A DNA stretch of 64,000 bases from the sequence record MN850584.1. One strand, written 5' to 3'. Both the position numbers and the translations under genes were made by a program. The notes under the pieces are model-generated. The model was not told the origin of the DNA and made no database searches. It was given only the letters and a program-made list of their open reading frames with translations. How positions within the stretch are numbered: position 1 is the stretch's first letter; each line of letters begins with the position of its first letter. Source of the DNA: Escherichia phage arall. This document shows positions 1-64,000 of this stretch, piece by piece.

Positions 1-161
1 ATAATTATGGTGTAGATTATCTACTTAAAATTTATGAATATTTAACATTCGAAGATTATGTACAAGATCTTCACGTTAAAGATGCGGATATTAAACGTGG
101 TCAACAGAGAACAATAAGAGAACTGGATACGGCTATGAAAAAATTAATTCCAGATTCATAA
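1..161 (+). CDS. 3' end of an upstream gene (partial, enters from window edge); possibly tail assembly chaperone by position
   Basis: Frame 3 is open from the window start to TAA at 159-161 (…RELDTAMKKLIPDS*), directly upstream of the tape-measure gene. Confidence 0.4.
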   Translation, partial: NYGVDYLLKIYEYLTFEDYVQDLHVKDADIKRGQQRTIRELDTAMKKLIPDS

Positions 162-180
162 GTAATACGGAGGATTACCC

Positions 181-2160
181 TTGTTAGAAATTAACACTTC
201 CAAGATTAAGAATACAGTAACGTTTACTGTAGATAAAGACAGTTTAAAAAATACTAAAGACGCAATTAAAAACCTTAAAACTTTTACAGAATCTATTGAA
301 CCATCTTTAAATATGACTAAAATGCGTCGTCAGTTTAAAAGTATGGAAGAGTATGCTAAAAGAATAAGGCAGCAAATGTCAGGTCTTGGCGGCGGTAATC
401 CTCCACCAATCCCACCAACCGGAGGTTCAAGTGGTGGTGGAAAAGGAGGAAGTGGTAGAGGTGGTTCTGGATCTTCTGGAGGACGTAAGACACCGGAGGA
501 AAGAGCCGCAGAAGCCGCCGCTAAACGTGCAGCACTTGCTAATATGAAGCAAGACGATTTTAGTTTTAAAGCTATGCCTTTTACAAAAGCAGACAGCAGA
601 ATTCTAGAAAAATCTAAAAAGATTGTAGAAGAAACTCTTGAACTTTATCGTAAAGGCGTGATTACTAGCCAACAAATGAACAATACTTTGGCTAGACAGT
701 TAGAAGAACTACGCAGATCTCATAGAGAGAAGAATGCACAACTTCTTGATGAAGAGAGAGCTAGACGTAGAATTGCCCGTCTGCAAGAAGCAGAAGATAA
801 AAGAAGACAGCGTATCCGAGAAAGAGAAAGAAAGGATTTCGAACGTCAGCAAAGAAGAGAGAAAGAAGCAAGACAACGAGATAGACAACGTAAACTATCT
901 GGTGTAGGTAATGCTGCTATTGCTCTTAACCCCGCTATGTTTGGTGCTGCTCTTTTAGGTGCTGGTTTATATCAAGGTATAAGCAAAATAGCTGAAAGTA
1001 TCACAACTGCGGCAGAACGTATTAATATGGTTAGTAAAGGTGGTCAGAACGTACAGGTAAACCCTAATGCAATTTTAACAATGCGTACTTGGGGTGAGAT
1101 GAACGGTGTAGACTCTGCCAGCATTATTAAAGCCATTGACAATATTAAAGACGTTCGTGAACGTTTAGGTAATACTGTACTCCACTCTGAATTTGATGAA
1201 AAATCAGGTAAATGGAAAGGTGGAGATAGTGGTATTAATGAAATCATGAACCAATTTGGTTGGTCGAAAGAAGATGTTGCTAAATTCCAGAACAGACCTT
1301 TAGACTTTGTTCAAGCACTTGTTAATGAAGGTCAAAAAAGAGGAATGAACTCCGCGCAAATTGGTCGTTTGATGGAAAACCTTGGTGATGACTTAATGCA
1401 CTACCAACGTATGTTTTTGGATAACGGTAAAGAGTACATGAAAGTCTTGGATATGTTAAAAAATTCAGGGGCAACTCTTAACGATGAAAACATCAAAGCA
1501 GCACAAGATTTTGTTAAGCTAAGAGCACAAATTAGTGCAGCAGGAGAAGGTTTTACCAATAATTTACTTATAGGATTCATGGATGGTTTAAAATCTGCAC
1601 CAGATTTTGCAGAGAATATGAAAACTTTCCAAGAAGCTGCTCGTGGTCTTGGTGAAATGTCTGGTAGTATTGTAAGTAGCCTTGCAAAAATTGCGAAATA
1701 CTTCCTTGATTTTTCAAATAAGGTTGGGCCAAAAAACAATACTAAAGAAGCTGTAAGAGATTATTATAATGGTACGCAGTATGGGTACGATGCACAGGTT
1801 GGTGGTAATCCTTGGGCTTATTGGCCTATTGGAAGAGATCAACATAAACCTGAAAATCAACCTTTAGGTGACTTTGATAGTAGTTTCTTAACTAGTGCCT
1901 TAAACCCAAGTGCTTCTAGTATCGGTTACAATAGACCTGATTTAACAGCATCTATGCTAACACCACGCCAAGGTGTTCCAATACCGTTAAGTCTAGAGAA
2001 TACGGTTGTTATCCCAGACAACGCATTCCAGATTAATGTTATTCCAGATGGTTATGGTTTTAGTAATTACCTAGATGCGACAATGAATACCAGTTTTAGT
2101 AACTTCTCACAAGGTTTAACTCTTCAGTTAAGCAGTGGACAATCTTCTACTGGTGGTTAA
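181..2160 (+). CDS. tail tape measure protein (candidate)
   Basis: 659 aa; TTG start 6 nt after GGAGGA; Gly/Ser/Pro-rich linker (GGGNPPPIPPTGGSSGGGKGGSGRGGSGSSGG); long Arg/Glu/Gln-rich coiled coil; first gene before baseplate-like genes. Confidence 0.5.
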   Translation: MLEINTSKIKNTVTFTVDKDSLKNTKDAIKNLKTFTESIEPSLNMTKMRRQFKSMEEYAKRIRQQMSGLGGGNPPPIPPTGGSSGGGKGGSGRGGSGSSGGRKTPEERAAEAAAKRAALANMKQDDFSFKAMPFTKADSRILEKSKKIVEETLELYRKGVITSQQMNNTLARQLEELRRSHREKNAQLLDEERARRRIARLQEAEDKRRQRIRERERKDFERQQRREKEARQRDRQRKLSGVGNAAIALNPAMFGAALLGAGLYQGISKIAESITTAAERINMVSKGGQNVQVNPNAILTMRTWGEMNGVDSASIIKAIDNIKDVRERLGNTVLHSEFDEKSGKWKGGDSGINEIMNQFGWSKEDVAKFQNRPLDFVQALVNEGQKRGMNSAQIGRLMENLGDDLMHYQRMFLDNGKEYMKVLDMLKNSGATLNDENIKAAQDFVKLRAQISAAGEGFTNNLLIGFMDGLKSAPDFAENMKTFQEAARGLGEMSGSIVSSLAKIAKYFLDFSNKVGPKNNTKEAVRDYYNGTQYGYDAQVGGNPWAYWPIGRDQHKPENQPLGDFDSSFLTSALNPSASSIGYNRPDLTASMLTPRQGVPIPLSLENTVVIPDNAFQINVIPDGYGFSNYLDATMNTSFSNFSQGLTLQLSSGQSSTGG

Positions 2161-2165
2161 TGCAT

Positions 2166-2195
2166 AAAGCCTCGCTTCGGCGGGGCTTTTTATTT
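2166..2195 (+). terminator. rho-independent terminator after tape-measure gene
   Basis: 10-bp stem AAAGCCTCGC/GCGGGGCTTT (one G-U pair), TTCG loop, followed by TTTTATTT. Confidence 0.6.
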
Positions 2196-2198
2196 GTC

Positions 2199-2228
2199 TT
2201 GACAAAGAGTTGTTTTTCGTGATAAAAT
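2199..2228 (+). promoter_or_regulatory. sigma-A/sigma-70-like promoter candidate
   Basis: TTGACA (2199-2204), 17-18 nt spacer, TAAAAT; sits between terminator and the 2276 gene. Confidence 0.4.
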
Positions 2229-2275
2229 GAGTGATAAGGGAGAATGTTTCTTATCACATTAAGAGGTAAAATTAT

Positions 2276-2986
2276 ATGGCAGCAAACACTCCAGAACAAC
2301 ACGTTCAAGCGGTTTATAAAGCGGAACAAGATATAAATTCTACAAAAAACACAAATAACTCTGCCTCTACTGTGAAAGGGGAGAATGGTTTTTGTATTTT
2401 AGCAAGTGTTTACAATAGTGCAAGTGATCAATATATTCAAAACTACCAAGCTATAGTTTTTGATGCTGTTCCAAATATCGGTGTAAAACGTCAAGCAGAT
2501 GTAACTAGTTATCCTGTAGAAAATGGAGCTAATGTATCGGATCACGTTCAAGTTAAGAATAATACTTTCTCTTTATCAGGAATGATTACAGAGACACCTG
2601 TAAGGTTGATGCGAGATATGTTATATAGTGCTGGTGTTAACGGTACTCGTATTAGTCAAGCAATCACTTACTTAGATAAAATATTTGATGAAAGACAGCC
2701 TATCATTTTAATAACAGAACATAAGGTGTATGAGAATGTTATTTTGAAAGGCATATCATATGAATATCAAACAGAATATGCAATGCAATTTGATTTGGAG
2801 TTTGAACAAGTAAGATTAGTTTCTTACGGGGAAACAAATGCTATTGCGCTTAAGACACAACCAAATAAGAATACAGGTGTTAAGAACAAAAAAGGTACTA
2901 GTCCAGATGCTGATCTTGATGCAAGAACAGGGAAAGCAACTGGTACAGAACATCTTAGTGATCATAGTGCAGATGGTAAAAAATAA
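2276..2986 (+). CDS. tail/baseplate structural protein (unknown family)
   Basis: 236 aa ORF, ATG with upstream GAGG; position immediately after tape measure. Confidence 0.45.
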   Translation: MAANTPEQHVQAVYKAEQDINSTKNTNNSASTVKGENGFCILASVYNSASDQYIQNYQAIVFDAVPNIGVKRQADVTSYPVENGANVSDHVQVKNNTFSLSGMITETPVRLMRDMLYSAGVNGTRISQAITYLDKIFDERQPIILITEHKVYENVILKGISYEYQTEYAMQFDLEFEQVRLVSYGETNAIALKTQPNKNTGVKNKKGTSPDADLDARTGKATGTEHLSDHSADGKK

Positions 2987-2997
2987 GGAGAAAATTT

Positions 2998-3417
2998 TTG
3001 GCTATTTCATCTTATTCAAAGATCAGTAGAAGCACATCTAATAGTGGCTACAATGCAGTATTTATTGATCGAACTTTAGGCTACTATTCTTGGTACTTAC
3101 CTACAGAACAGTACCCAGATCAAACATATACAGTAACTCTCGATGGAGTAGATTACGATATACGTTTGAGGTGGAACACAAGAGATCAAGCGTGGCAAAT
3201 GCAATTAGGCTTATCAGGAGATAATCCTAGTGTAACTTTTAAAGTAACCAATGGCTTAGATCTTCTAGAACCCTATAAGTATATAGAATCTGTACCGGAT
3301 GGTCAACTTTATTTGGTAGATACTGTTAAAATAAACGGTAGACCTAATTACTATGACACAGGTGTAGATAAAAGATTTGCTTTGGTTTATATCGACGCTC
3401 TTCCATATCAAGCATGA
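2998..3417 (+). CDS. hypothetical structural protein
   Basis: 139 aa; TTG start 7 nt after AAGGAG; tightly packed in baseplate module. Confidence 0.45.
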   Translation: MAISSYSKISRSTSNSGYNAVFIDRTLGYYSWYLPTEQYPDQTYTVTLDGVDYDIRLRWNTRDQAWQMQLGLSGDNPSVTFKVTNGLDLLEPYKYIESVPDGQLYLVDTVKINGRPNYYDTGVDKRFALVYIDALPYQA

Positions 3418-3432
3418 TAAAAGGAGTTTTAA

Positions 3433-4443
3433 ATGGCAGAAAAAAGAGATTATACAAAAGCTCCTGCACCCAATCTAAACAGAGCATACAAACTGTTAAT
3501 AGGTACAGCTACTAATACTAAAGAAAAAAGGACAAAAAATTCCTCTTTCAAATCTACAGTAGACTTAGATACTAAACTAGGGGATGCTAAAAAATCAACC
3601 CCTAATTTGTATGTTATTACGGAGCACCAAATATCTTTCACAATAAGAAAAGATAATAATAAAGATCCTAATCAAGCTGAGATAACTATTTATAACCTAA
3701 GCGATGATACTGTTAATTATATTAACAAAGGTATTCGTAACAACTTGGCTGTTGCTTTGGCGGTAGGTTATGAAGGTCAAGAGTTAATTATGATCTTTAA
3801 GGGAACGGTGCAATGGGTGAGTGATACTTTTAACAATACAGACAGACGTACAGTGTTACATTGTCTGGATGGTGGTATTAACATCTCCGAAGCAAGGACA
3901 AGCAGAAGTTATCCGAAAGGTACAAAAGTAAGTAAAGTTGTTAAAGATTTAGTTAAAGATTTAGGTACTACAGAAGGTAATATTCACGTAGACACAGAGA
4001 AAACTTTATCATCTGCAACAGCTATGTGTGGTAACACATCACATTACTTAGAAAGTATCTGTAAAGGTATTGATCATAATGTGTCGATACAAGATGGATC
4101 TGTTTACGTGACACCAAGATCACAAATGTCTAGTGCAAGATGCGCATATATTAGTGCAGAAACAGGTTTAATTGGTAGTCCAGAACCTTTCCACAATGAT
4201 ATTAAACCAACACAAAAAGTAACTAAATCTTCTAAGAAAGCTAAAAAGCCTACAGATGGTGTTAAGTTCAGATGTGAAATGAACGGTGCTATCTTACCAG
4301 AAAAAACTGTTTGGCTCAAGAGTCATAACTATGATGGTGGTTTTAAGGTAGTATCTGTTGTTCATACAGGAGATAGGGAAGGTAAAGACTGGACAACTGA
4401 AGTAGAGTCTGTATCTGTATCTGCAATTATTAAGAAGGGCTAG
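3433..4443 (+). CDS. baseplate hub-like protein (XkdQ/gpD-like by position)
   Basis: 336 aa; AAGGAG RBS; position between tape measure and spike-like gene; no motif confirmed. Confidence 0.35.
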   Translation: MAEKRDYTKAPAPNLNRAYKLLIGTATNTKEKRTKNSSFKSTVDLDTKLGDAKKSTPNLYVITEHQISFTIRKDNNKDPNQAEITIYNLSDDTVNYINKGIRNNLAVALAVGYEGQELIMIFKGTVQWVSDTFNNTDRRTVLHCLDGGINISEARTSRSYPKGTKVSKVVKDLVKDLGTTEGNIHVDTEKTLSSATAMCGNTSHYLESICKGIDHNVSIQDGSVYVTPRSQMSSARCAYISAETGLIGSPEPFHNDIKPTQKVTKSSKKAKKPTDGVKFRCEMNGAILPEKTVWLKSHNYDGGFKVVSVVHTGDREGKDWTTEVESVSVSAIIKKG

Positions 4444-4445
4444 AA

Positions 4446-5183
4446 ATGGATGCTTTAAATTTTGTAACAGCAATCCGTGGATTAATCAACGAGCAAGTTG
4501 CGGAAGTACATACATCTTTACCTGTAAGGGTAATTGGTGTAGATTATGGATCTAAGACAGTAACTTTAGAATCTATTGTAAAAAACACCAGATCTACTGA
4601 AGATGAAATAGATTACCCAACATTCCACGATGTTCCTTTTATGGTAAATGGTGGTGGTACAGGTAGAATTTCATTTCCAATTAAAGCAGGAGATATTGGT
4701 GTTGTTGTCTTTTCAGAAAGAGATCCGTCGAATGCTTTCCAGACAGACGGAGATACAGCCAGCAGCGGAACATTAATTCAACCTTGTGGTTTGTATCCAG
4801 CCTGTTTTATTCCTAAGATAGCAACAGCTACAGATTCTTCTGAAGAAGTAGACTCTGAAAAAGTTGTTATCTCAAATAATAAGCAAACTTACGCTTCGTT
4901 TGATCCTAACGGTAATATATCTGTGTACAACACACAAGGTATGAAAATAGATATGACACCAAACAGTATCGTTCTTACTGATGCAGGAGGAGGAAAACTT
5001 ACACTGCAAGGTGGGACTATGACATATAAAGGTGGTACTGTAAATTTAAACGGTTTAACAATCACACCTGACGGTCGTATGAAAGATAGTGGTGGCATTG
5101 GTTTACACACACATACACACCCTGTACGCGGTGTTGAAACTGGTGGTAGCACTGTTACTTCCGACAAACCAAATGGAGGTTAA
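4446..5183 (+). CDS. baseplate spike / gpV-like protein (candidate)
   Basis: 245 aa; N-terminal segment with GD/G-rich strand pattern (GGGTGRISFPIKAGDIGVVVFSERD) resembling the OB-fold of gpV-type spikes; position. Confidence 0.4.
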   Translation: MDALNFVTAIRGLINEQVAEVHTSLPVRVIGVDYGSKTVTLESIVKNTRSTEDEIDYPTFHDVPFMVNGGGTGRISFPIKAGDIGVVVFSERDPSNAFQTDGDTASSGTLIQPCGLYPACFIPKIATATDSSEEVDSEKVVISNNKQTYASFDPNGNISVYNTQGMKIDMTPNSIVLTDAGGGKLTLQGGTMTYKGGTVNLNGLTITPDGRMKDSGGIGLHTHTHPVRGVETGGSTVTSDKPNGG

Positions 5184-5186
5184 CAG

Positions 5187-5822
5187 ATGGGAATACCATT
5201 TGATTTAAAACTTGATGGTTCTAATGATTTAGTGATGGTGGATGGTGATTTAACACTAACCACAACTAAAAGTGAAATTGCAGCACAGACGCTTGGAATA
5301 ACACTTAGAACTTTCCGTGGAGAATGGTTCCTCAATTCTAATTTTGGGGTTCCATATCTGCAAGAGATTATTGGTGTTGCCAAGAAGAAAGAGATTGTTG
5401 ATCGCATTTTCTTATCAACTATCGCAAGTAATGTTTATATAGATAATATTAATTCCTACACATCCTCTTATGATAGAGATGATAGGTATTACTCAATGAA
5501 CGTTACTGTTACAGTTGGTGAACAAGTTGTTAGTGCTCTATTCAGTACACAGCCGTCTGAAGAATATATCTATCCAGAAGCTGGTGACGATAATGCAGCA
5601 ATCACTTGTGAAGCATTTGAAATTGTTGAATCTGCAAATAGACTCTATCGCTTTATTAACATTGTTGGTCTTCCTAAAGATACTTATTCTACTTGGTGGA
5701 ATGAGTGGTCTAACGAGGCATTGATTGAAAAATACCTTGTTAACGAAGCCAATAAAGGTCTTGCAACCAATTACAACTATGCTATAACAGCAACAATGGG
5801 AGCTACAAATAATAATGGCTGA
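5187..5822 (+). CDS. baseplate wedge protein (XkdS/gp25/gpW-like)
   Basis: 211 aa; N-terminus DGDLTLTT…AAQTLGITLRTFRGEWFLNSNFGVPYLQEIIG matches the XkdS/DUF2634-type pattern as I recall it. Confidence 0.4.
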   Translation: MGIPFDLKLDGSNDLVMVDGDLTLTTTKSEIAAQTLGITLRTFRGEWFLNSNFGVPYLQEIIGVAKKKEIVDRIFLSTIASNVYIDNINSYTSSYDRDDRYYSMNVTVTVGEQVVSALFSTQPSEEYIYPEAGDDNAAITCEAFEIVESANRLYRFINIVGLPKDTYSTWWNEWSNEALIEKYLVNEANKGLATNYNYAITATMGATNNNG

Positions 5823-6288
5823 TTTAACTACAATCAAGGTGTCTGATCTACCTGTAACAACATCTGTTTCAGACACAGATTATTTTGTAACAGATCAATC
5901 AGGCATCACTAAGAAAACATCATTACGTGTTCTTCTTGCGGGTGCTGGTGTTACACGAAATCGTCTTTCTGCAAGGGGTACTGTCACAAATACCCTAGCT
6001 TTAGATATTAGCACGGCAGAGTATTTCTCTGCCACTTTATCTAGTCCAACTTGCAGTATTTCATTTAGTAATGTTCCAGTTACAACTAACATTGTTCAAA
6101 ACTTTACGCTATCCCTACGTCAAGGCAGTGGAGCAAATAAAGTAACGTGGCCTCAATCTGTTAAATGGAGTTTTGGTCGCGCTCCTGTTTTGAGTTATAA
6201 ACAGGGAGCTACAGATATTTTTGAATTTGTTAGTTATGATAATGGAGCTACCTGGATAGGTAGTTTAGTGATGGCAGGAGTGATTTAA
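5815..6288 (+). CDS. hypothetical structural protein
   Basis: 157 aa; start overlaps upstream stop; Thr/Ser-rich. Confidence 0.4.
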   Translation: MADLTTIKVSDLPVTTSVSDTDYFVTDQSGITKKTSLRVLLAGAGVTRNRLSARGTVTNTLALDISTAEYFSATLSSPTCSISFSNVPVTTNIVQNFTLSLRQGSGANKVTWPQSVKWSFGRAPVLSYKQGATDIFEFVSYDNGATWIGSLVMAGVI

Positions 6289-9164
6289 TGTCAAGAATTA
6301 AGCACAGAATTGACAATGTTTTTCAACTGATCGATGGACATATTCAGTTCTTAGATCGTAATACAGGTTTAACTGTAGATCCTACAGTGCAACACTATGT
6401 ATTAAACCCACAAAACGTTCTAGCTAATAACAGACACTTTATAAACTGGACTGCTCAAGAAGGGCAACCAAACGGGGATGCTACAACAGAAGGTCAATCC
6501 GTGCTTATTCTTGGTTGCGCTTATGCATACCTAGCTTCCGGCGATACAAAGTATTTAGACTCTGCTAAAAAATATTGGCAAGCCTATATAGATTACTTCT
6601 TTGGTGGTCAACCTATCCCAGATCCGCCAGCAAAGTATCGCCCTAACTGGATTATTAACGGTAAAGAACCACGTCTTGCACATTATCCTCTTACAGATGA
6701 TGGCTACCCTACACACGGAGGTTTTAAGGGTAGCTTAATGACGTGGACTAACGGTAGAACAGTTATTCCTCATGGTGCTCCACATTGGGGAGAATACCTT
6801 GACAAAGCATGGTTTGCTTTTAATGGTAATCTAGGATGGAACTCTGTAAACGCTACAGTATATGCTGTTAATGCAGATGGTACAACAGATTGGTCTAAGA
6901 AGGGAGATCAATGGGATGTTGATTGGATCATTGATCGTCTAGGACGTAAAGTTGATTGGGATGGAAATATCTTAGAAGAAGGTTTTCCAACATCTCAATA
7001 CGGAACAGTTCAACTAAAAAATACTTCTGTAAATGGTACATATAAATTTAACTACGCGACTTGTAACCCTGTTGAACACGGTGGTTATTTAATGGAGCGT
7101 AACACTATGTGGCATAACAGACCAGTTAACGTTCCGGTAGAAATGGGCTTTCAGGATAATGCGTCAGATGCCGAAACTTGGTGGTGTGATGCTAATTACC
7201 TGATGTACCAAATTACAGGGGAAAGAAAATATTGGCTATGCTGGCAGTCTTCACTGTTAGTGTGTCAAGATTATTCAAACATTGATATGTTTGATAAATT
7301 CTTCCGTAAGTCTACATATGCAACTATTCCGTTTACAGATGGCATCTCTTACGATTATTCGTATCCATCTACAGCAATACCTAAATATTCAAGAGATACT
7401 TTAGGTTATATTGTTATTAGACAAGATGTTGCTGCTCAAACAACATTAGAACAGCAATCCATTTGGTTTAAAGTTGATCAGAAATCTAAGTTACGAGTTC
7501 AGTTCCAAGGTGTAGATGATGCAGGACATGGTATTCTTTTCCGTCCAGAATTGGAGCTAAGTAAGACCAAAGATGAAAATAACACAGTAACTTACCGTTG
7601 TGGCTTACCATTAGGTACAGCTAATATGACAAGCATGGATATTCCATTATCCAGCTTTATGAGAAGTACCCCTCCAAATGGTGGAACATATATTATCGCA
7701 GATCCGCGAATTATTGTTGACTGGGGTGACAATACTGTGGTACAATTTAAGTATGTAACAGGTATTGCTGGAACTAATGATGACCAGATTGTTACTGCAT
7801 CAATGGATACGGATGGTGGTGTCACTGTTGGTTTTTGGTTAACTCCTACATCAAAAGCTAATGTTAAGTCTATTACATATAGAACATATGAGGATGACTT
7901 TAACATGACTATCACGGATGCTCAAGGTTGGAGATGGTGGGCTATGCTGACTAAAACGCAAGGAGCATGGAGTACGAAGACTTTATCAGCTTCTGATTTT
8001 CAGTTAAGTGCTTACCAGCCTAATCATCCAGATACAGATCCTAAACCTTCAGCAATAAATCTGACTGCGGTAGATCAGGTAAATTTAGTTCTGGATACGG
8101 CTCCTGTCAATGGTTTAACAGGAACAATAGATTTCTATTGTATTAACGATGTACCTGAAAGATATTCGTCATCTTCTGGTGATGATTATACAATGTACTT
8201 CCGTATTACTGTACAGGCTTCAAGTCCTCATACTGCTAAGTTAGGTGATTGTACTATTATTGACTATAAGTTAAATAGTCTTAATTACACACCAGGAATA
8301 ATTCCATTCTCTAATATCAGTGACCCAAACACTGCATTATACGATGGATGGCGTGGTATTCCATACCCAGGATACCAGTATCCTTCCTTATACTGTTTCG
8401 CAGGTAGGGATATTGATTGGACACGTTTAAACAACAGTATTGATTTCTTGTATGATGCTCAAATGTGGTTTTATAACACGTTTGATCCTGTGATGCCTGG
8501 GCCTATGGCACAAGCATATGTGTGGGATCGTTGGGATGCAAGAAAATACGGTGAACCTAATACGTTTACAATGAAACACTGGAATGAAAAAGCGTGGGAT
8601 GGTTATGAAGCTCGTGCATTCTACTGTGCTTGTCATGCTGTATACGAACTTGTACAAAGAGGAGAAACACCTCCTGAAAAACTAGTAACTGTTTGTAAAA
8701 ATTGGATCAACTACCTTAAATGGTTCCAAGACAATAATGATGGAAGAACACCAACTATCTTTAACCCAGATGGTACAGTTCTTGCGCCTATAGATGACTT
8801 TACTAGTCATATGTCTGCACTGTTTATGGCTGGTTGTTCAATCATGGGCTTGGCAGGTTATGATTCACAAATTCCAAACATTGGTATTGTAGCAGACAGA
8901 TGTTTTGATCTGATTCAGCAAAACTATATTGTGCTCTCCCCTAACCATCCAATGAATGGTTGCTGGAGTGTTGCACCGCGTCCAGATTCAGATAACGGAA
9001 TGTTCTTTGGTTTCCATGCTGGAGAACTATTACGTGGTTTTGGTTTATATGCTTTATATCGTAAACTAAATCCTCAAAACGCCTTACCAATTTTAGACAA
9101 TAGTAACATACCGACACTAACTGTTCTAACTATGAATGATATTAGTGTTGATGTAACCAAATAA
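6288..9164 (+). CDS. large baseplate-associated protein, possible glycosidase-like receptor-binding protein
   Basis: 958 aa; ATGA overlap with upstream gene; N-terminal region (ILGCAYAYLASGDTKYLDSAKKYWQAY) reminiscent of alpha/alpha-toroid glycosidases; Trp/Tyr-rich. Confidence 0.4.
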   Translation: MSRIKHRIDNVFQLIDGHIQFLDRNTGLTVDPTVQHYVLNPQNVLANNRHFINWTAQEGQPNGDATTEGQSVLILGCAYAYLASGDTKYLDSAKKYWQAYIDYFFGGQPIPDPPAKYRPNWIINGKEPRLAHYPLTDDGYPTHGGFKGSLMTWTNGRTVIPHGAPHWGEYLDKAWFAFNGNLGWNSVNATVYAVNADGTTDWSKKGDQWDVDWIIDRLGRKVDWDGNILEEGFPTSQYGTVQLKNTSVNGTYKFNYATCNPVEHGGYLMERNTMWHNRPVNVPVEMGFQDNASDAETWWCDANYLMYQITGERKYWLCWQSSLLVCQDYSNIDMFDKFFRKSTYATIPFTDGISYDYSYPSTAIPKYSRDTLGYIVIRQDVAAQTTLEQQSIWFKVDQKSKLRVQFQGVDDAGHGILFRPELELSKTKDENNTVTYRCGLPLGTANMTSMDIPLSSFMRSTPPNGGTYIIADPRIIVDWGDNTVVQFKYVTGIAGTNDDQIVTASMDTDGGVTVGFWLTPTSKANVKSITYRTYEDDFNMTITDAQGWRWWAMLTKTQGAWSTKTLSASDFQLSAYQPNHPDTDPKPSAINLTAVDQVNLVLDTAPVNGLTGTIDFYCINDVPERYSSSSGDDYTMYFRITVQASSPHTAKLGDCTIIDYKLNSLNYTPGIIPFSNISDPNTALYDGWRGIPYPGYQYPSLYCFAGRDIDWTRLNNSIDFLYDAQMWFYNTFDPVMPGPMAQAYVWDRWDARKYGEPNTFTMKHWNEKAWDGYEARAFYCACHAVYELVQRGETPPEKLVTVCKNWINYLKWFQDNNDGRTPTIFNPDGTVLAPIDDFTSHMSALFMAGCSIMGLAGYDSQIPNIGIVADRCFDLIQQNYIVLSPNHPMNGCWSVAPRPDSDNGMFFGFHAGELLRGFGLYALYRKLNPQNALPILDNSNIPTLTVLTMNDISVDVTK

Positions 9165-9172
9165 GGAAAATA

Positions 9173-11248
9173 ATGAAACAGGCTATTTTTACTGTAACTC
9201 GAAATACGAGAGTAAATGCCAGTTCATTCAGCTATAAGACCGTCGATGGAACGGCGGTCGCTGGTAGAGATTATGTAGCTAAACAGGGAACAGTAACGTT
9301 CCCTTCTGATGCAGATTCTGCTACTGTAGTGGTTGATGTATATGAACGTCCGGCAAACTCTTTAGATCTTTATTTTACTCTTGAGATTACTAGCATAAGT
9401 CAAAATAACATGATGATCAACGAAGAAATTCGTTGTGTTATTACGACTGATCAATCGAATACAACCCCGCTAACTTGGCCTGTTGTGAAGTCTAGAATGT
9501 TTGATCCTAAGTTTTGGACAATAGATTCTCAAGCAACAGAAAGTTGTTCTATTATCTCTAATGGTGATTCTTTCACAGCAAGAATGGTTAATAGGACAGT
9601 GGCTGGTCTTGCTGGGATTATTTGGTCAACTTACGATAAATATGATCACAAAGGATTAGGCTACCAAGAACATTCTGACTTAAGTAAAGAGAAACTTTGG
9701 TTTAAAATGGAACTTAGTCAAGGTGTTCCTGGATTAAAAGAAGAAAAATTAATACCATCCTTAACAGTGACACTGAAGGATGAAACAGTTCATTATGTAT
9801 CTCTAAACTTTTATGCAGAAGAAGTTTCAGAAGATGGTAAGACAGCAACAATCAAACTAGATTTCTCAAATTTAAAATCTGGGCCAGAAAATGATATTGT
9901 TGTTGACACTACACAGATAGATAATATGTTCTTCTCCTTGATCTCCACAAGGTATCAAGAAATTGAAGATATTATTCCTGTAGACAATGTGGATCTTTCC
10001 TTTAAGTTTACCATACTGGAGCCTGATACTGGTTACAGTATGATGAATATGGGTAATTTAAATGTTCCAGCACACACCATAAGAATGTGTACATCTTATG
10101 ATGATATGTATAACCTGACCCCAGAGCGAGTTATTTCTAACACCTACAGATTAGGTTATAGGGATATGATTAACCATTATAATGGTATGTCACACTATTA
10201 TCAGTTTAGTTGGGATGCTGGTTCTAATAAATGGGTTTTGAATAGAACAGAATATTTAAACCCAGCAACAGAAGCATGGTTTGATAATTTCCACGCTAAT
10301 GCAAAAGCTATGGGCTACACAGTAATGAACTCCTTAAGTTTTGAACTTATGAGTACAGTGTGTCCTGTAGAATGGGTTCAACATACTTGGAATGATGATC
10401 TGGCTGCTACAGGTTATGAGCCACCAAGTTATGTTTTATCTCCTTCAATTGATGAAGGGATGAATTATTTACAAGGTGTAATAAATAAGATAGCTTCTAT
10501 ATCCGCTGCCAATGATCTTCCTGTTATTATTCAGGTTGGTGAACCGTGGTGGTGGTATAACACAGCTACCAATCTACCGTGTATTTATGATTATACAACC
10601 AAAGTTGCATTTAATAATGAAACTGGATTATATGCACAAGATGTTGGTACAGTTAAGAATTATAAAACTGGTACACCATATGATGAATATTATGCATTCC
10701 TATCTAAAACATTAGGACTGCGTGTTGCTAAATTTGCAACAGATACTAGATTAGCATATCCTGGGGCTAAAGTTACATTATTACCATTTGTGCCATCCAT
10801 TTTAGGTAACGGTATGATGGAGTTTGTTAACTTCCCTAAAGATTATTATATCCCAGAAAACTTTGACTTTTATTGTTCAGAATGTTATGACTGGTTGTTG
10901 GAAGGTCAGATGGAAAGATCTTTCGACGCTATTAAAATACCTAATGAGCAACTAGGTTTTAGTTATGATAAGATACATTATCTTGCAGGGTTTGTTCCAG
11001 ATGCAACTCTAGCACCATTATATGGCTTTGATCCTGAATCAGACTACAGAACATATTTGTGGAAAATGATTATAGGTAATATTGTATTGAATGACCAGAA
11101 GTTTGTTGGTTTGTATCAATACATATGGGCTTATCCACAAATTATGGCAGATTCATTAACTGTTCTTAATTCAAAATCCCAAGTTTTTTATATGGGTAAC
11201 GTACCTCTGAATGTCTTTTTACAAGATACAGTATATGTTTCTTCTTAA
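9173..11248 (+). CDS. structural protein with N-terminal Calx-beta-like domain
   Basis: 691 aa; FSYKTVDGTAVAGRDYVAKQGTVTFPSDADSATVVVDV matches the Calx-beta signature (DGTA..G.DY … g.v.F). Confidence 0.45.
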   Translation: MKQAIFTVTRNTRVNASSFSYKTVDGTAVAGRDYVAKQGTVTFPSDADSATVVVDVYERPANSLDLYFTLEITSISQNNMMINEEIRCVITTDQSNTTPLTWPVVKSRMFDPKFWTIDSQATESCSIISNGDSFTARMVNRTVAGLAGIIWSTYDKYDHKGLGYQEHSDLSKEKLWFKMELSQGVPGLKEEKLIPSLTVTLKDETVHYVSLNFYAEEVSEDGKTATIKLDFSNLKSGPENDIVVDTTQIDNMFFSLISTRYQEIEDIIPVDNVDLSFKFTILEPDTGYSMMNMGNLNVPAHTIRMCTSYDDMYNLTPERVISNTYRLGYRDMINHYNGMSHYYQFSWDAGSNKWVLNRTEYLNPATEAWFDNFHANAKAMGYTVMNSLSFELMSTVCPVEWVQHTWNDDLAATGYEPPSYVLSPSIDEGMNYLQGVINKIASISAANDLPVIIQVGEPWWWYNTATNLPCIYDYTTKVAFNNETGLYAQDVGTVKNYKTGTPYDEYYAFLSKTLGLRVAKFATDTRLAYPGAKVTLLPFVPSILGNGMMEFVNFPKDYYIPENFDFYCSECYDWLLEGQMERSFDAIKIPNEQLGFSYDKIHYLAGFVPDATLAPLYGFDPESDYRTYLWKMIIGNIVLNDQKFVGLYQYIWAYPQIMADSLTVLNSKSQVFYMGNVPLNVFLQDTVYVSS

Positions 11249-11259
11249 GGATCTCTAGT

Positions 11260-11505
11260 ATGAGAAAATTTTTAATAGGTATGTTTTGTACATATCCTGA
11301 TAATAAAGTCAGTTCTACTAAAGTTTGGAATGCTATTGGTATGATTGTTATGTCCAGTATGTTTATTTATTTGGGAATTGATAAAGAAATTCCTGAATGG
11401 ATGGGCTGGGCTTTTGTTTTTATGATCACACCATCCAGACTAATGAAGAATTTAATAGATTTACGTTGGGGCAGATCACCTGCCCCTGATAAGGAGGATA
11501 ACTAA
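11260..11505 (+). CDS. small membrane protein
   Basis: 81 aa; hydrophobic segment IGMIVMSSMFIYLGI, second WMGWAFVFMITP. Confidence 0.4.
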   Translation: MRKFLIGMFCTYPDNKVSSTKVWNAIGMIVMSSMFIYLGIDKEIPEWMGWAFVFMITPSRLMKNLIDLRWGRSPAPDKEDN

Positions 11506-12992
11506 TGGCAGATTATGGTTTAACAGATGCTGGTTTTGTCATTCCAACGTTTGATGATATTCTAAATAATTATATGACAGCATTGAAAAACACTTTCGGT
11601 GCAGATACAGCTACATCTGAAGATACTGTCTTTGGTCAACTGTTTCGTATTATTGCATATACAGATTACACCCTTTGGGAAGGTATGCAAGGTGTTTACA
11701 ATACCCAAACCTTAGATGGTGCAGAAGGTATTTACCTTGATGAAATTTTCTCTAAAAGGGGTTTTTATCGTAAAGCTGCTTCTGCTGGTAGTGGTTATGC
11801 TTATGTTAAATCTAACAATAAGGCAGCTTGGACTTATGAGCTAAGTACAGATGTTTATTTTAACGCCGATAACGATTTGACATATTATGTCAGTGCACCA
11901 ACAATGTTGAATGCTAAGATTGGAGCATATACCATTTCTAAAGCAAACGCAACAGCTTCTGGTGAAACTTCTATTACTTTCTACATTCAAAGTGCTATTG
12001 ATGGTGGTCTTAACAGTAAAACACTAAGTCCTAGCAATACAAACTTTATTTTAGATCTCACGAATTTCATTAAAGCTAACGTATCAACAACAGATCGTGC
12101 TTTAGTATGGAATGATGCTAGTAATGTTTACATGGGTTATAATCCAGAAGATAATGTTAACCCAATAGGTCTAGTAACACCAGTGAAATTTTATGCATCT
12201 ATTGCAATAGGTACAAAATGGAGTGAAATTCCAGTTACGTGTTCAGACGTTGGTTATAATCCAGTAGGTACAGAAAGTATCACAGGTATTTCTTCAACGT
12301 TTACAGGCTTTTTAGATACAGGTAACTTCTATCCATTCTCTCCAGGTACAGATGTTGAAACAGATGCAGAATTCCGTTCTCGTTTCAATGATAATATGGA
12401 TGAAGCTAATGCTGCTACTCGTGCTGCTATTGTTAAAGCTCTGCTACTGACAGATGGTGTGACAAAGGTTAAGATTTATGATAACCCTACATTACATGAT
12501 CAGGAACATGCTCCAGCTATGACATTCCAGACTATTGTGTATGGTGGTACAGCAGAAGAAGTTGCACAGGTTATTTATAATACTAAGCCTATTAACACCC
12601 TAACCTATGGTACAACAGCAATTACTATCGTAACAGAAGATGGTGGTCAAGAAGTAATTCGTTTTTCTCCTGGTGACAATGCTGAATATTCACTTAAACT
12701 AGTATATCAAACTGGCAATGGTAGTGTGTTAAGTACAACAGAAAGAGAAAATATTGTTTCTGCTCTTTCAAATCTACAGGCTTATTTTGAGTTAGGGTCA
12801 ACAGTAACTAACGATCAGATAAAAGGTGTAATTTATTCTGCACTTGCGTTCGGACGCTTGACTTCTCTCCGTGTTTATGTTAAACTTAATACTGAGGATG
12901 ACAGTAAATATAATGAGGGAGATATCACTCCAGCGTACAATGTTGTACCATCCTTTGACCTTGATAATATTTCCTACGAGTACGGAGTCTAA
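11505..12992 (+). CDS. baseplate J-like wedge protein (by position)
   Basis: 495 aa; ATGA overlap with upstream gene; precedes a gpI/XkdU-like gene and the tail fiber. Confidence 0.35.
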   Translation: MADYGLTDAGFVIPTFDDILNNYMTALKNTFGADTATSEDTVFGQLFRIIAYTDYTLWEGMQGVYNTQTLDGAEGIYLDEIFSKRGFYRKAASAGSGYAYVKSNNKAAWTYELSTDVYFNADNDLTYYVSAPTMLNAKIGAYTISKANATASGETSITFYIQSAIDGGLNSKTLSPSNTNFILDLTNFIKANVSTTDRALVWNDASNVYMGYNPEDNVNPIGLVTPVKFYASIAIGTKWSEIPVTCSDVGYNPVGTESITGISSTFTGFLDTGNFYPFSPGTDVETDAEFRSRFNDNMDEANAATRAAIVKALLLTDGVTKVKIYDNPTLHDQEHAPAMTFQTIVYGGTAEEVAQVIYNTKPINTLTYGTTAITIVTEDGGQEVIRFSPGDNAEYSLKLVYQTGNGSVLSTTERENIVSALSNLQAYFELGSTVTNDQIKGVIYSALAFGRLTSLRVYVKLNTEDDSKYNEGDITPAYNVVPSFDLDNISYEYGV

Positions 12993-12994
12993 AA

Positions 12995-13624
12995 ATGGCA
13001 GTGAGTGTTGACCATGTGACAACGTGGGATAGTATCAATGAAGATGTTAAAGACCTACTGATTGAAGATTTTAAATCTTCTCCGAACATTGTCAAACTAC
13101 TCTATATCATTTCTAGCGAAAAACAAAAGATAGATCAGGCAATGATCTATCTTGCCAAACACCGCTTAATCTCTACTGCGACTGGTAAGTATTTAGATCT
13201 TATTGGTGAAGAGATGGGGATGGAAAGAAATGGTGCTACAGATGAAGAGTATCGTACAATATTAAAAATCAGGGCTTATCGTGTTGCGTCTTCTGGTACG
13301 CGAGATGATATCATTGATATGTTCGCTCGTTTTACAGGAACAGAAAAAGAAACGATTAATACATACGTTGGACTAAATAAAACATTCGACGTATTCTTTT
13401 ATAATTTGTGTCTACAATCCGATCAGGCAGTAGCACAGTTACTTAACGTTTTCCCGATCCTAAGTAGTTATCGCTTAGGTGCGAAAGCGGGTGCAGCCTT
13501 TGGTTTCACTTCCTATTATGCCACAACTCCACCTCATGGTATAGGTGGTTTAGGTTCTCTTTACACAGAGGCTGAAGGAGATGATACAGGGCGAATGACT
13601 ATGCTGATAGCTCAAATAGAATAA
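12995..13624 (+). CDS. baseplate/tail protein (gpI/XkdU-like by position)
   Basis: 209 aa; between J-like gene and tail fiber gene. Confidence 0.35.
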   Translation: MAVSVDHVTTWDSINEDVKDLLIEDFKSSPNIVKLLYIISSEKQKIDQAMIYLAKHRLISTATGKYLDLIGEEMGMERNGATDEEYRTILKIRAYRVASSGTRDDIIDMFARFTGTEKETINTYVGLNKTFDVFFYNLCLQSDQAVAQLLNVFPILSSYRLGAKAGAAFGFTSYYATTPPHGIGGLGSLYTEAEGDDTGRMTMLIAQIE

Positions 13625-13637
13625 GGAGTTACTCTTA

Positions 13638-14618
13638 ATGGCAAAGCCACAATACTACCCTGACTGGGCGACACAAACAGTAACCCTCCCAGGAACGGGA
13701 AACACAAACAAGATTAGACCAAAAGAAACCATCCGTAATGTTGGTATGGACTTTGGTCAGATTATGACTTGTGAAGAAATGAACTGGATCTTAAACAATA
13801 TTGGGTCTTGGATTCGCTATATGCAAGATGAATTCTTCCCAACATTGCCTACTACATATCTTCCTATAGTCGGTACTAAAATTACAATGGCAGGTGATGC
13901 TACAGGTGAAGTTACATGGAATGGTAATGCTGCTGTAACATTATCTATTCAAGTAGTAGATAACAGTCATAATCACTTATCAGCTAACATTACAGACGCA
14001 ACATCGAACCAAGTTGTAGGAAATGTCCTTGTTAAGCGTGATAATGGTGGTGCTATCTATGCAGGTGATATTTACACTTGTGGTACAGGTGCTACAGATC
14101 CTGCAACATTATTTTTTAGAAACTATAATGGACAAACAGTAGGTAATATGTCCTCTGAACCAGGTGCAGGTGGTCAACTCTATATTTATAGAATGAACCC
14201 ATCAACTGGAGGAACATCTTGTGCAGTCCGTTTATATGATGCAGGTTATGTTTTAATAGACAATCCTCGTTCTAATTCTGGTCAAGATACTGGCAATGGT
14301 AATGCTCTTGTAAGATTAGATTATCTTAACTCAAGACTAAACTCATTGCAAAGTACACTGCAAAATAATATTAACAACGTTAATAGCAACTTGCAAGGCC
14401 AAATTAATAACATTAACAATAGAGTTTCTTCTGTTGTGTCTTCTATCCGTCTAGGTACACGTATTAAAGCTGGTGTATCTGAATCTCCTTTCTATGCTGG
14501 TCACGTGATCACAGGTTGGGGTTTTGGTGATAAGAAAGAACTTCGTGGTGCTTGGTATTGGTCAGCCCCGCTACAATATTATATTAATGGTAGCTGGATA
14601 ACAGTAACCAACGTTTAG
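13638..14618 (+). CDS. tail fiber protein
   Basis: 326 aa; AAGGAG RBS; Gly/Thr/Asn-rich; heptad coiled coil LVRLDYLNSRLNSLQSTLQNNINNVNSNLQGQINNINNRV. Confidence 0.5.
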   Translation: MAKPQYYPDWATQTVTLPGTGNTNKIRPKETIRNVGMDFGQIMTCEEMNWILNNIGSWIRYMQDEFFPTLPTTYLPIVGTKITMAGDATGEVTWNGNAAVTLSIQVVDNSHNHLSANITDATSNQVVGNVLVKRDNGGAIYAGDIYTCGTGATDPATLFFRNYNGQTVGNMSSEPGAGGQLYIYRMNPSTGGTSCAVRLYDAGYVLIDNPRSNSGQDTGNGNALVRLDYLNSRLNSLQSTLQNNINNVNSNLQGQINNINNRVSSVVSSIRLGTRIKAGVSESPFYAGHVITGWGFGDKKELRGAWYWSAPLQYYINGSWITVTNV

Positions 14619-14630
14619 TAAGGAGAACAC

Positions 14631-15182
14631 ATGAAAAAAGATGTTATTTACACTGGCTTTGAACTATATCAACCAGAATTGACAGAAGAAAATGTCATCT
14701 ATCTTTCAATAGGTGCTGGTTTTCTTAAAGATAAAGATGGTAATGATTGGTACGAAATTCAGAAATATTTATCCAAAAATTACCCTGATGCCTATTTCTT
14801 AACTCTAGATCACAACAATGTAGTTGTTGCAGCTACGAAAGATGTTTCTACATATTTTCCCGCTGGTCTTACTGTTCTTGTAACATACAATGTTCCAGAT
14901 AAAATAGAAGAAGAAAGCAATCTAGGATCGTGGAAATATGACAATGGTAAGTTTATTTCTCATAATGGGTTTGCAATAGAAGATGCCAACCTTAAAATGG
15001 AAAAAGAATTAACTTGGGCCACAAATCAAATATCTGCAATTCAAGATTTAGAGGAATTACAAGGTTTATCTGAAGAACAAAAAGATTGGTTAGGAAAAGT
15101 TAAACTCTATCGTGCAACATTAATTCAAATTAACGTTGAAGATGCACCTAATATAACTTGGCCTACAAGACCTAAGAAATAG
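14631..15182 (+). CDS. tail fiber assembly/chaperone protein (by position)
   Basis: 183 aa; AAGGAG RBS; directly downstream of fiber gene. Confidence 0.3.
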   Translation: MKKDVIYTGFELYQPELTEENVIYLSIGAGFLKDKDGNDWYEIQKYLSKNYPDAYFLTLDHNNVVVAATKDVSTYFPAGLTVLVTYNVPDKIEEESNLGSWKYDNGKFISHNGFAIEDANLKMEKELTWATNQISAIQDLEELQGLSEEQKDWLGKVKLYRATLIQINVEDAPNITWPTRPKK

Positions 15183-15191
15183 GGGCAATGT

Positions 15192-15533
15192 ATGGAGCTA
15201 ACAGAAGTATGGGATATCGCTAAAGAGGCGATTATCCCTCTTATTGGCGTAATCTGGGTGGTCTTCAAACAGAAGATAGATGATATGGCAAGTGATTTGG
15301 ATAAAATGGAAGACAAATACCGCGAACTAGAAAAGAAGTTGGTGTTTGTTGAATCCACTTATGCTACCAAAGCAGAACTTGCTCAAATGCTTAACCAGAT
15401 CAACTCTACATTAATGGCAAATAATACTGCCTTAGAACAGAAGATTGAAAAAATAATGGATTTAAAAAATGCTCCTGTTCAATTAATGTTAGAGGAGATT
15501 ACAAAGCGCACACAAAGTAAGGACAAAAATTAA
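15192..15533 (+). CDS. membrane-anchored coiled-coil protein (possible lysis-associated XhlA-like or fiber accessory)
   Basis: 113 aa; one TM segment (AIIPLIGVIWVVF) followed by coiled coil. Confidence 0.35.
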   Translation: MELTEVWDIAKEAIIPLIGVIWVVFKQKIDDMASDLDKMEDKYRELEKKLVFVESTYATKAELAQMLNQINSTLMANNTALEQKIEKIMDLKNAPVQLMLEEITKRTQSKDKN

Positions 15534-17947
15534 TGGCGAATTTTCCAACATATCCTGCTACGACACTAGAACAAGGTGTTGATCTGGTTATATTCTCGTC
15601 TAACCAGATGCATGATGTTATTAATGGGGATGCTACAGCAACTGTAGAAACCGAAACAGGTTTAATACCTACACTGCGTAAAGCACTTGTTGATAACTTC
15701 TTCTTTAAGAGTCCTGTTGCTTGGTCAGCAGGATCAACTGAAACTGTATTTAACCAGTTACGTTATTTTGAAAACGGTATCTTGAGTGGGTACTATTATG
15801 CCCCATCTGCCACTACTGCGAACCCTGTACCTATGCAGGGCACACCTGTAGGGGACAGTAACTGGACTCTGTACGCTCTTAAAACTGAACAGTTAGCTTC
15901 AGATGTATATCCTTGGTATTTTAAAGGTGCTACAGGATATGAAACAGAAATCAGTCCTCCTTATATCTTTGATAATGCTATTGTCACCATTAACGGTGTA
16001 ATTCAGATTCAAGGTGAAGCATTTACTATCAAAGATAGTAAAATTATTCTGGCAGAACCATTAGGTTTAGATCCGTCTACTGGTCTACCTAACAAATTGT
16101 TTGCTTTTATTGGTAAAACAACAGCCTCTACTTCTTACGTAGAGAAAAACCTTTTGTCATCTACCACTGGTGCAGCAATGGTTGGTCTTCCATCTGGAGG
16201 CAACCTGTTACAAGCTCAATACTTTGTAACGCCTGAGCAGTTTGGTGCAATTGGTGATGGAGTTACCGATGATACTCAAGCAATTTTAAAAACTATCACT
16301 TTCGCTAACACGAATAACATTCAAGTACGTGCGGATAAGAATTATAGATTCACAAGCTCAATTGCTATGTCTGGTATTCGTTGGTATGGTGGTACATTCA
16401 CTGGTAACGGTGGAACAATGATTTCTACTGTGTCCTGTTGGATGGAAAACGTTCGCTTTGAAAAATGTTATGTTAAGATGTTAGGTGGCGATTGCCGATT
16501 CTATCGTAATATCTTCTCCAACGCAACATCTACAGCAGCATTCTTAATGCAAACAATGACAAGTGAAGGTACGTTGGACTTCAGTTACAACGAAATGTAT
16601 GGTTGTAAATATGCGATCCTACAACAAGGTACTGGAGAAGTAATGACCTATGGGCGTTACTCTAACAACTATATTCACGATATCAAAGGTGATGCTATTG
16701 AACTTAACGTAGTTCAAAAACACTACACTGAAGGTTTGATTATCGAGAATAACCACATTGCTAACGTAGATGCTTCTGGACAAGGGGCAAACTGGGGTAT
16801 TGGTATTGGTGTAGCAGGTAGTGGCCCATATGGTGTTGATGTTCCTGATTCACAATATGTACGTAACTTCAGTATCGTTGGGAATAGGGTTTACAATTGC
16901 CGTCAATGTTTACACGTTGAAATGGGTAAAAACTTCACGATACGTGATAATGAAGTTTATCCTAACACAGCAGTTTCAACAGGTACAGGTTTAACTACTT
17001 GTGGTGTTGCATTATACGGATGCCAAGATTTTGAAGTTGATGGTTTAACTGGTTATCTGCTTAATGATCCGTCTGTTTCAACACGCATGGTCTTTATTGA
17101 TTGGGGTGTTAACAGTGGAAGATATGCGGGGCCACCAATTAACTTTACAATTAAGAATTTGGATATTCCAGAATCTTCAATTGAGATTGCAACATCTGGA
17201 TCAGATGCTTGGGAAAACTCTACAATTGTTAGTAACATCAATTGTAATGTTTTTAAATGGCGTGGGCTACCATCTAGCTCTACTTTTAATAATATTCGTT
17301 GCCGTAGTATTGACTTTATTGGTCAACACGGAAGCGGAGAAGGAAGTGGTGGCGGTTTCTATACTCGCAGCCAATTCACGTATATGAAGTGGGTAGGATG
17401 TACAGCACTTAGCGGAGATGAAACAACAGTTTCTTTTGCTAAAATCTACACTGATCGTTGCGATCAGGTTGGAAATAACTTTGGTGTTCCAACTGCTGTT
17501 GATGGTACAGGTCATCGTGGGCCAGTTTTAACTACTATTTCTGAACAATATTTTACAGCTTATGATGAATTCCCAGGTGGGCGTGAATTCCCTACTGGAA
17601 CAGTTATTCATTGTGCAAGCGGTAAAAAACATGTTGTTACAGTAGGTGGTGCTTTCTTCAGTGCCAACGAGAAAATAAAAGCAACTGTTACAGGTCAAAC
17701 CTATCTACAGTCTAATGCTTTAAACTGGGCTAGTAATGGCTACGCTAAAGCAGCAGGTACTAAGATTGTTATTCCAGGTGCAGGTGCAAATGGCGGCGAT
17801 CTTGTGACAACTATAGCACGTGCTACATACGTGACAAATAGTTTGTACACAATAGATATTGCAGATCCAATTGTAACACCTACAGCAGAGAATACACAAA
17901 TTAAAGCTCTGAATCCTGTTACTTTTGTTACTGTCAACAATGCTTAA
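15533..17947 (+). CDS. tailspike / depolymerase-like protein
   Basis: 804 aa; Gly/Asn-rich turn-rich stretches (NNHIANVDASGQGANWGIGIGVAGSG) suggest a beta-helix; followed by a terminator. Confidence 0.45.
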   Translation: MANFPTYPATTLEQGVDLVIFSSNQMHDVINGDATATVETETGLIPTLRKALVDNFFFKSPVAWSAGSTETVFNQLRYFENGILSGYYYAPSATTANPVPMQGTPVGDSNWTLYALKTEQLASDVYPWYFKGATGYETEISPPYIFDNAIVTINGVIQIQGEAFTIKDSKIILAEPLGLDPSTGLPNKLFAFIGKTTASTSYVEKNLLSSTTGAAMVGLPSGGNLLQAQYFVTPEQFGAIGDGVTDDTQAILKTITFANTNNIQVRADKNYRFTSSIAMSGIRWYGGTFTGNGGTMISTVSCWMENVRFEKCYVKMLGGDCRFYRNIFSNATSTAAFLMQTMTSEGTLDFSYNEMYGCKYAILQQGTGEVMTYGRYSNNYIHDIKGDAIELNVVQKHYTEGLIIENNHIANVDASGQGANWGIGIGVAGSGPYGVDVPDSQYVRNFSIVGNRVYNCRQCLHVEMGKNFTIRDNEVYPNTAVSTGTGLTTCGVALYGCQDFEVDGLTGYLLNDPSVSTRMVFIDWGVNSGRYAGPPINFTIKNLDIPESSIEIATSGSDAWENSTIVSNINCNVFKWRGLPSSSTFNNIRCRSIDFIGQHGSGEGSGGGFYTRSQFTYMKWVGCTALSGDETTVSFAKIYTDRCDQVGNNFGVPTAVDGTGHRGPVLTTISEQYFTAYDEFPGGREFPTGTVIHCASGKKHVVTVGGAFFSANEKIKATVTGQTYLQSNALNWASNGYAKAAGTKIVIPGAGANGGDLVTTIARATYVTNSLYTIDIADPIVTPTAENTQIKALNPVTFVTVNNA

Positions 17948-17951
17948 TTAA

Positions 17952-17975
17952 AAAGGGGCGAAAGCCCCTTTATAA
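17952..17975 (+). terminator. rho-independent terminator
   Basis: AAAGGGGC-GAAA-GCCCCTTT hairpin followed by A/T-rich tract. Confidence 0.6.
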
Positions 17976-17988
17976 AAGGAGTAGTAAA

Positions 17989-19950
17989 GTGATTTTAACA
18001 CGTCCAAATAGTGCCATTGCAGACATGGTAGAGTCTCGCTATAGAAAGCGTAGAAGTTTTGCAAGTGGTTTTACCTTAAGAGATGCTCGTGAAGCATTGC
18101 TCTTTGAAACTGACGGTAACTACTATCAGTGGAAAGGTTCTCTACCTAAAGTTGTACCTGCTAACTCTACTCCTACATCTACTGGAGGGATTTCAGATAC
18201 AGCTTGGAAAAATGTGGGTAATGCAGATGACATTGCTCAAATAGAATCAGAATTAGATGCTATTGAAGCTGAAATTGAAGATCTTAGAGAATCCATCCCA
18301 GAAGCTGGTAAATCAGCTTACCAAATTGCCGTAGACAATGGTTTCCAAGGTACTGAGACACAGTGGTTGGCTTCTTTAAAAGGTGATCCAGGTGCTCCAT
18401 TAAAGCTACTAGGGACGCTATCTAATACCAACCAATTACCTACAACTGGAAACAATGCAGGGGATGCATGGATTGTAGGCGAGAATATGTATGCTTGGGA
18501 TGGTACTGCTTGGAGAAAAGTAAACTCACAGGGGCCAGAAGGTAAATCTGCTTATGAAGTATGGCTTGCAGCAGGAAACGAAGGTACAGAACTAGATTAT
18601 CTTGCCGCAATTAAAGGTGATAAAGGGGAGCCTGGCTCAGAGGGGCCACAAGGTGTGCCAGGTAATAATGCTAATGGTTTTGATTACCAAGGCGCAGCTA
18701 ATTCCGTTTCAGATCTTCCTTCTGCATCTCCTGGAAACACATCTCAAGCATGGAGTATTGGTACATATCTATACGTGTCAAACGGTGTAGAATGGATCAA
18801 TATGGGCGCTATAGTGGGGCCAAAAGGAGATAAAGGCGACAAAGGAGATAAGGGTAACACTGGTGATTCAGCTTATCAAGTCTGGTTAAATGCTGGTAAC
18901 GTTGGTACTATTGACGAATATATTGCCTCTCTGAAAGGAGAAAAAGGTGATAAGGGAGACAAGGGTGATCAAGGTGCACAGGGTATACAAGGCTTGACGG
19001 GGCCAACTGGTGCAGGGTTGACCATTATTGATATTCTGACTAACACTTCTGAACTACCACAAACTGGAGAAGATGGTGATGGTTATCTAATCAATAATGA
19101 ACTTTGGGTCTGGTTGCAAGGAGCCACAGAGTGGACAAATGTTGGTCGTTTAGCTGGTACTCCAATCACTGCAAAAGGACACGTTGTGTCTGCAAGTGCG
19201 CTTCCTCCTACAGCCAATTACGGTGATGCTTATCTGACGGAAGATACAGGTCATCTTTACATTTACACCTATAATGAACTAACTCAAACTGCTGAATATG
19301 TAGATATGGGTAGTTTGAAAGGTGATAAGGGTGAAAAAGGTGACGCTGGTACTAACGGTACAGACGGTGCAACTTGGATTGTTAAAACAACAGATCCAAT
19401 CTCTAGTGATGGTAAACAAGGTGATTATGCCTTTAATATCTCCACTGGCGAGGTGTTCTTAAAAACATCTGCAACTATCTGGATTTCTCAAGGTACACTA
19501 CCTAGTATCACAGATGCACCTAGTGATGGTAAGACTTATGCTCGTAAAGATGGAGCATGGGAAGAACTCACTAATTCTGTAGATGGTCAAGATATAGTTC
19601 CAACAAAAGTAACAACTAATTTTATAGAGGTTACAGCATATACTAACAATTCTGTTACAGGGGACTGGACACCTCCAGGAACACATAACATGAATGTGTT
19701 GAATCTTACTGGTAACTCTACTATAAAAGCATGGCCTGGTGTCGAAGATAGCACAAAACCTAAACCATTCTCTGCAATAGTTTATCTTATCCAAGATGCC
19801 ACTGGAGGTCGTACTGTTACTTTAGATCCATCTTACAAAGTAATTGGTTCCAGTGATATTAATACAAATCCTAACGGAGTAACAATACTACAACTAACAT
19901 ATTGTGGTGTTGGCGATTACGTGGATGCTATTGTTGCTAAACGCACATAA
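17989..19950 (+). CDS. tail fiber protein with collagen-like repeats
   Basis: 653 aa; GTG start after AAGGAG; G-X-Y runs (GPKGDKGDKGDKGNTG, GEKGDKGDKGDQGAQGIQGLTGPTGAG, GDKGEKGDAGTNGTDG) interleaved with three copies of a ~30-aa SAYQ…LKG module. Confidence 0.55.
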   Translation: MILTRPNSAIADMVESRYRKRRSFASGFTLRDAREALLFETDGNYYQWKGSLPKVVPANSTPTSTGGISDTAWKNVGNADDIAQIESELDAIEAEIEDLRESIPEAGKSAYQIAVDNGFQGTETQWLASLKGDPGAPLKLLGTLSNTNQLPTTGNNAGDAWIVGENMYAWDGTAWRKVNSQGPEGKSAYEVWLAAGNEGTELDYLAAIKGDKGEPGSEGPQGVPGNNANGFDYQGAANSVSDLPSASPGNTSQAWSIGTYLYVSNGVEWINMGAIVGPKGDKGDKGDKGNTGDSAYQVWLNAGNVGTIDEYIASLKGEKGDKGDKGDQGAQGIQGLTGPTGAGLTIIDILTNTSELPQTGEDGDGYLINNELWVWLQGATEWTNVGRLAGTPITAKGHVVSASALPPTANYGDAYLTEDTGHLYIYTYNELTQTAEYVDMGSLKGDKGEKGDAGTNGTDGATWIVKTTDPISSDGKQGDYAFNISTGEVFLKTSATIWISQGTLPSITDAPSDGKTYARKDGAWEELTNSVDGQDIVPTKVTTNFIEVTAYTNNSVTGDWTPPGTHNMNVLNLTGNSTIKAWPGVEDSTKPKPFSAIVYLIQDATGGRTVTLDPSYKVIGSSDINTNPNGVTILQLTYCGVGDYVDAIVAKRT

Positions 19951-19952
19951 TC

Positions 19953-19978
19953 AAAGCCCCTTCGGGGGCTTATTATTT
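19953..19978 (+). terminator. rho-independent terminator
   Basis: AAAGCCCC-TTCG-GGGGCTT hairpin followed by ATTATTT. Confidence 0.6.
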
Positions 19979-19989
19979 AAGGAGATTAA

Positions 19990-21876
19990 ATGTATCCTAT
20001 TCCTTTATTTATGTCAACAACATCAGCTTCAGTAGTAACAGCTACATCTATAACTACTTCCTCTATTGGTATTGCAATAGTTGGTGGTAAAAAACAACTG
20101 ACATACACAGTTACACCGGAAGATGGTGCATTATTTGATATAGCTTTTTCATCTTCAGATAATACCAAAATGGTTATAGATAATAGTGGTATGATGGAGT
20201 TTGTTGCCGAAGGTAGTTTTGATGCAATAATGACAGCTAAAAATAATTTAGGTGCTGTCTTAACTGATCAATCTGGTGGTTATGCTTCAGAATTAAGTGT
20301 GTACACTGAAAGTCTATCGGCTATGGATGTAGGCACTACTCAACAGTTGGTTGCTACAATCAGTCCAGAAGGTGCTAAAGACCTTCCAGATATGGTAATT
20401 ACATACACCACAACAGATCCAGAAGTAGCTACTGTAAGCCCTACAGGGTTAATAACTGCTCTTAAAGATGGCGGTTGCCGTATAGGTTGTACTGCAACGT
20501 ATCAAGGAACAGTTGTGGCCTCTGATAGGTCTTATTTAGGTGTTAATGCTATTCCTGTTATTTCTAATGTAACAGCCGTGGCAAACAGTTATGGAGACGT
20601 TCGTGTTGCTTGGGATGTAACTGATTCGCTAGACGGTGATACTTATACTGTAGAAGTATTAGATTTAAGTAATAATAGTGTTCAGTGGACTACAACAACC
20701 ACGAATACTCATGCTTACTTTGATATCTCTGACTCTATTCCTCTTTATGGGTTTGCTCCAACATACCTTAAAATTAGCGTTAAGAGCACCAAAGCAGCAG
20801 CCGTTATCTTTAATAACTCAATAGCTACAGATGATTCGTTCATTAAAGAAGTTATTGTCTTTGCTGGACAAGATAACGTAAATGCACACTTTACAGAACT
20901 ATCTGGTGCAAATAAAGCAGCAATGAGTAGCACAACAGCCCGTAATGCATATGCTACGCAACGTGGTTTAGCAAATGCTGAAGTTCTTCCGTTAAATACA
21001 GCTTCTGGATCATCAGCAGCAGATAAATATGCTGACGATAAAGCTGGAACAGGTACACCAGACAACTACTGGTATGATCTGGATAACACAGCAGATGGGC
21101 CATGCTTAACTAATTTTATCACTAAAGTCACACCTTATGCAAGTAAGGTTAAAGCGATTATTTGGGGACAAGGTGAAAATGATGCTGTATCAGCATCTTC
21201 AACTGTTGCAGGTAGGTACAGTAACACTACACGTTACCATGATGCTACGATAGCCATCTTTGATAAGATGCGTACAATAGTTCCTGCTTCTCAAGCAAAA
21301 ATTGTTTGGCAGATCCTAGGACGTTCTTATTTATATGGTGTAGAAGTTAATGGTGTGGATTGGCAGAAGTACAGAAATGTACAAAGAACCATCTCTACAG
21401 CACGTGATGATGTTATCATTGGTTCTTGGGTAGATGGTGCTGAACGTTACAGTGGTTATGTTTATGAAGAAGGTATTGATGGTCGTATCCATTATATTTC
21501 TTCTGTATACCAAACAGCAGCTACAAAACTTGCTAAATCGGCAGCAGACGGTACAGACTTAACATCAGCGTCACCTGTTTGGGTTGATATGTCTGTTCCA
21601 ACAGGAGGAGCCGCTGTAAGACAAGCTAACCAAGATGCAATTATCTCTTGGGAACCAGCAGGATATACTAAACATTACTTCCGAAATGTAAACGTCCTCA
21701 CAGCAGCAACTCTTACAGAACAAACCCTGGATACTAACACTTACACATTTACTTATGCAGATCAGGTTGAACAATATGGATTTGCAGCAGGTACAACAGC
21801 GTTTGATGTTGCACACTATGATGCTGATAATGACGTGTTATCACCTCTTGTCAGATTTACAGTCAATGTTACATAA
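19990..21876 (+). CDS. receptor-binding/tail protein with putative carbohydrate-esterase (SASA/DUF303-like) domain
   Basis: 628 aa; AAGGAG RBS; N-terminal Thr/Ser-rich Ig-like region; VFAGQDNVNAHF and IIWGQGENDA resemble the GQSN / WxQGE blocks of sialate O-acetylesterase-like domains. Confidence 0.45.
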   Translation: MYPIPLFMSTTSASVVTATSITTSSIGIAIVGGKKQLTYTVTPEDGALFDIAFSSSDNTKMVIDNSGMMEFVAEGSFDAIMTAKNNLGAVLTDQSGGYASELSVYTESLSAMDVGTTQQLVATISPEGAKDLPDMVITYTTTDPEVATVSPTGLITALKDGGCRIGCTATYQGTVVASDRSYLGVNAIPVISNVTAVANSYGDVRVAWDVTDSLDGDTYTVEVLDLSNNSVQWTTTTTNTHAYFDISDSIPLYGFAPTYLKISVKSTKAAAVIFNNSIATDDSFIKEVIVFAGQDNVNAHFTELSGANKAAMSSTTARNAYATQRGLANAEVLPLNTASGSSAADKYADDKAGTGTPDNYWYDLDNTADGPCLTNFITKVTPYASKVKAIIWGQGENDAVSASSTVAGRYSNTTRYHDATIAIFDKMRTIVPASQAKIVWQILGRSYLYGVEVNGVDWQKYRNVQRTISTARDDVIIGSWVDGAERYSGYVYEEGIDGRIHYISSVYQTAATKLAKSAADGTDLTSASPVWVDMSVPTGGAAVRQANQDAIISWEPAGYTKHYFRNVNVLTAATLTEQTLDTNTYTFTYADQVEQYGFAAGTTAFDVAHYDADNDVLSPLVRFTVNVT

Positions 21877-21881
21877 ACAAA

Positions 21882-21909
21882 AAGGAGCCAATAGGCTCCT
21901 TTTCTTTTA
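21882..21909. terminator. bidirectional terminator at convergent gene junction
   Basis: AAAGGAGCC-AATA-GGCTCCTTT hairpin with T-tracts on both sides; + gene ends 21876, - gene ends 21912. Confidence 0.6.
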
Positions 21910-21911
21910 TC

Positions 21912-22343
21912 TTAATCAGTGAAAATTACGCTTACATCTTCTTTAGAGAAGAGTTTATGATCTTCACCTTTTGTCTCAAGAGTTTCATACAGGTTAAGAA
22001 GTTCTGAAACATCTTTCTCTACCAGTTTCTTCAATGTTGCAATTTTCTGTTTGCGACTCTTAATACGTTCAGCTACAACCTTACGCTGGTATCCGGCAGT
22101 ACGATAACCTGAGAAAGTTACACCAGTGAGACTTGCAGTTACAGGATCGTAGTGACGTTCAATCTGAAATTTATTAAAAGGTACAGCGTCATCACGAATA
22201 ATCTTACCGCCATTACTTACTTGACGAAGACCAGTAACTTGTTCCAGTCGTGCCATAGAAATCTTTGGAGACAGACCAGAGTCCAGGTTCATACCGTTGT
22301 TAATCAGTGCTTTCAGGGTGATTTTGCTGTTCAGTGTACTCAT
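21912..22343 (-). CDS. hypothetical protein
   Basis: 143 aa; GGAGG 9 nt upstream of ATG; start lies inside the 3' end of the methyltransferase gene (44-nt overlap). Confidence 0.45.
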   Translation of the reverse strand: MSTLNSKITLKALINNGMNLDSGLSPKISMARLEQVTGLRQVSNGGKIIRDDAVPFNKFQIERHYDPVTASLTGVTFSGYRTAGYQRKVVAERIKSRKQKIATLKKLVEKDVSELLNLYETLETKGEDHKLFSKEDVSVIFTD

Positions 22344-23031
22344 TTAGTCGTTCCTCCGCTTGCTTAAAAATATTTACATCGGCTTCACAGCCTAAGTATT
22401 CTCTACCTGTTAAAAGTGCCGCAACTTGTGTTGTTGCACTTCCAGAGAAGAAGTCTAAGACTACATCTCCTTCGTTGGTGTGTATATTAATAAGGTCACA
22501 AAACAAAGTCAAGTGTTTTTGTGTTGGATGAAAACGATCTGCTCCTTGATAGATAGGATACTCAAACACACCCTTATGGTAGGAAGCATTGAAGGTTGGC
22601 TTCGAACCTTTAACACAAACAATAGCCATCTCTTTAGCGTTACTAAGATAGTTAACACCGCTGTTGATGGGTACAGGGTTTGTTTTAATCCATTCAATAG
22701 TACGGAACATACGAAAACCAAGCGGTTCAAGGATTTCACGTAGCTCCTGGATCTTCCAGATATCATACCAAACTATGCAAGTACCACCTTTTCTAAGCAC
22801 CCTATAGGCTTCTTTGAATACTTCTTTAAAGTAAGGAATATCTACAACATCCCAATCACCAAAGTTGTAAGATACACGGAATCTATCCGTATCTTTTCCA
22901 GTCGGCTCTCCAGATTGAAAATTTGTGTCACGAGAAATAGCATATGGTGGGTCAGTAAGAATCAAATCTACACTATTGCTTTCGAGGGTTTGCAGGTAGT
23001 TTAATGCGGTGTTGTTTACAAATTCGCTCAT
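22300..23031 (-). CDS. DNA methyltransferase (beta-class N6-adenine or N4-cytosine)
   Basis: 243 aa; motif IV LILTDPPYAIS (DPPY) precedes motif I VLDFFSGSATT, the beta-class order. Confidence 0.75.
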   Translation of the reverse strand: MSEFVNNTALNYLQTLESNSVDLILTDPPYAISRDTNFQSGEPTGKDTDRFRVSYNFGDWDVVDIPYFKEVFKEAYRVLRKGGTCIVWYDIWKIQELREILEPLGFRMFRTIEWIKTNPVPINSGVNYLSNAKEMAIVCVKGSKPTFNASYHKGVFEYPIYQGADRFHPTQKHLTLFCDLINIHTNEGDVVLDFFSGSATTQVAALLTGREYLGCEADVNIFKQAEERLNEYTEQQNHPESTD

Positions 23032-23040
23032 TATATCTCC

Positions 23041-23069
23041 TTCAAAGAAAAGGAGCCGTTAGGCTCCTT
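23041..23069 (-). terminator. rho-independent terminator
   Basis: AAGGAGCC-N4-GGCTCCTT hairpin, T-rich on - strand; near-identical to the hairpin at 21882. Confidence 0.55.
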
Positions 23070-23091
23070 ATATTCACACAATATTTAACTA

Positions 23092-24039
23092 TTAGAAACA
23101 GTGCAGGAAGTTTCGACCATACTGCAAACCGATAGGAGCAAATGGGATATCATCATCGAAATCTTGAATAACAGGTTCTGGTTCTTTCGGTGCTGGCTCT
23201 TTCTTCTCTACTTTTTTAGTTTCTTTCTTAACTTCTTGTACTGGGGTAGACATTCCACGGATAGCAGCAGCCACTTTATCAGACAAAGCAAGAACTTCAC
23301 GAGCAGCTTCAATAATCTCTTCTGCCGTTACAGTTTTACCTGTATGATCACGACAAGCGTTAAGAATTGCGTGTCCAACTGAAGCACCAAGATCATAGTC
23401 AGTCACATCAACGCCACGATCTTTAGCAATTTCAGCTTTCAGAGTAACAGTTGCAGATTGTACCACACCAGCCAAGTCGAAAGCATCACCTTTCACACCA
23501 GCACGTAGAAGCTCCAGAGCGCCGTTTACAGCGTGTCCTGTTTCGATCCCTACGGTATCACGTTTTTTGTAGTTAGGCTTGCTACCGTCATTATTAGATG
23601 GCTTATTTCCACCTTTTGAAGAGGATTGTGCTTGCTGAACACCTTCTGTTGAAAGAATAGTGATTTTACCTTTAGAGGAGTTGTAGTATGTTTTGCCATT
23701 CCATTCAGAAGGTTTAACATCCATAGTTAGTTCTACACCTTTTTCGATAGTAACCCACTTATCACCATCTTTAACTTGCAGGTTTTCATGTTCTGGGTGC
23801 AGTTTAACTTCACCTAGGCTAACCCAAACACCTTTATCATCAGCACCAGCACCTTTCTCTTTAATAAGCAGAGATGCTTTGTGAGTTGATTCAATTTTCT
23901 TATCTGGCTGACCTGCAACCTTAATATAAGAGACTTTCATTTCATCAAACTTATCTAGTTTGACATATTCAACAATACCTTCAGCCCAGAATGCTTCTTT
24001 TTTAGTACGACGGTCGATTTCAGAATTAATTACTGGCAT
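23092..24039 (-). CDS. ssDNA-binding-like protein carrying an SSB C-terminal-type acidic motif
   Basis: 315 aa; …QDFDDDIPF matches the bacterial SSB tip (DFDDDIPF) but is followed by 15 more residues (APIGLQYGRNFLHCF); OB-fold not verified. Confidence 0.4.
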   Translation of the reverse strand: MPVINSEIDRRTKKEAFWAEGIVEYVKLDKFDEMKVSYIKVAGQPDKKIESTHKASLLIKEKGAGADDKGVWVSLGEVKLHPEHENLQVKDGDKWVTIEKGVELTMDVKPSEWNGKTYYNSSKGKITILSTEGVQQAQSSSKGGNKPSNNDGSKPNYKKRDTVGIETGHAVNGALELLRAGVKGDAFDLAGVVQSATVTLKAEIAKDRGVDVTDYDLGASVGHAILNACRDHTGKTVTAEEIIEAAREVLALSDKVAAAIRGMSTPVQEVKKETKKVEKKEPAPKEPEPVIQDFDDDIPFAPIGLQYGRNFLHCF

Positions 24040-24055
24040 AAATTCTCCTCTATAA

Positions 24056-24454
24056 TTACATTACTTTAACACAAAACTCTCGTAAAAGAGTAGCGTCAGT
24101 TTCTTCCAACAGGTATTTACCAAGACCAATACCAAATCCTATTTCACCACTTTCAAAATGGAGGATTTGTATCTTTTCTCCACCAAGGTTAATTACTTTT
24201 GCTTTTCCAGGATTATCCAAAACATCTCGTATTGTATCCTGTAGTAACATTAGTTCACGTTTTGTGATAGTGGTTTCAGATATCTCTTTGTCTTCTACCC
24301 GCACTGTTAAACGGTTGTATCCACCAAAGAGACATAGTATTTGAATAAAAAAGGTATTATCTTGAGGTTCAACATCTTTTTTAGTTAGTTCAAGACGATT
24401 AGTTTCTCTACTGTAGAACGTCTCGACTAAGATTTTAGAACGATTGTCTGTCAT
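24056..24454 (-). CDS. hypothetical protein
   Basis: 132 aa ORF with GAGGA RBS. Confidence 0.45.
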   Translation of the reverse strand: MTDNRSKILVETFYSRETNRLELTKKDVEPQDNTFFIQILCLFGGYNRLTVRVEDKEISETTITKRELMLLQDTIRDVLDNPGKAKVINLGGEKIQILHFESGEIGFGIGLGKYLLEETDATLLREFCVKVM

Positions 24455-24509
24455 TCAAGTCCTCATAATAACACATAATTGTAAGGTTTGTCAACACTTA
24501 AATCTTAAA

Positions 24510-25112
24510 TTATTCGTTGTTAAATGAATCCAGTGTACGTACTTCTGGTTCTTTGGGAATGAAAACGTCTTTTACAAAGCGGAACATAGGGAAACGTTCT
24601 GCCATTTTACGGACGTGTGCTTCTTTACCTGTGTATCGGTGATTAATAGTGCAAATATTAGTTTTCAATGCAAATTCAAAATCTGGATGATATACATAAT
24701 TTTGACCATCCCAGTAACACAGGCAAATAGCTACGTCAAAGTTCCATACGATTTCACTGCGTACACCCTCTTCCATGATCATAAAGTTAAACTTAAGATC
24801 TTTATAGTATGCTTCAAATACCCATTTCAAATGTGGTAGTTCGGCATAAGTGTGTTCTGTTTGCTTAGTGAGTTGTTTAACATTACGTGCACCAACACCC
24901 AACATCAAAAACTTCTCTACTAGCACGAGTGTATTATGGTTAGGCATACGCAAGTAAATGTCAATGTCTTGTGCAGGTTTCTCTAATCGCCAATCACGTA
25001 CAGCGCCGCCAGCTACAATTGCAAACGGATCTACCAGTTGGCACATACGTAATACTTCTAAAGCGCGTACTTTTTGATCTTCAATATTCATATTTTCTCC
25101 TATCGTGTCCAC
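24510..25112 (-). CDS. pol-beta superfamily nucleotidyltransferase, CCA-adding/poly(A) polymerase head-domain-like
   Basis: 200 aa; IVAGGAVRDWRLEKPAQDIDIY matches the GGxVRD…DxD motif of the CCA/PAP head domain. Confidence 0.5.
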   Translation of the reverse strand: MDTIGENMNIEDQKVRALEVLRMCQLVDPFAIVAGGAVRDWRLEKPAQDIDIYLRMPNHNTLVLVEKFLMLGVGARNVKQLTKQTEHTYAELPHLKWVFEAYYKDLKFNFMIMEEGVRSEIVWNFDVAICLCYWDGQNYVYHPDFEFALKTNICTINHRYTGKEAHVRKMAERFPMFRFVKDVFIPKEPEVRTLDSFNNE

Positions 25113-25696
25113 TCTTTATGTTGTTCTACATGCTCAAGCATTTCATTATACAGTGCTTTAAGATGTGGAACAACTCTTTCATCTTCAGTTTCAAAGAATT
25201 TTGTAAGCTGCTCTGCCTTAGCTTTCAACCAGCAAAGATGCGCTTCAATTTCAGTATTAAAACGTCCCAGCGTTTTCATGCGATCATCTACTTTTATATT
25301 GGCTTTGTATTTATTACGATCTTTTTCGTAACTACAGCCTACCATAGTTCCATGAGATCTTTTACTTACTCTATAAGCTAAGAACTTATTAAGATCTCCT
25401 GTTACTAAAAGACAGGTATCGGGAGAGTAAACCCTCCCTCCTATAATATCTTTATCAAGTTCTAAGTTTTCCCAGTTTTCCCAAGTTTGCAACCAGGAGT
25501 AGAAATTTGAGAACAGTTTCCATTCTTCACAAACCGTCACCCCCTTATAACAAGGATCACGTTCTTGTTGGCAAGGGGAGTAACACCTCCCCAGCATAGC
25601 CATCCATTTCATATAATGCGGCGTTAGTTTCTTACTACCAGGTAGCGTACTCTCGCCTTGCAAATCATTAATACCTTCACCATATACGGTAAGCAT
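25100..25696 (-). CDS. free-standing homing endonuclease-like protein (AP2 DNA-binding domain type)
   Basis: 198 aa; N-terminal MKWMAMLGRCYSP…YKGVTVCEEWKLFSNFYSW and C-terminal GCSYEKDRNKYKANIKVDDRMKTLGRFNTEIEA (AP2-like) typical of phage HNH/AP2 endonucleases; abuts polymerase gene. Confidence 0.5.
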   Translation of the reverse strand: MLTVYGEGINDLQGESTLPGSKKLTPHYMKWMAMLGRCYSPCQQERDPCYKGVTVCEEWKLFSNFYSWLQTWENWENLELDKDIIGGRVYSPDTCLLVTGDLNKFLAYRVSKRSHGTMVGCSYEKDRNKYKANIKVDDRMKTLGRFNTEIEAHLCWLKAKAEQLTKFFETEDERVVPHLKALYNEMLEHVEQHKEWTR

Positions 25697-25723
25697 AAAA
25701 ACTCCTTTAAAATCAAAGAGATG

Positions 25724-28303
25724 TCAGTGACAACTGGCCCATGAGTTACCAACATCGTAACCAGCAGTGAGAGGTACATTAAGATTGTAATACTCACCAG
25801 CTTTATTAACAGCGATAGATGCTAATTCTCCAGCACGACTGTAGGCTGTAAACCAACCACCTTTCGGAGATTCATGTACGTTAGCCCAAATCTTGCCAGT
25901 ACGTTTCTCTTCCTCTTCTTTCCAGGCATTAACTTTATCCAAACATTCTTTATCAATTTTCTTTTGTTCTTCTGGATCATCAACTTGAGTCCAACCTAAA
26001 GATTCTTTAGAGAACCATTTAAAATGCACCAGATCACGAGTTACTTCAAGCTGTGCTTCATCGTGATATGCAATCATTTGTTGAACGAATGACTTATTTT
26101 TCCAGTCATCAACAAAAAAGTCAACAGCTAATCCTTCTTCTTCGATAAGATCGTCGTAGATAACCATTGCTCTTTTTGCACAAATAACACCACCACTCTG
26201 GAACAGAGAGTTAAGTATTGCGTGTGCAGATCGTGTAGGTACTTTCCTACCATCAATACCCAGAATGTATTTCTTACCTGTTTTAACCCAGAAATCATGC
26301 AGACGTTCTTTAAGAAGTGCAAGAGGTTTTGCAGCTTCCCAGAAAGCATCGTATACAAGCTGTCCTGTATACATATCACTACCAATAGTTTTTGCTACTT
26401 TTGCAGCTTGAGCACCATAAGTAATGCCATACTTAACAGATTTAGCAGGGCTTCGTTCAAACTTGCGACCAATAGTGTCAGAAATACGTCGAGCCATCAT
26501 TGTATGAACATCATTAGGTTTTTCCAACAATAGAGCATTACAATATTCGTGTGGTTCCTGCTCGTACCGCCAACAGTAGTGTGATTCTATTTTTGCCTCA
26601 AGAGAATCAAAGTCATAACCAATTTGGAAGTATTTTGGAACTTCTACACCAAATAAGTTACGCATTTCATATCCGTACAGAGATGTTACACGTGGGATAT
26701 TTGCTACTAACCTATGTTTCATACGAGACGTAGCTGCATCACACGTTGCAGCAGGAGTTGGTATACGACCATCAGCCCTTACTGCCGCCAGATAACCTTT
26801 ATCGTAATCCTCTTCATCTTCTTCCCAATCAGCACCACCACCTAGAATAGAGTTTCTACGATGTTTATACGTAAGATACTGCACAATCTGCGTAGCATAA
26901 GGAAACTTTTCACCCAGTGCTTCCAGGTTAGGACAAATATCTTTCTCTTGCCCTTTTGTAAAGGAAGGGTTAGTAAGCACTTTAACACCACGACCTTTAG
27001 CTTTAGCAATACGATCTCTTAGTTTCCATTCCAAAGTTTCTGGTGTGCACTCCAGATGATCACATCTATCCTGGCAGAAGTTAGATGCTAATGTTTGATC
27101 AACATAGTCACGAATAGCTTTCTCCATTTGTGCTTCATCTTTCTTAATCTTAGTGCCAGATTTAAGAGTGATATCTTTATCTTTATATTCAGATGGACTC
27201 CAACCTAAACCAACTAACCAATTTTTAATATGTGTAGTGTCGTCTAAAGTAGCAGGTACTGTAGGATCACAAATAGGTTCTTCTGCTGGAATAGGGAGTT
27301 TAAACTCTTTACCTAATGCAAATAACCACCAACCATCTTCTTTTTGTACAAGTTCACCAGAATGTTTCTCTGCAAACTTTATCATGTTACTTGAAGGTTC
27401 ACCATTCTTTTTAAACTGTAGTTTAGGTGGAATGAATGATTTCAAATAACCTTTAGTAGCAGGTTTAGGAGGTAGCACAGGTTCTGCCTCTAAACGACAT
27501 GCTTCCATTCGAGCATCCAGATCACGAATATTATCTTCTGCTTGTTTCATATTGAAAGCAAAGCCACGGTGTTCTTGACGTGTAATAATATCAGCTACAC
27601 GTTGTTCTAAGTTAAATGGTTCAGACCACTTATTATAATCACCCCACTCTTCCATCAAATAACGGAACACTGCGGTGTTAGCTTTGTTATCGTAAATACA
27701 GTAATACAGCATATCTGCTGCAAATGTTCTAAATCTTTCAGCTTCAGGAATGTTTTTTCTAAAATCAATTTTAACATCCCCTCCAGCTTTCTTAGATAAC
27801 TCTGCCAGACTATGACCACCGAAGCGATCAGGGTTTAGTGTCTTACTTAAGATCATAGTATCACAAATTTCAATGTTACTATTACCCCAAGTATTGTACT
27901 TGATACTGTAGTTGAGTTTAAAAAATAATTTAATTGCCAGTAAGTCGAAGTTAATGATGTTGTGTCCAACTACTTTGGTAATTTTATAGTTTGAATTACC
28001 TTTAAATTTACCTGTTCCATTTACAAAATCAGGAAAATCTTTAAGAGGGAAATGGGTATATTCTAAATGCTCATATTCCTCCAGTCGGTATTCATACTTT
28101 CCGTCAGTCTCAATATACGGACGACCATCGAAAAGATATTTATCACCATCATGGAAAGCAATAATCTCTCCAGTATCATGACTTTCGCACACAATACAGT
28201 GCATTGCAAAACTATCTTTTAAACGATATGGACTTGCCAAGTAATCTACACTTTCGTCATTAAGCAAGTTGTTACTTTCAATGTCGAAAGTAAAAGCTCC
28301 CAT
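25724..28303 (-). CDS. DNA polymerase, family A, with 3'-5' exonuclease domain
   Basis: 859 aa; Exo I FDIESNN near N-terminus; motif B-like RSPAKSVKYGITYGA; motif C YHDEAQLEV. Confidence 0.8.
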   Translation of the reverse strand: MGAFTFDIESNNLLNDESVDYLASPYRLKDSFAMHCIVCESHDTGEIIAFHDGDKYLFDGRPYIETDGKYEYRLEEYEHLEYTHFPLKDFPDFVNGTGKFKGNSNYKITKVVGHNIINFDLLAIKLFFKLNYSIKYNTWGNSNIEICDTMILSKTLNPDRFGGHSLAELSKKAGGDVKIDFRKNIPEAERFRTFAADMLYYCIYDNKANTAVFRYLMEEWGDYNKWSEPFNLEQRVADIITRQEHRGFAFNMKQAEDNIRDLDARMEACRLEAEPVLPPKPATKGYLKSFIPPKLQFKKNGEPSSNMIKFAEKHSGELVQKEDGWWLFALGKEFKLPIPAEEPICDPTVPATLDDTTHIKNWLVGLGWSPSEYKDKDITLKSGTKIKKDEAQMEKAIRDYVDQTLASNFCQDRCDHLECTPETLEWKLRDRIAKAKGRGVKVLTNPSFTKGQEKDICPNLEALGEKFPYATQIVQYLTYKHRRNSILGGGADWEEDEEDYDKGYLAAVRADGRIPTPAATCDAATSRMKHRLVANIPRVTSLYGYEMRNLFGVEVPKYFQIGYDFDSLEAKIESHYCWRYEQEPHEYCNALLLEKPNDVHTMMARRISDTIGRKFERSPAKSVKYGITYGAQAAKVAKTIGSDMYTGQLVYDAFWEAAKPLALLKERLHDFWVKTGKKYILGIDGRKVPTRSAHAILNSLFQSGGVICAKRAMVIYDDLIEEEGLAVDFFVDDWKNKSFVQQMIAYHDEAQLEVTRDLVHFKWFSKESLGWTQVDDPEEQKKIDKECLDKVNAWKEEEEKRTGKIWANVHESPKGGWFTAYSRAGELASIAVNKAGEYYNLNVPLTAGYDVGNSWASCH

Positions 28304-28361
28304 TCTCCCTCCTTAAAATATTTCTAAAGTCTTAATTTGTTAATACTGTACCATAAATTAA

Positions 28362-28390
28362 TTGTTTTGTAAAGGGGCTTTCGCCCCTTC
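28362..28390 (-). terminator. rho-independent terminator
   Basis: AAGGGGC-GAAA-GCCCCTT hairpin on - strand between 28394 gene and polymerase start. Confidence 0.5.
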
Positions 28391-28393
28391 TTG

Positions 28394-28789
28394 TTATTTA
28401 TTGTCAGCACTTAATTGTACTTTAATAAGGCAATTAGGGACACCATTGGTATTTCTCAAGCCTACACGTTCAATTTTAACAGTGCCTGTCAAACCATTAA
28501 AAGTGGAAACAATGTTATTAATGTTTTCATCCTTACTAGTGATATCAAGAATAACTTTATCACTAACATTTTTCAACATACGATCTACAAGCTCTCCCAC
28601 AAAACCACTGGTAGTTTGAATGAGAAGGTATAGACAACCATCCTCAAACCACAAATGTTCACCATAAGCATAACCGTATGGTTTTAATTCTGATCCGTCT
28701 TGAAATTTAAACTTAGCAATAGTTTTCGTATAATCATACGCTAAAGCAGAAGGGCATACCCCATAGAGGATATTTTCGTTGTCTTTCAT
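28394..28789 (-). CDS. hypothetical protein
   Basis: 132 aa; start moved to internal ATG at 28789 (MKDNENILYG) which has AGGAGAG RBS; the longer ORF would overlap the primase-helicase. Confidence 0.45.
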   Translation of the reverse strand: MKDNENILYGVCPSALAYDYTKTIAKFKFQDGSELKPYGYAYGEHLWFEDGCLYLLIQTTSGFVGELVDRMLKNVSDKVILDITSKDENINNIVSTFNGLTGTVKIERVGLRNTNGVPNCLIKVQLSADNK

Positions 28790-28799
28790 ATTTCTCTCC

Positions 28800-30572
28800 T
28801 TAATAAGAACCATCAGGAATATTCTCTGGGTTACTTGTGTATTGATCGTAATCGTGAAGTGTCGCTGTTTTAATCTCATAGAAGAAACTACCTGCTGCAC
28901 CAGTCTCTGAGAACTCACGGTTCTTTAGAATGTAGCAATATGTGCGGTTACGTTCCATAGGATCTTCAGCTTGTTTATCACGCTCCAGCGCAATTGTGAT
29001 ACCAGCACCTTTAGCAAGGAAGCTACTACCCATTGCATCATCTTCTACAATATGTTCATTACTATTGTTAGAAGACTTTTTAACGTGTGAAATTACAACA
29101 ATGGTAATTGCATACTCTTTCATAATGCGTTTCAGCCACGTCGCAAGTTCCTCTTGTTGTGACACGTCCATACCAGAAAGCAAATCAGAATAAGGGTCGA
29201 TAACAAGAATGGTTACTCCGAAATAAATAATCATTTCCAGAACCTTCTCTTTAATCACATCTACGTTAGCTCCACGATCATCACAAACATAGAAACGTGG
29301 TGTTCCATCTTCTCGTTCGTAAAAATCACGAATCTTTTCTTCATTATCTTTTAAAATCTTTTCCTTCTCTTCTTTTGTTTTACGGTGAAGAGGGATGTGC
29401 AAGAATGAAGACAGTAAGTTACGAGAATACTTCTTATACGTTGCCTCCAAAGATAAAATACCAAGAGTATGTTCTGGGTGTGCAAGAATAATGTGCTTCG
29501 TAATCTCGTTAACCAACAGTGTCTTACCAATACTTGTTTTTGCAAGTATAACAGTAATTTCTTCTTCTACCAAGCCTCCACCTAACATATTAGAAGCAAC
29601 ACGCATGAATGGAGGAAGGGTGATCATTTTAGCTTCCAGGCATTCCAAGGCTGCTTCATACAGTACGTTAGAAGCATAAACACCAGCAGGTGTGTACAGT
29701 TTAGCTTTGAAAAAGCGATCAAGAAAGTGATCAATTTTTCCTTCTACTAATGCCTGGTTAGGATCTTTAACATCAGTTAGTTCCATCACGTAAACTTTAT
29801 TACGTGGTAAGATTTTAACACATTTCTCAACTGCTGCACGTCCAGCTTCATCATTATCCATACATAGAACAATCTTTTTAAATTGATCTAAGAATTTATA
29901 ACGATGTTGAAGCTGCTTATGCAGAGATGTTTCGCCACAAGTACCAGATACTACAGCAGGAACAGGATATTTACCACCCTTGTTATAATCTTTTAGCATC
30001 TGTGTTGCAGCCAGCATATCGTGTTCACCACCAACGATTAGAATAGTACCGCTGTGGTTACGATATTTAAACTCCCCAAAAAGATCACAATCCTTTCCTG
30101 TTTCACCGATAGGATGTGAGAAATCTTTTGGATCGATACGTTGTTTATACCCAGCAATATTGTAATCTTTAGTTGTAGGGTATAGTGTTGAAATTACTTC
30201 GCCAGTAGCTTCATCGTACATATAACGTACACCGAAAGGCTTAGAGATATCTTCACGAATACCGCGATAACCTTTTGGATTAGTTCCAGTGCTGGCTTTT
30301 AGTTTATCATGTACTTCAGGATTAAACTCACTACCCAAGATATCCTCCTCTTCAATTTCTTCGCCGTGTGCATTTAACCATTTTTGATCAGGGATAGTAA
30401 AGCCACAAGAAAAACAATGTGCTCCTCGATGGTCTTCATCGGCATCTAAGCCATATACCATCAAATTGTTTTGTGATCGATCACGCCCTCCTTTCATACA
30501 ACGAGGACACCCAGTATGTCCTTCTTGACTTAGATCAATGTTATACCCATATTTATTTACAACATAAGACAC
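28800..30572 (-). CDS. bifunctional DNA primase-helicase (T7 gp4-like)
   Basis: 590 aa; Zn ribbon CPRC…CFSC; TOPRIM acidic motifs (GGEHD, MDNDEAG); DnaB-type Walker A AKTSIGKT and Walker B VLVIDPYSD. Confidence 0.8.
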   Translation of the reverse strand: MSYVVNKYGYNIDLSQEGHTGCPRCMKGGRDRSQNNLMVYGLDADEDHRGAHCFSCGFTIPDQKWLNAHGEEIEEEDILGSEFNPEVHDKLKASTGTNPKGYRGIREDISKPFGVRYMYDEATGEVISTLYPTTKDYNIAGYKQRIDPKDFSHPIGETGKDCDLFGEFKYRNHSGTILIVGGEHDMLAATQMLKDYNKGGKYPVPAVVSGTCGETSLHKQLQHRYKFLDQFKKIVLCMDNDEAGRAAVEKCVKILPRNKVYVMELTDVKDPNQALVEGKIDHFLDRFFKAKLYTPAGVYASNVLYEAALECLEAKMITLPPFMRVASNMLGGGLVEEEITVILAKTSIGKTLLVNEITKHIILAHPEHTLGILSLEATYKKYSRNLLSSFLHIPLHRKTKEEKEKILKDNEEKIRDFYEREDGTPRFYVCDDRGANVDVIKEKVLEMIIYFGVTILVIDPYSDLLSGMDVSQQEELATWLKRIMKEYAITIVVISHVKKSSNNSNEHIVEDDAMGSSFLAKGAGITIALERDKQAEDPMERNRTYCYILKNREFSETGAAGSFFYEIKTATLHDYDQYTSNPENIPDGSY

Positions 30573-30584
30573 ATGATTCTCCTA

Positions 30585-30854
30585 CTAAAATGATTCGTTT
30601 GTCTCCATAATATATTGCATTTCCAAATCTTCCATATGTTTCTTAAATTGGTAAACAATTTCCGATGGGGAAATATCTATATCAAAAAGTTCTTTTGTAC
30701 CAGAATAAAATCTAATACCATCAACAATAAGACCACCATAATAATCCCAATCACTTTCTCGTGAGAAAGGGTTAGGTTCTTCATAATAGTAATCTACTTC
30801 AACAATAATAGGTTCTTTATTATCTTGTTTATACTCAAAATCAAAAGTGTTCAT
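30585..30854 (-). CDS. hypothetical protein
   Basis: 89 aa acidic ORF; ATGA overlap with downstream gene. Confidence 0.4.
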   Translation of the reverse strand: MNTFDFEYKQDNKEPIIVEVDYYYEEPNPFSRESDWDYYGGLIVDGIRFYSGTKELFDIDISPSEIVYQFKKHMEDLEMQYIMETNESF

Positions 30855-31798
30855 TATAAATCCTCGATAAGCAGTTTGCGGGTTTCATTTAAATCATCAA
30901 TATTGTAGTTATCTCTTACATACTTAGCAAGAGCTAATCCTTTCTCAATACAAACATCAGGAGATTCGATTAAGTATTCTACAATATCTTTCCACTCTTT
31001 AACTGAATCAGCAAAGAAGATTAGATCTTTAAATTCTTCAGTATAGTAGTTCTCTCGTGGCGAACAAACGAGTGGCAAACCTTTAGCACCAGCTTCAAGA
31101 ATTTTTAAATTACTTTTGGCATTATTAAAATGATTATTTACTAATGGAGCTATGGAGATTTGATGACCATCGTATGCTTCCATATAACACTCATAAGGAC
31201 GAATACCTTCATAAACACAATCTGGTTGAATATCTTCTTTAATTTGCAACCATTGAGCACTACTTAACTCTTCGTGATCTCTACGAAATCCACATAAAGT
31301 TAAATCTTTACCAAAATCAGGAAGAATTGCTAAATCATGTTTATGGGTTTCACTTCCCGCCCAAACCAGTGGACTTTTAGAATAACGATCTTTAGTAAGA
31401 ACAAACTGTCCTTCATCAAAAGGTAGTCCGTTAGGCACAATATGTACATTATCATTGTATTGGCTTAATTCAACCTTTAACGCCGGAGTTGTTGTAGTTA
31501 CAAGATCGCTTCTTTCAAGGAACCATTTTAGATCATCTCGGATTTGATTTTCAAATAATCCTTCAAGCATATGCCCTTCAGGAATAATTAAAGAATCATC
31601 CAGATCCATTACCAATTTAAACCCAAGTTGTTTAAGAGCCAGGAAACCTGGCTTTCCACGTGTTGGTACTCCATTGAACACAAAAATATTATGCTTAGGA
31701 TTAATGGTCAGTTTGCGTTTATATGGCAAAATGATTCTATGAAAATCACATACACTATACTTTTCATTTCCGCGTGTGTCAAGAATAATATTAGGCAT
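30854..31798 (-). CDS. glycosyltransferase-like protein (GT-B-like), paralog A
   Basis: 314 aa; C-terminal ISIAPLVNNHFNNAKSNLKILEAGAKGLPLVCSP; paralogous to 31810-32784. Confidence 0.4.
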   Translation of the reverse strand: MPNIILDTRGNEKYSVCDFHRIILPYKRKLTINPKHNIFVFNGVPTRGKPGFLALKQLGFKLVMDLDDSLIIPEGHMLEGLFENQIRDDLKWFLERSDLVTTTTPALKVELSQYNDNVHIVPNGLPFDEGQFVLTKDRYSKSPLVWAGSETHKHDLAILPDFGKDLTLCGFRRDHEELSSAQWLQIKEDIQPDCVYEGIRPYECYMEAYDGHQISIAPLVNNHFNNAKSNLKILEAGAKGLPLVCSPRENYYTEEFKDLIFFADSVKEWKDIVEYLIESPDVCIEKGLALAKYVRDNYNIDDLNETRKLLIEDL

Positions 31799-31809
31799 AT
31801 ATCTCCTTG

Positions 31810-32784
31810 TTAAAGACTTTCAATAACTTGACGACGCAGTTCATTGGCATCTGCAAGATTATAATTAAGACGAACGTGTTCTGCAAGCATCATACCACGA
31901 TCTTCTGTGTATCTAGGGTTCCTCATTAGCTTGACAACTTCATAATGCCAAGATGCTTTAGAGTCTGCATAGATAACAACCTTTGCATCTACCGGATTGA
32001 AGTACGGCAGCACAGGAGAACAGATAATAGGAAGACCCTTTGCACCTGCTTCCAAAATCTTCAAATTGCTTTTACAGTTGTTGAAGTCATTATCTACTAG
32101 GGGAGCAATTGCAATACTGTGACCGTCATACACAGACATATACTCACCTAAATTTTTAATAGCTGGTTTATACTGTGCATTTGGAATTTTACGTTTTATT
32201 TTAACCCACTCCGCAGTAGTTAGATACTGACTATTATTTCCAACAGGTGCAGAAGGATACACTTCATACCCTGCAATTGTCAATAGTGTATCATCAAATG
32301 TATTAGCTACAAGAGATAAATCAGGCTCATGGCTTGCTCCTCCAGCCCAGATAATAGGTGTGTCAGAACTACGGTCTTTTGTCAAAGTAAATTGACCTTC
32401 GTCGTAAGGTAGTGCGTTTCTAATAACGACAACATTACGATTTAAATGACGAATTTTGTAAGCTAGGTATTCTGTTGTTACAGTAACCACATCTGCTAAC
32501 TTAATCATCTCTACAATAGTCTTTGAGTGATTAGTAAATACGCCAGCCATATAATGTTCAGGATTAAGCGAATAAAAATCATCTAAATCAACAATAATCT
32601 TAACACCTTGTGCCTTCAGGCGTTTAACTTCGTCTGATCCACGAGAATACACTCTATTAAAAACTAAAACGTCTTTCTTAGGTTTAAACGTATTTCCAGC
32701 AAATGGCATTACAATACGATGGTAATCACAACCACTGCCTAACTTATTATCACACTTAAGTACAGGAGTATTAGGATTTACCAT
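31810..32784 (-). CDS. glycosyltransferase-like protein (GT-B-like), paralog B
   Basis: 324 aa from internal ATG (MVNPNTPVLK) with GAGGAGG RBS; IAIAPLVDNDFNNCKSNLKILEAGAKGLPIICSP aligns with paralog A. Confidence 0.4.
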   Translation of the reverse strand: MVNPNTPVLKCDNKLGSGCDYHRIVMPFAGNTFKPKKDVLVFNRVYSRGSDEVKRLKAQGVKIIVDLDDFYSLNPEHYMAGVFTNHSKTIVEMIKLADVVTVTTEYLAYKIRHLNRNVVVIRNALPYDEGQFTLTKDRSSDTPIIWAGGASHEPDLSLVANTFDDTLLTIAGYEVYPSAPVGNNSQYLTTAEWVKIKRKIPNAQYKPAIKNLGEYMSVYDGHSIAIAPLVDNDFNNCKSNLKILEAGAKGLPIICSPVLPYFNPVDAKVVIYADSKASWHYEVVKLMRNPRYTEDRGMMLAEHVRLNYNLADANELRRQVIESL

Positions 32785-33457
32785 ATTTTTGAGCCTCCTC
32801 ATAAGAGATAAAAGTTTTACCATTGCGAAGATCCTCCAGTGATTGTTTATATTGTTCCCAGTTTACACCAATCCCCTGTTCTTTCTCTTCTTTTGACAGA
32901 TTCGCAAAAGGTAAAGGATTATCTCCAAACACATCGTCAGGATGGATAAACGCCATAATTCGAATAGGACATGGTACACCGAGAATGCCTCGGTTCAAAC
33001 CTGCCAGTGGAACGCGCTGAATCCACTCTGCATCTTCATATCCATAACCGTGGGTGTATGAGCGGAAATAGCCAGCTTTCTCAATAACTGCACGGGAATA
33101 CATACCAAACTGGCACATACCTAGTTCCCAAATAACCACCTCCCCTTCAATACCTTTTACTTTATCTTTAAAGTATTCAGGCATACCAAAGAAATCCCAA
33201 CCATTTTCCTTTGCCTGTTTTACAAAATATGTTTCCCACCCTGGAACAACAGGATAGCAATCATCATCAAAAATAAACCAGTAGTCATACCCTTCATCAT
33301 AAAACTTTTTCATCAGTTCATTACGGGCATATGCAACACCTTTTCGTTCACGATCATACTGTACAACAAAAGTAGCATTAGGATCAGTCACAAGATAATC
33401 TTTAAGAGGACGCTTACCTACAGTAATAACACCAACACCAATTTTTGTATTTTCCAA
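32771..33457 (-). CDS. glycosyltransferase, GT-A fold (DxD type)
   Basis: 228 aa; WFIFDDDCYP (DxD) and YGYEDAEW acidic motif. Confidence 0.45.
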   Translation of the reverse strand: MENTKIGVGVITVGKRPLKDYLVTDPNATFVVQYDRERKGVAYARNELMKKFYDEGYDYWFIFDDDCYPVVPGWETYFVKQAKENGWDFFGMPEYFKDKVKGIEGEVVIWELGMCQFGMYSRAVIEKAGYFRSYTHGYGYEDAEWIQRVPLAGLNRGILGVPCPIRIMAFIHPDDVFGDNPLPFANLSKEEKEQGIGVNWEQYKQSLEDLRNGKTFISYEEAQKYGKS

Positions 33458-33466
33458 AATAACTCC

Positions 33467-34030
33467 TTAAATAATTTTATTCATGTCTTGACAATGTAAA
33501 AGGTGTGAAACAGCTTTTCTAGGATCATCATTACCTAAACGGTAGGTGTGAAATAAATATAACCCACGTAATAAACCTAGCCTTTTGTTGTTAGCATGTA
33601 ATGCTTTAGAGAAAATTATATCAAACTGTATTGATCTTTCCTCAAAAGGAATTTCATTCCACAGACTCTTACGAAAGAGAAGAAAGAATCCTGCTAAGAT
33701 AGCATCTGTAGGTACTTCCTCTATTGAGTTTCCCCATTCTAGATGTGCTCTTTTTGCAATCTCAATGTGGTGTAATATATTCGGATCTTCACTTCTTTCA
33801 TTATTAAATAATTGATATGTTGATCCCAATCTGTTACAAGATGCACCAAGAACATCAAAATCAGGATTTGAACGGACAATTGATTCCAGCCAAGCAGGTT
33901 GTTCTGGAAGAAGAAACATTGTATCAATGTCTCTTAGGCAAATCCAACTATCTTCTGGTAAGACACTTATTGTGTCATTGATACCTTTTCCAATATCTCC
34001 AGAAAGATAGGGAGTTATGTGAAATATCAT
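33467..34030 (-). CDS. hypothetical protein, possible nucleotide-sugar transferase-like
   Basis: 187 aa; ICLRDIDTMF acidic motif; GGAGGGAG RBS; adjacent to three glycosyltransferase-like genes. Confidence 0.3.
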   Translation of the reverse strand: MIFHITPYLSGDIGKGINDTISVLPEDSWICLRDIDTMFLLPEQPAWLESIVRSNPDFDVLGASCNRLGSTYQLFNNERSEDPNILHHIEIAKRAHLEWGNSIEEVPTDAILAGFFLLFRKSLWNEIPFEERSIQFDIIFSKALHANNKRLGLLRGLYLFHTYRLGNDDPRKAVSHLLHCQDMNKII

Positions 34031-34087
34031 ACTCCCTCCGTATTATTACTTTAGCATTTTTAGACTAAAAAGTCCAAATGGTTTTAC

Positions 34088-34282
34088 CTATTGATTACGT
34101 TTTGCGAGTTCCATTTGGATAGCTAAACTGTGATCTCGTGCTTCCATATACTCTTTATATGTTTCATTAAGATGATCACGACAAACATCACGCAGTTTAA
34201 TCAGTTTATCTGTAGGGATACCACTAAGATCATCCCAAGATTTTACAACTTCACCAGTATCATTGATCCCAATGGTTTTCAT
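34088..34282 (-). CDS. hypothetical protein
   Basis: 64 aa ORF; overlaps the start region of neighbour. Confidence 0.35.
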   Translation of the reverse strand: MKTIGINDTGEVVKSWDDLSGIPTDKLIKLRDVCRDHLNETYKEYMEARDHSLAIQMELAKRNQ

Positions 34283-34490
34283 CTACAACCTCCTTAATTG
34301 CTACAGCACAGTTTTTGCAGATACACTGCCCTTTACCTTTAGAAATCTGGATGTAAGGTTCATTTTCATTTTCGCCCTTACGTGAGTCATATATTACAGT
34401 ATTGAAGCACACAACGCAAATATTTTTTAAGATTGTATACTTATCAACTTTCTTTTTTGTTTTAAAGTTAACTTCAATAACATCAGCCAT
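34260..34490 (-). CDS. small Cys-rich protein (possible zinc ribbon)
   Basis: 76 aa from ATG at 34490 (TGATG overlap with upstream stop); CVVC…CICKNC. Confidence 0.4.
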   Translation of the reverse strand: MADVIEVNFKTKKKVDKYTILKNICVVCFNTVIYDSRKGENENEPYIQISKGKGQCICKNCAVAIKEVVDENHWDQ

Positions 34491-34768
34491 CAGTGTAACA
34501 CTCCCAGTATGTTGTTTTGTGACATAACCATAGAACATTCAACATTATCGTGACTACGTGAAAAACGTTCCCAAACATCTTCATCGACTCGTAAAGCTAT
34601 ACAAGGATAGACGTTATCATTGATCATTTCAATTGAATAAACATCCACATTGTCTTCGTCTTCGATGAACATCATTGCAAACTGTTCTAAATGTTTCCTA
34701 ATGTAATGTACATCCTCTTCTGTAAGACCAATAACAAGATAACTTGCAACGATAACGCCATCTTTCAT
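34490..34768 (-). CDS. hypothetical protein
   Basis: 92 aa ORF, AAGGAGATATAG upstream. Confidence 0.4.
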   Translation of the reverse strand: MKDGVIVASYLVIGLTEEDVHYIRKHLEQFAMMFIEDEDNVDVYSIEMINDNVYPCIALRVDEDVWERFSRSHDNVECSMVMSQNNILGVLH

Positions 34769-34778
34769 CTATATCTCC

Positions 34779-35288
34779 TTAGCGATAGAATTGATGTTCT
34801 TTGTAGCGGTACACTAGAACCATATCTTTTTCCCAGTGTGCTCTTATTGTAGATTTTTTAAAGTATAATGCTCCTTTTGTAATATCTAATGCAATTCGTA
34901 ATTCTGGAAAATGGTTATCGAGATAAAGTAGACGTTCTGCTATAGCTTTAGCGTCTTTCCACTTATCGTGTTCCATAACGTTGAATGTCTTTGTGTAAGA
35001 GAATTGTCCTTTCTGAAACAAAACTTCTTTTATAGTATCAGGGAAATATGAATCTTTAGCCCTATTCAATACTACATTACCAACAGCAGACATACCGCGC
35101 TTTCCTTGATTACGACTTTCTGCATAGATTGCACAAGCTAATAGATTTTCTTTACTATCACGCTTTGTACACTTGTGAACTACTTTAGCAGTTTTTACGT
35201 TTGCAGCTTCGGCTTGCGCCACAACAGGTGTAAATGTAAAAGCAGTTAAGGATAGTAACGCAATTGCGACAAAGGTTTTTATTGACAA
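34779..35288 (-). CDS. secreted cell-wall hydrolase, SleB/Hydrolase_2-like (endolysin candidate)
   Basis: 169 aa; N-terminal Sec signal peptide (MSIKTFVAIALLSLTAFTFTPVVAQA/EA); CAIYAESRNQGKRGMSAVGNVVLNRAKD matches the SleB-type catalytic region; AGGAGG RBS. Confidence 0.55.
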   Translation of the reverse strand: MSIKTFVAIALLSLTAFTFTPVVAQAEAANVKTAKVVHKCTKRDSKENLLACAIYAESRNQGKRGMSAVGNVVLNRAKDSYFPDTIKEVLFQKGQFSYTKTFNVMEHDKWKDAKAIAERLLYLDNHFPELRIALDITKGALYFKKSTIRAHWEKDMVLVYRYKEHQFYR

Positions 35289-35380
35289 ACTTGCCTCCTA
35301 TTTTGTTAAACGAACTTTTATTGTAACACAGAAGAGGCTATTTTGCAAGTGGAGGGGGACTATCCCCCTCTTACACTCTG

Positions 35381-35983
35381 TTAGATATTGTAAACCTTTG
35401 TATGAGTTACTACACCATCTTCTACAAAATCAATACGTTCTTGATCCGTGACTAGTGCAGACAACACTTTAAATTTAATTTTTACACGTTCAAAAGCTGG
35501 TTGACCATCTTTAAGATAATTATGTTCGGTTGTCACTGTCTTGTTTACAAAATCAACTTTTGCTTTACCGTTTTCGCGTAGGTGGAATGTTTTTCCTGCT
35601 TTATACACAATTTCAACATTACCTTCGAGAGTAATTCCTTCAAAAAGTTCACCCTCTTCTTCATTTTCTTCGCTTTTGAACAGACGACGAAACTCTTCCA
35701 TATCAAGATAAACAACATCTTCAGAATAACTATCAGTAAGGTATGTCTTACCATCCATTAACCCGAAATATTGCCAGATCGCAGAATAAACATCACTAGT
35801 TGATCCAAGGGTATCTCTGAGTTTAGTTCCACGGATTACTTCATAAACTTCAAAATTGAAACCAGACTGCAAAGCATCAAACAGCACATCACTAACTTCT
35901 AAAGCATAATCTTCATTGTTGTCAATATCTACAAGAAAATTGCCGCTACGAATAAGTTTTTGACCTTCTAAAGTAATACTCAT
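35381..35983 (-). CDS. hypothetical protein
   Basis: 200 aa; GAGGAGA RBS; first gene of the Ter-type island. Confidence 0.45.
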   Translation of the reverse strand: MSITLEGQKLIRSGNFLVDIDNNEDYALEVSDVLFDALQSGFNFEVYEVIRGTKLRDTLGSTSDVYSAIWQYFGLMDGKTYLTDSYSEDVVYLDMEEFRRLFKSEENEEEGELFEGITLEGNVEIVYKAGKTFHLRENGKAKVDFVNKTVTTEHNYLKDGQPAFERVKIKFKVLSALVTDQERIDFVEDGVVTHTKVYNI

Positions 35984-36035
35984 TGTTTTCTCCTCTTCTA
36001 TTTAAAATATGCGCCCCGAAGGGCACTATGATTTA

Positions 36036-36632
36036 TTACTCGAACCAATCGTCGCCAGCGCCAAACGCTTTAACTACATCATAAATGTCAAGTCCAGCTT
36101 TACCTACACCATATGCTTTCAGTTTCCATTCACTATCTTCCCGCACCAGGGAGGCAACGTGGCAAATGGTATTACCTGCAAGTTCTGGAGCCAAGAAGTC
36201 AAAATCCAGCAGTTCAACGTTACGTTCATCATCGAAGATTTTAAGGAAACCTTCGGTAGCGTGACCAAGGCGTTTCTTACCCGTTTCGTCATCAATAGTA
36301 ATTACGAATGCAATTTCCTGTGCTTCAGCAGAGATATTATCCAGTGTAACATCAATCTGCTCCATTTGTCCTACACCGTCACGAACATCTTCACCTGCAA
36401 AAGTAGAACGTTCAGGGTCAAATTTCTGTGCGTAGCATACCAGGTGGCGAGGAGACAACAGTTCCGGCAGACCAGATGCATTGTGTCGGCAAATCAGAGC
36501 ACTAACATCCAGATCCAGTTTTTCGTTAGATTTCCAAGAGAATTCCAGACGAATGCGTTTCAGTGCTGGTGCAATCTTTTTCAGAGAAACTTTTTCGCTA
36601 GAACCTTTTTTCAGGGAAATTTTCTGAGTCAT
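36036..36632 (-). CDS. terD: TerD-family stress protein
   Basis: 198 aa; ISLKKGSSEKVSLKK, LDLDVSALIC, AGEDVRDGVGQMEQIDVTL, IAFVITIDDE, SEWKLKAYGVG align block by block with YceD/TerD proteins as I recall them. Confidence 0.65.
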   Translation of the reverse strand: MTQKISLKKGSSEKVSLKKIAPALKRIRLEFSWKSNEKLDLDVSALICRHNASGLPELLSPRHLVCYAQKFDPERSTFAGEDVRDGVGQMEQIDVTLDNISAEAQEIAFVITIDDETGKKRLGHATEGFLKIFDDERNVELLDFDFLAPELAGNTICHVASLVREDSEWKLKAYGVGKAGLDIYDVVKAFGAGDDWFE

Positions 36633-36704
36633 AATTTATTATCTCCTTTGTTGTTAATTTACGTTATCTATTTTACTAATCTTTTCTACAAAGTCAAGCG
36701 TTTT

Positions 36705-37499
36705 TTACGCTTTTGCTCCGAATTTTTTAACCCACTCGCCAAACTCTTCGGATAGCAGTTTATCGTAAAGTTCTTCGTCAGACAAGGACAAATCTGCAAT
36801 ACCGATAAAGTCAACGTTATCGTATTCTTTTGCCAAGTCTTTCAGGAATTTAAAGTTTGCATTACCTACACCAACCATAAACCAGTAAACAGGAGTGTTG
36901 CGGTGTTTGTTCAGCAAACTACGTACTGCTGAAGTATCCATGTTCTCCCCGTCAGTTTGGAAGAAAATCATTGCAGGAGTACGATCAACTTGTGCATCAG
37001 TATCTACAACCTGTTCTACAACAGTACGTGTAACTTCTACAAGTTCTTTTTTACCAGTTAGTTTAGCAAGGAAACCCTTAGCCGGAACTTCTTCATACTC
37101 AACGACTTCGCGTGTAATATTTTTCATAGGTACACTACCGAAGTATGTATCATAGATCTCTTGCATTACTGGAGCATAAGCTGTACCACCATTGATGCAA
37201 ACGTTAGACATACAAGAGCCGACATAATCATCATATACATCAGCCGTAGCAGGAGGCAGTTCAAAAGAAGAACTATTGAAAGCCCACATGTCAATCTGTG
37301 CATTATCATCAAACTTCATACCAAACGGCAGCAGCTTACCTACAAAATCACTAACAGTGCCATCACGATACAGCTCACACATACTACCCGAAATATCTAA
37401 GGCGCTACCGACACGAAGAACAACATCGTTAATCTTTTTCTTACGCAGAGATACGGTAAGAGTTTCTTGACGTTTTTTAAGACTGATTTTATTGGACAT
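36705..37499 (-). CDS. vWA-domain protein, TerF/TerY-like
   Basis: 264 aa; TerD-like N-terminal stretch (ISLKKRQETLTVSL) then vWA MIDAS motif DISGSM. Confidence 0.5.
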   Translation of the reverse strand: MSNKISLKKRQETLTVSLRKKKINDVVLRVGSALDISGSMCELYRDGTVSDFVGKLLPFGMKFDDNAQIDMWAFNSSSFELPPATADVYDDYVGSCMSNVCINGGTAYAPVMQEIYDTYFGSVPMKNITREVVEYEEVPAKGFLAKLTGKKELVEVTRTVVEQVVDTDAQVDRTPAMIFFQTDGENMDTSAVRSLLNKHRNTPVYWFMVGVGNANFKFLKDLAKEYDNVDFIGIADLSLSDEELYDKLLSEEFGEWVKKFGAKA

Positions 37500-37500
37500 A

Positions 37501-37770
37501 TTATTTCTCCTTTCTGAGTGTAATGTTAGTAACTTCTAAATCCACTTCTACCATTTCTGTATCATACGAAATACAGCTAAGTTGACCTCTTTGCGAACCG
37601 TTCAGACACATTGCTTGGTTTGTATTAACTTTAATAAACACTAAGTTTCTGAATGTATCTAAACCAGAATCTTGATAGGCAACATAATATACAAATGTAT
37701 CACCTGCGTCAAGTTCTCCAAAACATTTAGGTTCATCTGATTTGTCGTCTTTGATATTAAATTTAAGCAC
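37501..37770 (-). CDS. hypothetical protein
   Basis: 89 aa ORF; stop abuts the vWA gene start. Confidence 0.4.
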   Translation of the reverse strand: MLKFNIKDDKSDEPKCFGELDAGDTFVYYVAYQDSGLDTFRNLVFIKVNTNQAMCLNGSQRGQLSCISYDTEMVEVDLEVTNITLRKEK

Positions 37771-38326
37771 TGTCTTCTCCTTTACCTGCTCTCAAGCCTA
37801 AATAGAAAGCCTCTCTGGTGATCTTTTGCAACTCGTTTAAAGAGATAGTTACAACTAAATCATCTTCAATTTCTAGCTTTGAGTCTTCTTCTGTCTCAAT
37901 GCAAGTATTATGCACTTTGTGGTAAGGATTGTCAACACGTTTAAATTTATTATTTTCAGTGCTGAAGAAGCAATCTGGATCTTCTTCCCCATCACCCCAA
38001 CCCTGGTTAGGATCTTCTTCAGATCTTTCTGTTGGGATCTCGCCTGTAAAGTGCTCTTCTAATACCAGAGCAATCCCATCTCCAAGATCGGAAGAGAACA
38101 TCAAATTACAAACTTCTTCCCAAGGCATAGACCACTTAAATCTTTTACGATTGCCATGTTTATCTTCTTCGTTAGAGAAAACACTACCATAACTATCATA
38201 ATTCCCATACATCTCTTCGACAACCTTACCACCTTTCAAAAGAAATAGGTAGCAAGGAGAGCCATCGAAAGAGGTAGAAAGAGCAGCATTACCAGACTCT
38301 TTGCACAAGAAACTAAAACACCCCAT
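37763..38326 (-). CDS. hypothetical protein
   Basis: 187 aa; acidic C-terminal half; overlaps neighbour by 8 nt. Confidence 0.4.
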   Translation of the reverse strand: MGCFSFLCKESGNAALSTSFDGSPCYLFLLKGGKVVEEMYGNYDSYGSVFSNEEDKHGNRKRFKWSMPWEEVCNLMFSSDLGDGIALVLEEHFTGEIPTERSEEDPNQGWGDGEEDPDCFFSTENNKFKRVDNPYHKVHNTCIETEEDSKLEIEDDLVVTISLNELQKITREAFYLGLRAGKGEDSA

Positions 38327-38526
38327 TATACACCAGCCTTAAGATCAATTAAAGCCAAAGTTGTTTCAGAGTGTGTTTGCTCGTCTACAGGTGCAGTCAT
38401 ATGATAATACAAAAAATCTTCGGCATCATACCAATCTGATTCTTGACCTTGTTTCCAACCATCAATGAAAGCATCTTCCATAATGGTTTGCAATTCTTCA
38501 CGAGTTAAGTGAATATCTTTACTCAT
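38326..38526 (-). CDS. hypothetical protein
   Basis: 66 aa acidic ORF; ATGA overlap. Confidence 0.35.
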   Translation of the reverse strand: MSKDIHLTREELQTIMEDAFIDGWKQGQESDWYDAEDFLYYHMTAPVDEQTHSETTLALIDLKAGV

Positions 38527-38759
38527 TACACATTCTCCTCTTTTACCAATTCCATCGTTGAATTGTCAAAACCATCTTTAGAAGAATAGGTATAGACAGA
38601 ACGTAGTTCTCGCAGGACAGTGAATACATTAGGATCATCTAACCAAGCATCCTGGAGGAGAACATAACGATCTTCATTGTCATACTGAACAGCAATCATA
38701 GAACCAGACAGTTTGTAAATTTTAATATTCATAATATATTTCTCCTTAAAGTAGACCAC
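38526..38759 (-). CDS. hypothetical protein
   Basis: 77 aa ORF; true start may be the internal MNIKIYKL. Confidence 0.35.
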   Translation of the reverse strand: MVYFKEKYIMNIKIYKLSGSMIAVQYDNEDRYVLLQDAWLDDPNVFTVLRELRSVYTYSSKDGFDNSTMELVKEENV

Positions 38760-39849
38760 GTTTAACAGTTTGAATCATACCATCTTCAAGAGATTGCACT
38801 TCTTGAATGTAATCAATACGAGCAGCACGGGCTTCAGTGTTGATTCGGTTAGTTTCTTCCAACATTTTAACTAAGTTTTCTTGATCACGACGCAATGTTT
38901 CAATATCCAATACTTGACGATTAGCAAGTTGTGTAGCTTCAATCTGGTTTTGTGCAGCCAGATCACTACCCATTGCAATAGCAGCATTAAATTCATTCAG
39001 TACGTTGTTCTGTGTATCGGCTGCTTTCTTCTGGCGTAGACTTTCAATATACATAGAAAAGTTTGCAGAGTAAGCAGGAATAACATTATTCACAATATTA
39101 CGGGCTGATCGCATCAAACTTGCAGATACTTTCTGCATACTTTGTACACGTGGCCCCATCTGAACACATAGTAAGCGTAGGGCTTTCAGGTCTGCAATAC
39201 GAATTTCAAGCAGATCCATAGTATCACGAGTACGTTGACGCTCTTCTACCTCATTTTCAGGTAGTGTATTAAGGCGAATTTCTTCTTTTTCATAAGTAGC
39301 TGTTAGAAGCTCTATATCCCTGTTTAAGCTAAGGGCATATTTTGCAATAGCCTCTTCTAAACGTTGCAGATATCGTAAAGAATCTTCTTCTTTTTTCAAG
39401 TCTGTTTGGAGTGTCTTTACCAAACCTTCAATACGGTTATTGATGGTGTCAAATTCTCCAAACAAATCTTCTTTCATACCTAAAACTTTCTTAACTAGTT
39501 TACCTAAACCTTTAGATTGTTTAATAGAGTTAGGATCAAGTTGCTTTGCTTGCTTAATAAGTGCAGTTAAACGTTCACTCATTTCATCTCCCTGAGATGA
39601 ACGCTGGTGTTTAAGCACTTCAGCATTAAGGTTACGAAGAGTAAGTCCTGCATCAGCACCAACCTGTTCAATCTCTTCACGAGACATTGGAGGCAGCATT
39701 TGTACAGGGCGTGCAACAGCAGGGGCATATACAGGGCTTGCATCCATAGCACTTGGAGCAAACAAAGACTTACTTTTTTCTGTTGTTGCCGTGAATACAC
39801 TCATTTCAGACGGTTTGCTTTTTACGGCACTGATAAAAGGACTGGACAT
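38746..39849 (-). CDS. helical protein, TelA-like (toxic anion resistance family) candidate
   Basis: 367 aa; GGAGGA RBS; predicted all-helical with coiled-coil heptads; size and position between TerD and TerC as in yce-type operons; no motif confirmed. Confidence 0.35.
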   Translation of the reverse strand: MSSPFISAVKSKPSEMSVFTATTEKSKSLFAPSAMDASPVYAPAVARPVQMLPPMSREEIEQVGADAGLTLRNLNAEVLKHQRSSQGDEMSERLTALIKQAKQLDPNSIKQSKGLGKLVKKVLGMKEDLFGEFDTINNRIEGLVKTLQTDLKKEEDSLRYLQRLEEAIAKYALSLNRDIELLTATYEKEEIRLNTLPENEVEERQRTRDTMDLLEIRIADLKALRLLCVQMGPRVQSMQKVSASLMRSARNIVNNVIPAYSANFSMYIESLRQKKAADTQNNVLNEFNAAIAMGSDLAAQNQIEATQLANRQVLDIETLRRDQENLVKMLEETNRINTEARAARIDYIQEVQSLEDGMIQTVKRGLL

Positions 39850-39917
39850 TCAATTTCCTCCATATTCTTTAGTAGATGGTGATACCTCTGTACCACCATC
39901 ATAACACAAATTAAGTA

Positions 39918-40769
39918 TTAAACAAACATATCTAAATAATTTGTAGTAATAAATGCTCCATCTGCTTCCAGATTAACATAACCCGTGGTATTAGCAGTTA
40001 AGAAATCCAGATCGAAGGACTCTTTAACACCCCGTACCTCAACACGAGAGATATCGAATACAGGTAGTGTAACAGCCTCTTCGTGCAATACCGTACCTTT
40101 GTAGGTTGCCTTAATGATAAACTTGATATTACCTGTTCCAGCATCATATAAAACACTTTCAAACCCTTTGAGAGTATATTTATCACCAGAAGTGAAGTGC
40201 AAAGTTGCTTTGTTTACAGTACGTTTCTTACGAGGAGTTCCTTTCACACATTTATGATCACTACGTTTTTTGTATTTAGGAATGAATACAAACGATACAC
40301 TCTCAAGAAAGGTATCAACATCAAGGATTTTAATATCCTCTGTTGCAGCAAATTTTGAAGTCGTTGCATCAAAATGCTTTTCCCTGCGATCATACATAAA
40401 GATATCAAACCGATCTTCTAAATCAAACAAATTATGTATTTTAATTTCAGAATGCTTGCGCATTGCAGCAACCTTGAACTCTTCAAAACGTGGGTGTTCT
40501 ACAAGTTCTTCAAGTTTTACACCAAAGATAGTATATTGCTTCGAAGTCTTTTCTGGTGTTGGCATTACAGAAGCATAGTCCCCGATTGCGCTCTTAAAGC
40601 AAAATTGTTCTTGACCTGTATTTTTACCAACGAATTTACAGTATTCGTCATCGTGCATACTTTCCTTGGTAGTACCAACAAACTCAAAACCATCTTTATT
40701 CTTCTCAAGGATTTCTTGATTAAAGATCCAACCTTCCAGGCGATATACTTTACCAACTTCTAGTTTCAT
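39918..40769 (-). CDS. hypothetical protein
   Basis: 283 aa; GGAGAAACAG upstream. Confidence 0.45.
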   Translation of the reverse strand: MKLEVGKVYRLEGWIFNQEILEKNKDGFEFVGTTKESMHDDEYCKFVGKNTGQEQFCFKSAIGDYASVMPTPEKTSKQYTIFGVKLEELVEHPRFEEFKVAAMRKHSEIKIHNLFDLEDRFDIFMYDRREKHFDATTSKFAATEDIKILDVDTFLESVSFVFIPKYKKRSDHKCVKGTPRKKRTVNKATLHFTSGDKYTLKGFESVLYDAGTGNIKFIIKATYKGTVLHEEAVTLPVFDISRVEVRGVKESFDLDFLTANTTGYVNLEADGAFITTNYLDMFV

Positions 40770-40804
40770 CTGTTTCTCCTTCTTATTTAATCTGTATTAA
40801 ATTA

Positions 40805-41395
40805 TTAACGACGACGTGAGCTACTAAAACTACGTTTCGACGAAGAATAACTTTTCGAAGACTTACTATAAGAGCTAATAGGGCTTGAGTAAGACTTACG
40901 AGCAGAGTAATCACTATTCACTTTTGTTGTTGACGGGCGTGAATACGTTTGTACACTTTGCTGCTTAATTGTGTTTTGTTTAGTGGTTGTATATGTATTT
41001 CCTTGTTTATCATAAAAACTATGCTTTTGTGTTGTATATGCTTTACTGTTAGTTGTAGGAGCAGCGTTGTTATTAATAATTGTTGTGCTGCTACCACCAT
41101 CTCTATAACCGCCACCGCCACTATTACCACTCAACATATGACCAAGAAGCATACCTGTAGCAAACTCACCTACACCAGACGAACCACTGCCGCCTCCTTG
41201 CACAACAACTGTTGAAGGTTGTGCAGGTGCTGCTTGAACAACTTGAGGTGCAGGCTGGTTTACATATTGTTCATCTACCATCTGATTTGGTGTTTGTTGG
41301 TAACGTTGATTTTGTACATTTTCAGAATCATCACAACCTACCAGCAATGCACTACCTAAAACAACTGCAACAATAAAAGATTTAATGTTTTTCAT
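40805..41395 (-). CDS. lipoprotein with low-complexity Ser/Tyr/Lys-rich tail
   Basis: 196 aa from ATG at 41395 (GAGAGGG RBS); signal peptide with lipobox LVGC (MKNIKSFIVAVVLGSALLVGC); C-terminus YSSPISSYSKSSKSYSSSKRSFSSSRRR. Confidence 0.55.
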   Translation of the reverse strand: MKNIKSFIVAVVLGSALLVGCDDSENVQNQRYQQTPNQMVDEQYVNQPAPQVVQAAPAQPSTVVVQGGGSGSSGVGEFATGMLLGHMLSGNSGGGGYRDGGSSTTIINNNAAPTTNSKAYTTQKHSFYDKQGNTYTTTKQNTIKQQSVQTYSRPSTTKVNSDYSARKSYSSPISSYSKSSKSYSSSKRSFSSSRRR

Positions 41396-41588
41396 TTGTA
41401 ACCCTCTCATTTAAAGTCTCAACACAATTTTTAAAATCCCTAGAGAAACAATACATCTGTTCTCCGTTCCTGTTGATAGTAATTGTATGGTTATCAATAT
41501 ATGTTGTCAAGATAAAAATCAAACAAAACAACCCTAGAGCAAAACAAATATTTTCAAACAGAATCCAAAGAACACGTAAAACCACCAT
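41382..41588 (-). CDS. small membrane protein (candidate)
   Basis: 68 aa; GAGGTGA RBS; one hydrophobic helix (FALGLFCLIFILTTY); overlaps lipoprotein start by 14 nt. Confidence 0.3.
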   Translation of the reverse strand: MVVLRVLWILFENICFALGLFCLIFILTTYIDNHTITINRNGEQMYCFSRDFKNCVETLNERVTNEKH

Positions 41589-41599
41589 CAGATCACCTC

Positions 41600-41623
41600 A
41601 ACAAAGCCCCCCGAAGGGGCTTA
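41600..41623 (-). terminator. terminator-like hairpin after terC
   Basis: AAGCCCC-TTCGG-GGGGCTT on - strand; weak T-tract. Confidence 0.4.
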
Positions 41624-41628
41624 ATGAA

Positions 41629-42606
41629 TTAAGCAACAGTCTGGTCTTCTTTTTCAGGGAAGATTAAACTTGCAAGAACACCCAGCCCAAGAGTACCTAA
41701 CACAATATACATACTGATCGTCGGGTCAATGTGTGCTGGCAGGAAACTCATTTTTGCGTGCAGAGTTTCTGCAAACGGATGATACATCAGTTTTACACCA
41801 ACAAATACCAGGACTACGATAACTGCTTTCTCCAGATGAACCAAATACTTCAGTGCAACACTAAGAACAAAGAACAGAGCACGTAAACCTAAGATTGCAC
41901 AGAGCATCGAAGAGAACACCAGCAGAGGTTCTTGTGTCACTGCAATTACTGCTGGAACAGAGTCTACTGCAAAGATTACGTCAACCATTTCCATTACAAA
42001 CACACAAACCAGAGCCGGAGTTGCTACACGAACACCATTTTTTATTGTGAAGAACTTCTCACCATTCATCTGATCAGATACAGGGAACAGCTTACGAACA
42101 ATGCGAGTAGCCCAGTGTTTAGAGTAATCAACTTCTGCATCATCATCCCCAGCGAATACCATTTTAGCCGCACAGAAAAGGATGACAGCACCGAAGAAGA
42201 TATTAACATACCAGCCCAAACTCAACAAGTAAGTACCTACTGCTACAAACACACCTCGGAAGACAATCGCACCTGCAATACCCCAAAGTAGAATTTTGTG
42301 CTGCAAGTGTGTGCTTTTAATACCAAAACTTGCGAAGACTGCCACAAATACTACTAAGTTATCTACAGAAAGAGATTTCTCCAACACATACCCACTCAAG
42401 AACAAGCTCGCAAAATCAGCACCGTGTTGGAAGTATACAAAACCATAGTAGGCTAATGATACCCCAATCCAGAAAATTGACCAGCCAATTGCAGATTTAA
42501 ATGAAATTTCTTTGTTTTCTCTGTGTCCAAAGAAGTCAATACAAATCGACAAGACTAAAATACCCACTAAAACAACCACATCAATAATTGGGAAACCCAG
42601 TTGCAT
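41629..42606 (-). CDS. terC: TerC-family integral membrane protein
   Basis: 325 aa; multiple TM helices; hallmark YVLEKSLSVDNLVVFVAVF (E-x-SLSVDN); AGGAGA RBS. Confidence 0.7.
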   Translation of the reverse strand: MQLGFPIIDVVVLVGILVLSICIDFFGHRENKEISFKSAIGWSIFWIGVSLAYYGFVYFQHGADFASLFLSGYVLEKSLSVDNLVVFVAVFASFGIKSTHLQHKILLWGIAGAIVFRGVFVAVGTYLLSLGWYVNIFFGAVILFCAAKMVFAGDDDAEVDYSKHWATRIVRKLFPVSDQMNGEKFFTIKNGVRVATPALVCVFVMEMVDVIFAVDSVPAVIAVTQEPLLVFSSMLCAILGLRALFFVLSVALKYLVHLEKAVIVVLVFVGVKLMYHPFAETLHAKMSFLPAHIDPTISMYIVLGTLGLGVLASLIFPEKEDQTVA

Positions 42607-42683
42607 TCTTTTCTCCTCTTTAATGCGGAGGACAATCCTCCGCTCTATGTCTTATACTATAAACTGTTTTTAAAGAAAGTCAA

Positions 42684-42932
42684 CTAGTTCAGTTCTGTAA
42701 TTTTAAGTTTATCTTCTTTGTTAATGATAGGGAAAGCTACAGCATCACCTACGTCATCAATAAAGCAAATAGCAAGACCACCTTCCACTTTGCTAATCTG
42801 ACCATTAAAGGCGTGATACGGGGCAGGAACTTGATCTCCATCTTCAAGGAGAATAGCCTCGTAAACCTTGCCGATAGTACAATCACGAGTGTTTCTAAAT
42901 TTTTCAAGCACTTCAACATTTACTTTACGCAT
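42684..42932 (-). CDS. hypothetical protein
   Basis: 82 aa ORF with GAGAGGA RBS. Confidence 0.4.
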   Translation of the reverse strand: MRKVNVEVLEKFRNTRDCTIGKVYEAILLEDGDQVPAPYHAFNGQISKVEGGLAICFIDDVGDAVAFPIINKEDKLKITELN

Positions 42933-42946
42933 ATAAAAATCCTCTC

Positions 42947-43153
42947 TTATTTGTTAGATTGAAAGATACCACGGAGTACCGCAAGAATGAACGTCACACA
43001 GACTACACTCCAAAACGTTACAGGAACATGATGCCAGTCTAAGCCGATAATGTCAATCATATAGTTGTATGCTAAAAGCAGTAGCCAACTAGGGATTAAC
43101 ACAATCAAAAACACAACAATAAAACAACCTAATACTGCTAAAACACCTGCCAT
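42947..43153 (-). CDS. small two-TM membrane protein
   Basis: 68 aa; two hydrophobic helices; GGAGAAAG RBS. Confidence 0.4.
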   Translation of the reverse strand: MAGVLAVLGCFIVVFLIVLIPSWLLLLAYNYMIDIIGLDWHHVPVTFWSVVCVTFILAVLRGIFQSNK

Positions 43154-43162
43154 ACTTTCTCC

Positions 43163-43879
43163 TTATTTCAGTTTGTAAACAATTACATTTAAACCTTTGT
43201 TTACTAGAGTTTCTTCGATCATAAGTTTTACAATATTCCAAGAACCTCCAGCCAAACCACAACCAAGCATTGGTAAACCTACAATTTTACCGCCTGAAGA
43301 TACAACATCGTCTCCCATACTATCTAACGCATTGTAGATAGCTTCATAATTCAGGTCACGCTTACCTTCCTCACGACGACTATAACCATATTGTCCATAT
43401 AAATTATAAATTGTCAAATTGTTTTCTGTATACTTAGTAAACGTACCTAATTTTTTATAATCACCACGTTTAGTGGCACAATCTGCTTTAAACGCACCAG
43501 GCCACTTGCTTTTAATTTTTGGTGCAATACCACTACCCATAGTGCAAAAACAGTTACAGCAGTGTGCTATAGCGTCTATATCGCCTCTCTCGGCTGCTGC
43601 TAAAAGATCACCGTATACCTCAATGATACCTGCTAGATAACTTGTTACAATTTCATCTTCCCAGTACATTTGCTCTACACCACCGATCAGTGCAAAGTTT
43701 TGTGTAAGGCGATCATCAATATAGTTAAGACCTGAAACATACACAGCATATTCATCCTGTGCTGTAATACCTTGTACACGAATTCTTAAGACACCATCTT
43801 TATCTGTTGCTACACGCCCAAAATCTTTTTCTGTAATATTGGTGATAGGATCTCCGAAAGTCATTACTTTATTAGACAT
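43163..43879 (-). CDS. macro-domain protein (TARG1/Poa1p/DarG-like) with N-terminal extension
   Basis: 238 aa from ATG at 43879 (longer ORF would overlap upstream gene by 125 nt); AIAHCCNCFCTMGSGIA and VGLPMLGCGLAGGSWNIV parallel the two signature blocks of TARG1-type macro domains. Confidence 0.5.
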   Translation of the reverse strand: MSNKVMTFGDPITNITEKDFGRVATDKDGVLRIRVQGITAQDEYAVYVSGLNYIDDRLTQNFALIGGVEQMYWEDEIVTSYLAGIIEVYGDLLAAAERGDIDAIAHCCNCFCTMGSGIAPKIKSKWPGAFKADCATKRGDYKKLGTFTKYTENNLTIYNLYGQYGYSRREEGKRDLNYEAIYNALDSMGDDVVSSGGKIVGLPMLGCGLAGGSWNIVKLMIEETLVNKGLNVIVYKLK

Positions 43880-44729
43880 AATAATCCCCTTTAACATTAG
43901 ATTTGTTGATAATGTTGCTTTCAAAAAATTGACGTAGGAAATCAAAGTTCTCTTTATATTTTTCAATGTTATTGTAGCCTTCTGCAAGGCAACCAAAGAA
44001 CAGTTGTTCTACATAATACAAAGGAAGCTGTGAAAGTGCAATTTTAAAATCAACTTCGCTTTGACTCATTAGATACTTAATAGGACGAACCAAACATTTA
44101 GCATCAGTTTCTTGCTTAATCATTTTAATAAAAGCTGCCAGGTTATTGATATAGTTGAAGTTAAGTGCAGCTTCGGTATTGGCTTCTGTACCTTCATACT
44201 TTGCAAAGTACAGGAAAAACGTATCGTTTTCAACACCTTCTTTGTCTAAAATTTCAATAAGTTTTTCTTCGTGCGTTCCTGTAATATTAACATCATCAAT
44301 GAAAATCAGAGTTTTATTACCCCAGAAATCACGATTGATAGAGAAAGTGTCACCATCGATCAAAGCCTTACGATCTTCTTTGCTAAGAAATCCATAATCA
44401 TTGATATAGCTCACTTTACGATGAACGATATCCCACTCCACTGCTTTACCTCCTTTGATAGAGATTAGGTAGTTGAGGTGATCTACAAAATGTTCAGATA
44501 ACACTGTAGCTGCATTTTTCACATAGTTATATGGAGATGGAATAACAACAAAACTTTCATTTACCAGTCGTTCTTCATACTTGGAAAAGAAACTTTCAGC
44601 CAGAATGCGTCCCATTCTTTTTGCTGCTTGGTTACTACCAAACTTTAGTTTGGAATAATCTGCAATGTTAAATTTTGCTTCCTTCAGGTTAGTAAAAGTA
44701 TTAGCAAAATGTTGAATTTGATTACGCAT
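43872..44729 (-). CDS. phosphoribosyltransferase-like protein (type I PRT fold candidate)
   Basis: 285 aa; TLIFIDDVNITGTHEE resembles the PRPP-binding loop (hhhhDDhxxTGxT) of PRTases/PRPP synthetases; 8-nt overlap with HAD gene. Confidence 0.35.
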   Translation of the reverse strand: MRNQIQHFANTFTNLKEAKFNIADYSKLKFGSNQAAKRMGRILAESFFSKYEERLVNESFVVIPSPYNYVKNAATVLSEHFVDHLNYLISIKGGKAVEWDIVHRKVSYINDYGFLSKEDRKALIDGDTFSINRDFWGNKTLIFIDDVNITGTHEEKLIEILDKEGVENDTFFLYFAKYEGTEANTEAALNFNYINNLAAFIKMIKQETDAKCLVRPIKYLMSQSEVDFKIALSQLPLYYVEQLFFGCLAEGYNNIEKYKENFDFLRQFFESNIINKSNVKGDYYV

Positions 44730-45378
44730 TAATAAGTTCCTCTTTTTTAAGTTTAGCCAACAAGTCTTCTGGATTAATAATATGACAGAACTTCATCCCT
44801 ATGTCAACAGCTTTTCCATCATAAATCAAACTATCCCCAACGTGTAAAATCTCCTCTGGTGCGAGATCAAACGTTACCATTTCATCAAAAGAGAGTTTAA
44901 AAAACCTAGGATCTGGTTTACACAAGCAAAACTCATCAGAAAAATGCATAAAGTCAAATGGTAATTTTGTCAAGCCAGAATATACAGCTAAGAAACTACC
45001 AGGTACAAAATTGGTATTGCTTTTAATACTCAAAGAATAGGTTGAACTTAGCTCTTCCAACTTCTTGCAAAGTTCAGGGTTTAATATTGGAGGATGTTTT
45101 ATAAACATTGCTAAACAGTCTCTTTTTAACCCATCTACTTTATCAAGATCAATGTTCAAATGAGCAGAAAGTGTTTCCCAAGCATTTCTAGATGTTCCAC
45201 AAATGCCTTTTTCTGCTCTTAAATCCAGGAGAGTTTTTACTTCTTTATATACGGTAGCTGCTTCTACCTCAGAACAAGAGGCATACTCGGCAATAACCTT
45301 GTTGCGTTCTTCTGCATACAAAGGATTAGCAGTAATAAGAGTATTCCATACATCAAAAGAAATATGCTTAACAGTCAT
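44722..45378 (-). CDS. HAD-superfamily hydrolase (phosphatase candidate)
   Basis: 218 aa from ATG at 45378 (GGAGG RBS); motif I-like SFDVWNTLI and motif IV HVGDSLIYDG. Confidence 0.5.
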   Translation of the reverse strand: MTVKHISFDVWNTLITANPLYAEERNKVIAEYASCSEVEAATVYKEVKTLLDLRAEKGICGTSRNAWETLSAHLNIDLDKVDGLKRDCLAMFIKHPPILNPELCKKLEELSSTYSLSIKSNTNFVPGSFLAVYSGLTKLPFDFMHFSDEFCLCKPDPRFFKLSFDEMVTFDLAPEEILHVGDSLIYDGKAVDIGMKFCHIINPEDLLAKLKKEELINA

Positions 45379-45380
45379 TT

Positions 45381-45536
45381 TTAATCCTCCGTCCAAAAGA
45401 ATATCATCTGCTTAATTTTATTGATCTCTTGATGTAGTAACTTTCCAGCATGTGATTGATCTTTAATATTGACAGCAAGAATTTCAAGCTCCGTTAGTTT
45501 TTCTTGGATAGCTTTATATTCATCATCTGTAAGCAT
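45381..45536 (-). CDS. small coiled-coil protein (below ORF-track size cutoff)
   Basis: 51 aa; AAAGGGGA RBS; stop overlaps HAD start (ATGA-type coupling). Confidence 0.3.
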   Translation of the reverse strand: MLTDDEYKAIQEKLTELEILAVNIKDQSHAGKLLHQEINKIKQMIFFWTED

Positions 45537-45547
45537 TTTCTTCCCCT

Positions 45548-45739
45548 TTAGAATGGTAATCTTTGTATGTCACTTATCCCCACACCAAGAAGTCTAGCAA
45601 TATCCTTATCTAAAAGCAACTCTTTTTGTTCTAAAATGTTAATCAGATCTCCTAATACTTCTTTAATGTCACGATCATTTTTAGCAACGTGACCACCTGC
45701 GGTATCAACTTTATCTTTAAAAACAAAATAATGATCCAT
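45548..45739 (-). CDS. hypothetical protein
   Basis: 63 aa from internal ATG (MDHYFVF) with GGAGGG RBS; the longer start lies inside the terminator hairpin. Confidence 0.35.
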   Translation of the reverse strand: MDHYFVFKDKVDTAGGHVAKNDRDIKEVLGDLINILEQKELLLDKDIARLLGVGISDIQRLPF

Positions 45740-45749
45740 AATACCCTCC

Positions 45750-45780
45750 ATATAAATAAAGGAGGCTTTCGCCTCCTTTT
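45750..45780 (-). terminator. rho-independent terminator after AAA ATPase gene
   Basis: AAAGGAGGC-GAAA-GCCTCCTTT hairpin followed by ATTTATAT on - strand. Confidence 0.55.
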
Positions 45781-45785
45781 ATCAC

Positions 45786-46946
45786 TTAGTAAGAACGACC
45801 ACCAAACACATACTCTGTGTAGTTTTTACGTTCTTTGTTTTTAATAACAACTTCAATGTTGTTACCTTTATCATCGGTGAACATAAAGTGATAGCCGTCA
45901 CCACCCATTGTACGAATGTGTTTTTCATCATACGTTAGCAAGATACGGTCTACACCCCAGTAGTAGTCACCTTCTTCATCTTTATCTTCTACGGTAACAA
46001 TCCCTTCCATTTCAGGAAGATGCTCTTCACCTAGTTTATGGTCTACAGCTACAACATAACGATTACCGCTAAACAAACCTTGTGCTGTCATACCGTCAAT
46101 ATCGGTATCTGACGAAACATCTCCTGTACGATCTACACCGTTAACTTTCAGAAGTTTAACCTCTTTTGCAGCATAGCGGTGTTCAGTAATACTGATACCC
46201 ATCAATGCAAGTGCATCAGAGAATTTGTCATTAGGGTAACGGTTAAGTTCTTCTACTAATGACTGAACAATATCAAAGTTCAAATCCACGGAGAGATTAT
46301 AAAGCGTTTCAAAATCTGGTAAGAAGGCTTTGTTCTCCAGATTTTTAGCCAGATAATCATCCATAGTAGCTTTAGGTAGTTTCTTATAGCTAAAACTGTA
46401 GAAAATACGGCTAGGACGATTACGCAAAAATTCTGATACATAACCATCATTTTTAGTCAATACAAACAGTTTGTCGTAGCCACCAACACCATCCAGCAGG
46501 GTAAGCAAACCATCTTGTGCATCTTTTTCAGCATACAGTTTATCAAATTCATCGATCATAATCATCACAGGTTGTGTGATTTTAGACATAAAATTGATAA
46601 AGCCTTCACCATTAAAAGCACTACCGATAGAAATAGTAGGAATACCCATTTCACGAAGAGCAGAAGACAGCATTTTAGCTTGCAAAGTTTTACCGCTACC
46701 TTTCGTACCTTCAAGGAGAACACCTGTGTTTTTACCTTTGCGGCTAAGGAACGTTTTGATAATACGTTCTGATTTATCATCAGTATCACCGTATGTTACT
46801 GAAGGGACTTCCATATCGTTTTTAGGATACAGGAAGAACTCACCACTTTGAGTAACACCTACACCAAAAGTTCCTGCTGGAATTTCTTCAATATCTGTAC
46901 CAGATTTCTGACGCAGAAAGATTTGATTGCCGAATACTGTAAACAT
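45786..46946 (-). CDS. classic-clade AAA ATPase, copy 1
   Basis: 386 aa; Walker A GTKGSGKT, Walker B MIMIDEFDK, sensor-1 TKN, SRH-like EFLRNRPSRIF; paralog of 62965->64000. Confidence 0.6.
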   Translation of the reverse strand: MFTVFGNQIFLRQKSGTDIEEIPAGTFGVGVTQSGEFFLYPKNDMEVPSVTYGDTDDKSERIIKTFLSRKGKNTGVLLEGTKGSGKTLQAKMLSSALREMGIPTISIGSAFNGEGFINFMSKITQPVMIMIDEFDKLYAEKDAQDGLLTLLDGVGGYDKLFVLTKNDGYVSEFLRNRPSRIFYSFSYKKLPKATMDDYLAKNLENKAFLPDFETLYNLSVDLNFDIVQSLVEELNRYPNDKFSDALALMGISITEHRYAAKEVKLLKVNGVDRTGDVSSDTDIDGMTAQGLFSGNRYVVAVDHKLGEEHLPEMEGIVTVEDKDEEGDYYWGVDRILLTYDEKHIRTMGGDGYHFMFTDDKGNNIEVVIKNKERKNYTEYVFGGRSY

Positions 46947-46966
46947 AGTTTTCTCCTCTATTTAAT

Positions 46967-47437
46967 TTAGTCAGATTCCCAAATGTTGTCTTTCTTAACC
47001 CACATTCGTTGATTATCTGAACCTCTATAACGTTTCGTTGTTGGTTGATTCATATCATACTTACCATCTATCACTATGTCAACCAGTTTTTTAATTTTCT
47101 CTGGAATTTCTTCAAAAAGATATCCTGTATATAAGACAATATCTTTTTTGTTTCCAAAACAATCTCTTACCTTCTCAAGAACATACTCTACAGTGTCAAT
47201 GTTCTCTTTGTCAAGAGGTTCACCACCTAAAACTGTTAATCCTTTAATGAAAGGTCGAGATAAATCTTCCAAGATAAGATCTAATGTTTCAGCAGTGAAC
47301 TCTTGTCCGTAGTTATACGACCAGGCTTTCTGGTTAAAGCAGCCACGGCAACCGTGGCTACAACCGCTCACCCACAAAGAGCATCTTACACCGTCACCGT
47401 TGAGCATGTCAACAGGTTCATATCCGGCGTAATTCAA
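46967..47437 (-). CDS. nrdG: anaerobic ribonucleotide reductase activating protein
   Basis: 156 aa; radical-SAM cluster motif CSHGCRGC (CxxxCxxC); overlaps nrdD stop. Confidence 0.75.
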   Translation of the reverse strand: MNYAGYEPVDMLNGDGVRCSLWVSGCSHGCRGCFNQKAWSYNYGQEFTAETLDLILEDLSRPFIKGLTVLGGEPLDKENIDTVEYVLEKVRDCFGNKKDIVLYTGYLFEEIPEKIKKLVDIVIDGKYDMNQPTTKRYRGSDNQRMWVKKDNIWESD

Positions 47438-48375
47438 AAGTGTTTCTCCCTTTCTAGTACCTCTTGCATTTTACCTTTATTATAAGGGCGAGAGTTAGGG
47501 GCAGAAAGGTATCCTGACACTCTTCTGATCACAGATATGGATTCTTCTTCGTGATTACCGCAACTTGGACACTCGAAGCCTTTAGCTGTTGCCTTAAATT
47601 CACCATGAAAACCACATTTGAAACACTGATCTACAGGTTGGTTCACGCCAAAATAAGGGATTTTGTTGTAGGCATAATCTACAAGAGTTTCCAGTGCTTG
47701 CAAGTTATTTTTAAGGTTCGGTGTTTCTACATAACCTATGTTCCCACCATTACTAATTTGTGCAAAACCTTCCTCATAATCCCACTTTTGGAACGGGGTA
47801 GTGTGCATCCATACAGGTTGATGGAAAGAGTTTGTCAAGTAGTCACGATCAATAGAGCCAGGATAGCGATCATTTAACGCTTTGGCAAATTTATAGCACA
47901 AGGATTCTGCTGGTGTTCCATACAAACTAAAAGCTAAACCAGAACGTTCTTTAAATGTGCAACAGATATCCTTCATATATTGAAGGATGTTTTTACCCAT
48001 TGCTTTTGGATTGGTGTTACCTGGGTATAAAATCTCCATAGCTTCTGCTAAACCTACATAACCGATACTAATAGAGGCATAACCACCTTCGAATAGCTTA
48101 CCAATCTCTTCATTAGCTTCTAGTCGAGCTAAAGCCCCTTCCATAAACAATGTAGGGTTTTGAGATGCTTTGGTATGTCTAATACGGTTAACACGTAGCA
48201 TATGTGCCTTATACGCCATCTCCATATGTTGTTCCAACAGTTCAGTAAATAAGATGCCCTTTTCACGGGACTCTGCTGCAATGATAGGTAAGTTTAAAGA
48301 AACTACGCCTAAGTTGAAACGACCATCATATTTTTCACCTTGCTCTGTTGCATAGTATGACAAGAAACTTCTACA
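47434..48375 (-). CDS. nrdD: anaerobic ribonucleoside-triphosphate reductase, exon 2
   Basis: Begins CRSFLSYYATEQGEKYDGRFNLGVVSLNLP; C-terminal glycyl-radical region RRVSGYL and Zn ribbon CFKC…CPSC; the ORF-track start (GTG at 48405) is intron read-through; junction approximate. Confidence 0.7.
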   Translation of the reverse strand, partial: CRSFLSYYATEQGEKYDGRFNLGVVSLNLPIIAAESREKGILFTELLEQHMEMAYKAHMLRVNRIRHTKASQNPTLFMEGALARLEANEEIGKLFEGGYASISIGYVGLAEAMEILYPGNTNPKAMGKNILQYMKDICCTFKERSGLAFSLYGTPAESLCYKFAKALNDRYPGSIDRDYLTNSFHQPVWMHTTPFQKWDYEEGFAQISNGGNIGYVETPNLKNNLQALETLVDYAYNKIPYFGVNQPVDQCFKCGFHGEFKATAKGFECPSCGNHEEESISVIRRVSGYLSAPNSRPYNKGKMQEVLEREKHF

Positions 48376-49144
48376 CATTATGTTCAAAGTGGCTCGCAAG
48401 GCCACTCCCGCACCATTACGTGCTGCTGCATGTCACCATGCAGATCAGACTATATCTTCATGCTTAAAGCATGTCTACCATTTGGGGTGTCATAGGCTTA
48501 CACCCTACGCTGCTACATTCATCACAGCTAGTCGTTAGGCATTTCGTAACAGAACTCATAATCATAATTATTTGGTGCTCCGCGCTTTAAGATTGCAGAT
48601 ATTCTTTTTCTGTCCAACCCTAAAGCGTCAGCACAACATCTCAGACTTTTAAAGTAAAAAACTTCACCAGTAGCCTTATGAGTAGCTTTTACACTGTGAC
48701 ACCTTGTGTAGAAAGCATAACAGTTATTATCGTAACCCTCTTGCGTGTTGTCTGGACAAGATCCCCACTCAAGATTGTATACACTGTTGTCTTTCCTATT
48801 GTCACCTTTATGCTTCACATAAGGTAAATTGTCTGGATTGGGTAAAAACGCTTCAGCTACAAGTCTGTGCACCCGAAAGCAAACAGTTTTCTTGTTTTTA
48901 CGTATTCTGACAAGTTGGTATCCTGTGTTTATTTCTTCCCACGAGCGAAGGATTCTTTCATCCTTATACCTGGTACAATAAACATTTCCAAGCTCGTCAA
49001 TTTCATACCCTTCAAAATCACGAATTTGTTTTCTCATACCAGTACCCCCTTCTTCTGTGTTGGGAGTTCTGTTACGTTTAGCACGGGATTGTCTCGTTGA
49101 GAGTTCCCCCGTTTAGGCAGATTTTACATGAGCAGTTATAGTTT
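48376..49144 (-). mobile_element. group I intron interrupting nrdD
   Basis: 769 nt between …ATGGGT (exon ends in U) and TGT…; ends in G; contains P/Q-like pair (CUAAACGGGGGAAC / AAUCCCGUGC) 5' of the endonuclease ORF and R/S-like elements (CCUAACGACUAGC / GAAGAUAUAGUC) 3' of it. Confidence 0.65.
48528..49037 (-). CDS. intron-encoded HNH homing endonuclease
   Basis: 169 aa; FEGYEIDELGNVYCTRYKD…YQLVRI…VHRLVAEAF…KHKGDNRKDNSVYNLEW typical of HNH_3-type homing endonucleases; stop codon falls inside the R element. Confidence 0.65.
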   Translation of the reverse strand: MRKQIRDFEGYEIDELGNVYCTRYKDERILRSWEEINTGYQLVRIRKNKKTVCFRVHRLVAEAFLPNPDNLPYVKHKGDNRKDNSVYNLEWGSCPDNTQEGYDNNCYAFYTRCHSVKATHKATGEVFYFKSLRCCADALGLDRKRISAILKRGAPNNYDYEFCYEMPND

Positions 49145-50002
49145 ACCCATGCTTGTGACGCGACCATCTGAAGATCCTGTAACTTCTTTGTTTAAAGGTA
49201 CAGAGATAAAATCAGGATAAATGCGTTCAGCACAACACTCCATTGCCAGTTGCTTCAAATCATAGTTTGGATCGCCAGCTTTCATGTTAACACCATCTTC
49301 CAAGAAGAAGATAACTTTAGGAAACACAGGAGTTACCCTATCTTTTCCTAATCCTTGTTTGTGCACCATTAGGTAGTTTTTAGTGATCATTCTACCAAAA
49401 GCAGAGGTATCCAAACCTAAACTAATTGTTATAAAAGGTGACTGACCATTTACACTCATTAGAGTGTTCACCTGGTAGATTAAAGTTTGCATTGCATCAT
49501 AGACCTGTTTATCTACCATACGCATAGCAATATCATAATCGCCAACATCGGCATATATTTTATTAAAACTTGCTTTAACGTATTGACTAAGCCCAGTATC
49601 AACATGTGCACAAGTTTGTCCACCATATTGGCTAGAAGCTACTGCTTGAATAATTTGAGTTAGGACAGTAGTCGCTACACCGATAGATTTTGGTTTTTCA
49701 ATATGTGCATTACCAATACGGAAACCGTTCTCAAGCATATCTTGGTAATTTACCAGGCAACAATTAGTTAAAGGTGAGAGTAAATAATCTAAATCGTGAA
49801 TGTGACCATACCCACTTTTATGCCATTCTGCCAGATCTTCCGGTAAAATATGGGTCATTGCCATGTGCTTGCTTAGGATACCTGCTAGTAAGTCTCGGTG
49901 AGTATTAACAATCATTGCAGGTTTGTTTGCATTTTCACGAGTAAATTCTTCGGATGTTTGTTCGAGGAATCCGATTACATCCTCATATAGTTTTTGGGTC
50001 AT
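49145..50002 (-). CDS. nrdD: anaerobic ribonucleoside-triphosphate reductase, exon 1
   Basis: N-terminal NrdD portion ending …DGRVTSMG; the last two ORF-track codons (KL*) are intron-derived; GGAGG RBS. Confidence 0.7.
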
Positions 50003-50011
50003 TAATCCTCC

Positions 50012-50044
50012 GTGGAAAATAAAAGCCAGCTTAATGCTGGCTTT
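50012..50044 (-). terminator. rho-independent terminator upstream of nrdD
   Basis: AAAGCCAGC-ATTAA-GCTGGCTTT hairpin followed by TATTTTCC on - strand. Confidence 0.55.
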
Positions 50045-50091
50045 AGGGTGGATCTTTATTTTAAATCTTTTTCGTAAGATTGTCCTTGATC

Positions 50092-51042
50092 TTAGTCAAG
50101 GTTTTTGGTAATACGTGTACAACCGTCAGAAGTCAAACCGTCAACTTGAGTTTCCCAAGTGCCATGAATATTTCGGAACAATGTTGTTACACCTTTTGGT
50201 TCATTAATAATGATTGCCATAACAAGTTTAGGATCGATAACAGACATAATCTTTTCCTCAATACCCTCTGTAATAACATTATTGCGCACAATATTAATTG
50301 CATCTTCTTGTACAGTAAGAGCACTTACATTCTTAAGAGTATATACCTGCTGTGTAGTGTAAATGATACGAACATAGCTTACAGAACGAGTAGGCACAGG
50401 TTTACGCGGTCGGCGAAAACGTGGTTTTGGTGAAGATTCAGTCTTACTTTCATTTTTTGAATAATACTCCTCAAACAGTTTAGTAAATGTTTTTACATCA
50501 ACTACAAACCGATCTTTCCTATATGGAGAATTCTTATGTGCACCATTAATACCACTGTTTTCATCGAAGAAAGTAATGTTTTCTTCAGTTGAATACATTA
50601 GATAATGATCTGCATTTTTCCAATGTGGTTGTGGACAACGAGGATTACAAACGGAAAGCAGATAACTAATATCTTCTTCCGTGGCATCAGTATCCAGGAA
50701 ACACGTATTATGCACAGTCAGTTGTACTTTTTCAGCCATATCTTTTTCTTTATCCTCTTTAGCAAGATATTCAGTACGAATAATCTCCAGAAAACCTTCA
50801 GGTGTTACTTCCATAAATTTATATTCAGGATGAAGCTCCATATATTCAAATCCACAACCATCTAATTGCTGTAGGAAGTTAGGGTAGAAGAACAAATCAT
50901 TAACACTGTGAATCAGATCATTGATTTCTGCTTCAGTTGTGTAACCAAAACTCTTGTGAATTGCTTCGTTAAGAATATGCAGGATACCCATCTCTTCTGC
51001 TGCTTTTTTAACTTCCAGTTTATTAGCGTAAAATGCAATCAT
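50092..51042 (-). CDS. hypothetical protein
   Basis: 316 aa; basic Pro-rich linker (PKPRFRRPRKPVPTR) between two domains. Confidence 0.45.
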   Translation of the reverse strand: MIAFYANKLEVKKAAEEMGILHILNEAIHKSFGYTTEAEINDLIHSVNDLFFYPNFLQQLDGCGFEYMELHPEYKFMEVTPEGFLEIIRTEYLAKEDKEKDMAEKVQLTVHNTCFLDTDATEEDISYLLSVCNPRCPQPHWKNADHYLMYSTEENITFFDENSGINGAHKNSPYRKDRFVVDVKTFTKLFEEYYSKNESKTESSPKPRFRRPRKPVPTRSVSYVRIIYTTQQVYTLKNVSALTVQEDAINIVRNNVITEGIEEKIMSVIDPKLVMAIIINEPKGVTTLFRNIHGTWETQVDGLTSDGCTRITKNLD

Positions 51043-51059
51043 TATGTTCTCCTTCTAAA

Positions 51060-51494
51060 TTAGTTTAAAATTTCTTTGGCAATGGTAGAAGCAAGTTTTC
51101 CATCATATTGATTAGGATACTCTGCTTTAAGGTGTTTCATCATATCTGGCATTTTCTTGCCTGTCAAGGCAAATTCTTCAGCAATCGCTCGAAGGTCATC
51201 TTCAGATAGCATTTCTGGTAAATATTTTTCCAGGGTGGTGATATCCCGCATAGCTCGCTCACATTTGCTAATGGAGGCATTAACTTTCTTAAGCGAGTCT
51301 AGTTCCTCTTTAGCGTGTGCAATACCAATCTTAACAATGTTAATCATAATATCATCTTCTGATTTATTCAGATTTGCCTTTTGAGTACGAGCAAGGTCAA
51401 ACTCACCAATAATATTAGTTAACAAAGCAAAAGCACCCTTATCGGTTGTACGTGCTAAGATACGATCTGCTTTCATTTGTGTCACAATAGACAT
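51060..51494 (-). CDS. GatB/YqeY-domain protein
   Basis: 144 aa; C-terminal KYLPEMLSEDDLRAIAEEFA…KKMPDMMKHLKAEYPNQYDGKLASTIAKEIL fits the YqeY pattern. Confidence 0.5.
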   Translation of the reverse strand: MSIVTQMKADRILARTTDKGAFALLTNIIGEFDLARTQKANLNKSEDDIMINIVKIGIAHAKEELDSLKKVNASISKCERAMRDITTLEKYLPEMLSEDDLRAIAEEFALTGKKMPDMMKHLKAEYPNQYDGKLASTIAKEILN

Positions 51495-51506
51495 TCTATT
51501 CTCCTC

Positions 51507-52079
51507 TTATTTGCCAATGCTTTGAATCTTATTTACAACACGGTTTATTGCCAGTGAAGCCCTAGGCTCCGCAATACCTGTTGCATAGATATAAGGATGA
51601 CCTTTTGGAGACTCCCTCATACCGAATGAACCTAATTCTAAACCATATTCATCCTCTACGTCAACCCCAATATTAGTGGGTACTAAATATGTTTTAACTC
51701 CATAATAAGTAGAGAAGAAACAGCGCATAGAGTTAGCATACTCTTCAATTGTAGCATCAGGGTAGAACTCAATCAACTCCAATTTCAAGAAAATATTAAA
51801 ATGGGTATCATCTAAATTTTCTTCTGTACGGTAACATGGCGTTAGTGCCATATACGGATTACCTGCTGCAAATTCAAAACCATCCTTCTCCATTTGCAGG
51901 AAAGATTGTTCTGCACTAGCTACATAGTATTTACCGTTAGGATGCCCTAATGGGCGATCCTCTTTATTTTCTGGTAGTGTGTACGCCAGTATATCAGCAT
52001 CCACGAGATATGGAACTTCTAACATTTGTGCAAATCGACCATAGTACTCAATAGCTTGAGCTATTACTGCAACATTCAT
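51507..52079 (-). CDS. hypothetical protein (enzyme-like, unassigned)
   Basis: 190 aa; no motif recognised. Confidence 0.45.
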   Translation of the reverse strand: MNVAVIAQAIEYYGRFAQMLEVPYLVDADILAYTLPENKEDRPLGHPNGKYYVASAEQSFLQMEKDGFEFAAGNPYMALTPCYRTEENLDDTHFNIFLKLELIEFYPDATIEEYANSMRCFFSTYYGVKTYLVPTNIGVDVEDEYGLELGSFGMRESPKGHPYIYATGIAEPRASLAINRVVNKIQSIGK

Positions 52080-52327
52080 GATCGACCTCCATTGCGGAAT
52101 GCACGTTTAGTAATGTTTGACATAGTGATCAAATCTTGAAGCGTCATATCAGGAAAATGCTGTTCAAGAACACCTTCAACAGCGCCTACAATATCTGATA
52201 ACTCAATAAGTTGCATCAGCTTGCAATCTTGATCAATAGCATCTTGAAGTTCATAAAGCTCTTCTTGAATCTTAGCAACAGAACCATATTCCTCTTTGCT
52301 AATCTCCTTCAAATGATACCCTGCCAC
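52076..52327 (-). CDS. small MazG/HisE-like all-alpha NTP pyrophosphohydrolase (candidate)
   Basis: 83 aa; EELYELQDAI…LIELSDIVGAVE resembles the EExxE…ELxD metal-binding helices. Confidence 0.3.
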   Translation of the reverse strand: MAGYHLKEISKEEYGSVAKIQEELYELQDAIDQDCKLMQLIELSDIVGAVEGVLEQHFPDMTLQDLITMSNITKRAFRNGGRS

Positions 52328-52337
52328 TTTAACCCCC

Positions 52338-55112
52338 TTAGTTTACCAGTTTATTTATATCTGGTAAAAGATTTATTTCACCTAAGAAATCACCTTCACC
52401 TTCCTCTAGCCAACTCTCATATGCTTGTGCATGATTATAGTTACCATCAAAAGAATCTGCAACAAATTTTTCTACAGTTTTTCGAGATGTGCCAGCGCCA
52501 AATACACCAAGTTTAATACCATTGATCGGTAAAGTGGTGCTTGTGGGTACTTTCTCTGTTGCAACACGGTTGATATCTATAATCTCCTGTACGGTTGTAT
52601 TCCATTGTAAGCATTTAACACAACGGGTGTGCGCTACATACAGTAGGTTTCGCTCTGCCTCTTCCAGTCCTACCCATTCACCAGTCTTTTTATCATAGTT
52701 GGAAGGAAAATCATTAGCAACAATAACCTGATCCCACTCCAAACCTTTAGACTTGTGTGCTGTAGTAAGTGTGACTTTTGCTGTAGGAGAATTTCTATGC
52801 GTTCTAAGTGTATGTGCTATAGTGTTTGCCTTACCAGAAACTACGATGTTTAACAAGCGTTTAGCATCTGGATCAGCCTCTGCACACTCAACAAATTCAT
52901 CCCAGTCTGCGTAAGGTAATACAGTTTCATGTTTTACTTTCTCAATATCTCCTCTCCGAAGAGCATTAACACTATCTACCATAGAGATAAAATCCCTGGT
53001 ATCTACGTTAATAATAATTTCTTCCCCATCTGCAATACGATCCATTGCCTCCATAAGCAAGGTTAAATTCTTGCGAAAGATGATAGTGTAAGGTTTTGTA
53101 TAGTCTACAACATCTGATTTGTAGCTACCTACTACAGTATCAAAGCCTTTACCAACCAAAGGGTGACGCAAAGGTTCTTTATCGCTTAAAATCATATTGG
53201 CAATGTTTGCCACTTTGGGGCCAAAACGGAAGCAAGCAGTTAATGGAAGCTCTGCCCCATACTTAGCTGTTTCAATCATCATATTAGAGCTACCTCTAAA
53301 TTGATAAATGCAGTTGTGGCTAAGAATTTCATTGCCAAAGAAGTTAGCAGTATCCTCTACTTCAATATCATAATAGATACCCTCACTATCTACAATGTCC
53401 ACAATCTCTTCTGCCGTTACAGTATCACCATCTTTTACCAACACAGACATGCCTTTAAACAAACCCGCTGCCGGAATTAAGTTATATTTGGCACTGTTCA
53501 CAGAGGACATGCATTCTTTTAAAGATGCAAACGGAACTATTTCAAGGATCTTTTGTGCAAAACTCAATGCTTCACGATAAGAATTGAAATATTTACGTAC
53601 ACGGTAACGACCTTCCAATTTAGCAGCACTTACGCTTACACCTGCTTTAATCAGTGAAGAATAGATCGGCATTTCACTTTCTGTCCACTCAAAACTAACT
53701 TGTGTTCCTTTACAACTTTGTGCTCGCAAAGTCACTGTTAGCATTTTTCTTTCATCTACTGCACAATTGATGCTGTGCCAGTGTGGATAAGCAAAATGAT
53801 AATCTTTATCCTCTAAAAGTTTAAAACCATTTTGTCCGAATTGTTCAAAGATGTTATTGATCCTTTCTTGATTAATGCCGCGTGAACTTGCTTCAAATAC
53901 ACAAGTAGGAATGCCATATTGTAAACTGTATGCCATTTCTTTTTCCATAGCAGCTTCACGGTTTTCAACAATATCCAACACCCATAATTTCTGTGCTTTT
54001 TCAGAACGTGTACGTTGCCCCAGTTTAGAAAAACCTTCTTTATCATCGAATTTGTTAGTGATCCCTACTCGGAAACCTAAATCTTTCCTCCACATTAGGT
54101 ATACCACCATCTGATCATCTTTCAGAACATAGGATGAAGCCCAAATACGATGGTTATGTGTCATATCTAAAGTTTTACCTGTGGCAGTAATAATATTCCT
54201 ACCTTTTGTACGTGTAGATAAAGTCTTATTTGTTACTTTTCTAAATGTAACTTTACCATTAGAGTAAGACTCTACCTTATCACCGATTTGCAGGTCTTTC
54301 ATTGTAACCTGACCATTCTCGGTATTAAGTACCGTGTTTTCCGACACACATTGGAATTCATCGCCCACTACCACAATTTGTTTTGCAGATTTAGCATTTC
54401 GCAGAATAGACAAGAATGCAGGGTTAACATCCTGGAATTCATCACCAAAAATAATATCATAACCAAGATCAGCACCAGACAATTCAAACAATTTTACATA
54501 GGTGTCATGCGTCATCAAAGTATCTGTATTAGGATCAATGCGCTCTCGCCACAATTGTTTTGCATACTTAACTACTTCTGTAATTAGTTTGTGTTCGTTA
54601 ATACCTTTTCTTTTAATATCTGCAAGATGTACACTAGGAAAATGTTTACGGCTGATAAAAGGATCATCCGAAAATTCAAACTTACCTACGGTTTGTTTGA
54701 TCATTAAACCAATCATAGCACGAGTTAACAGTGTTTTCCCTCGTTTATCAATAAGATTATTAATCTTAAATTTCTTTGCTATCTCGCTACCTGTACCTGC
54801 AACGTTAACATACTGTCCTTCTGGTCGTGACAGTTTTGCACGTAAACGATGATCCAGGAATTGATAGCAAATAGAATGCAATGTACGGCATTCTACATTT
54901 AGTGGCATCTTACGTCGTGCTTCTTCTGCCATGCTTTTATTGAAAGCTAAGTAAAGAATGCGATCTTCTGTACTGTTAGCCAGCAAATAAAGTGTTGACG
55001 TTTTGCCTGATCCAGATTTAGCTTGGATAGTTAAAAAGCGATGGTCTGGAAAAGCCTCCTTAATAGCTGTTTGCTCTTCTGTTGGAGTGAAGCTCAACTC
55101 TTTCTTAGCCAT
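52338..55112 (-). CDS. SF1 (UvrD/Rep-like) DNA helicase, intein-containing
   Basis: Start set at MAKKELSF (GAGG RBS); Walker A AKSGSGKT, motif II FGDEFQD, motif III VVVGDEFQ/CIYQFRGSS split by the intein, motif VI-like TAHKSKGLEWDQV. Confidence 0.7.
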   Translation of the reverse strand: MAKKELSFTPTEEQTAIKEAFPDHRFLTIQAKSGSGKTSTLYLLANSTEDRILYLAFNKSMAEEARRKMPLNVECRTLHSICYQFLDHRLRAKLSRPEGQYVNVAGTGSEIAKKFKINNLIDKRGKTLLTRAMIGLMIKQTVGKFEFSDDPFISRKHFPSVHLADIKRKGINEHKLITEVVKYAKQLWRERIDPNTDTLMTHDTYVKLFELSGADLGYDIIFGDEFQDVNPAFLSILRNAKSAKQIVVVGDEFQCVSENTVLNTENGQVTMKDLQIGDKVESYSNGKVTFRKVTNKTLSTRTKGRNIITATGKTLDMTHNHRIWASSYVLKDDQMVVYLMWRKDLGFRVGITNKFDDKEGFSKLGQRTRSEKAQKLWVLDIVENREAAMEKEMAYSLQYGIPTCVFEASSRGINQERINNIFEQFGQNGFKLLEDKDYHFAYPHWHSINCAVDERKMLTVTLRAQSCKGTQVSFEWTESEMPIYSSLIKAGVSVSAAKLEGRYRVRKYFNSYREALSFAQKILEIVPFASLKECMSSVNSAKYNLIPAAGLFKGMSVLVKDGDTVTAEEIVDIVDSEGIYYDIEVEDTANFFGNEILSHNCIYQFRGSSNMMIETAKYGAELPLTACFRFGPKVANIANMILSDKEPLRHPLVGKGFDTVVGSYKSDVVDYTKPYTIIFRKNLTLLMEAMDRIADGEEIIINVDTRDFISMVDSVNALRRGDIEKVKHETVLPYADWDEFVECAEADPDAKRLLNIVVSGKANTIAHTLRTHRNSPTAKVTLTTAHKSKGLEWDQVIVANDFPSNYDKKTGEWVGLEEAERNLLYVAHTRCVKCLQWNTTVQEIIDINRVATEKVPTSTTLPINGIKLGVFGAGTSRKTVEKFVADSFDGNYNHAQAYESWLEEGEGDFLGEINLLPDINKLVN
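53313..54350 (-). mobile_element. intein (346 aa) inserted in helicase motif III
   Basis: N-terminal CVSENTVLNTENG, block B-like MTHNH, C-terminal …EILSHN followed by extein Cys; removing it restores VVVGDEFQ-CIYQFRGSS. Confidence 0.6.
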
Positions 55113-55113
55113 T

Positions 55114-55590
55114 TCAACCTCTCTTAATTTGTTTAACAAGCATAGGAACAAAATCTCGTTTTAAAATTTGTTCAATAATATGATCAGGTAGCTGTTGGAA
55201 ATTATAATTAAAAGCTACTGTCTCACCTTTAGGTGTTTCTACCCGCACATATAACATGTTACGAAGTTTATCCACTTGTGCTGTGTATTCTAAACCATGT
55301 AATTGATGCATTGCAAACATCAAATCATCAGTTTCAGTTTGGAATCTATCATTTGCTTGCATTAAGGACAAGGTAAAAGGTAGATTTTCCCTAAGAGCCA
55401 CCTTCTTAGGAACTAGTGAAGGAAAATACTCACCAATAACTTCCTGTGTAAGCTGGATACACTCTTTTTCAAGTTGGTTTTGTTCCTTAAGTTCACAAAC
55501 ACTTTTTTGTAAAGTGTTAACCTCTTTTTGCAAAGCTGCTAGTTGAGCACTTAACTTTCTTTTTTGATTACGACCAAAACGTTTAGACAT
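55114..55590 (-). CDS. hypothetical protein
   Basis: 158 aa; basic N-terminus with coiled coil. Confidence 0.45.
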   Translation of the reverse strand: MSKRFGRNQKRKLSAQLAALQKEVNTLQKSVCELKEQNQLEKECIQLTQEVIGEYFPSLVPKKVALRENLPFTLSLMQANDRFQTETDDLMFAMHQLHGLEYTAQVDKLRNMLYVRVETPKGETVAFNYNFQQLPDHIIEQILKRDFVPMLVKQIKRG

Positions 55591-55598
55591 ATTTCCCC

Positions 55599-56114
55599 CT
55601 AGTAAAACCCTTTAACAATCTGTATTAACTCGGCACAACGGTTGACCAACTTTTCCTCATACAATACACGTTGTGGCATATGTTGTATAATATACTCCAT
55701 TTGCTCATGCCATGTCCACTTTTCTTTTTTGTCCGGGATAACATCACTAGCACGAGAATTATCTTTTAATGTTTGTATAATCCAATTGCTTGGAAAGTGC
55801 TCTCCACCTTTCTTAAATGGTTTATAGTGGCCTAGAGTGAATTGAGAATCCCCTGTTAGAGCACCCAATTTATTTAGATGGATAATCAAACTACGAAACA
55901 CATAGTATTCATAGATGTTATCCACCGTATAGCAAGCATAATATTTCAAGATGCCCTTATCTCGCGGATACTTACCAACATCCAGATTGCACCAGTTGAC
56001 ATTTTCTGGATCATAGTGGTGTTCCTTAAGCCATATTTCTCTTTCATCAAAGTCTGGATATATTACCGCTCTGCTTACAGAGTCAACAAGTGGAGATTGA
56101 GCATCAAAAAACAT
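55599..56114 (-). CDS. hypothetical protein
   Basis: 171 aa ORF. Confidence 0.45.
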   Translation of the reverse strand: MFFDAQSPLVDSVSRAVIYPDFDEREIWLKEHHYDPENVNWCNLDVGKYPRDKGILKYYACYTVDNIYEYYVFRSLIIHLNKLGALTGDSQFTLGHYKPFKKGGEHFPSNWIIQTLKDNSRASDVIPDKKEKWTWHEQMEYIIQHMPQRVLYEEKLVNRCAELIQIVKGFY

Positions 56115-56135
56115 TATATTTTCCTTATTGGTTTG

Positions 56136-56501
56136 TTAAACGTTTTCTAAATCTTTTAAGGCATTACCCAACGTTAGAACAATAACATCGTTTGCTGCCT
56201 CTTCCCCATTGATATTGGTGAAATTTGGTGTGACAAAAGTAACCATATAAAACTCGTCCACCTGGAAGATAGCAATAACACCATCCATCTTAACATCTTG
56301 ACGAAAGGAAAAACCAAGCATCTTCTCTTGCAAAGGCATATCCCCTTCCTTCATTACTGCCAGGGAGTTTTCAGGAATGTTATATTTATCTGCTCCGATG
56401 TAGATGTACGTAATGTTATCTTTATCGTGATGATACAGGGTTGCTTTTTCCATATCTAAACCTGACAGATCAAATACGTTAATTTCTTGTGTAGTCTTCA
56501 T
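56136..56501 (-). CDS. hypothetical protein
   Basis: 122 aa from ATG at 56501 (MKTTQEINVF) with GGGAGGA RBS. Confidence 0.45.
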   Translation of the reverse strand: MKTTQEINVFDLSGLDMEKATLYHHDKDNITYIYIGADKYNIPENSLAVMKEGDMPLQEKMLGFSFRQDVKMDGVIAIFQVDEFYMVTFVTPNFTNINGEEAANDVIVLTLGNALKDLENV

Positions 56502-56889
56502 AAATATCCTCCCAAATCCAATAATCATCTGTGTAAGTAGGATGCCTTTTATCCCACTCTGTTCTAGCCCAAGCAACCGCTGCTACCAACACATCACCAT
56601 GACAAGGTTGAGGTGCGCAGAAGCAAACTAAGTCTTTCCCTTCTAATTCTAACAAATCCTCAAGAGTGATTTTACCACAACGAATTTGTTCCCACAACCA
56701 CTCTTTATATCTTTGTATAGTTGATCCTCGTGGTTCATCATCCTTTAACTTAAAAGGATTTGCAAACTTTGAGGCTTTTAACCCCATATGAGGCATAGCT
56801 CTGCCAATGTAAACTGCACCTTCAGGTATTACTTTACCTAAGTGGTAAAAATTTAATACTTTCATATTAACCCAAACACATCTGTGCAA
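56479..56889 (-). CDS. hypothetical protein with conserved GNPF-like and Cys/His motifs
   Basis: 136 aa; SKFANPF … LVCFCAPQPCHGDVL; family not confirmed. Confidence 0.4.
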   Translation of the reverse strand: MHRCVWVNMKVLNFYHLGKVIPEGAVYIGRAMPHMGLKASKFANPFKLKDDEPRGSTIQRYKEWLWEQIRCGKITLEDLLELEGKDLVCFCAPQPCHGDVLVAAVAWARTEWDKRHPTYTDDYWIWEDIYEDYTRN

Positions 56890-57217
56890 TCAAGCCCTGT
56901 ATAAATTTATTAGCTTCTTTACTGTCGTAGTCAGTCTCTTCTGGATATCCATCTTCATCGTACACAACTGTACCTTCAATATACCCTGCCTCAATTAAGG
57001 CGCGGATCATATCAAATTGCCAGCATGAGTTACCAAATGGACGTTTACCATTAAAACACTCTTCTTCTCTCCATAACGTAGAGAGTAGTTGTCGGAAATA
57101 TTCCCGTACAGTGACAGTACCAAGATCTGAATCCTCAAACATAACATCCAGGGCATCAGGATTGCTTTTCTCTACATAAGGGATATATTTAACACCGTTA
57201 ATAGTTACATCAAGCAT
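56867..57217 (-). CDS. hypothetical protein
   Basis: 116 aa acidic ORF. Confidence 0.4.
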   Translation of the reverse strand: MLDVTINGVKYIPYVEKSNPDALDVMFEDSDLGTVTVREYFRQLLSTLWREEECFNGKRPFGNSCWQFDMIRALIEAGYIEGTVVYDEDGYPEETDYDSKEANKFIQGLIAQMCLG

Positions 57218-57580
57218 TTATTTCTCCTTATCATCATATTCTAAGAACATATCTGCACGATATGCTTTACGCTCTTCAAACTTAGCAGGATCTACAACAA
57301 TAAGCAATACAAGGTTAATATCTAAATACTTCTTAACAAATAGAAATAAATCTTTTCCACAGTTAAAACCTACACCAGTATAGGCATCCCCATATTGATC
57401 TACTGATTTAATCTTCTTACTAACCGTACACTCTATGCTATTCTTTTCTTCTTGGTATAAGGCTTTCCCACCCCAATATGTAAAGAATTTAGTACCGTCA
57501 GCACCAAGTTTAAAACCCTCTGTTGCATGTCCCGCAAATGAAAGTAAGCATAACCAAGTGATCATCAGGTACTTTAGCAT
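57218..57580 (-). CDS. secreted/periplasmic protein
   Basis: 120 aa from ATG at 57580; signal peptide MLKYLMITWLCLLSFAGHA. Confidence 0.4.
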   Translation of the reverse strand: MLKYLMITWLCLLSFAGHATEGFKLGADGTKFFTYWGGKALYQEEKNSIECTVSKKIKSVDQYGDAYTGVGFNCGKDLFLFVKKYLDINLVLLIVVDPAKFEERKAYRADMFLEYDDKEK

Positions 57581-57581
57581 T

Positions 57582-58064
57582 TTAACCACCCAATTGCAAA
57601 TGTTTAGAAAGAACAATATCCCACTGATCACCACAACCGTTATCTATGCGGAACATAATGTACGTATCATCTTCTTCTACGACATATAATACCTCATAGG
57701 AATTACAACAGCCTTCCCAATTTTTAACAGCTTCTGGTGTATCATGTGTAAAAATTTCATTACCATCATATGACCAAAACAAAGGGGTAAGGTTTTCGAA
57801 GGTCAGTGAAGTAGGGTTTACTTCATCTTTAACTGCTTCCTCATATTCTTTATGCGTTTGTACTGCTTTAGTTAGTGTACTCATGTCTATCTCCTTTTCT
57901 CCTTCTTGACTATGGAGGATAGCAAACTCTCTAAACTCCACTTCACGCCATGTTTTCAGGTAGTGCTTTATAATTTTATCAACATCTGCCTGTTCAACAT
58001 TACTTTTCAAGCAATAGTAATCATGGTCTTCGCCCATTCTACCCCATATGCTATACATTGTCAT
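57582..58064 (-). CDS. hypothetical protein
   Basis: 160 aa acidic ORF. Confidence 0.45.
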   Translation of the reverse strand: MTMYSIWGRMGEDHDYYCLKSNVEQADVDKIIKHYLKTWREVEFREFAILHSQEGEKEIDMSTLTKAVQTHKEYEEAVKDEVNPTSLTFENLTPLFWSYDGNEIFTHDTPEAVKNWEGCCNSYEVLYVVEEDDTYIMFRIDNGCGDQWDIVLSKHLQLGG

Positions 58065-58332
58065 CTGATTGATCCTTTACATTGTTCTTGGCATACACAG
58101 GAATAACATCGTCGTGATCTTTATTACTTTCATCTGTTAAAGCCCAAAACAATTTACCTGCTGGATGTTTAAAGATGTAAGCAATAGGTTCCTCTTCCTG
58201 GGCTTCTTTGCTACGGATACCATCCCGCCAGGCAAGCCAAGTGTAGATCATCACTTCTTGACGTTCTTCTTCGTTAGGCCACATATGTGGTGGAAAGTTT
58301 TTATCAAACCATTGCTTAAATTCTTCAGTCAT
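58051..58332 (-). CDS. hypothetical protein
   Basis: 93 aa; AGGAG RBS. Confidence 0.45.
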   Translation of the reverse strand: MTEEFKQWFDKNFPPHMWPNEEERQEVMIYTWLAWRDGIRSKEAQEEEPIAYIFKHPAGKLFWALTDESNKDHDDVIPVYAKNNVKDQSDDNV

Positions 58333-58342
58333 AGTCTACTCC

Positions 58343-58507
58343 TTAACGTACAAAGTTAACCTCTGCTTCTTTCAGCTTTGACACTTCTACATAACCACCA
58401 TGATCATCTTTAATCCATTCTTTTCCTTTACGGATGATAACAGGATATGTAGAGTGAGTAAGTTTAGGTACAGATCTTTTTGTTTTAGTGATAGAAATGT
58501 TTTGCAT
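58343..58507 (-). CDS. small basic protein (below ORF-track size cutoff)
   Basis: 54 aa (MQNISITKTKRSVPKL…); AAGGAG RBS 7 nt upstream; fills an otherwise 235-nt gap. Confidence 0.35.
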   Translation of the reverse strand: MQNISITKTKRSVPKLTHSTYPVIIRKGKEWIKDDHGGYVEVSKLKEAEVNFVR

Positions 58508-58567
58508 AGTAGTCTCCTTAGTAAATTTTACAAAGAGTCTAGATTATTTAGTAGATAGAGTCAATAA

Positions 58568-58834
58568 CTAATTACTGTTAGATCTGTATTCTGTCTTCCA
58601 TTCACAATGGTAAACTTCAACAGGTTCTAACTTCCAATGTTCAGGAACTAATTCAGGACAATATCTACAAAAGAGAAATAGATAGATAACTAAGACAGGT
58701 ATTAAATAGTAAAATGGTATACGATCATAACCATACTTACGAGATAACATGTAGACGTATAGATAGGGTATAACAATTAATCCTATAACTATAAGTAAGA
58801 AGAGAAGTATAAACCTTAGTGTAGTAACATCCAT
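58568..58834 (-). CDS. small two-TM membrane protein
   Basis: 88 aa; AGGAGA RBS; two hydrophobic helices. Confidence 0.45.
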   Translation of the reverse strand: MDVTTLRFILLFLLIVIGLIVIPYLYVYMLSRKYGYDRIPFYYLIPVLVIYLFLFCRYCPELVPEHWKLEPVEVYHCEWKTEYRSNSN

Positions 58835-58998
58835 AGTATTCTCCTATACAGTAATATACTCTGTTCCTGCCCCTCCATGAGTGACAGGAACAATATCTAT
58901 AGAGAATACTAACTCGCTTCGCTCGTCACCTTTCAGGTTTAGGGTAGCATGTTTTTCTGAAAAAGTCAATACTCTCCACAAAACTTTACAAAATACTT

Positions 58999-59271
58999 TT
59001 ACATAGGTACAACAGAGTCTGTTTTGAAGTCGTACATATGATTTACACCTGTGATTTTTGACATAGAGATTGCACGTTTAGCACCTGCAATTACCTGGTC
59101 TGTCTTCTTAATCTCTTCACGGAACTTACGTACAGTTAAAGAGAAGAAACGATGATCCATCCATTGACGATTCACACGATCACGCTTGAAGTGACGGAAA
59201 TCTTCAATCTGTTTATTGCGCAATCGGCGCAGTACATGCAATAGTTGATAGTAAGGGTGTTTATTTTTCAT
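58999..59271 (-). CDS. hypothetical basic protein
   Basis: 90 aa; Arg/Lys-rich. Confidence 0.4.
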   Translation of the reverse strand: MKNKHPYYQLLHVLRRLRNKQIEDFRHFKRDRVNRQWMDHRFFSLTVRKFREEIKKTDQVIAGAKRAISMSKITGVNHMYDFKTDSVVPM

Positions 59272-59274
59272 AAA

Positions 59275-59703
59275 TTATTCTCCAAATCGAAAATCGTCAA
59301 TATCATCAAACCATACACAATGGCGAGTCCTTTCTTTTTCTGTTGCAGACATTGTTTCAACAGCTTTAGGACTAAGCACAACAGGAATGTAACGAACAGG
59401 TCGTTCATAATAGTAGCCATACTTTTCTGTATTAGCTGCCTCAAAGACTTTACGGCGTTCTTCAAGATCTTCTATGGTGAATCCTACCATATAACCATCA
59501 TGTTTGCTACCCCATCCTTCCTCACTTTCAACAATCGGGATATAAAAGCCGTTACGAGTCCCTGACACTGGTTTTTCTTGAGCCTGAAGGCAAGCCTCCC
59601 ATCCTGCTTTAAAGACGTTATAGAGCGATTTACGCACATTATGAGTGCCGCTTTCGCTTGCTGGATATAGTTCATTAAATTTGTCTTGAATTTGTTGTGT
59701 CAT
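59275..59703 (-). CDS. hypothetical protein
   Basis: 142 aa; GGGGCGAG upstream. Confidence 0.45.
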   Translation of the reverse strand: MTQQIQDKFNELYPASESGTHNVRKSLYNVFKAGWEACLQAQEKPVSGTRNGFYIPIVESEEGWGSKHDGYMVGFTIEDLEERRKVFEAANTEKYGYYYERPVRYIPVVLSPKAVETMSATEKERTRHCVWFDDIDDFRFGE

Positions 59704-59846
59704 ACTCGCCCCTTAGTGATTATTTGACCAGCTAAACAAATAGCTTGTAGTACAATAAAGAAGTAGCCTAATTTTACACTACCCAATACCCAAAATGCAA
59801 TGTTTGCAAACAAACAAAAAGCAATATTAAGTCTAAAGAATAACAT

Positions 59847-60047
59847 TTAATCCCCTTCATATTTAGGTAAAGGCATATATGCCACAATAGGAGGGTAATC
59901 AAAGTGAAAATGATGGTTCACCACAATAATCTTACCAGACATACTTTTATGCACTTCACAATACCCTTTTTCACCATCTTCCATTACCACCACATACTCA
60001 CCTAGTGGGATATCGTATGGATCTTCTACTTTTACCCATTCTGTCAT
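59847..60047 (-). CDS. hypothetical protein
   Basis: 66 aa ORF. Confidence 0.4.
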   Translation of the reverse strand: MTEWVKVEDPYDIPLGEYVVVMEDGEKGYCEVHKSMSGKIIVVNHHFHFDYPPIVAYMPLPKYEGD

Positions 60048-60058
60048 TTTGGAAACAC

Positions 60059-60313
60059 CTATTGTCCATCTTCATGCATTTGTAGTAAAGTTTCACAGAT
60101 TTCATACACATCTTGGTATGTTACAACTGAGAGATCAGAGTCTTGATCTTCGACAAGCATAGCACAAAGAGCTTTAATATCAATACCTTTACAATGTTCC
60201 GTAGCTATACGGTACATTTCACCATCCTCCCAAACAATTGGTTGCGGAAGCAAAACGTCTGTACCATCTTCACAAGTTACAATGTAATCTGCAATATTAT
60301 CACGAATTTTCAT
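60059..60313 (-). CDS. hypothetical protein
   Basis: 84 aa acidic ORF; overlaps neighbour stop. Confidence 0.4.
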   Translation of the reverse strand: MKIRDNIADYIVTCEDGTDVLLPQPIVWEDGEMYRIATEHCKGIDIKALCAMLVEDQDSDLSVVTYQDVYEICETLLQMHEDGQ

Positions 60314-60567
60314 TGTACTACCCCCTTAAATCCAGATGTGCTGCCAGTTTTAACTTTTGCTTTAAGATGTTCCAACTCTACCATAGGTGTTGCTACTTGT
60401 ATAGGATTTTCCTCAACCTTATGAATATAATATTCATAATAAGCATACTTACCAATAGAGTGCAGATACTTAATTGCATGTTCAGGCGAATCTGCTTCGA
60501 CATACCCTAAATCTTTTGTGGTACGACCTTCGCAATCACCTTCGGTAGTTACATGATAAAGTGTCAT
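60310..60567 (-). CDS. hypothetical protein
   Basis: 85 aa; GAGGAGG RBS. Confidence 0.45.
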   Translation of the reverse strand: MTLYHVTTEGDCEGRTTKDLGYVEADSPEHAIKYLHSIGKYAYYEYYIHKVEENPIQVATPMVELEHLKAKVKTGSTSGFKGVVQ

Positions 60568-60716
60568 AAAACCTCCTCATAGTAAGGTAAAGCCTTGATC
60601 AGTTGTTCTGAAGTGCCATTTTGCACCCACGTAACCCCGTTGTCAACAGAAACATACCCTTTTTTGTCAATAAATTTACGCAGACAGCCAGTGAACTTAT
60701 TTTTGTAGATAACCAT
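60564..60716 (-). CDS. small protein (below ORF-track size cutoff)
   Basis: 50 aa (MVIYKNKFTGCLRKF…); AAGGAG RBS; stop overlaps next start (ATGA). Confidence 0.3.
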   Translation of the reverse strand: MVIYKNKFTGCLRKFIDKKGYVSVDNGVTWVQNGTSEQLIKALPYYEEVL

Positions 60717-60728
60717 GTTCACTCCTTG

Positions 60729-61082
60729 TTACATCCACAGATTATGAAAATACTTAGCAAACAAAATGCGACCTTCTAAACGATCTTGCCGCTGTTTTTC
60801 ATTAACCTCTTCTGGTGGAGTTGAGTCCTTAAAAGAAGACTCCATTTTTTCAAGAATTTCTAACCAGTGTTCTGCTGCTCGTTCTTCCATATAAGGTAGA
60901 TAGTCACCTTTAGCGTGTGGGTACATCCGACGAAGTAACCCACTAGGAATTTTAACATTGTTTGTGGCTATCACTTTTGCACGATATGCAGAAAGTGCAT
61001 TGTAGATCAGTTTACTTAGTGTCACATCTAGATCAAGAAGATCACTCTCTTCAAATTGAATTTCATCGTGTACAATTTTCAT
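60729..61082 (-). CDS. hypothetical protein
   Basis: 117 aa; AAGGAGAG RBS. Confidence 0.45.
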   Translation of the reverse strand: MKIVHDEIQFEESDLLDLDVTLSKLIYNALSAYRAKVIATNNVKIPSGLLRRMYPHAKGDYLPYMEERAAEHWLEILEKMESSFKDSTPPEEVNEKQRQDRLEGRILFAKYFHNLWM

Positions 61083-61093
61083 ATCACTCTCCT

Positions 61094-61384
61094 TTATAGT
61101 AAAACACGTTTTGCACTGCTTGGTGCATTGTCGAACATGTTTATCACTTTGTCAAGTTTGTGTATTAACTCGTTCGTAATGTTCCACTCTTTGTATGATC
61201 TCCATTGTTTCTTATTCTCACCTACCTGGTGTAAAACTTTGATGGGTGCATTCAAACGTACATTGCGTTCTTTGTCCTCTTCAAAAGAGGCTAACCATTT
61301 TTCGTTATGCCCATGAACAGCAATAATAATGCCAAAACCATCAAAAGTTTCTGTAATATTCTTAGTTGCTAGTGTGATGTTCAT
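61094..61384 (-). CDS. hypothetical protein (first gene of the - strand block)
   Basis: 96 aa; AAGAGG RBS; upstream is the divergent intergenic region. Confidence 0.45.
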   Translation of the reverse strand: MNITLATKNITETFDGFGIIIAVHGHNEKWLASFEEDKERNVRLNAPIKVLHQVGENKKQWRSYKEWNITNELIHKLDKVINMFDNAPSSAKRVLL

Positions 61385-61442
61385 ATCTAACCTCTTTTGT
61401 TACGATGCACACAGAGTACCAGAAATTAATTTCAGATCAAGT

Positions 61443-61470
61443 ATTGACATACTGTTTTATTGTGCTAATC
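61443..61470 (+). promoter_or_regulatory. sigma-A/sigma-70-like promoter with extended -10
   Basis: TTGACA (61443-61448), 16-nt spacer ending in TGc, TAATCT; 34 nt upstream of the 61504 start. Confidence 0.4.
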
Positions 61471-61503
61471 TTAATGCATACACAAATGAGAGGAGATAAA
61501 CGA

Positions 61504-62055
61504 ATGCAAAACACCAATCTGACTTGGATAGAAGCCAAAGAAGCAATGTTAAAAGGCAAACGCGTTAAACATAAATACTTTTGCGAAGGAGAATGGTTTG
61601 AAATGCGTAACCGATCCCTTGTAGATGAAAAAGGGAATGACATGGAACAATGGTTCAAAAATGAAATTTGGCAGGGGACAGGTTGGTCTATAGTTGAAGA
61701 GCAGCCTAGCCCAAGCGCACTGTTTAGCCCTATTATGTATCGCGTTATCGGTGCTTTAGTTGTTGATCACGGAATTGCAGTGGAAAAAGAATGCTGGGAA
61801 AAGGTATCTTTTTTCAACCTGGCTTCTTATGCAAAAAGCCATATGCACTTGTTTGAAGAAGGGGATGAATTTGTTCTTCGTATGCGATATGGCAAAGAAT
61901 TCAGATTACCACTTGATAATGATGTAGACACTGTTGTAAAATGGTTAGCAGAGCATTACGCTTACGATGCAATTTGTGGTCGCAGCTTCGGCAACGAACG
62001 CTGGGACATGATTTGTGAAAAATATGATTTTGAGCCAGAGTACGGAGTTTTATAA
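61504..62055 (+). CDS. hypothetical protein
   Basis: 183 aa from ATG at 61504 (GAGAGGAG RBS); the longer ORF-track start would precede the promoter. Confidence 0.45.
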   Translation: MQNTNLTWIEAKEAMLKGKRVKHKYFCEGEWFEMRNRSLVDEKGNDMEQWFKNEIWQGTGWSIVEEQPSPSALFSPIMYRVIGALVVDHGIAVEKECWEKVSFFNLASYAKSHMHLFEEGDEFVLRMRYGKEFRLPLDNDVDTVVKWLAEHYAYDAICGRSFGNERWDMICEKYDFEPEYGVL

Positions 62056-62306
62056 TGTTAAGTATCAAACCTAAAATGATAACAGAAGACGAAGCAGACT
62101 TTATTTTCAAATGTGGACGTGTATGGAGAGAATTCACAAAAGGGAATGAAGTGGTTGTTGTTGTCGAACACAAGATATCTATCCAGGATCTGTTTGGACA
62201 ATATGTTGATGTTATTAAATTAGGTATTGACAAGGGTTTAGTTGAGGTGTTAACATTAGATCAAGTTGAAGCAGAGCACCTCGATAAAGTGGTGGTTGAA
62301 TTTTAA
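62055..62306 (+). CDS. hypothetical protein
   Basis: 83 aa acidic ORF; ATGA-type overlap. Confidence 0.4.
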   Translation: MLSIKPKMITEDEADFIFKCGRVWREFTKGNEVVVVVEHKISIQDLFGQYVDVIKLGIDKGLVEVLTLDQVEAEHLDKVVVEF

Positions 62307-62326
62307 AATACAGACGGGAGAAAGGT

Positions 62327-62500
62327 ATGAGTTTCTTTGTTACAGTATTTATGGCTATCTGGATTGTAGTCTCACTCGTTCTTTTCCTGGTGGGTTGTCT
62401 GGAAGAGATTAAGAAAGCGGTTATTTGCGGTTTCTTTGGCTTTATTATCTCTCCTGCCTGGATGTGGTTCTTCATTATGATTGGTTTCCTTAAAAGGTAA
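62327..62500 (+). CDS. small two-TM membrane protein (below ORF-track size cutoff)
   Basis: 57 aa (MSFFVTVFMAIWIVVSLVLFLVGC…); GGGAGAAAGG RBS. Confidence 0.4.
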   Translation: MSFFVTVFMAIWIVVSLVLFLVGCLEEIKKAVICGFFGFIISPAWMWFFIMIGFLKR

Positions 62501-62514
62501 GTGAGGAATAAAGA

Positions 62515-62952
62515 ATGAGTAAAACAAACGCAATCGCAGATAAAGCAACGGATGTACTTCTGAACATGGTTAACGTCACTATTCAAACAATGAGTGATGT
62601 TGTGGAGTTTGGAAAACAACAAATTCCAGAAGTAATCCATCAATTATTAGTGTGGAAAGCAGTATCCGCAGGTTTATGGCAACTTTTTAGTATTTGCTTT
62701 ATGTTTATTACTTTTATTGCTGTGCGGAACCTCGTAAAAGCAATTAAAGATAAAGAATGCCTGTGGTCACGAGATCGCTATGGTGAAGTATCTGCTTTAC
62801 CTATTGTTGGTCTTGTTGTCTGTGCTTTCTTTTTCTTTTTAGGATTTGTTATTTTCTTTTCGAATTTTGATTGGCTAAAAATTATTATTGCACCAAAAGT
62901 GTATCTGATTGAATTTGCTGCTGATTTAATTCGTTCATCTCAACAAAGATAA
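62515..62952 (+). CDS. membrane protein
   Basis: 145 aa; GAGGAA RBS; two long hydrophobic helices. Confidence 0.45.
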   Translation: MSKTNAIADKATDVLLNMVNVTIQTMSDVVEFGKQQIPEVIHQLLVWKAVSAGLWQLFSICFMFITFIAVRNLVKAIKDKECLWSRDRYGEVSALPIVGLVVCAFFFFLGFVIFFSNFDWLKIIIAPKVYLIEFAADLIRSSQQR

Positions 62953-62964
62953 AAGGGGGTTAAA

Positions 62965-64000
62965 ATGAAATACACGATTTATGGTGATATTGTAAGTGTA
63001 AATAAAGATATGGGCGTGGAATCTAACTATCTTCCACCTGGATTCTATACTGTTAGTCGTGATCCCCTTGGCAATTACTTTTTAAGCCGTGGTAATCTAA
63101 CAGGTGTACCGGATGTTCTGTATGGTGAAACAGAAAAACGAGCAAATCACGTTATTCGTACATTCCATCGCCGGAGTGCACAAGGTAAAAATACAGGTTT
63201 GCTCCTGACAGGAACTAAGGGCAGTGGTAAAACTATGTTAGCCAAACTCATTAGTCGTGACCTTGTAGAAGAAGGTATTCCAACTATTATGGTTACTCAA
63301 GCCTACAGTGATGCTAATTTCATTGAACTTATTAGCAAGATCACAGACAAAGCAGTCATTATTTTTGACGAGTTTGATAAAGTATATGAGAAGAAACAAG
63401 ATCAAGAAGCACTTCTCACTTTGTTAGATGGTACTGGCAGTGGTAATAAACTGTTTATTCTGACTAAAAACAGTGGTTTTATCTCTGAATTCTTTTTAAA
63501 TCGTCCTAGTCGTGTGTTTTATAATTTTAATTATGATAAAATCTCACTAGAAACTATGATTGACTATTTAGATAAAAACCTGGATAACAAAGCACACTTT
63601 GATAATTTCCAAAGACTTTGGGATGTAAGTTTAGAGTTGTCCTTTGATGTGATCCAAGGTATAGTAGAAGAACTTAATTTCTATCCTGATTTATCCTTTA
63701 AAGAATGCATCTCTATGATGGGCGTTTCTTTGGGTGGTGGTAATAAATGGGATATCAGCAGCGTTGTTATTAATGGAAAACTTCAGAAAGTTAGCTGGGT
63801 ATCTAGTTGGCATAACTTCACACCTGCAATCTTTTTAGGTGGTTCGTGCACACTAGACGTGTACTTGTCATCTCCAAGTGATGCAGACTCTAAAGAAGCC
63901 CTTGCTAATAGCTCTTACGTGGTTTTTGATGATGAAGGCGATGCTCGAATTCCATTGAATGCGACAAAAATGAAAGCAGATCTTATTACAGGCGGTAAAA
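62965..64000 (+). CDS. classic-clade AAA ATPase, copy 2 (partial, runs off window end)
   Basis: ATG at 62965 after AAGGGGG; Walker A GTKGSGKT, Walker B IIFDEFDK, TKN sensor, FLNRPSRVF; aligns along its length with 45786-46946. Confidence 0.6.
   Translation, partial: MKYTIYGDIVSVNKDMGVESNYLPPGFYTVSRDPLGNYFLSRGNLTGVPDVLYGETEKRANHVIRTFHRRSAQGKNTGLLLTGTKGSGKTMLAKLISRDLVEEGIPTIMVTQAYSDANFIELISKITDKAVIIFDEFDKVYEKKQDQEALLTLLDGTGSGNKLFILTKNSGFISEFFLNRPSRVFYNFNYDKISLETMIDYLDKNLDNKAHFDNFQRLWDVSLELSFDVIQGIVEELNFYPDLSFKECISMMGVSLGGGNKWDISSVVINGKLQKVSWVSSWHNFTPAIFLGGSCTLDVYLSSPSDADSKEALANSSYVVFDDEGDARIPLNATKMKADLITGGK

Follow-up and report, generated by a model that had tools for sequence, protein, structure and literature searches.

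The HAD hydrolase and the PRTase encoded side by side in Escherichia phage arall probably form a conserved two-enzyme "biosynthetic" dyad of an abbreviated phage Ter (tellurite-resistance-like) system, which would make a ribosylated product, while the macro-domain protein encoded next to them would act separately. The genes lie on the minus strand of the window, the whole 64,000-nucleotide stretch of DNA analyzed here, and their carrier is a 146-kb lytic coliphage, identified as a phi92-like Escherichia phage, Justusliebigvirus (99% identity). They encode a HAD-superfamily hydrolase of 218 residues (44722–45378, phi92 gp187 orthologue), a type I PRTase-fold protein of 285 residues from the PRTase_3 (ComF-like) family (43872–44729, gp186 orthologue) and a macro-domain protein of 238 residues (43163–43879, gp185 orthologue), and annotations for all three are already present in many GenBank records. 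The HAD gene starts with ATG, with a GGAGG Shine-Dalgarno sequence 7 nt upstream. The open reading frames, minus-strand coordinates and two 8-nt overlaps given in a preliminary description of this DNA were all confirmed; the HAD and PRTase genes overlap at ATGCGTAA and the PRTase and macro genes at ATGTCTAA, and at both junctions a Shine-Dalgarno-like purine run lies within the upstream gene. One GenBank annotation places the start of the macro gene at an alternative ATG at 43897, which extends its overlap with the PRTase gene to 26 nt. The overlaps had been taken to imply a single translational unit. However, 9 of 25 junctions in the neighborhood overlap, and since start/stop overlaps are this common in the source genome they are no proof of a functional unit on their own; translational coupling was downgraded as an argument accordingly. 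The HAD and PRTase are regarded as a functional unit because their adjacency is conserved across phyla.

The 285-residue protein matches Pfam PRTase_3 (PF15610) over residues 16–265 (E 1.1e-41, 143.5 bits against a cut-off of 28.7). The PRPP-loop-like motif that had been noticed by eye, LIFIDDVNITGT at residues 141–152, is real and lies inside this match. It belongs to a PRPP-binding loop, LIFIDDVNITGTH (DDVNITGTH, 141–153), with the expected succession of a hydrophobic strand, two acidic residues, T-G-T and a helix. Asp145, Asp146, Thr150 and Gly151 are invariant in 28 PRTase homologues, down to 44% identity, and Thr152 is nearly so (one Ala). The sequence also has a PPi-loop-like SPYN..NAAT at 65–75 and a conserved loop, RKVSYINDYGFL, at 104–115. 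Against the PDB the single sequence returned nothing significant and its profile only weak HPRT matches, at the PRPP loop. The AF2 model (pLDDT 91.7) has a type I PRT fold, in which the motif is placed on a strand (140–148), a loop and a helix (152–163), and the PRPP loop aligns to that of S. aureus HPRT, VLIIEDILETGTT. Foldseek searches with the model returned HGXPRT (1.5e-6) and ComF (7p0h, 2.4e-5), as well as PyrR, UPRT and APRT, with a probability of 1.00 over ~170 residues that comprise the Rossmann-like PRT core. Thus the choice of PRT class, which had been left to structure prediction, falls to type I, and by its model the protein, a member of the ComF-like PRTase_3 family, genuinely has a PRTase fold, with the PRPP loop inside it. 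The likeness to ComFC, a competence PRTase-like protein, extends from the Pfam name of PRTase_3, "ComF-like", to the highest query TM-score among the top matches (0.41 for 7p0h). However, the phage protein lacks a ComFA helicase partner and carries an extra C-terminal helical domain (~185–280). ComFC takes part in DNA uptake, with a catalytic role described as unclear (PMC5512222).

The upstream partner has a HAD fold, although its label as a phosphatase is less secure. It scores just below the gathering cut-off of Pfam Hydrolase (E 1.2e-5, 26.2 against 26.4 bits) and falls in PHROG 14393, "hydrolase". Motifs I (SFDVWNTL, nucleophile Asp9), II (SIKSNT, Ser120), III (CKPDP, Lys154) and IV (GDSLIYD, Asp182 and Asp187) are all present. 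Asp9 is invariant in an alignment of 25 sequences and occurs in 42 of 43 motif rows, the one missing being a truncated copy without its N-terminus (L015). Ser120, Lys154 and the acidic pair of motif IV (GDxxxD), a motif of Mg2+/phosphoryl type, are likewise invariant. The Asp two residues after the nucleophile, the general acid/base, is replaced by Trp11. At this position Trp is found in 41 of the 43 rows and Tyr in one (L038), L015 having no motif I, and Asp in none. Thus the preliminary description was correct on the fold, on motifs I and IV and on the nucleophile, but with Trp in place of the general acid a "simple phosphatase" cannot be assumed, and we flag this as a HAD subfamily with Trp at the general-acid position. 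The AF2 model (pLDDT 95.2) shows a Rossmannoid core with a helical C1 cap, the cap helices lying at 19–110, where the substrate-facing residues Arg25, Tyr44, Lys48 and Asp52 are invariant. By Foldseek the best match is 2om6 (TM 0.80), the closest solved structure, which has the same DVWNTL. Among the best structural matches is also 7shg, a polysaccharide ribofuranosyltransferase, through its HAD (PRP) domain (E 1.5e-9), one of many HAD matches with similar scores. Non-phosphatases are among the nearest structural neighbors, namely haloacid dehalogenases, azetidine-2-carboxylate hydrolase and epoxysuccinate hydrolase.

We compared 43 loci, 23 from phages and 20 from bacteria (14 rhizobial and 6 non-rhizobial). 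The HAD gene is directly upstream of the PRTase gene in 42 of them, so that the pairing proposed from the one sequence proves to be a conserved dyad. Jumbo phages, rhizobia, Bacteroidota, Actinomycetota and Peribacteria are among its carriers, and in rhizobia and Bacteroidota it is chromosomal or plasmid-borne, with Ter or kinase genes beside it. Of the 23 phage loci, 14 have Ter genes within 10 kb of the dyad, as do five of the six non-rhizobial bacterial loci; in the sixth, a PP2C and a Ser/Thr kinase adjoin it. No Ter genes occur within 10 kb in the other 9 phage loci or in any of the 14 rhizobial loci, which indicates that the dyad can function without Ter proteins. At one rhizobial locus (L010), for example, it has a Clp protease and unrelated metabolic genes for neighbors. 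A tblastn search found no PRTase_3 homologue in classical enterobacterial ter plasmids; the plasmid matches were rhizobial, apart from one in Hymenobacter.

Four Ter proteins are encoded 1.3–8 kb downstream of the dyad on the same strand, in agreement with the Ter association that had been noted in bacteria. These are a TerC/Alx-family integral membrane protein (41629–42606, 325 residues, phi92 gp182; Pfam TerC 1.3e-38; NCBIfam TIGR03718 TerC/Alx 2.2e-96, 322.9 bits against a cut-off of 246.4), a TelA-family protein (38746–39849, 367 residues, gp178; Pfam TelA 7.9e-34), a vWA-TerF-like protein (36705–37499, 264 residues, gp173; Pfam vWA-TerF-like 1.2e-38) and a TerD-domain protein (36036–36632, 198 residues, gp172; Pfam TerD 5.1e-28). 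Their presence in the same window places the HAD and PRTase pair in a phage-borne Ter system, as its "biosynthetic" dyad. Such a Ter biosynthetic module, PRTases with a HAD phosphoesterase, was reportedly defined by comparative genomics by Anantharaman, Iyer and Aravind in 2012, and the full bacterial module is said to include an ATP-grasp enzyme, a TIM-barrel lyase and a second PRTase as well. The phage locus shares with it the PRTase_3 family, the HAD–PRTase adjacency and the linkage to TerC, TerD, TelA and vWA-TerF. However, the phage version is abbreviated, since the neighboring open reading frames scanned (34.8–47 kb) gave no Pfam match to an ATP-grasp enzyme, a TIM-barrel lyase or a second PRTase, and it has a macro-domain gene inserted right after the dyad. 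With two enzymes and four Ter proteins, it is the smallest version found in our analysis. Ter systems in which PRTases and HAD phosphoesterases make a nucleoside or nucleotide derivative have been described, also in phages (PMC7824862; PMC5512222). Iyer et al. (2021) reported phage-borne Ter in Acinetobacter phage ME3 "and certain other related smaller tailed phages" (PMC7824862); in contrast to that jumbo-phage setting, the carrier here is a lytic coliphage. The phage pair is therefore a further case of a kind of dyad that is described computationally and itself biochemically uncharacterised; we found no biochemically characterised PRTase_3 enzyme or Ter-associated HAD in the literature. What the Ter PRTase and HAD enzymes make, and what ter genes do in phages, are questions that date from the 2012 prediction. 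Phi92-like carriers of the dyad are available in public collections (BASEL Bas60–62, phi92) and grow on E. coli K-12, which makes the question directly testable in a lytic phage.

From the folds, motifs, conserved gene pairing and Ter linkage observed above, we infer the substrates, product, order of steps and biological role of the dyad as follows. The PRTase_3 enzyme would bind PRPP through its intact DD..TGT loop and move 5-phosphoribose onto a base-like small-molecule nucleophile, with release of PPi. The HAD, made in stoichiometric amounts with the PRTase from the overlapping gene, would then act on the ribotide and most probably take off its 5'-phosphate. This would involve a phospho-enzyme intermediate at Asp9 and Mg2+ coordinated by Asp182 and Asp187, with the general acid supplied from elsewhere than the Asp+2 position. 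We propose that the riboside or ribotide works with the phage Ter membrane proteins during infection, in membrane/ion-stress control or in the exclusion of superinfecting phages. A sequence of PRPP-dependent phosphoribosyl transfer and 5-phosphate removal by a HAD is experimentally established in ribofuranosyltransferases (PMC11127046). These bipartite enzymes (7shg) share with the dyad the two-step logic and structurally similar HAD domains, but their transferase belongs to a different fold or family and their acceptor is a sugar or a lipid phosphate, whereas the phage has a soluble type I PRT as its transferase and encodes the two activities in separate, overlapping genes.

A bolder version of the same scheme, tentative and on balance doubtful, is that the dyad makes a novel ribosylated signal or effector by non-canonical chemistry, which the phage uses with TerC, TelA, TerD and vWA to remodel the membrane or ion state of the host or to exclude rivals. 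The chemistry is called non-canonical for the Trp that stands for the general-acid Asp in the HAD and for an acceptor that may be no standard nucleobase.

The 7shg match, together with the experimental demonstration of the two-step logic on non-base acceptors (PMC11127046), raises the question of whether the dyad ribosylates a glycan, a lipid phosphate or an envelope protein or other macromolecule, with a product that acts at the membrane with TerC. TerC, TelA and a 68-residue hydrophobic open reading frame do give the locus a membrane or sub-membrane setting. However, as a soluble type I protein the PRTase is nearest to purine and pyrimidine PRTs and ComF, unlike the gPRT or UbiA-like PPPRS domains, 7shg is one among many HAD matches that score similarly, and glycan-synthesis genes do not adjoin the dyad. 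A non-base target is thus quite unlikely.

We also consider it very unlikely that the PRTase serves mainly to consume PRPP or perturb nucleotide pools, like the PRTase-like protein of Retron-Eco11, for host takeover or for aborting superinfecting phages, with the HAD as helper or antidote. A PRTase-like defence effector that depletes PRPP is known (PMC12746101), and the Ter system has been linked to phage inhibition, with a superinfection-exclusion role proposed for phage Ter genes (PMC7824862). However, PRPP depletion would starve the phage too, which invests heavily in nucleotide supply (NrdD/NrdG are encoded next door). PADLOC does not include the PRTase_3 family, and the PRTase, the HAD and the Ter proteins fit none of its defence-system models. 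The strict pairing with a HAD whose substrate-facing cap is conserved better fits the processing of a product, as in the preferred ribosylation scheme.

Finally, we investigated the macro-domain protein. An N-terminal extension of ~85 residues precedes an ALC1-like macrodomain (SCO6735/BT1257/TARG1/DarG), which matches Pfam Macro (2.3e-7, 31.2 bits against a cut-off of 22) and, in the PDB, SCO6735 (5e3b, 1.6e-15), TARG1 (4e-10) and DarG (1e-3). The NCBIfam DarG match (5e-13) is below its cut-off (48.9 against 250), and the PADLOC DarG match (1e-13) covers only the macro part (model positions 6–144 of 329). His106, Asn109, Gln163, Gly165 and a GCGLAGG loop are kept, and the last four align with Asn27, Gln85, Gly87 and the diphosphate loop of SCO6735. 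This class of macrodomain strips ADP-ribose from DNA, and the Asn and Gln are essential in SCO6735 (PMC9411070). While Asn109, Gln163 and the GCGLAGG loop are shared with SCO6735, the N-terminal extension is unrelated to this class, and the architecture of the DarG antitoxin is absent, the protein having no C-terminal DarT-binding domain and the gene no adjoining darT. Judged by its sequence, the protein would at best count as an orphan DarG-like hydrolase. In 7 of the 43 loci, all in phi92/phAPEC8-like phages, the macro gene comes after the dyad; it is absent from beside the dyad in 34, occurs only distally in 2 more, and is found in none of the 20 bacterial loci. Most likely, the protein is a separate anti-DarT factor, functionally apart from the dyad, and this lineage-specific neighbor would act alone in removing DarT-type ADP-ribose from phage DNA in the manner of DarG and SCO6735. 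DarG-like anti-DarT factors of phages are known, and phi92-like phages have been shown to carry a NADAR anti-DarTG1 factor too, beside which the macro protein would be a candidate anti-DarT2 factor.

The preliminary description had instead joined the HAD, PRTase and macro protein in one three-step pathway of ADP-ribose/NAD-related synthesis or salvage, for example for anti-defence NAD reconstitution. In addition to the overlaps that join all three genes, their adjacency is kept in phi92-like, Klebsiella/Citrobacter-type and phAPEC8-like phages, with identities down to 65% for the PRTase, 47–50% for the HAD and 50% for the macro protein. Macro domains bind ADP-ribose derivatives, and the adjacency retained across the divergence of phi92-like and phAPEC8-like phages may indicate a functional link between macro protein and dyad. 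However, the overlaps are of a common kind, the macro gene is missing beside most dyads, and in two loci (L028 and L029) ~0.6–1 kb separates it from the PRTase gene, with conservation limited to the macrodomain proper. The macro protein belongs, moreover, to the class that de-ADP-ribosylates DNA and protein. The three proteins gave no family match to Nampt/NAPRTase, Nmnat or PRPP synthetase, and when they and their neighbors were scanned neither a Nampt/Namat-type PRTase nor Adps/Nmnat was matched. Nicotinamide and nicotinate PRTases are type II, whereas the phage enzyme is type I. The locus does resemble NARP1 (Adps/Namat), NARP2 (NadV/Nmnat) and the NAD synthesis genes of jumbo phages in that the phage encodes a PRPP-type transferase close to a domain that binds ADP-ribose, but it differs from them at the family level, in PRT class, and in having no adenylyltransferase or pyrophosphokinase. 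The absence of family-level matches and the wrong PRT class led us to reject NAD salvage of a NARP-like kind, and the three-step pathway as a whole is highly improbable. If the macro domain did act on the ribosyl product of the dyad, and not on ADP-ribosylated DNA, the three enzymes would form a small-molecule pathway without a characterised counterpart.

DNA precursor modification, also suggested earlier, is barely credible: the genes do lie in the replication/nucleotide-metabolism arm, between nrdDG and DNA polymerase, and PRTases make nucleotides, but a modified precursor for DNA hypermodification was rejected on the reported exceptional susceptibility of phi92-like phages to restriction-modification systems (PMC8594841) and on the bacterial distribution of the dyad, and 5'-phosphate removal by the HAD leads away from dNTP synthesis.

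Several small open reading frames surround the dyad on the same strand. The 68-residue hydrophobic protein (42947–43153, PHROG 16065) is encoded between the macro gene and terC and is co-conserved beside them in three loci (L028, L029 and L031). An 82-residue protein in the same gene string (42684–42932, PHROG 17459) is weakly conserved in L028. No Rfam match (E ≤ 1, 35000–48000) indicated a riboswitch upstream of the Alx-like terC, and a promoter/terminator scan gave counts not above shuffled expectation (40 versus 36; 7 versus 6.2), so hairpins are reported only where a related record also annotates them (2 such). Two small open reading frames lie directly upstream of the HAD gene (45381–45751), of 51 residues (45381–45536), with its stop 2 nt ahead of the HAD start codon, and 67 residues (45548–45751; PHROG 17780), whose orthologue in phage Paula is annotated as "putative gene/transcriptional regulator". 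Both probably stand at the head of the HAD–PRTase transcription unit. Just after the upstream AAA-ATPase gene, a terminator-like hairpin with a T-rich tail, AAAGGAGGCGAAAGCCTCCTTT (45758–45779, minus strand), is the likely 5' boundary of this unit, and the same position carries a terminator annotation in phage Paula.

The window shares 99% identity with phi92-like Escherichia phages (genus Justusliebigvirus, Stephanstirmvirinae). Within it, a minus-strand gene string opens with a terminator-like hairpin (45779-45758), which is followed by a 67-aa and a 51-aa ORF, the HAD hydrolase (218 aa, 44722-45378), the PRTase (285 aa, 43872-44729), the macro-domain protein (238 aa, 43163-43879), a 68-aa hydrophobic ORF, an 82-aa ORF and TerC (41629-42606). 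GenBank records name the three central genes putative (orotate) phosphoribosyltransferase, hydrolase/HAD-like and phosphatase/macrodomain. All three ORFs are present as initially reported, with two 8-nt overlaps (ATGCGTAA and ATGTCTAA) and Shine-Dalgarno sequences at their junctions; for the macro gene, one GenBank record chooses another possible ATG, at 43897. Overlapping junctions are ordinary in this neighborhood (9/25), thus the overlaps alone weigh little.

The PRTase matches the Pfam family PRTase_3 ("PRTase ComF-like", E 1.1e-41) and was modelled by AlphaFold2 with 28 homologues as input (pLDDT 91.7). The first ~180 residues of the model share their fold with hypoxanthine-guanine-xanthine PRTs, H. 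pylori ComF, PyrR, UPRT and APRT (Foldseek probability 1.00), and an extra helical domain spans residues ~185-280. Because the PRPP-loop-like motif forms a strand (140-148), a loop and a helix (152-163) exactly at the PRPP-loop place of the modelled fold, it lies within the PRT fold rather than outside it. D145, D146, T150 and G151 are invariant and T152 is kept in all but one of the homologues, which extend down to 44% identity, and the SPYN..NAAT (65-75) and R-x3-Y-x2-D-YGFL (104-115) loops are conserved likewise. Comparison of the PRTase profile with PDB sequences returned weak hits to HPRTs only, aligned at the HPRT PRPP loop.

The HAD model (pLDDT 95.2) was most similar to Pyrococcus PH0253 (2om6, TM 0.80), with further matches to haloacid-dehalogenase-type enzymes, HDHD3/4 and the HAD domain of the polysaccharide ribofuranosyltransferase 7shg. 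The catalytic Asp is present: the nucleophile D9, S120 of motif II, K154 of motif III and D182 and D187 of the Mg2+-type motif IV are all invariant. Canonical HAD phosphatases use an Asp at nucleophile+2 as the general acid/base. Here the residue is Trp in 41 of the 43 motif rows and Tyr in one (locus L038), and the remaining row is a truncated copy lacking motif I (L015). The protein 2om6 also carries Trp at this position, and the DVWNTL motif is common to the window HAD and this archaeal structural-genomics protein. The earlier designation of a HAD phosphatase passes the check for a nucleophile Asp, yet the label of a simple phosphatase is not secure. The protein looks like a Mg2+-dependent phosphoryl-transfer HAD, in which the acid must either come from the cap, with its invariant R25, Y44, K48 and D52, or the substrate needs none. 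Throughout the HAD subfamily paired with PRTase_3, this near-invariant active-site Trp occurs together with an intact Mg2+-type motif IV.

We gathered 43 loci with relatives of the PRTase from phage contigs, isolated phages and bacterial genomes, and in 42 of these the gene immediately upstream of the PRTase encodes a HAD of the same family. This HAD-PRTase dyad spans Xanthomonas, Caulobacter and other jumbo phages, rhizobia, Bacteroidota, an actinomycete and a Peribacteria MAG. Ter genes (TerC, TerD, TelA, vWA-TerF) lie within 10 kb of the dyad in 14/23 phage loci and 5/6 non-rhizobial bacterial loci; at the sixth, from Dysgonomonas, a PP2C phosphatase and a Ser/Thr kinase adjoin it. Since TelA (38746-39849), a vWA-TerF-like protein (36705-37499) and TerD (36036-36632), all Pfam matches on the minus strand, are encoded in the window along with TerC, the dyad is one end of a ~9.4-kb Ter cluster (36036-45378, TerD to HAD). 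The cluster corresponds to phi92 gp172-gp187 and sits inside the genome arm for replication and nucleotide metabolism.

Two bacterial Ter loci, in the Peribacteria MAG (L024) and a Pedococcus chromosome (L025), carry two tandem PRTase_3-like genes after the HAD gene. Anantharaman et al. reportedly described the full bacterial Ter module in 2012 with two PRTases; the tandem genes may be this pair, of which the phages keep one. A phAPEC8-like contig (IMGVR_UViG_3300014004_000001) is a mosaic relative to the window, its TerC being 94% identical and the adjoining PRTase, HAD and macro proteins 65%, 50% and 50%, which suggests that terC was recently exchanged between phage lineages. Just upstream of the Alx-like terC, a 77-nt gap holds a perfect 8-bp GC-rich hairpin (42625-42643, GCGGAGGACAATCCTCCGC), a site at which a terminator is annotated on the opposite strand in phage Paula. 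The yybP-ykoY riboswitch is found before many cellular terC/alx genes; an Rfam scan over 35000-48000 matched no family, this riboswitch included.

The preliminary description had joined the macro protein to the dyad in one three-gene unit. Comparison of the 43 loci does not bear this out: a macro gene directly follows the dyad in seven, all from phi92-like, Klebsiella/Citrobacter-type and phAPEC8-like phages, stands 7-8 kb from it in two jumbo phages, and is absent from beside the dyad at the remaining loci and at all 20 bacterial loci. In alignments to the PDB, the macro protein was closest to SCO6735 (5e3b, 1.6e-15) and BT1257, followed by TARG1 and DarG, and its N109 and Q163 are the Asn and Gln essential in SCO6735, both kept. 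The match of the PADLOC DarG model to this protein is confined to the macro part of the model. SCO6735 strips thymidine-linked ADP-ribose off DNA and counters DarT (PMC9411070), phage-encoded DarG-like antitoxin mimics are known, and Bas60-62, relatives of this phage, encode a NADAR protein that reverses DarTG1 (PMC11825919). Because of this SCO6735-like class and these phage precedents, we read the macro protein, by analogy, as an independent anti-DarT2 candidate and not as the third step of the dyad pathway. The adjacency conserved within the phage clade could reflect a functional tie to that pathway, to which we assign low probability.

Comparative genomics has assigned to the Ter system PRTases and HAD phosphoesterases that would produce a derivative of a nucleoside or nucleotide (PMC7824862, PMC5512222). 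Beyond what is shown here, namely the folds, the motifs, the gene pairing and the linkage to Ter genes, we infer substrates, a product and a biological role for the dyad. The PRTase_3 enzyme would transfer 5-phosphoribose from PRPP to a base-like nucleophile, the HAD would then process the ribotide, most likely by 5'-dephosphorylation, and the ribosylated product would act together with the Ter membrane proteins. This two-step logic would resemble that of ribofuranosyltransferases, in which a PRPP-dependent transferase has been shown by experiment to work in tandem with a HAD phosphoribose phosphatase (PMC11127046). We give a small chance to a dyad that ribosylates an acceptor other than a base. 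A slightly smaller one goes to a PRTase working through PRPP depletion, for which the Retron-Eco11 PRTase effector offers a precedent (PMC12746101). The NAD or ADP-ribose synthesis or salvage pathway first envisaged is equally improbable, as searches with the HAD, PRTase and macro proteins gave it no family-level support, and a precursor for phage DNA modification is very improbable given that phi92-like phages are exceptionally RM-sensitive (PMC8594841). The preliminary description is confirmed for the genes, their overlaps, the PRPP motif and the HAD nucleophile, and its interpretation is supported in part, the macro step, NAD and DNA modification being improbable.

The locus belongs to a kind already defined computationally and is nothing categorically new. 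The PRTase is found in 156 isolated phage genomes, and other phage genome papers record ter genes and call their function unknown. Our literature search turned up no biochemistry on any PRTase_3 enzyme or Ter-associated HAD, and this locus offers a compact, genetically tractable version of a system predicted more than 10 years ago. Two records assigned to C. jejuni, "Campylobacter phage A145" (MG065645.1, hit H33) and "B15" (MG065650.1, hit H74), encode PRTases with 100% and 65% identity to the enzymes of E. coli phi92-like and phAPEC8-like phages, and their genomes equal those of such phages in size; their host label looks doubtful.

Between nrdG and the Ter-dyad unit lies an AAA+ ATPase (386 aa, PHROG 2376, 45786-46946), whose orthologues at two other loci (L028 and L029) share 73-74% identity with it and also lie upstream of the dyad. 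Phage Paula has a paralogue, likewise annotated "ATPase or Zn metalloprotease" (phi92 gp221), on the opposite strand ~15 kb off. The anaerobic ribonucleotide reductase gene nrdD (47434-50002, minus strand) is split into a first part covering Pfam NRDD positions 1-263 (49136-50002) and a second covering positions 263-562 and the glycyl-radical domain (47434-48405), with an HNH_3/I-HmuI-NUMOD homing-endonuclease ORF between them (48528-49037). EmilieFrey and like relatives have a single uninterrupted nrdD, and the interruption resembles an intron, or another kind of mobile insertion, with a homing endonuclease. Just upstream of nrdD, a YqeY-like gene (144 aa, Pfam YqeY 5e-7, 51060-51494) adjoins one for a 190-aa "seryl-tRNA-synthetase-like" protein, the pair also being noted at 28691-29710 of locus L044; Xanthomonas phage XaC1 likewise has a YqeY-like gene in the vicinity of its dyad.

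Follow-up and report, generated by a model that had tools for sequence, protein, structure and literature searches.

Two paralogous classic-clade AAA ATPases of the PHROG 2376 family in Escherichia phage arall

Two three-domain ATPase genes

We analyzed a window of 64,000 nucleotides from Escherichia phage arall (sequence record MN850584.1), a Justusliebigvirus of the phi92/VEcB-like E. coli myophages. It carries two ATPase genes, named copy 1 and copy 2, which lie 16 kb apart on opposite strands and in different gene clusters (Table 1). Both products match end to end the family PHROG 2376 ("ATPase", 302 phage records): the phrog_2376 profile aligns residues 1–376 of copy 1 with its positions 2–359 of 363 (E 5.8e-104), and residues 1–325 of copy 2 with its positions 1–337 of 363 (E 4.7e-107), the latter alignment being cut by the window end. 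Each gene has a good Shine-Dalgarno sequence, GGAG 7 nt ahead of the ATG at 46946 for copy 1, whose stop codon occupies 45786–45788, and AGGGGG ahead of the ATG at 62965 for copy 2. Both genes are already named "ATPase" in public records, and proteins 100% identical to copy 1 are found in phages BME3 and AMO3598, labelled "ATPase" or "hypothetical protein".

Table 1. Coordinates of the two ATPase genes, their domains and neighbouring features in the window
Feature	Position	Strand	Basis or remark
Copy 1, complete PHROG 2376 AAA ATPase gene, 386 aa	45786..46946	-	ORF and translation
Copy 1 N-terminal small β domain, aa 1–50, five predicted strands	46797..46946	-	AF2 model
Copy 1 AAA module, aa 55–250	46197..46784	-	invariant alignment columns, PDB profile search, Foldseek
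Copy 1 C-terminal β-rich domain, aa 255–386, PHROG 2376-specific	45789..46184	-	
Terminator-like GC-rich hairpin and T-rich tail	45758..45779	-	begins 7 nt past the copy 1 stop codon
σ70-like promoter match, tentative, within nrdG	47054..47082	-	about 110 nt upstream of the copy 1 start
Copy 2, paralogous AAA ATPase, codons 1–345 of 375, continues past the window end	62965..64000	+	translation
Copy 2 C-terminal domain, N-terminal two thirds, aa 257–345 of 375	63733..64000	+	profile homology with copy 1
HAD gene, island beside copy 1	44725–45396		
PRTase gene, island beside copy 1	43875–44729		
Macro gene	43166–43996		1.8 kb downstream of copy 1
vWA-TerF-like gene (PF10138), part of the Ter island	36708–37499		8.3 kb from copy 1

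The part of copy 2 that lies beyond the window can be read from its relatives. In phage Nernie, which shares 98.9% DNA identity, the open reading frame continues for 30 codons to a length of 375 aa (L002:8964–10091), and the counterpart in protein cluster P0079 has the same length, is 99% identical and has a C-terminus that aligns with the end of the family. These two sequences rule out a stop just past the window edge, which the earlier note had named as an outcome that would count against its reading. The catalytic motifs of copy 2 are all intact and, as judged from the sequences, both copies look functional. Copy 2 had also been described as leading the plus-strand cluster; this was mistaken: counting from the start of the cluster near 61405, copy 2 comes about fifth or sixth.

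On the 3′ side of copy 1, the hairpin AAAGGAGGCGAAAGCCTCCTTT (9 pairs) is followed by ATTTAT; it is the sole such site in 45300–47600, and about one is also expected in shuffled sequence, hence this is a weak indication. The candidate promoter upstream, TTGACA-17-TATGAT, agrees with the consensus at 11/12 positions and is a lead only, since matches in the region are not above the shuffled expectation.

The two proteins are true paralogues with the same three-domain order, which agrees with the paralogy and shared domain order read in the earlier note. BLASTP aligns residues 2–253 of copy 1 with residues 3–256 of copy 2, with 119/254 identities (47%), 70% positives and an E-value of 5e-82. As this span takes in the N-terminal β domain, the complete ATPase core and the helical lid, what the two proteins share is much more than generic P-loop motifs. 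The Walker A (GTKGSGKT), Walker B (DEFDK) and sensor-1 (LTKN) segments are identical in both copies, and the segment resembling the second region of homology (SRH) reads RNRPSR in copy 1 and LNRPSR in copy 2. The AF2 model of copy 1 has a pLDDT of 87.3. In its N-terminal domain, where the similarity between the copies begins at residue 2, five strands are predicted (2–5, 8–11, 17–19, 26–31, and 37–41, pLDDT 86–96), and residues Leu39, Pro48, Tyr52, and Gly53 are nearly invariant across the PHROG 2376 alignment. A difference between the C-terminal domains had been suspected and is indeed found: the last ~130 residues of the two copies give no BLASTP alignment, and their homology is recovered by hhalign (probability 94.3%, E 1e-7, 115 columns) at 19% identity. 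This domain is matched with confidence only within PHROG 2376.

Clade and catalytic motifs of the ATPase module

The ATPase module of both copies belongs to the classic AAA clade, in agreement with the earlier note and as testified by its motifs, by PDB profile search and by Foldseek. PF00004 is the best Pfam match of each copy (29.4 bits for copy 1 and 39.1 bits for copy 2, above the gathering cut-off of 21.2). We scored invariance in an alignment of 48 PHROG 2376 sequences including both copies: Gly80, Gly83, Gly85, Lys86, Asp132, Glu133, Asp152, Gly153, Asn166, Arg177, Pro178, and Arg180 are the same in 48/48. All 48 members carry the Walker A GxxGxGK[ST] as an invariant Gly80–Thr87, the Walker B hhhhDE and the sensor-1 Asn of the classic AAA clade, and the two-arginine SRH is present as the invariant Arg177-Pro178-Ser179-Arg180, which aligns with the RPGR of p97. 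The lid has no sensor-2 arginine and carries instead an invariant Phe224-Asp225, likened to the classic G-A-D by reading of the alignment. In copy 1, the module is further marked by Walker A at Gly80–Thr87, a pore-loop-like aromatic at Phe111, Lys136 and Tyr138 next to the Walker B pair Asp132-Glu133, LLTLLDG at 147–153, sensor-1 Asn166, Arg177-Pro-Ser-Arg180, and, in the helical lid, Glu232-Glu233-Asn235 in addition to Phe224-Asp225.

The best 60 matches of the PDB profile search are all Cdc48/p97, VAT, NVL, Rix7, AFG2 or PEX1 (E 4e-12 to 2e-6); the alignments of the two best matches extend through LLTxxDG and one of them reaches RP(S/G)R. Single-sequence searches of the PDB found fidgetin-like, spastin, Msp1, katanin, and PAN, and the best 50 Foldseek matches in the PDB are all Bcs1, Rpt, YjoB, Mpa, Drg1, NVL, FtsH or NSF (E 1.7e-8 upward).

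Of the canonical pore-loop-1 motif (aromatic, hydrophobic, Gly), only a part is retained: residue 111 is aromatic, Tyr or Phe, in 45/48 members and is followed by Thr, Ser or Asn, then by Asp or Gly. As judged by gaps in the PDB profile alignments, Cdc48/p97 has longer stretches at pore loops 1 and 2. With this partial motif and the shorter loops, threading of an unfolded chain is not assured. A short helix between β2 and α2, carrying pore loop 1, is typical of the classic clade; the AF2 model has a strand at 104–107, a loop and a helix at 114–121, and a separate short helix is not evident in its DSSP assignment.

A replication-type AAA+ protein (helicase loader, clamp loader or Hda-like) acting on DNA replication proteins would fit the position of copy 1 beside helicase, YqeY, and ribonucleotide reductase genes, and weak matches are given by the NCBIfam models Hda, RuvB, and IstB and by clamp-loader and DnaC-like PHROGs (E 1e-5 to 1e-9, the clamp-loader ones E 1e-5 to 1e-8). 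These matches are far weaker than those to phrog_2376 and PF00004, and the NCBIfam scores fall far below their cut-offs (Hda, 29.8 bits versus 194.8; IstB, 19.9 versus 200; RuvB, 19.8 versus 299). Moreover, RPxR, LLTxxDG, and the best structural matches are those of the classic clade and not of the clamp-loader or initiator clades, and we consider a replication role very unlikely.

Distribution, age of the duplication and gene neighbourhood

PHROG 2376 is phage-restricted and widespread among large virulent phages, IMG/VR containing at least 351 loci; the phages infect Gram-negative and Gram-positive hosts and include crAss-like gut phages. Examples are phi92 gp190, the phAPEC8 ATPase, Salmonella phage 7-11 gp125, and Serratia phage BF_0375. 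The family is already known and annotated in many phages, and both copies are members with nothing to set them apart; a literature search found neither an experiment nor a paper on PHROG 2376 function. Most of these phages have a single copy and Justusliebigvirus has two. Both copies are present in every record of Justusliebigvirus and of the related Klebsiella phages listed with a copy 1 orthologue. The duplication is old and common to the whole genus Justusliebigvirus, not peculiar to one genome. The earlier note had called such a duplicated phage ATPase unusual, a description that needs qualification for a family of this size and a duplication fixed in Justusliebigvirus and its Klebsiella-phage relatives.

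In a neighbour-joining tree (200 bootstraps), copy 2 and its relatives, including the single Phapecoctavirus gene, form a clade with 100% support, the copy 1 core has 100% support, and the two together have 78%. The sister genus Phapecoctavirus possesses only a copy-2-type ATPase, at the same syntenic position: Phapecoctavirus tuntematon has the gene order of copy 2, with small ORFs, the ATPase and a CapR/T5orf172 endonuclease. The copy-1-type P0038, which is 57% identical to copy 1, has a copy-1-like order, with a UvrD helicase, YqeY, two ORFs, and the ATPase, and TerC beyond.

On its own strand, copy 1 directly follows nrdG, and the HAD, PRTase, Macro, and Ter genes come downstream of it; the nearby island also holds TerC, TelA, and TerD. 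The earlier statement that copy 1 sits directly after the Ter/Macro island is thus right as to adjacency and wrong as to order. This position, together with TerC within 8 kb of P0038, could suggest that copy 1 is a working part of the adjacent Ter/vWA/Macro island, forming a chaperone pair with its vWA protein. vWA proteins are normally partnered by MoxR-type AAA proteins, and the MoxR-type profile AAA_5 scores 14.5 bits against copy 1 and 22.7 bits against copy 2 (cut-off 22), both well below PF00004. The sole vWA protein of the window is a TerF-type component of the Ter system, encoded at some distance from copy 1, and a terminator-like hairpin lies between copy 1 and the island genes. In Phapecoctavirus, HAD, PRTase, macro, TerC, and TelA genes are present without copy 1, an unrelated ORF of 201 aa being found there instead. 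A working role in the island is accordingly highly improbable, and the pairing with the vWA protein raised in the earlier note is not upheld.

NAD+ and ADP-ribose genes are found repeatedly in the vicinity of the family. In addition to the Macro gene downstream of copy 1, a NADAR gene lies two genes after copy 2 in Nernie and a PARP-domain protein is encoded 3.6 kb after P0038. NAMPT/NadV is found within 5 kb in 18/80 diverse IMG/VR loci, in 7 of those 18 as the immediate upstream neighbour on the same strand (gap 74–95 nt), and NMNAT-Nudix is located still further upstream in 12 loci. Phage 7-11 encodes, 3–5 kb downstream, a ribose-phosphate pyrophosphokinase and a nicotinamide PRTase. Such an arrangement would suit a counter-defence or host-takeover factor in NAD+/ADP-ribose conflicts, dismantling NAD-depleting or ADP-ribosylating host effectors or processing ADP-ribosylated proteins. 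The NadV-linked loci, however, form one linkage group at 60% identity, essentially one lineage plus phage 7-11, and no neighbour is conserved across the family, none being present in more than 18/80 of the loci. Clustering of accessory genes is in any case common in large phages, and the literature search found nothing on an anti-defence role. The remodelling or degradation of host defence proteins raised in the earlier note is purely speculative, and we regard the NAD+/ADP-ribose role as improbable. The same low odds apply to a broader proposal, in which PHROG 2376 would be a phage unfoldase or disassemblase for takeover or counter-defence, possibly linked to NAD+/ADP-ribose, with the motor duplicated in Justusliebigvirus and the C-terminal domain re-tooled for two targets.

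Proposed function and comparison with known AAA systems

The best account of the two genes, to which we give a probability slightly better than even (roughly 0.55), is that they encode two ring-forming classic AAA protein remodellers with different clients. Each protein would combine the small N-terminal β domain, a compact AAA motor and the family-only C-terminal β domain. In the putative ring, the ATP site of each subunit would be completed by the SRH arginines Arg177 and Arg180 of its neighbour. ATP hydrolysis would drive the mechanical remodelling, separation or unfolding of a protein client, which would be engaged in part via the conserved aromatic at the pore-loop-1 position. Duplication would have been followed by specialization for different clients or docking partners, which we infer from an N-terminal domain and motor that are conserved (47% identity) and a C-terminal domain that has diverged almost beyond recognition (19%). 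This divergence may also reflect relaxed constraint instead of a new specificity. The ancestral place, amid small and presumably early genes, is kept by copy 2, and copy 1 is the extra copy, located between replication/nucleotide genes and the Ter/Macro island.

Hetero-hexamers are common among paralogous classic-clade AAA proteins, and the two copies might co-assemble in one mixed ring, as do Pex1/Pex6, Yta10/Yta12, and Rpt1–6, to give one more elaborate machine; the ring-forming motor is the conserved part, and both copies are always kept together in the Justusliebigvirus records listed. Against such co-assembly, most phages of the family, Phapecoctavirus included, have a single copy, so that homo-oligomers must work. 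The distance between the genes, their opposite strands and their different clusters make coordinated expression not evident, and the catalytic motifs are complete in both copies, whereas many hetero-rings have one degenerate partner. A mixed ring therefore appears rather improbable. If the remodeller account is right, large virulent phages possess a classic-clade AAA motor of their own for protein remodelling, and the Justusliebigvirus pair, with the same motor and different C-terminal domains, would be a convenient system in which domain swaps could reveal specificity. Finding the clients would then add a mechanistic class to what phages use in takeover or assembly, namely the dismantling of specific proteins driven by ATP.

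Among known systems, MoxR/vWA pairs resemble the present case in having an AAA+ ATPase and a vWA protein in one genome region; they differ in that the ATPase here is of the classic clade and that the TerF-type vWA persists in relatives without copy 1. FtsH, which combines an AAA module with an M41 zinc protease and N-terminal transmembrane segments, has an AAA module of the same clade and is represented among the Foldseek matches. Neither copy has a membrane segment (maximal 19-residue Kyte-Doolittle hydropathy 1.0), a Peptidase_M41 match at E ≤ 1 in Pfam or an HExxH motif. The GenBank labels "FtsH-like protease" and "ATPase or Zn metalloprotease" are hence wrong and represent misannotation from AAA-domain similarity. 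The present gain is modest: these protease labels should be dropped, and a suitable description of PHROG 2376 is a soluble classic AAA ATPase of three domains.

Bcs1, the mitochondrial AAA translocase of the folded Rieske protein, forms a heptameric ring. Like the two copies, Bcs1 and B. subtilis YjoB have a single AAA module after a family-specific N-terminal domain, and they superpose best over the AAA module and the N-proximal region, with Foldseek E-values of 1.7e-8 and 4.3e-7, respectively, and about 253 aligned columns for Bcs1, the best PDB match. A BCS1-like assembly role was proposed for "phage BCS1 orthologs" of jumbo phages (Iyer et al. 2021, PMC7824862), and close PHROG 2376 relatives occur in the jumbo phages GAP32, BF, XbC2, and Atu_ph07; the two copies could accordingly be assembly chaperones, binding folded phage proteins and moving them as virions are assembled close to the membrane. 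We find this unlikely. PMC7824862 gives no accession that would tie its proteins to PHROG 2376; the copies have neither a transmembrane anchor nor a BCS1_N match at E ≤ 1, resemble Bcs1 in the fold of the AAA region only, share an identity of only 15–19% with Bcs1 and YjoB, and possess a C-terminal β domain that Bcs1 lacks. The Foldseek E-values of Rpt, YjoB, and NVL differ from that of Bcs1 by a factor of about ten at most, which leaves the sub-clade unseparated, and the sequence profile favours Cdc48/p97-type domains. In addition, the two genes lie amid small early-type or metabolic genes, outside the structural module at 1–22000.

The cellular relatives of the proposed motor act in the extraction, unfolding or disassembly of protein complexes. 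Both copies share with Cdc48/p97, VAT, NVL, AFG2, and PEX1 the Walker A and B motifs, LLTxxDG, the sensor-1 Asn, RPxR, and a lid without the sensor-2 Arg.

Paralogous ATPases of the classic AAA clade

The genes and their family are already present in public databases. The region around copy 1 and copy 2, the two AAA ATPase genes of phage arall, shows 98–99% DNA identity to E. coli phages of the genus Justusliebigvirus, subfamily Stephanstirmvirinae (SD2, VEcB, Nernie, phi92 group). Both are preceded by Shine-Dalgarno sequences. Their products align by BLASTP from residue 2 over 254 residues, with 47% identity and 70% similarity (E 5e-82), a span that takes in N-terminal domain, ATPase core, and helical lid; the similarity thus extends beyond generic P-loop motifs, and the paralogy and shared domain order proposed in the earlier note are confirmed. 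Copy 1 and copy 2 have the same Walker A (GTKGSGKT), Walker B (DEFDK), and sensor-1 (LTKN) sequences; their arginine-rich segments differ in the first residue (RNRPSR and LNRPSR, respectively), and every catalytic residue is retained in both. No stop truncates copy 2 just past the window edge: in Nernie, the frame continues for 30 codons beyond the equivalent position, giving a 375-aa product of the same length as the copy-2-type cluster P0079 and 99% identical to it, so that the paralogy stands. Both copies are intact, expressed-looking paralogues of a phage-restricted family.

Both products match PHROG 2376 ("ATPase") along their whole length (E about 1e-104), and the best Pfam match of each, above cut-off, is PF00004 (classic AAA). 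In a 48-member family alignment, the invariant residues (copy 1 numbering) comprise Walker A, Walker B, the DEF(D/E)K-x-Y segment, L148, D152, and G153 within LLTLLDG, sensor-1 N166, R177-P178-x-R180, and, in the lid, F224-D225 and E232-E233-x-N235; 45 of the 48 members have an aromatic residue at 111, the pore-loop-1 position. The best 60 PDB matches of the alignment profile are all classic-clade proteins (Cdc48/p97, VAT, NVL, Rix7, AFG2, PEX1; E 4e-12 to 2e-6), and the two best alignments place LLTlLDG over LLTLMDG and, in one of the two, RPSR over RPGR. The AlphaFold model of copy 1 (pLDDT 87.3) consists of a five-stranded N-terminal β domain (residues 1–45), an AAA α/β core with a four-helix lid (residues 55–250), and a β-rich C-terminal domain. 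Its best 50 Foldseek matches in the PDB are likewise exclusively classic-clade, Bcs1 being first (E 1.7e-8), followed by proteasomal Rpt subunits, YjoB, Mpa, Drg1/AFG2, NVL, FtsH, and NSF. As profile and structure matches all fall within the classic clade, the earlier assignment of both ATPase modules to it is well supported. On the sub-clade the two kinds of search diverge: sequence profiles favor Cdc48-type domains, the structure Bcs1.

In the records of relatives, the two ORFs are labelled "ATPase", "hypothetical protein", "putative ATPase or Zn metalloprotease", or "FtsH-like protease", the protease labels occurring in MZ501100 (PaulScherrer), KU522583 (ECGD1), MH675927, and LR865361. Neither copy contains an HExxH motif or a hydrophobic or membrane segment, or matches Peptidase_M41 or BCS1_N in Pfam, even at E≤1. 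Both are therefore neither FtsH-like proteases or Zn metalloproteases nor, strictly speaking, BCS1 orthologues, and, since a protease domain is likewise lacking, the protease labels are misannotations inherited from AAA-domain similarity. A BCS1-like chaperone role in virion assembly, proposed for jumbo phages by Iyer et al. 2021 (PMC7824862), agrees with the first Foldseek match and is unlikely here. Models of clamp loaders, DnaC, Hda, RuvB, and IstB match only far under their cut-offs, and a replication loader is very improbable.

The last ~130 residues of the two proteins do not align by BLASTP. Profiles of the copy-1-type and copy-2-type C-terminal domains nevertheless match by hhalign (probability 94%, E 1e-7, 115 columns) with 19% identity; a difference between these domains, raised as a question earlier, is thus real. 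Together with the alignment of N-domain, core, and lid, this match shows that both proteins are built from the same three domains, the third of them very divergent. Among 1.84 billion representative proteins, the profile search found confident C-terminal matches only at the end of PHROG 2376 ATPases, and the family alignment shows no conserved catalytic-looking residues in this domain.

Distribution and history of the duplication

By tblastn, PHROG 2376-type ATPases are found in 302 phage records, which include Stephanstirmvirinae; the jumbo phages GAP32, BF, fHe-Yen9, XbC2, and Atu_ph07; Salmonella phage 7-11; Aeromonas, Acinetobacter, and Proteus phages; Herelleviridae of Bacillus; Lactococcus phage 949 and relatives; and Lactobacillus, Staphylococcus, and crAss-like phages. 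IMG/VR holds at least 351 confirmed loci. Among the matches listed, every record with a copy-1 orthologue (identity 75% or more) carries the ATPase in two places, and each Phapecoctavirus record in one. The duplication is a genus-wide trait.

In a neighbor-joining tree (253 conserved residues, 200 bootstraps), support is 100% for the copy-1 core clade and also for the copy-2 clade, into which the single Phapecoctavirus gene falls; the grouping of these two clades, as against the jumbo-phage clade, has 78%. The single ATPase of Phapecoctavirus tuntematon follows a run of small ORFs and precedes a CapR/T5orf172 endonuclease, as copy 2 does, while the metagenomic relative P0038, 57% identical to copy 1, lies between UvrD-type helicase plus YqeY and TerC, the copy 1 layout. 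Tree and synteny agree: the duplication is old, and within the subfamily copy 2 is the one at the ancestral site.

Genomic surroundings of the two copies

Copy 1 belongs to a − strand series that runs helicase, YqeY, nrdD (three ORFs and an HNH ORF), nrdG, copy 1, a terminator-like hairpin, two small ORFs, HAD hydrolase, ComF-like PRTase, Macro-domain protein, TerC, TelA, vWA-TerF-like protein, and TerD.

Features on the two strands around the ATPase genes
Feature	Coordinates	Strand	Remark
TerD	36039-36632	-	
vWA-TerF-like	36708-37499	-	
TelA	38749-39849	-	
TerC	41632-42606	-	
Macro-domain protein	43166-43996	-	N-terminal extension
ComF-like PRTase	43875-44729	-	
HAD hydrolase	44725-45396	-	
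Copy 1	45786-46946	-	386-codon ORF
nrdD ORF	47434-48405	-	
HNH/NUMOD-like homing-endonuclease ORF	48528-49037	-	between nrdD ORFs 49136-50002 and 47434-48405
nrdD ORF	49136-50002	-	
nrdD ORF	50092-51042	-	
Copy 2	62965-64000	+	ORF open at window end

A nearly complete Ter island thus occupies 36039–45396 (−) of a virulent coliphage. Anantharaman et al. 2012 described this gene set as the "Ter system", and Iyer et al. 2021 (PMC7824862) noted its presence in phages. The HAD, PRTase, macro, TerC, and TelA genes also form an island in Phapecoctavirus (PRTase ~65% protein identity), with an unrelated 201-aa ORF at the place matching copy 1; copy 1 is therefore not an obligatory island component. 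The vWA protein is TerF-like, a member of the Ter set and no partner of the ATPase; the MoxR-vWA pairing is rejected, and a Ter/vWA partnership, raised earlier as a possible role, is the most remote of the readings considered.

The nrdD gene, for anaerobic ribonucleotide reductase, is broken into three ORFs over 47434–51042 (−); no group I intron matched Rfam at the gathering threshold in 44000–64000. Within 51063–52079 (−), the YqeY-like protein (51063–51494) is called 'tRNA amidotransferase' in VEcB, and the adjacent 190-aa ORF, which has no Pfam match, 'histidyl tRNA synthetase'; both labels look doubtful. In the locus encoding P0038 (L009), the place taken in the window by HAD, PRTase, and Macro holds, 3.6 kb past the ATPase on the downstream side, the gene (12792–14105) for a 437-aa protein with WGR, PARP regulatory, and PARP catalytic domains.

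Contrary to the earlier statement, copy 2 does not lead the + strand cluster: the cluster begins near 61405, and copy 2 is about its fifth or sixth gene. In complete relatives, the next genes encode a CapR x3/T5orf172 endonuclease and a NADAR-domain protein. In Nernie (L002, 10166–11887, just past the right end of the window) these products, encoded directly downstream of copy 2, are a 390-aa protein labelled 'endonuclease', with three CapR-homology domains and one T5orf172 domain, and a 183-aa NADAR-domain protein. The NADAR family is linked to ADP-ribose processing.

Clustering of every ORF up to 6 kb from the ATPase in 80 diverse IMG/VR loci gave no neighbor family present in more than 18 loci and no conserved partner gene. 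The commonest are NAMPT/NadV (18/80), the macro-like family including the Macro ORF of the window (17/80), and NMNAT-Nudix (12/80). In seven loci (L023, L045, L048, L052, L054, L065, L075; about 4400–7100 each) of one environmental phage lineage, NadV immediately precedes the ATPase gene on its strand, 74–95 nt away, and a NatV-like NMNAT-Nudix gene further upstream completes an NAD+ salvage pair beside the AAA ATPase. Macro near copy 1, NADAR near Nernie copy 2, a PARP-domain gene near P0038, and an RPPK/nicotinamide-PRTase pair downstream of the ATPase in phage 7-11 are further such neighbors. This recurrent proximity to NAD+/ADP-ribose genes is a lead, not evidence, because the NadV-linked loci are essentially one lineage and accessory genes cluster anyway; a counter-defense role tied to NAD/ADP-ribose conflicts is improbable.

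Proposed action and comparison with known AAA machines

The trans-acting arginines and the pore-position aromatic residue are conserved in the family. Going by what is established for the classic clade, each copy would most likely form a ring in which ATP hydrolysis drives remodelling, extraction, or unfolding of a protein client. From the divergence pattern, the conserved N-domain and motor would do the work common to both copies, and the divergent C-terminal domain would suit the two to different clients or docking partners. A mixed ring of both paralogues, which the aligned cores might suggest, seems about as improbable as the counter-defense role, and we favor separate rings.

This analysis places the ATPase module firmly in the classic AAA clade, rejects the FtsH, Zn-protease, BCS1-orthologue, and MoxR-vWA readings, finds the C-terminal domains homologous, strongly diverged, and family-specific, and adds a history of the duplication. 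The observation is solid, and the machine is of a known kind. Two caveats attach to the clade assignment: the AlphaFold model of copy 1 shows no evident short helix of the sort that usually leads into pore loop 1, and, compared with Cdc48/p97, the family has shorter segments at pore loops 1 and 2.

Follow-up and report, generated by a model that had tools for sequence, protein, structure and literature searches.

Within the 64,000-nt stretch of the Escherichia phage arall genome that was analyzed (MN850584.1; here called the window), the nrdD gene of the class III ribonucleotide reductase (RNR) is split by a 769-nt insert, which is very probably a mobile T4-type group I intron of subgroup IA that carries the gene of an I-HmuI-like HNH homing endonuclease in P6a (Table 1). 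The evidence comprises the exact boundaries of the insert, the conservation of its fold, the homology of the encoded protein, and a population signature of homing. The window comes from a Justusliebigvirus of the phi92/VEcB group, with approximately 99% identity to Escherichia phage VEcB, and the phages of this genus were used as a source of intron-bearing and intron-less alleles.

Table 1. Features of the nrdD locus and its insert, in the 5′ to 3′ order of the coding strand.
Feature	Coordinates	Strand	Description	Basis
nrdD exon 1	50002..49145	minus	286 codons; ends ...TSMG, last base U	ORF list and Pfam
Group I intron, subgroup IA-like	49144..48376	minus	769 nt, including the endonuclease ORF	J-01 gap, Rfam, covariation
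CUAUA in the P1 loop	49141..49137	minus	Proposed P10 partner of exon-2 +1 to +5 (UGUAG, 48375..48371)	
Internal guide sequence GCUCAUGU	49133..49126	minus	Pairs with exon GCAUGGGU (49152..49145), giving P1	Read from the sequence
Core, 5′ half	49121..49071	minus	P3 5′ strand, P4, P5, P4′, P6 and P6a 5′ strands	Helix coordinates
Hairpin ACUCCC...GGGGGU	49067..49044	minus	Predicted to sequester the endonuclease Shine-Dalgarno sequence	−11.9 kcal/mol, z = −2.6
490-nt segment missing from the phi92-type ORF-less intron	49042..48553	minus	Endpoints in a CTG direct repeat	Alignment
Homing endonuclease gene	49037..48528	minus	169 aa, I-HmuI-like HNH, in the P6a loop	
Core, 3′ half	48550..48389	minus	P6a′, P6′, P7, P7.1, P7.2, P3′, P8, J8/7, P7′, P9, P9.1, P9.2	
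nrdD exon 2	48375..47434	minus	313 codons; first codon is the Cys equivalent to T4 NrdD C290	
nrdG (activase)	47437..46967	minus	Context, outside the element	Pfam Fer4_12 and Radical_SAM

A preliminary description of this region had proposed that the two nrdD ORFs are collinear parts of one gene and that joining DGRVTSMG to CRSFLSYY restores a continuous NrdD, and both proposals were borne out. Exon 1 matched positions 1 to 263 of the Pfam NRDD profile (E = 9e-73), while exon 2 matched positions 264 to 562 and included the glycyl-radical domain (Gly_radical); since the profile positions abut at 263/264, no residue is lost at the break. The joined exons encode 599 amino acids with no internal stop, in a product 99.8% identical to the protein of the sister phage vB_Eco_J-01, and the exon-1 protein was found to be 100% identical in phi92 and VEcB. 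In J-01 the nrdD gene is uninterrupted, and its alignment with the window had a single gap that corresponded exactly to 49144..48376 and for which no alternative placement was possible. This comparison with an intron-less relative, which had been put forward as a check, thus gave base-exact boundaries and upheld the earlier reading that the insert follows an exon U (T at 49145) and ends in G (48376). The ligated junction reads ...AUGGGU|UGUAGAAG..., with exon 1 ending in ...CAAGCAUGGGU and exon 2 starting with UGUAGAAGUUUC. The exon-1 ORF continues into the insert as K-L-stop, to 49136; an intein was ruled out by this stop, which is reached in frame after 9 nt. Downstream, nrdG overlaps the nrdD stop by 4 nt.

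The insertion is in phase 0 and separates the codons of Gly286 and Cys287, which correspond to G289|C290 of T4 NrdD by alignment to PDB 1H78. In class III RNRs this cysteine (C290 in T4 NrdD) is the active-site residue that bears the transient thiyl radical. The intron is therefore located directly 5′ of the catalytic codon, inside the conserved MGCRSF motif.

The insert was confirmed as a group I intron by comparative analysis of its sequence. A Rfam scan of the whole window at the gathering threshold found nothing, and when an E-value threshold was used the Intron_gpI model (RF00028) aligned with the 3′ half only and scored 39.3 bits, where the cut-off is 50. This low score is due to the 490-nt ORF segment inside P6a, which splits the core, and does not mean that a core is missing. 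Once that segment (49042..48553) was removed, the intron was found to be 100% identical to the 279-nt ORF-less intron of phi92, which scored 70.6 bits (E = 4e-18; gathering score 50), and the covariance-model search proposed earlier therefore came out in favor of a group I core. No other match to RF00028 was detected in the window and the only exact match to the S element was that of the nrdD intron, such that a second intron was rejected.

Covariation was scored on an alignment of 12 ORF-trimmed cores (the window, phi92, nieznany, TH18, HMD-6, JSE, F97, T4, and four IMG/VR contigs) against a hand-drawn structure of P1, P3 to P9.2, and P10, in which P7 was entered as a pseudoknot. Overall, 95.5% of the cells were paired and 38 of the 73 pairs showed compensatory changes, values that were reached by none of 500 shuffles; sliding the partners by 1 to 3 columns reduced pairing to 30 to 46%. 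When P3 and P7 were forced into nested pairing only about 22% was paired, and this collapse indicates that the pseudoknot is real. Compensatory changes were found in (i) P3, P4, P5, P6, and P6a of the 5′ half; and (ii) P7, P7.1, P7.2, P8, P9, and P9.2 of the 3′ half. The P7.1 and P7.2 hairpins between P7 and P3′, which were 98.3% (four of five pairs compensatory) and 98.5% paired, respectively, place the intron in subgroup IA, as in the T4 introns. P1 was 96.9% paired across the 12 sequences, and both the U.G wobble at the 5′ splice site (U 49145, G 49133) and the terminal G were invariant in these homologues. The P9 loop is GUGA, and the two strands of P7, GACUA (48533..48529) and UAGUC (48452..48448), are exact complements. 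Both core elements named in the preliminary description were present, but the P/Q label given to AACGACUAG was wrong, as this sequence, the P7 5′ strand, represents the R element; AAGAUAUAGUC, made up of J8/7 and the P7 3′ strand, represents the S element. The conservation of this core and of its boundaries suggests that the nrdD transcript is spliced.

The exon-2 start was examined for its relationship to the intron. On the 12 sequences P10 was 83% paired, which is a weak test. In the window intron P10 is set 3 nt apart from P1, and support for the pairing came mainly from more distant relatives: of 53 metagenomic relatives, 31 had full complementarity between the 5 nt beside the guide and exon-2 positions +1 to +5, with covarying pairs (e.g., CUGCA/UGCAG). 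Among the Justusliebigvirus alleles the diagnostic differences were limited to positions +3, +4, and +6, all synonymous, with exon 2 starting TGTAGAAGT in the intron-bearing and TGCCGTAG(C/T) in the intron-less alleles. The TGTAGA form was found in none of the 31 intron-less Justusliebigvirus records. UGUAG at the start of exon 2 is thus strictly tied to the presence of the intron, a linkage that is probably due in part to the RNA structure of P10.

The 169-aa HNH endonuclease previously proposed to lie inside the intron was supported by matches of the ORF protein to I-HmuI (PDB 1U3E; E = 8e-9 over residues 3 to 166 of 169, I-HmuI being 174 aa) and to PHROG 59 ‘HNH endonuclease’ (E = 2e-34). 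In Pfam, HNH_3 scored 22.0 bits against a cut-off of 24.8 and I-HmuI_NUMOD-like scored 25.4 against 27. The endonuclease belongs to a very large family of phage HNH proteins (652 records at E < 1e-10). Its ORF is complete and free of frameshifts and internal stops. Residues H76, N88, and N97 align with H75, N87, and N96 of I-HmuI and were invariant in five homologues that are 48 to 91% identical to the window protein (including those of HMD-6, JSE, F97, and an IMG/VR contig); based on the I-HmuI structure, we take these residues to be the catalytic His and Asn of the HNH/HNN beta-beta-alpha-metal motif. The I-HmuI residue D74 is a metal ligand, and the position aligned to it is K, K, C, or M in the clade of the window protein, while D79 is invariant. 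As the D74 equivalent is not conserved, the active-site chemistry of the window endonuclease may differ, and D79 may substitute for D74. The intact reading frame and the invariant residues would fit an active enzyme.

The ORF was found to be intertwined with the ribozyme. Its last 24 nt (encoding FCYEMPND-stop) double as P6a′, P6′, J6/7, and P7, and its TAG stop at 48530..48528 overlaps the end of P7, in agreement with the earlier observation that the stop codon falls inside the R element. P6a covaries between phages while the coding capacity is kept, as in the pairs CGUAAC/GUUACG, CAUAGCGG/CCGCUAUG, and CAAAGUAUU/AAUACUUUG. At the other end of the ORF, the Shine-Dalgarno hairpin is formed from other sequences in HMD-6 (ACUCCU/AGGAGU) and in JSE, with compensatory changes, and is retained by the ORF-less phi92 intron. 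In T4, translation of the intron ORFs is restricted by a ribosome-binding site held in a hairpin. The conserved hairpin of the window intron may likewise control the translation of the endonuclease. A scan for promoters inside the intron found seven compared with 5.8 expected from shuffles, and thus no excess.

Alleles were counted among the Justusliebigvirus records of the GenBank phage collection. The intron with the endonuclease gene was present in four records (two of VEcB, SD2, and phiWec187), an ORF-less intron of 279 or 290 nt (phi92 type) was present in 19, and 31 had no intron (as in J-01 and muut). With its retained hairpin and ORF 3′ end, and with the endpoints of the missing segment in a CTG repeat, the phi92-type intron looks like a deletion derivative. 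Outside the genus, the intron and endonuclease gene were 99.4% identical to those of the Phapecoctavirus nieznany, whereas exon 1 and exon 2 were only 70.9% and 76.8% identical, respectively. The 3′ core was 100% identical between the two phages and the endonuclease protein differed by one residue. This disparity between element and exons indicates recent homing, with transfer of the intron and its endonuclease gene between genera. Exon 2 was also identical to that of nieznany over its first 38 nt, while the 5′ exon differed from position −7 onward, and a one-sided identical tract of this type fits co-conversion from a cut in the 3′ exon. The population signature of homing was therefore present in the form of an element closer than its flanks, co-converted exon sequence, and patchy presence.

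The insertion point ...AUGGGU|UG(U/C)... was found to be occupied by homologous introns in Phapecoctavirus and Vequintavirinae (HMD-6, TH18, and others), in Krischvirus JSE, Felixounavirus Tf, and Vibrio phage F97, and in at least 64 of 115 IMG/VR contigs that had been retrieved with a core motif. The same-site introns of VEcB, SD2, phiWec187, Phapecoctavirus, Vequintavirinae, JSE, Tf, and F97 share both a homologous core and a homologous endonuclease, whose C-terminus is EMPND or similar and is encoded by J6/7-P7. Identities spanned 62% to 99.8%, the P9.1/P9.2 3′ extension varied in length, and some of these introns have no ORF, with versions of 252 to 290 nt kept at the same nrdD site. A review from 2010 found no convincing evidence of such intron movement across phage clusters (PMC2993671).

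These findings can be combined into a working model. The transcribed RNA would fold into the P1-P9.2 core, with the guide GCUCAU base-paired to AUGGGU at the end of the exon, and exogenous guanosine would attack after the wobble-paired U. The exons would then be ligated after the terminal G, with the help of P10 (CUAUA/UGUAG), to generate an mRNA for the intact 599-aa NrdD. Meanwhile, the endonuclease's ribosome-binding site would be sequestered in its hairpin and the 3′ end of the ORF would serve as core RNA. During mixed infection the endonuclease would nick or cut an intron-less nrdD near the insertion site, and repair from the intron-bearing genome would copy in the intron together with a short stretch of the 3′ exon.

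Other explanations of the locus were weighed against this model. The nrdD gene may be truly split, with the insert left unspliced and NrdD assembled from two fragments that are translated separately, an arrangement for which NrdA of Aeromonas phage Aeh1, split by mobE, offers a precedent (PMC3653736, PMC7344957). In its favor, relatives have two nrdD coding sequences annotated in GenBank, the exon-2 ORF can be lengthened by 30 nt into the intron when started at a GTG, and the annotation of phi92 gives gp192 a ribosome-binding site of its own. We nonetheless regard a split protein as highly improbable: the endonuclease ORF is flanked by a group I core that is complete and covaries strongly, the boundaries are canonical (U.G and terminal G), ORF-less versions of 252 to 290 nt kept at the site would be pointless if they were not spliced, and the break falls one codon before the catalytic Cys, within MGCRSF. 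Least credible of all is the reading of nrdD as a disrupted pseudogene and of the insert as a dead remnant. Both exons are intact and 99.7 to 100% identical to those of relatives at the amino acid level, with many synonymous differences, the 3′ core is identical to a copy in another genus, and the downstream nrdG is intact; nothing specific favors this reading, apart from the interruption of the gene and the consideration that the anaerobic RNR may not be required under laboratory conditions.

A spliced intron whose endonuclease is an inactive, decaying passenger deserves more weight, though we consider it unlikely; the element would then be inherited only vertically or be mobilized in trans. 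The full-length ORF, with no frameshift or internal stop and with H76, N88, and N97 invariant, argues against decay, as do the compensatory changes that conserve the regulatory hairpin and the single residue that separates the protein from the nieznany copy across exons of 71 to 77% identity, which implies a very recent transfer. Consistent with an inactive enzyme are the loss of the ORF from most of the intron-bearing Justusliebigvirus (19 ORF-less compared with four with the gene), the lack of conservation at the D74 equivalent, and the Pfam scores under the cut-offs. Thus, the model of a self-splicing intron that homes by means of its own endonuclease is preferred.

The element is real but ordinary, a mobile element that is present in many related phages. 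Its genomic background is not new, as identical or near-identical introns occur in sequenced relatives and the GenBank record of phi92 already has a joined coding sequence, ‘spliced variant gp192A’, at the nrdD locus. In the records of VEcB, JSE, HMD-6, and F97, nrdD appears as two ‘large subunit’ fragments and the intervening ORF is labeled ‘hypothetical protein’, ‘Homing endonuclease’, ‘HNH homing endonuclease’, or ‘HNH endonuclease’; these nrdD fragments should become one spliced gene with an intron-encoded homing endonuclease. In a literature search that had the phi92 genome paper outside its scope, no description of the nrdD cysteine-site intron was found, including in the rV5, CB7, BME3, Felix O1, and T4-like review papers, and no paper was found that combines ‘Justusliebigvirus’ and ‘intron’. 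A 2013 survey found nrdD to be the RNR gene most often split in phages (PMC3653736). The current understanding of group I introns is unchanged by the nrdD element, which adds a case of a mobile element exactly at the codon of a catalytic residue. Furthermore, all three states expected of the homing cycle coexist in Justusliebigvirus: introns that carry the endonuclease gene, introns that have lost it, and intron-less alleles. Together with the indicated recent jump between genera and its short one-sided co-conversion tract, these states would make the genus a convenient natural system for the study of homing outside the T-even phages.

Among the closest known systems is gp192A of phi92 (FR775895, CCF23320.1), of the same genus and at the same site, whose core is identical to that of the window once the 490-nt segment is removed; it differs in the absence of the endonuclease ORF, of which only the last 24 nt are kept along with the hairpin. 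For the protein, a close system is I-HmuI of the DNA polymerase intron of Bacillus phage SPO1, which is likewise encoded by a phage group I intron and is similar over its full length, both proteins having their HNH domain at the N-terminus and a NUMOD-like/helix-turn-helix region at the C-terminus. I-HmuI is a nicking enzyme of another host gene and phage lineage, and the two proteins have low identity and differ at the D74 position. The T4 td intron has the I-TevI ORF looped out of its P6 region and the ribosome-binding site in a hairpin. The placement of the window ORF in the P6a loop with a Shine-Dalgarno hairpin is similar, but the td intron resides in the thymidylate synthase gene, encodes a GIY-YIG enzyme, and shares only a short stretch of core similarity (59 nt).

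The nrdD (sunY) intron of T4 was the best T4 match. The preliminary description had called the window intron analogous to it, and this likeness stood in a stronger form, as the cores are homologous (70.5% identity over 219 nt), with all helices alignable, an identical guide (GCUCAU), and P7.1/P7.2 present, while the site and the endonuclease were found to differ. Both introns lie in the same nucleotide-metabolism gene of a lytic coliphage. However, the T4 intron splits the Tyr180 codon in phase 1, compared with phase 0 at the equivalent of T4 G289|C290 in the window, and it carries the GIY-YIG enzyme I-TevII, encoded downstream of P9 (T4 locus positions 2423 to 3199), instead of an I-HmuI-like HNH enzyme in the P6a loop. 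We tentatively suggest, as a possibility that falls short of an even chance, that the cysteine-site and T4 nrdD introns are one lineage that moved between two nrdD sites and then acquired unrelated endonucleases in different loops, with the cysteine-site form now spreading across phage families. Reverse splicing could have been the route of such a move and is compatible with the data, since the same guide pairs with AUGAGU at the T4 site and with AUGGGU at the window site. On this reading, the spread of the cysteine-site form would cover Stephanstirmvirinae, Vequintavirinae, Straboviridae, Ounavirinae, vibriophages, and dozens of uncultivated phages.

Besides the group I intron at the Cys-site, between the Gly286 and Cys287 codons, a second break was detected in some nrdD genes near window residues 442-447 (the GTPAESLCY region). 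An additional break at G186|Q187 was found in L024, whose nrdD lies in three pieces (1161-3480). Six collinear nrdD pieces, encoding a NrdD of 57-79% identity, were identified in one uncultivated relative (L121, an IMG/VR contig). The gene appears to be an insertion hotspot, interrupted at several different positions.

Two sizes of ORF-less intron, 279 nt (the phi92 type) and 290 nt, were found in Justusliebigvirus; the sizes were judged from the stretches of 343 nt and 354 nt that a 64-nt junction query matched. That the ORF-less introns have two lengths suggests that the endonuclease gene was lost by independent deletions.

Coordinates of features at the nrdD locus and database records of relatives
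Feature	Sequence	Position	Strand
316-aa ORF upstream of nrdD	window	51042..50092	minus
Terminator-like hairpin	window	50022-50044	minus
Intron-internal extension of exon-2 ORF	window	48376-48405	minus
nrdD stop/nrdG start overlap	window	47434-47437	minus
Second nrdD interruption	L010 (Escherichia phage vB_EcoM_TH18); likewise L019, L021, L091, L064	about 1881-2145 (L010)	
nrdD breaks	L121 (6416-10596)	near residues 70, 131, 186, 286, 445	
Justusliebigvirus records listed for the two ORF-less intron lengths	PD06, ECGD1, AMO3598, pEC-M2929-1AR.1		
GenBank 'Campylobacter phage' records	MG065639, MG065645, MG065656, MG065689 (and MG065662 etc.)	matching window 47300-50200	

A terminator-like hairpin (9 pairs, then a T-run) was located about 20 nt 5′ of the nrdD start codon, between nrdD and a 316-aa ORF that is labelled 'ribonucleotide reductase' in several relatives, although phi92 (where it is gp194) and muut list it as a 'hypothetical protein'. 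At the other end of the gene, the nrdD stop codon and the nrdG start (TTG at 47437) were found to share 4 nt (TTGA); this overlap suggests that the reductase and its activase may be translationally coupled.

Matches of ~99% identity to this E. coli Justusliebigvirus locus included the 'Campylobacter phage' A145, A110a, A150 and C3 records, with C. jejuni as the stated host, and Vequintavirus-type sequence was matched by further records so named (A142, A141, A140 and others). The 'Campylobacter phage' records look like mislabelled or contaminating coliphage genomes. With respect to gene models, the exon-2 ORF of the window was found to extend 30 nt into the intron from a GTG start (MALRATLNIM), across P9.2. 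In the annotations of phi92 and VEcB, whose introns are ORF-less and endonuclease-bearing, respectively, the second nrdD fragment begins at an in-frame codon of the GTG-initiated extension, 24 nt into the intron; this intron-internal start is an artefact of annotation that arises when ORFs are called on a gene interrupted by an intron.
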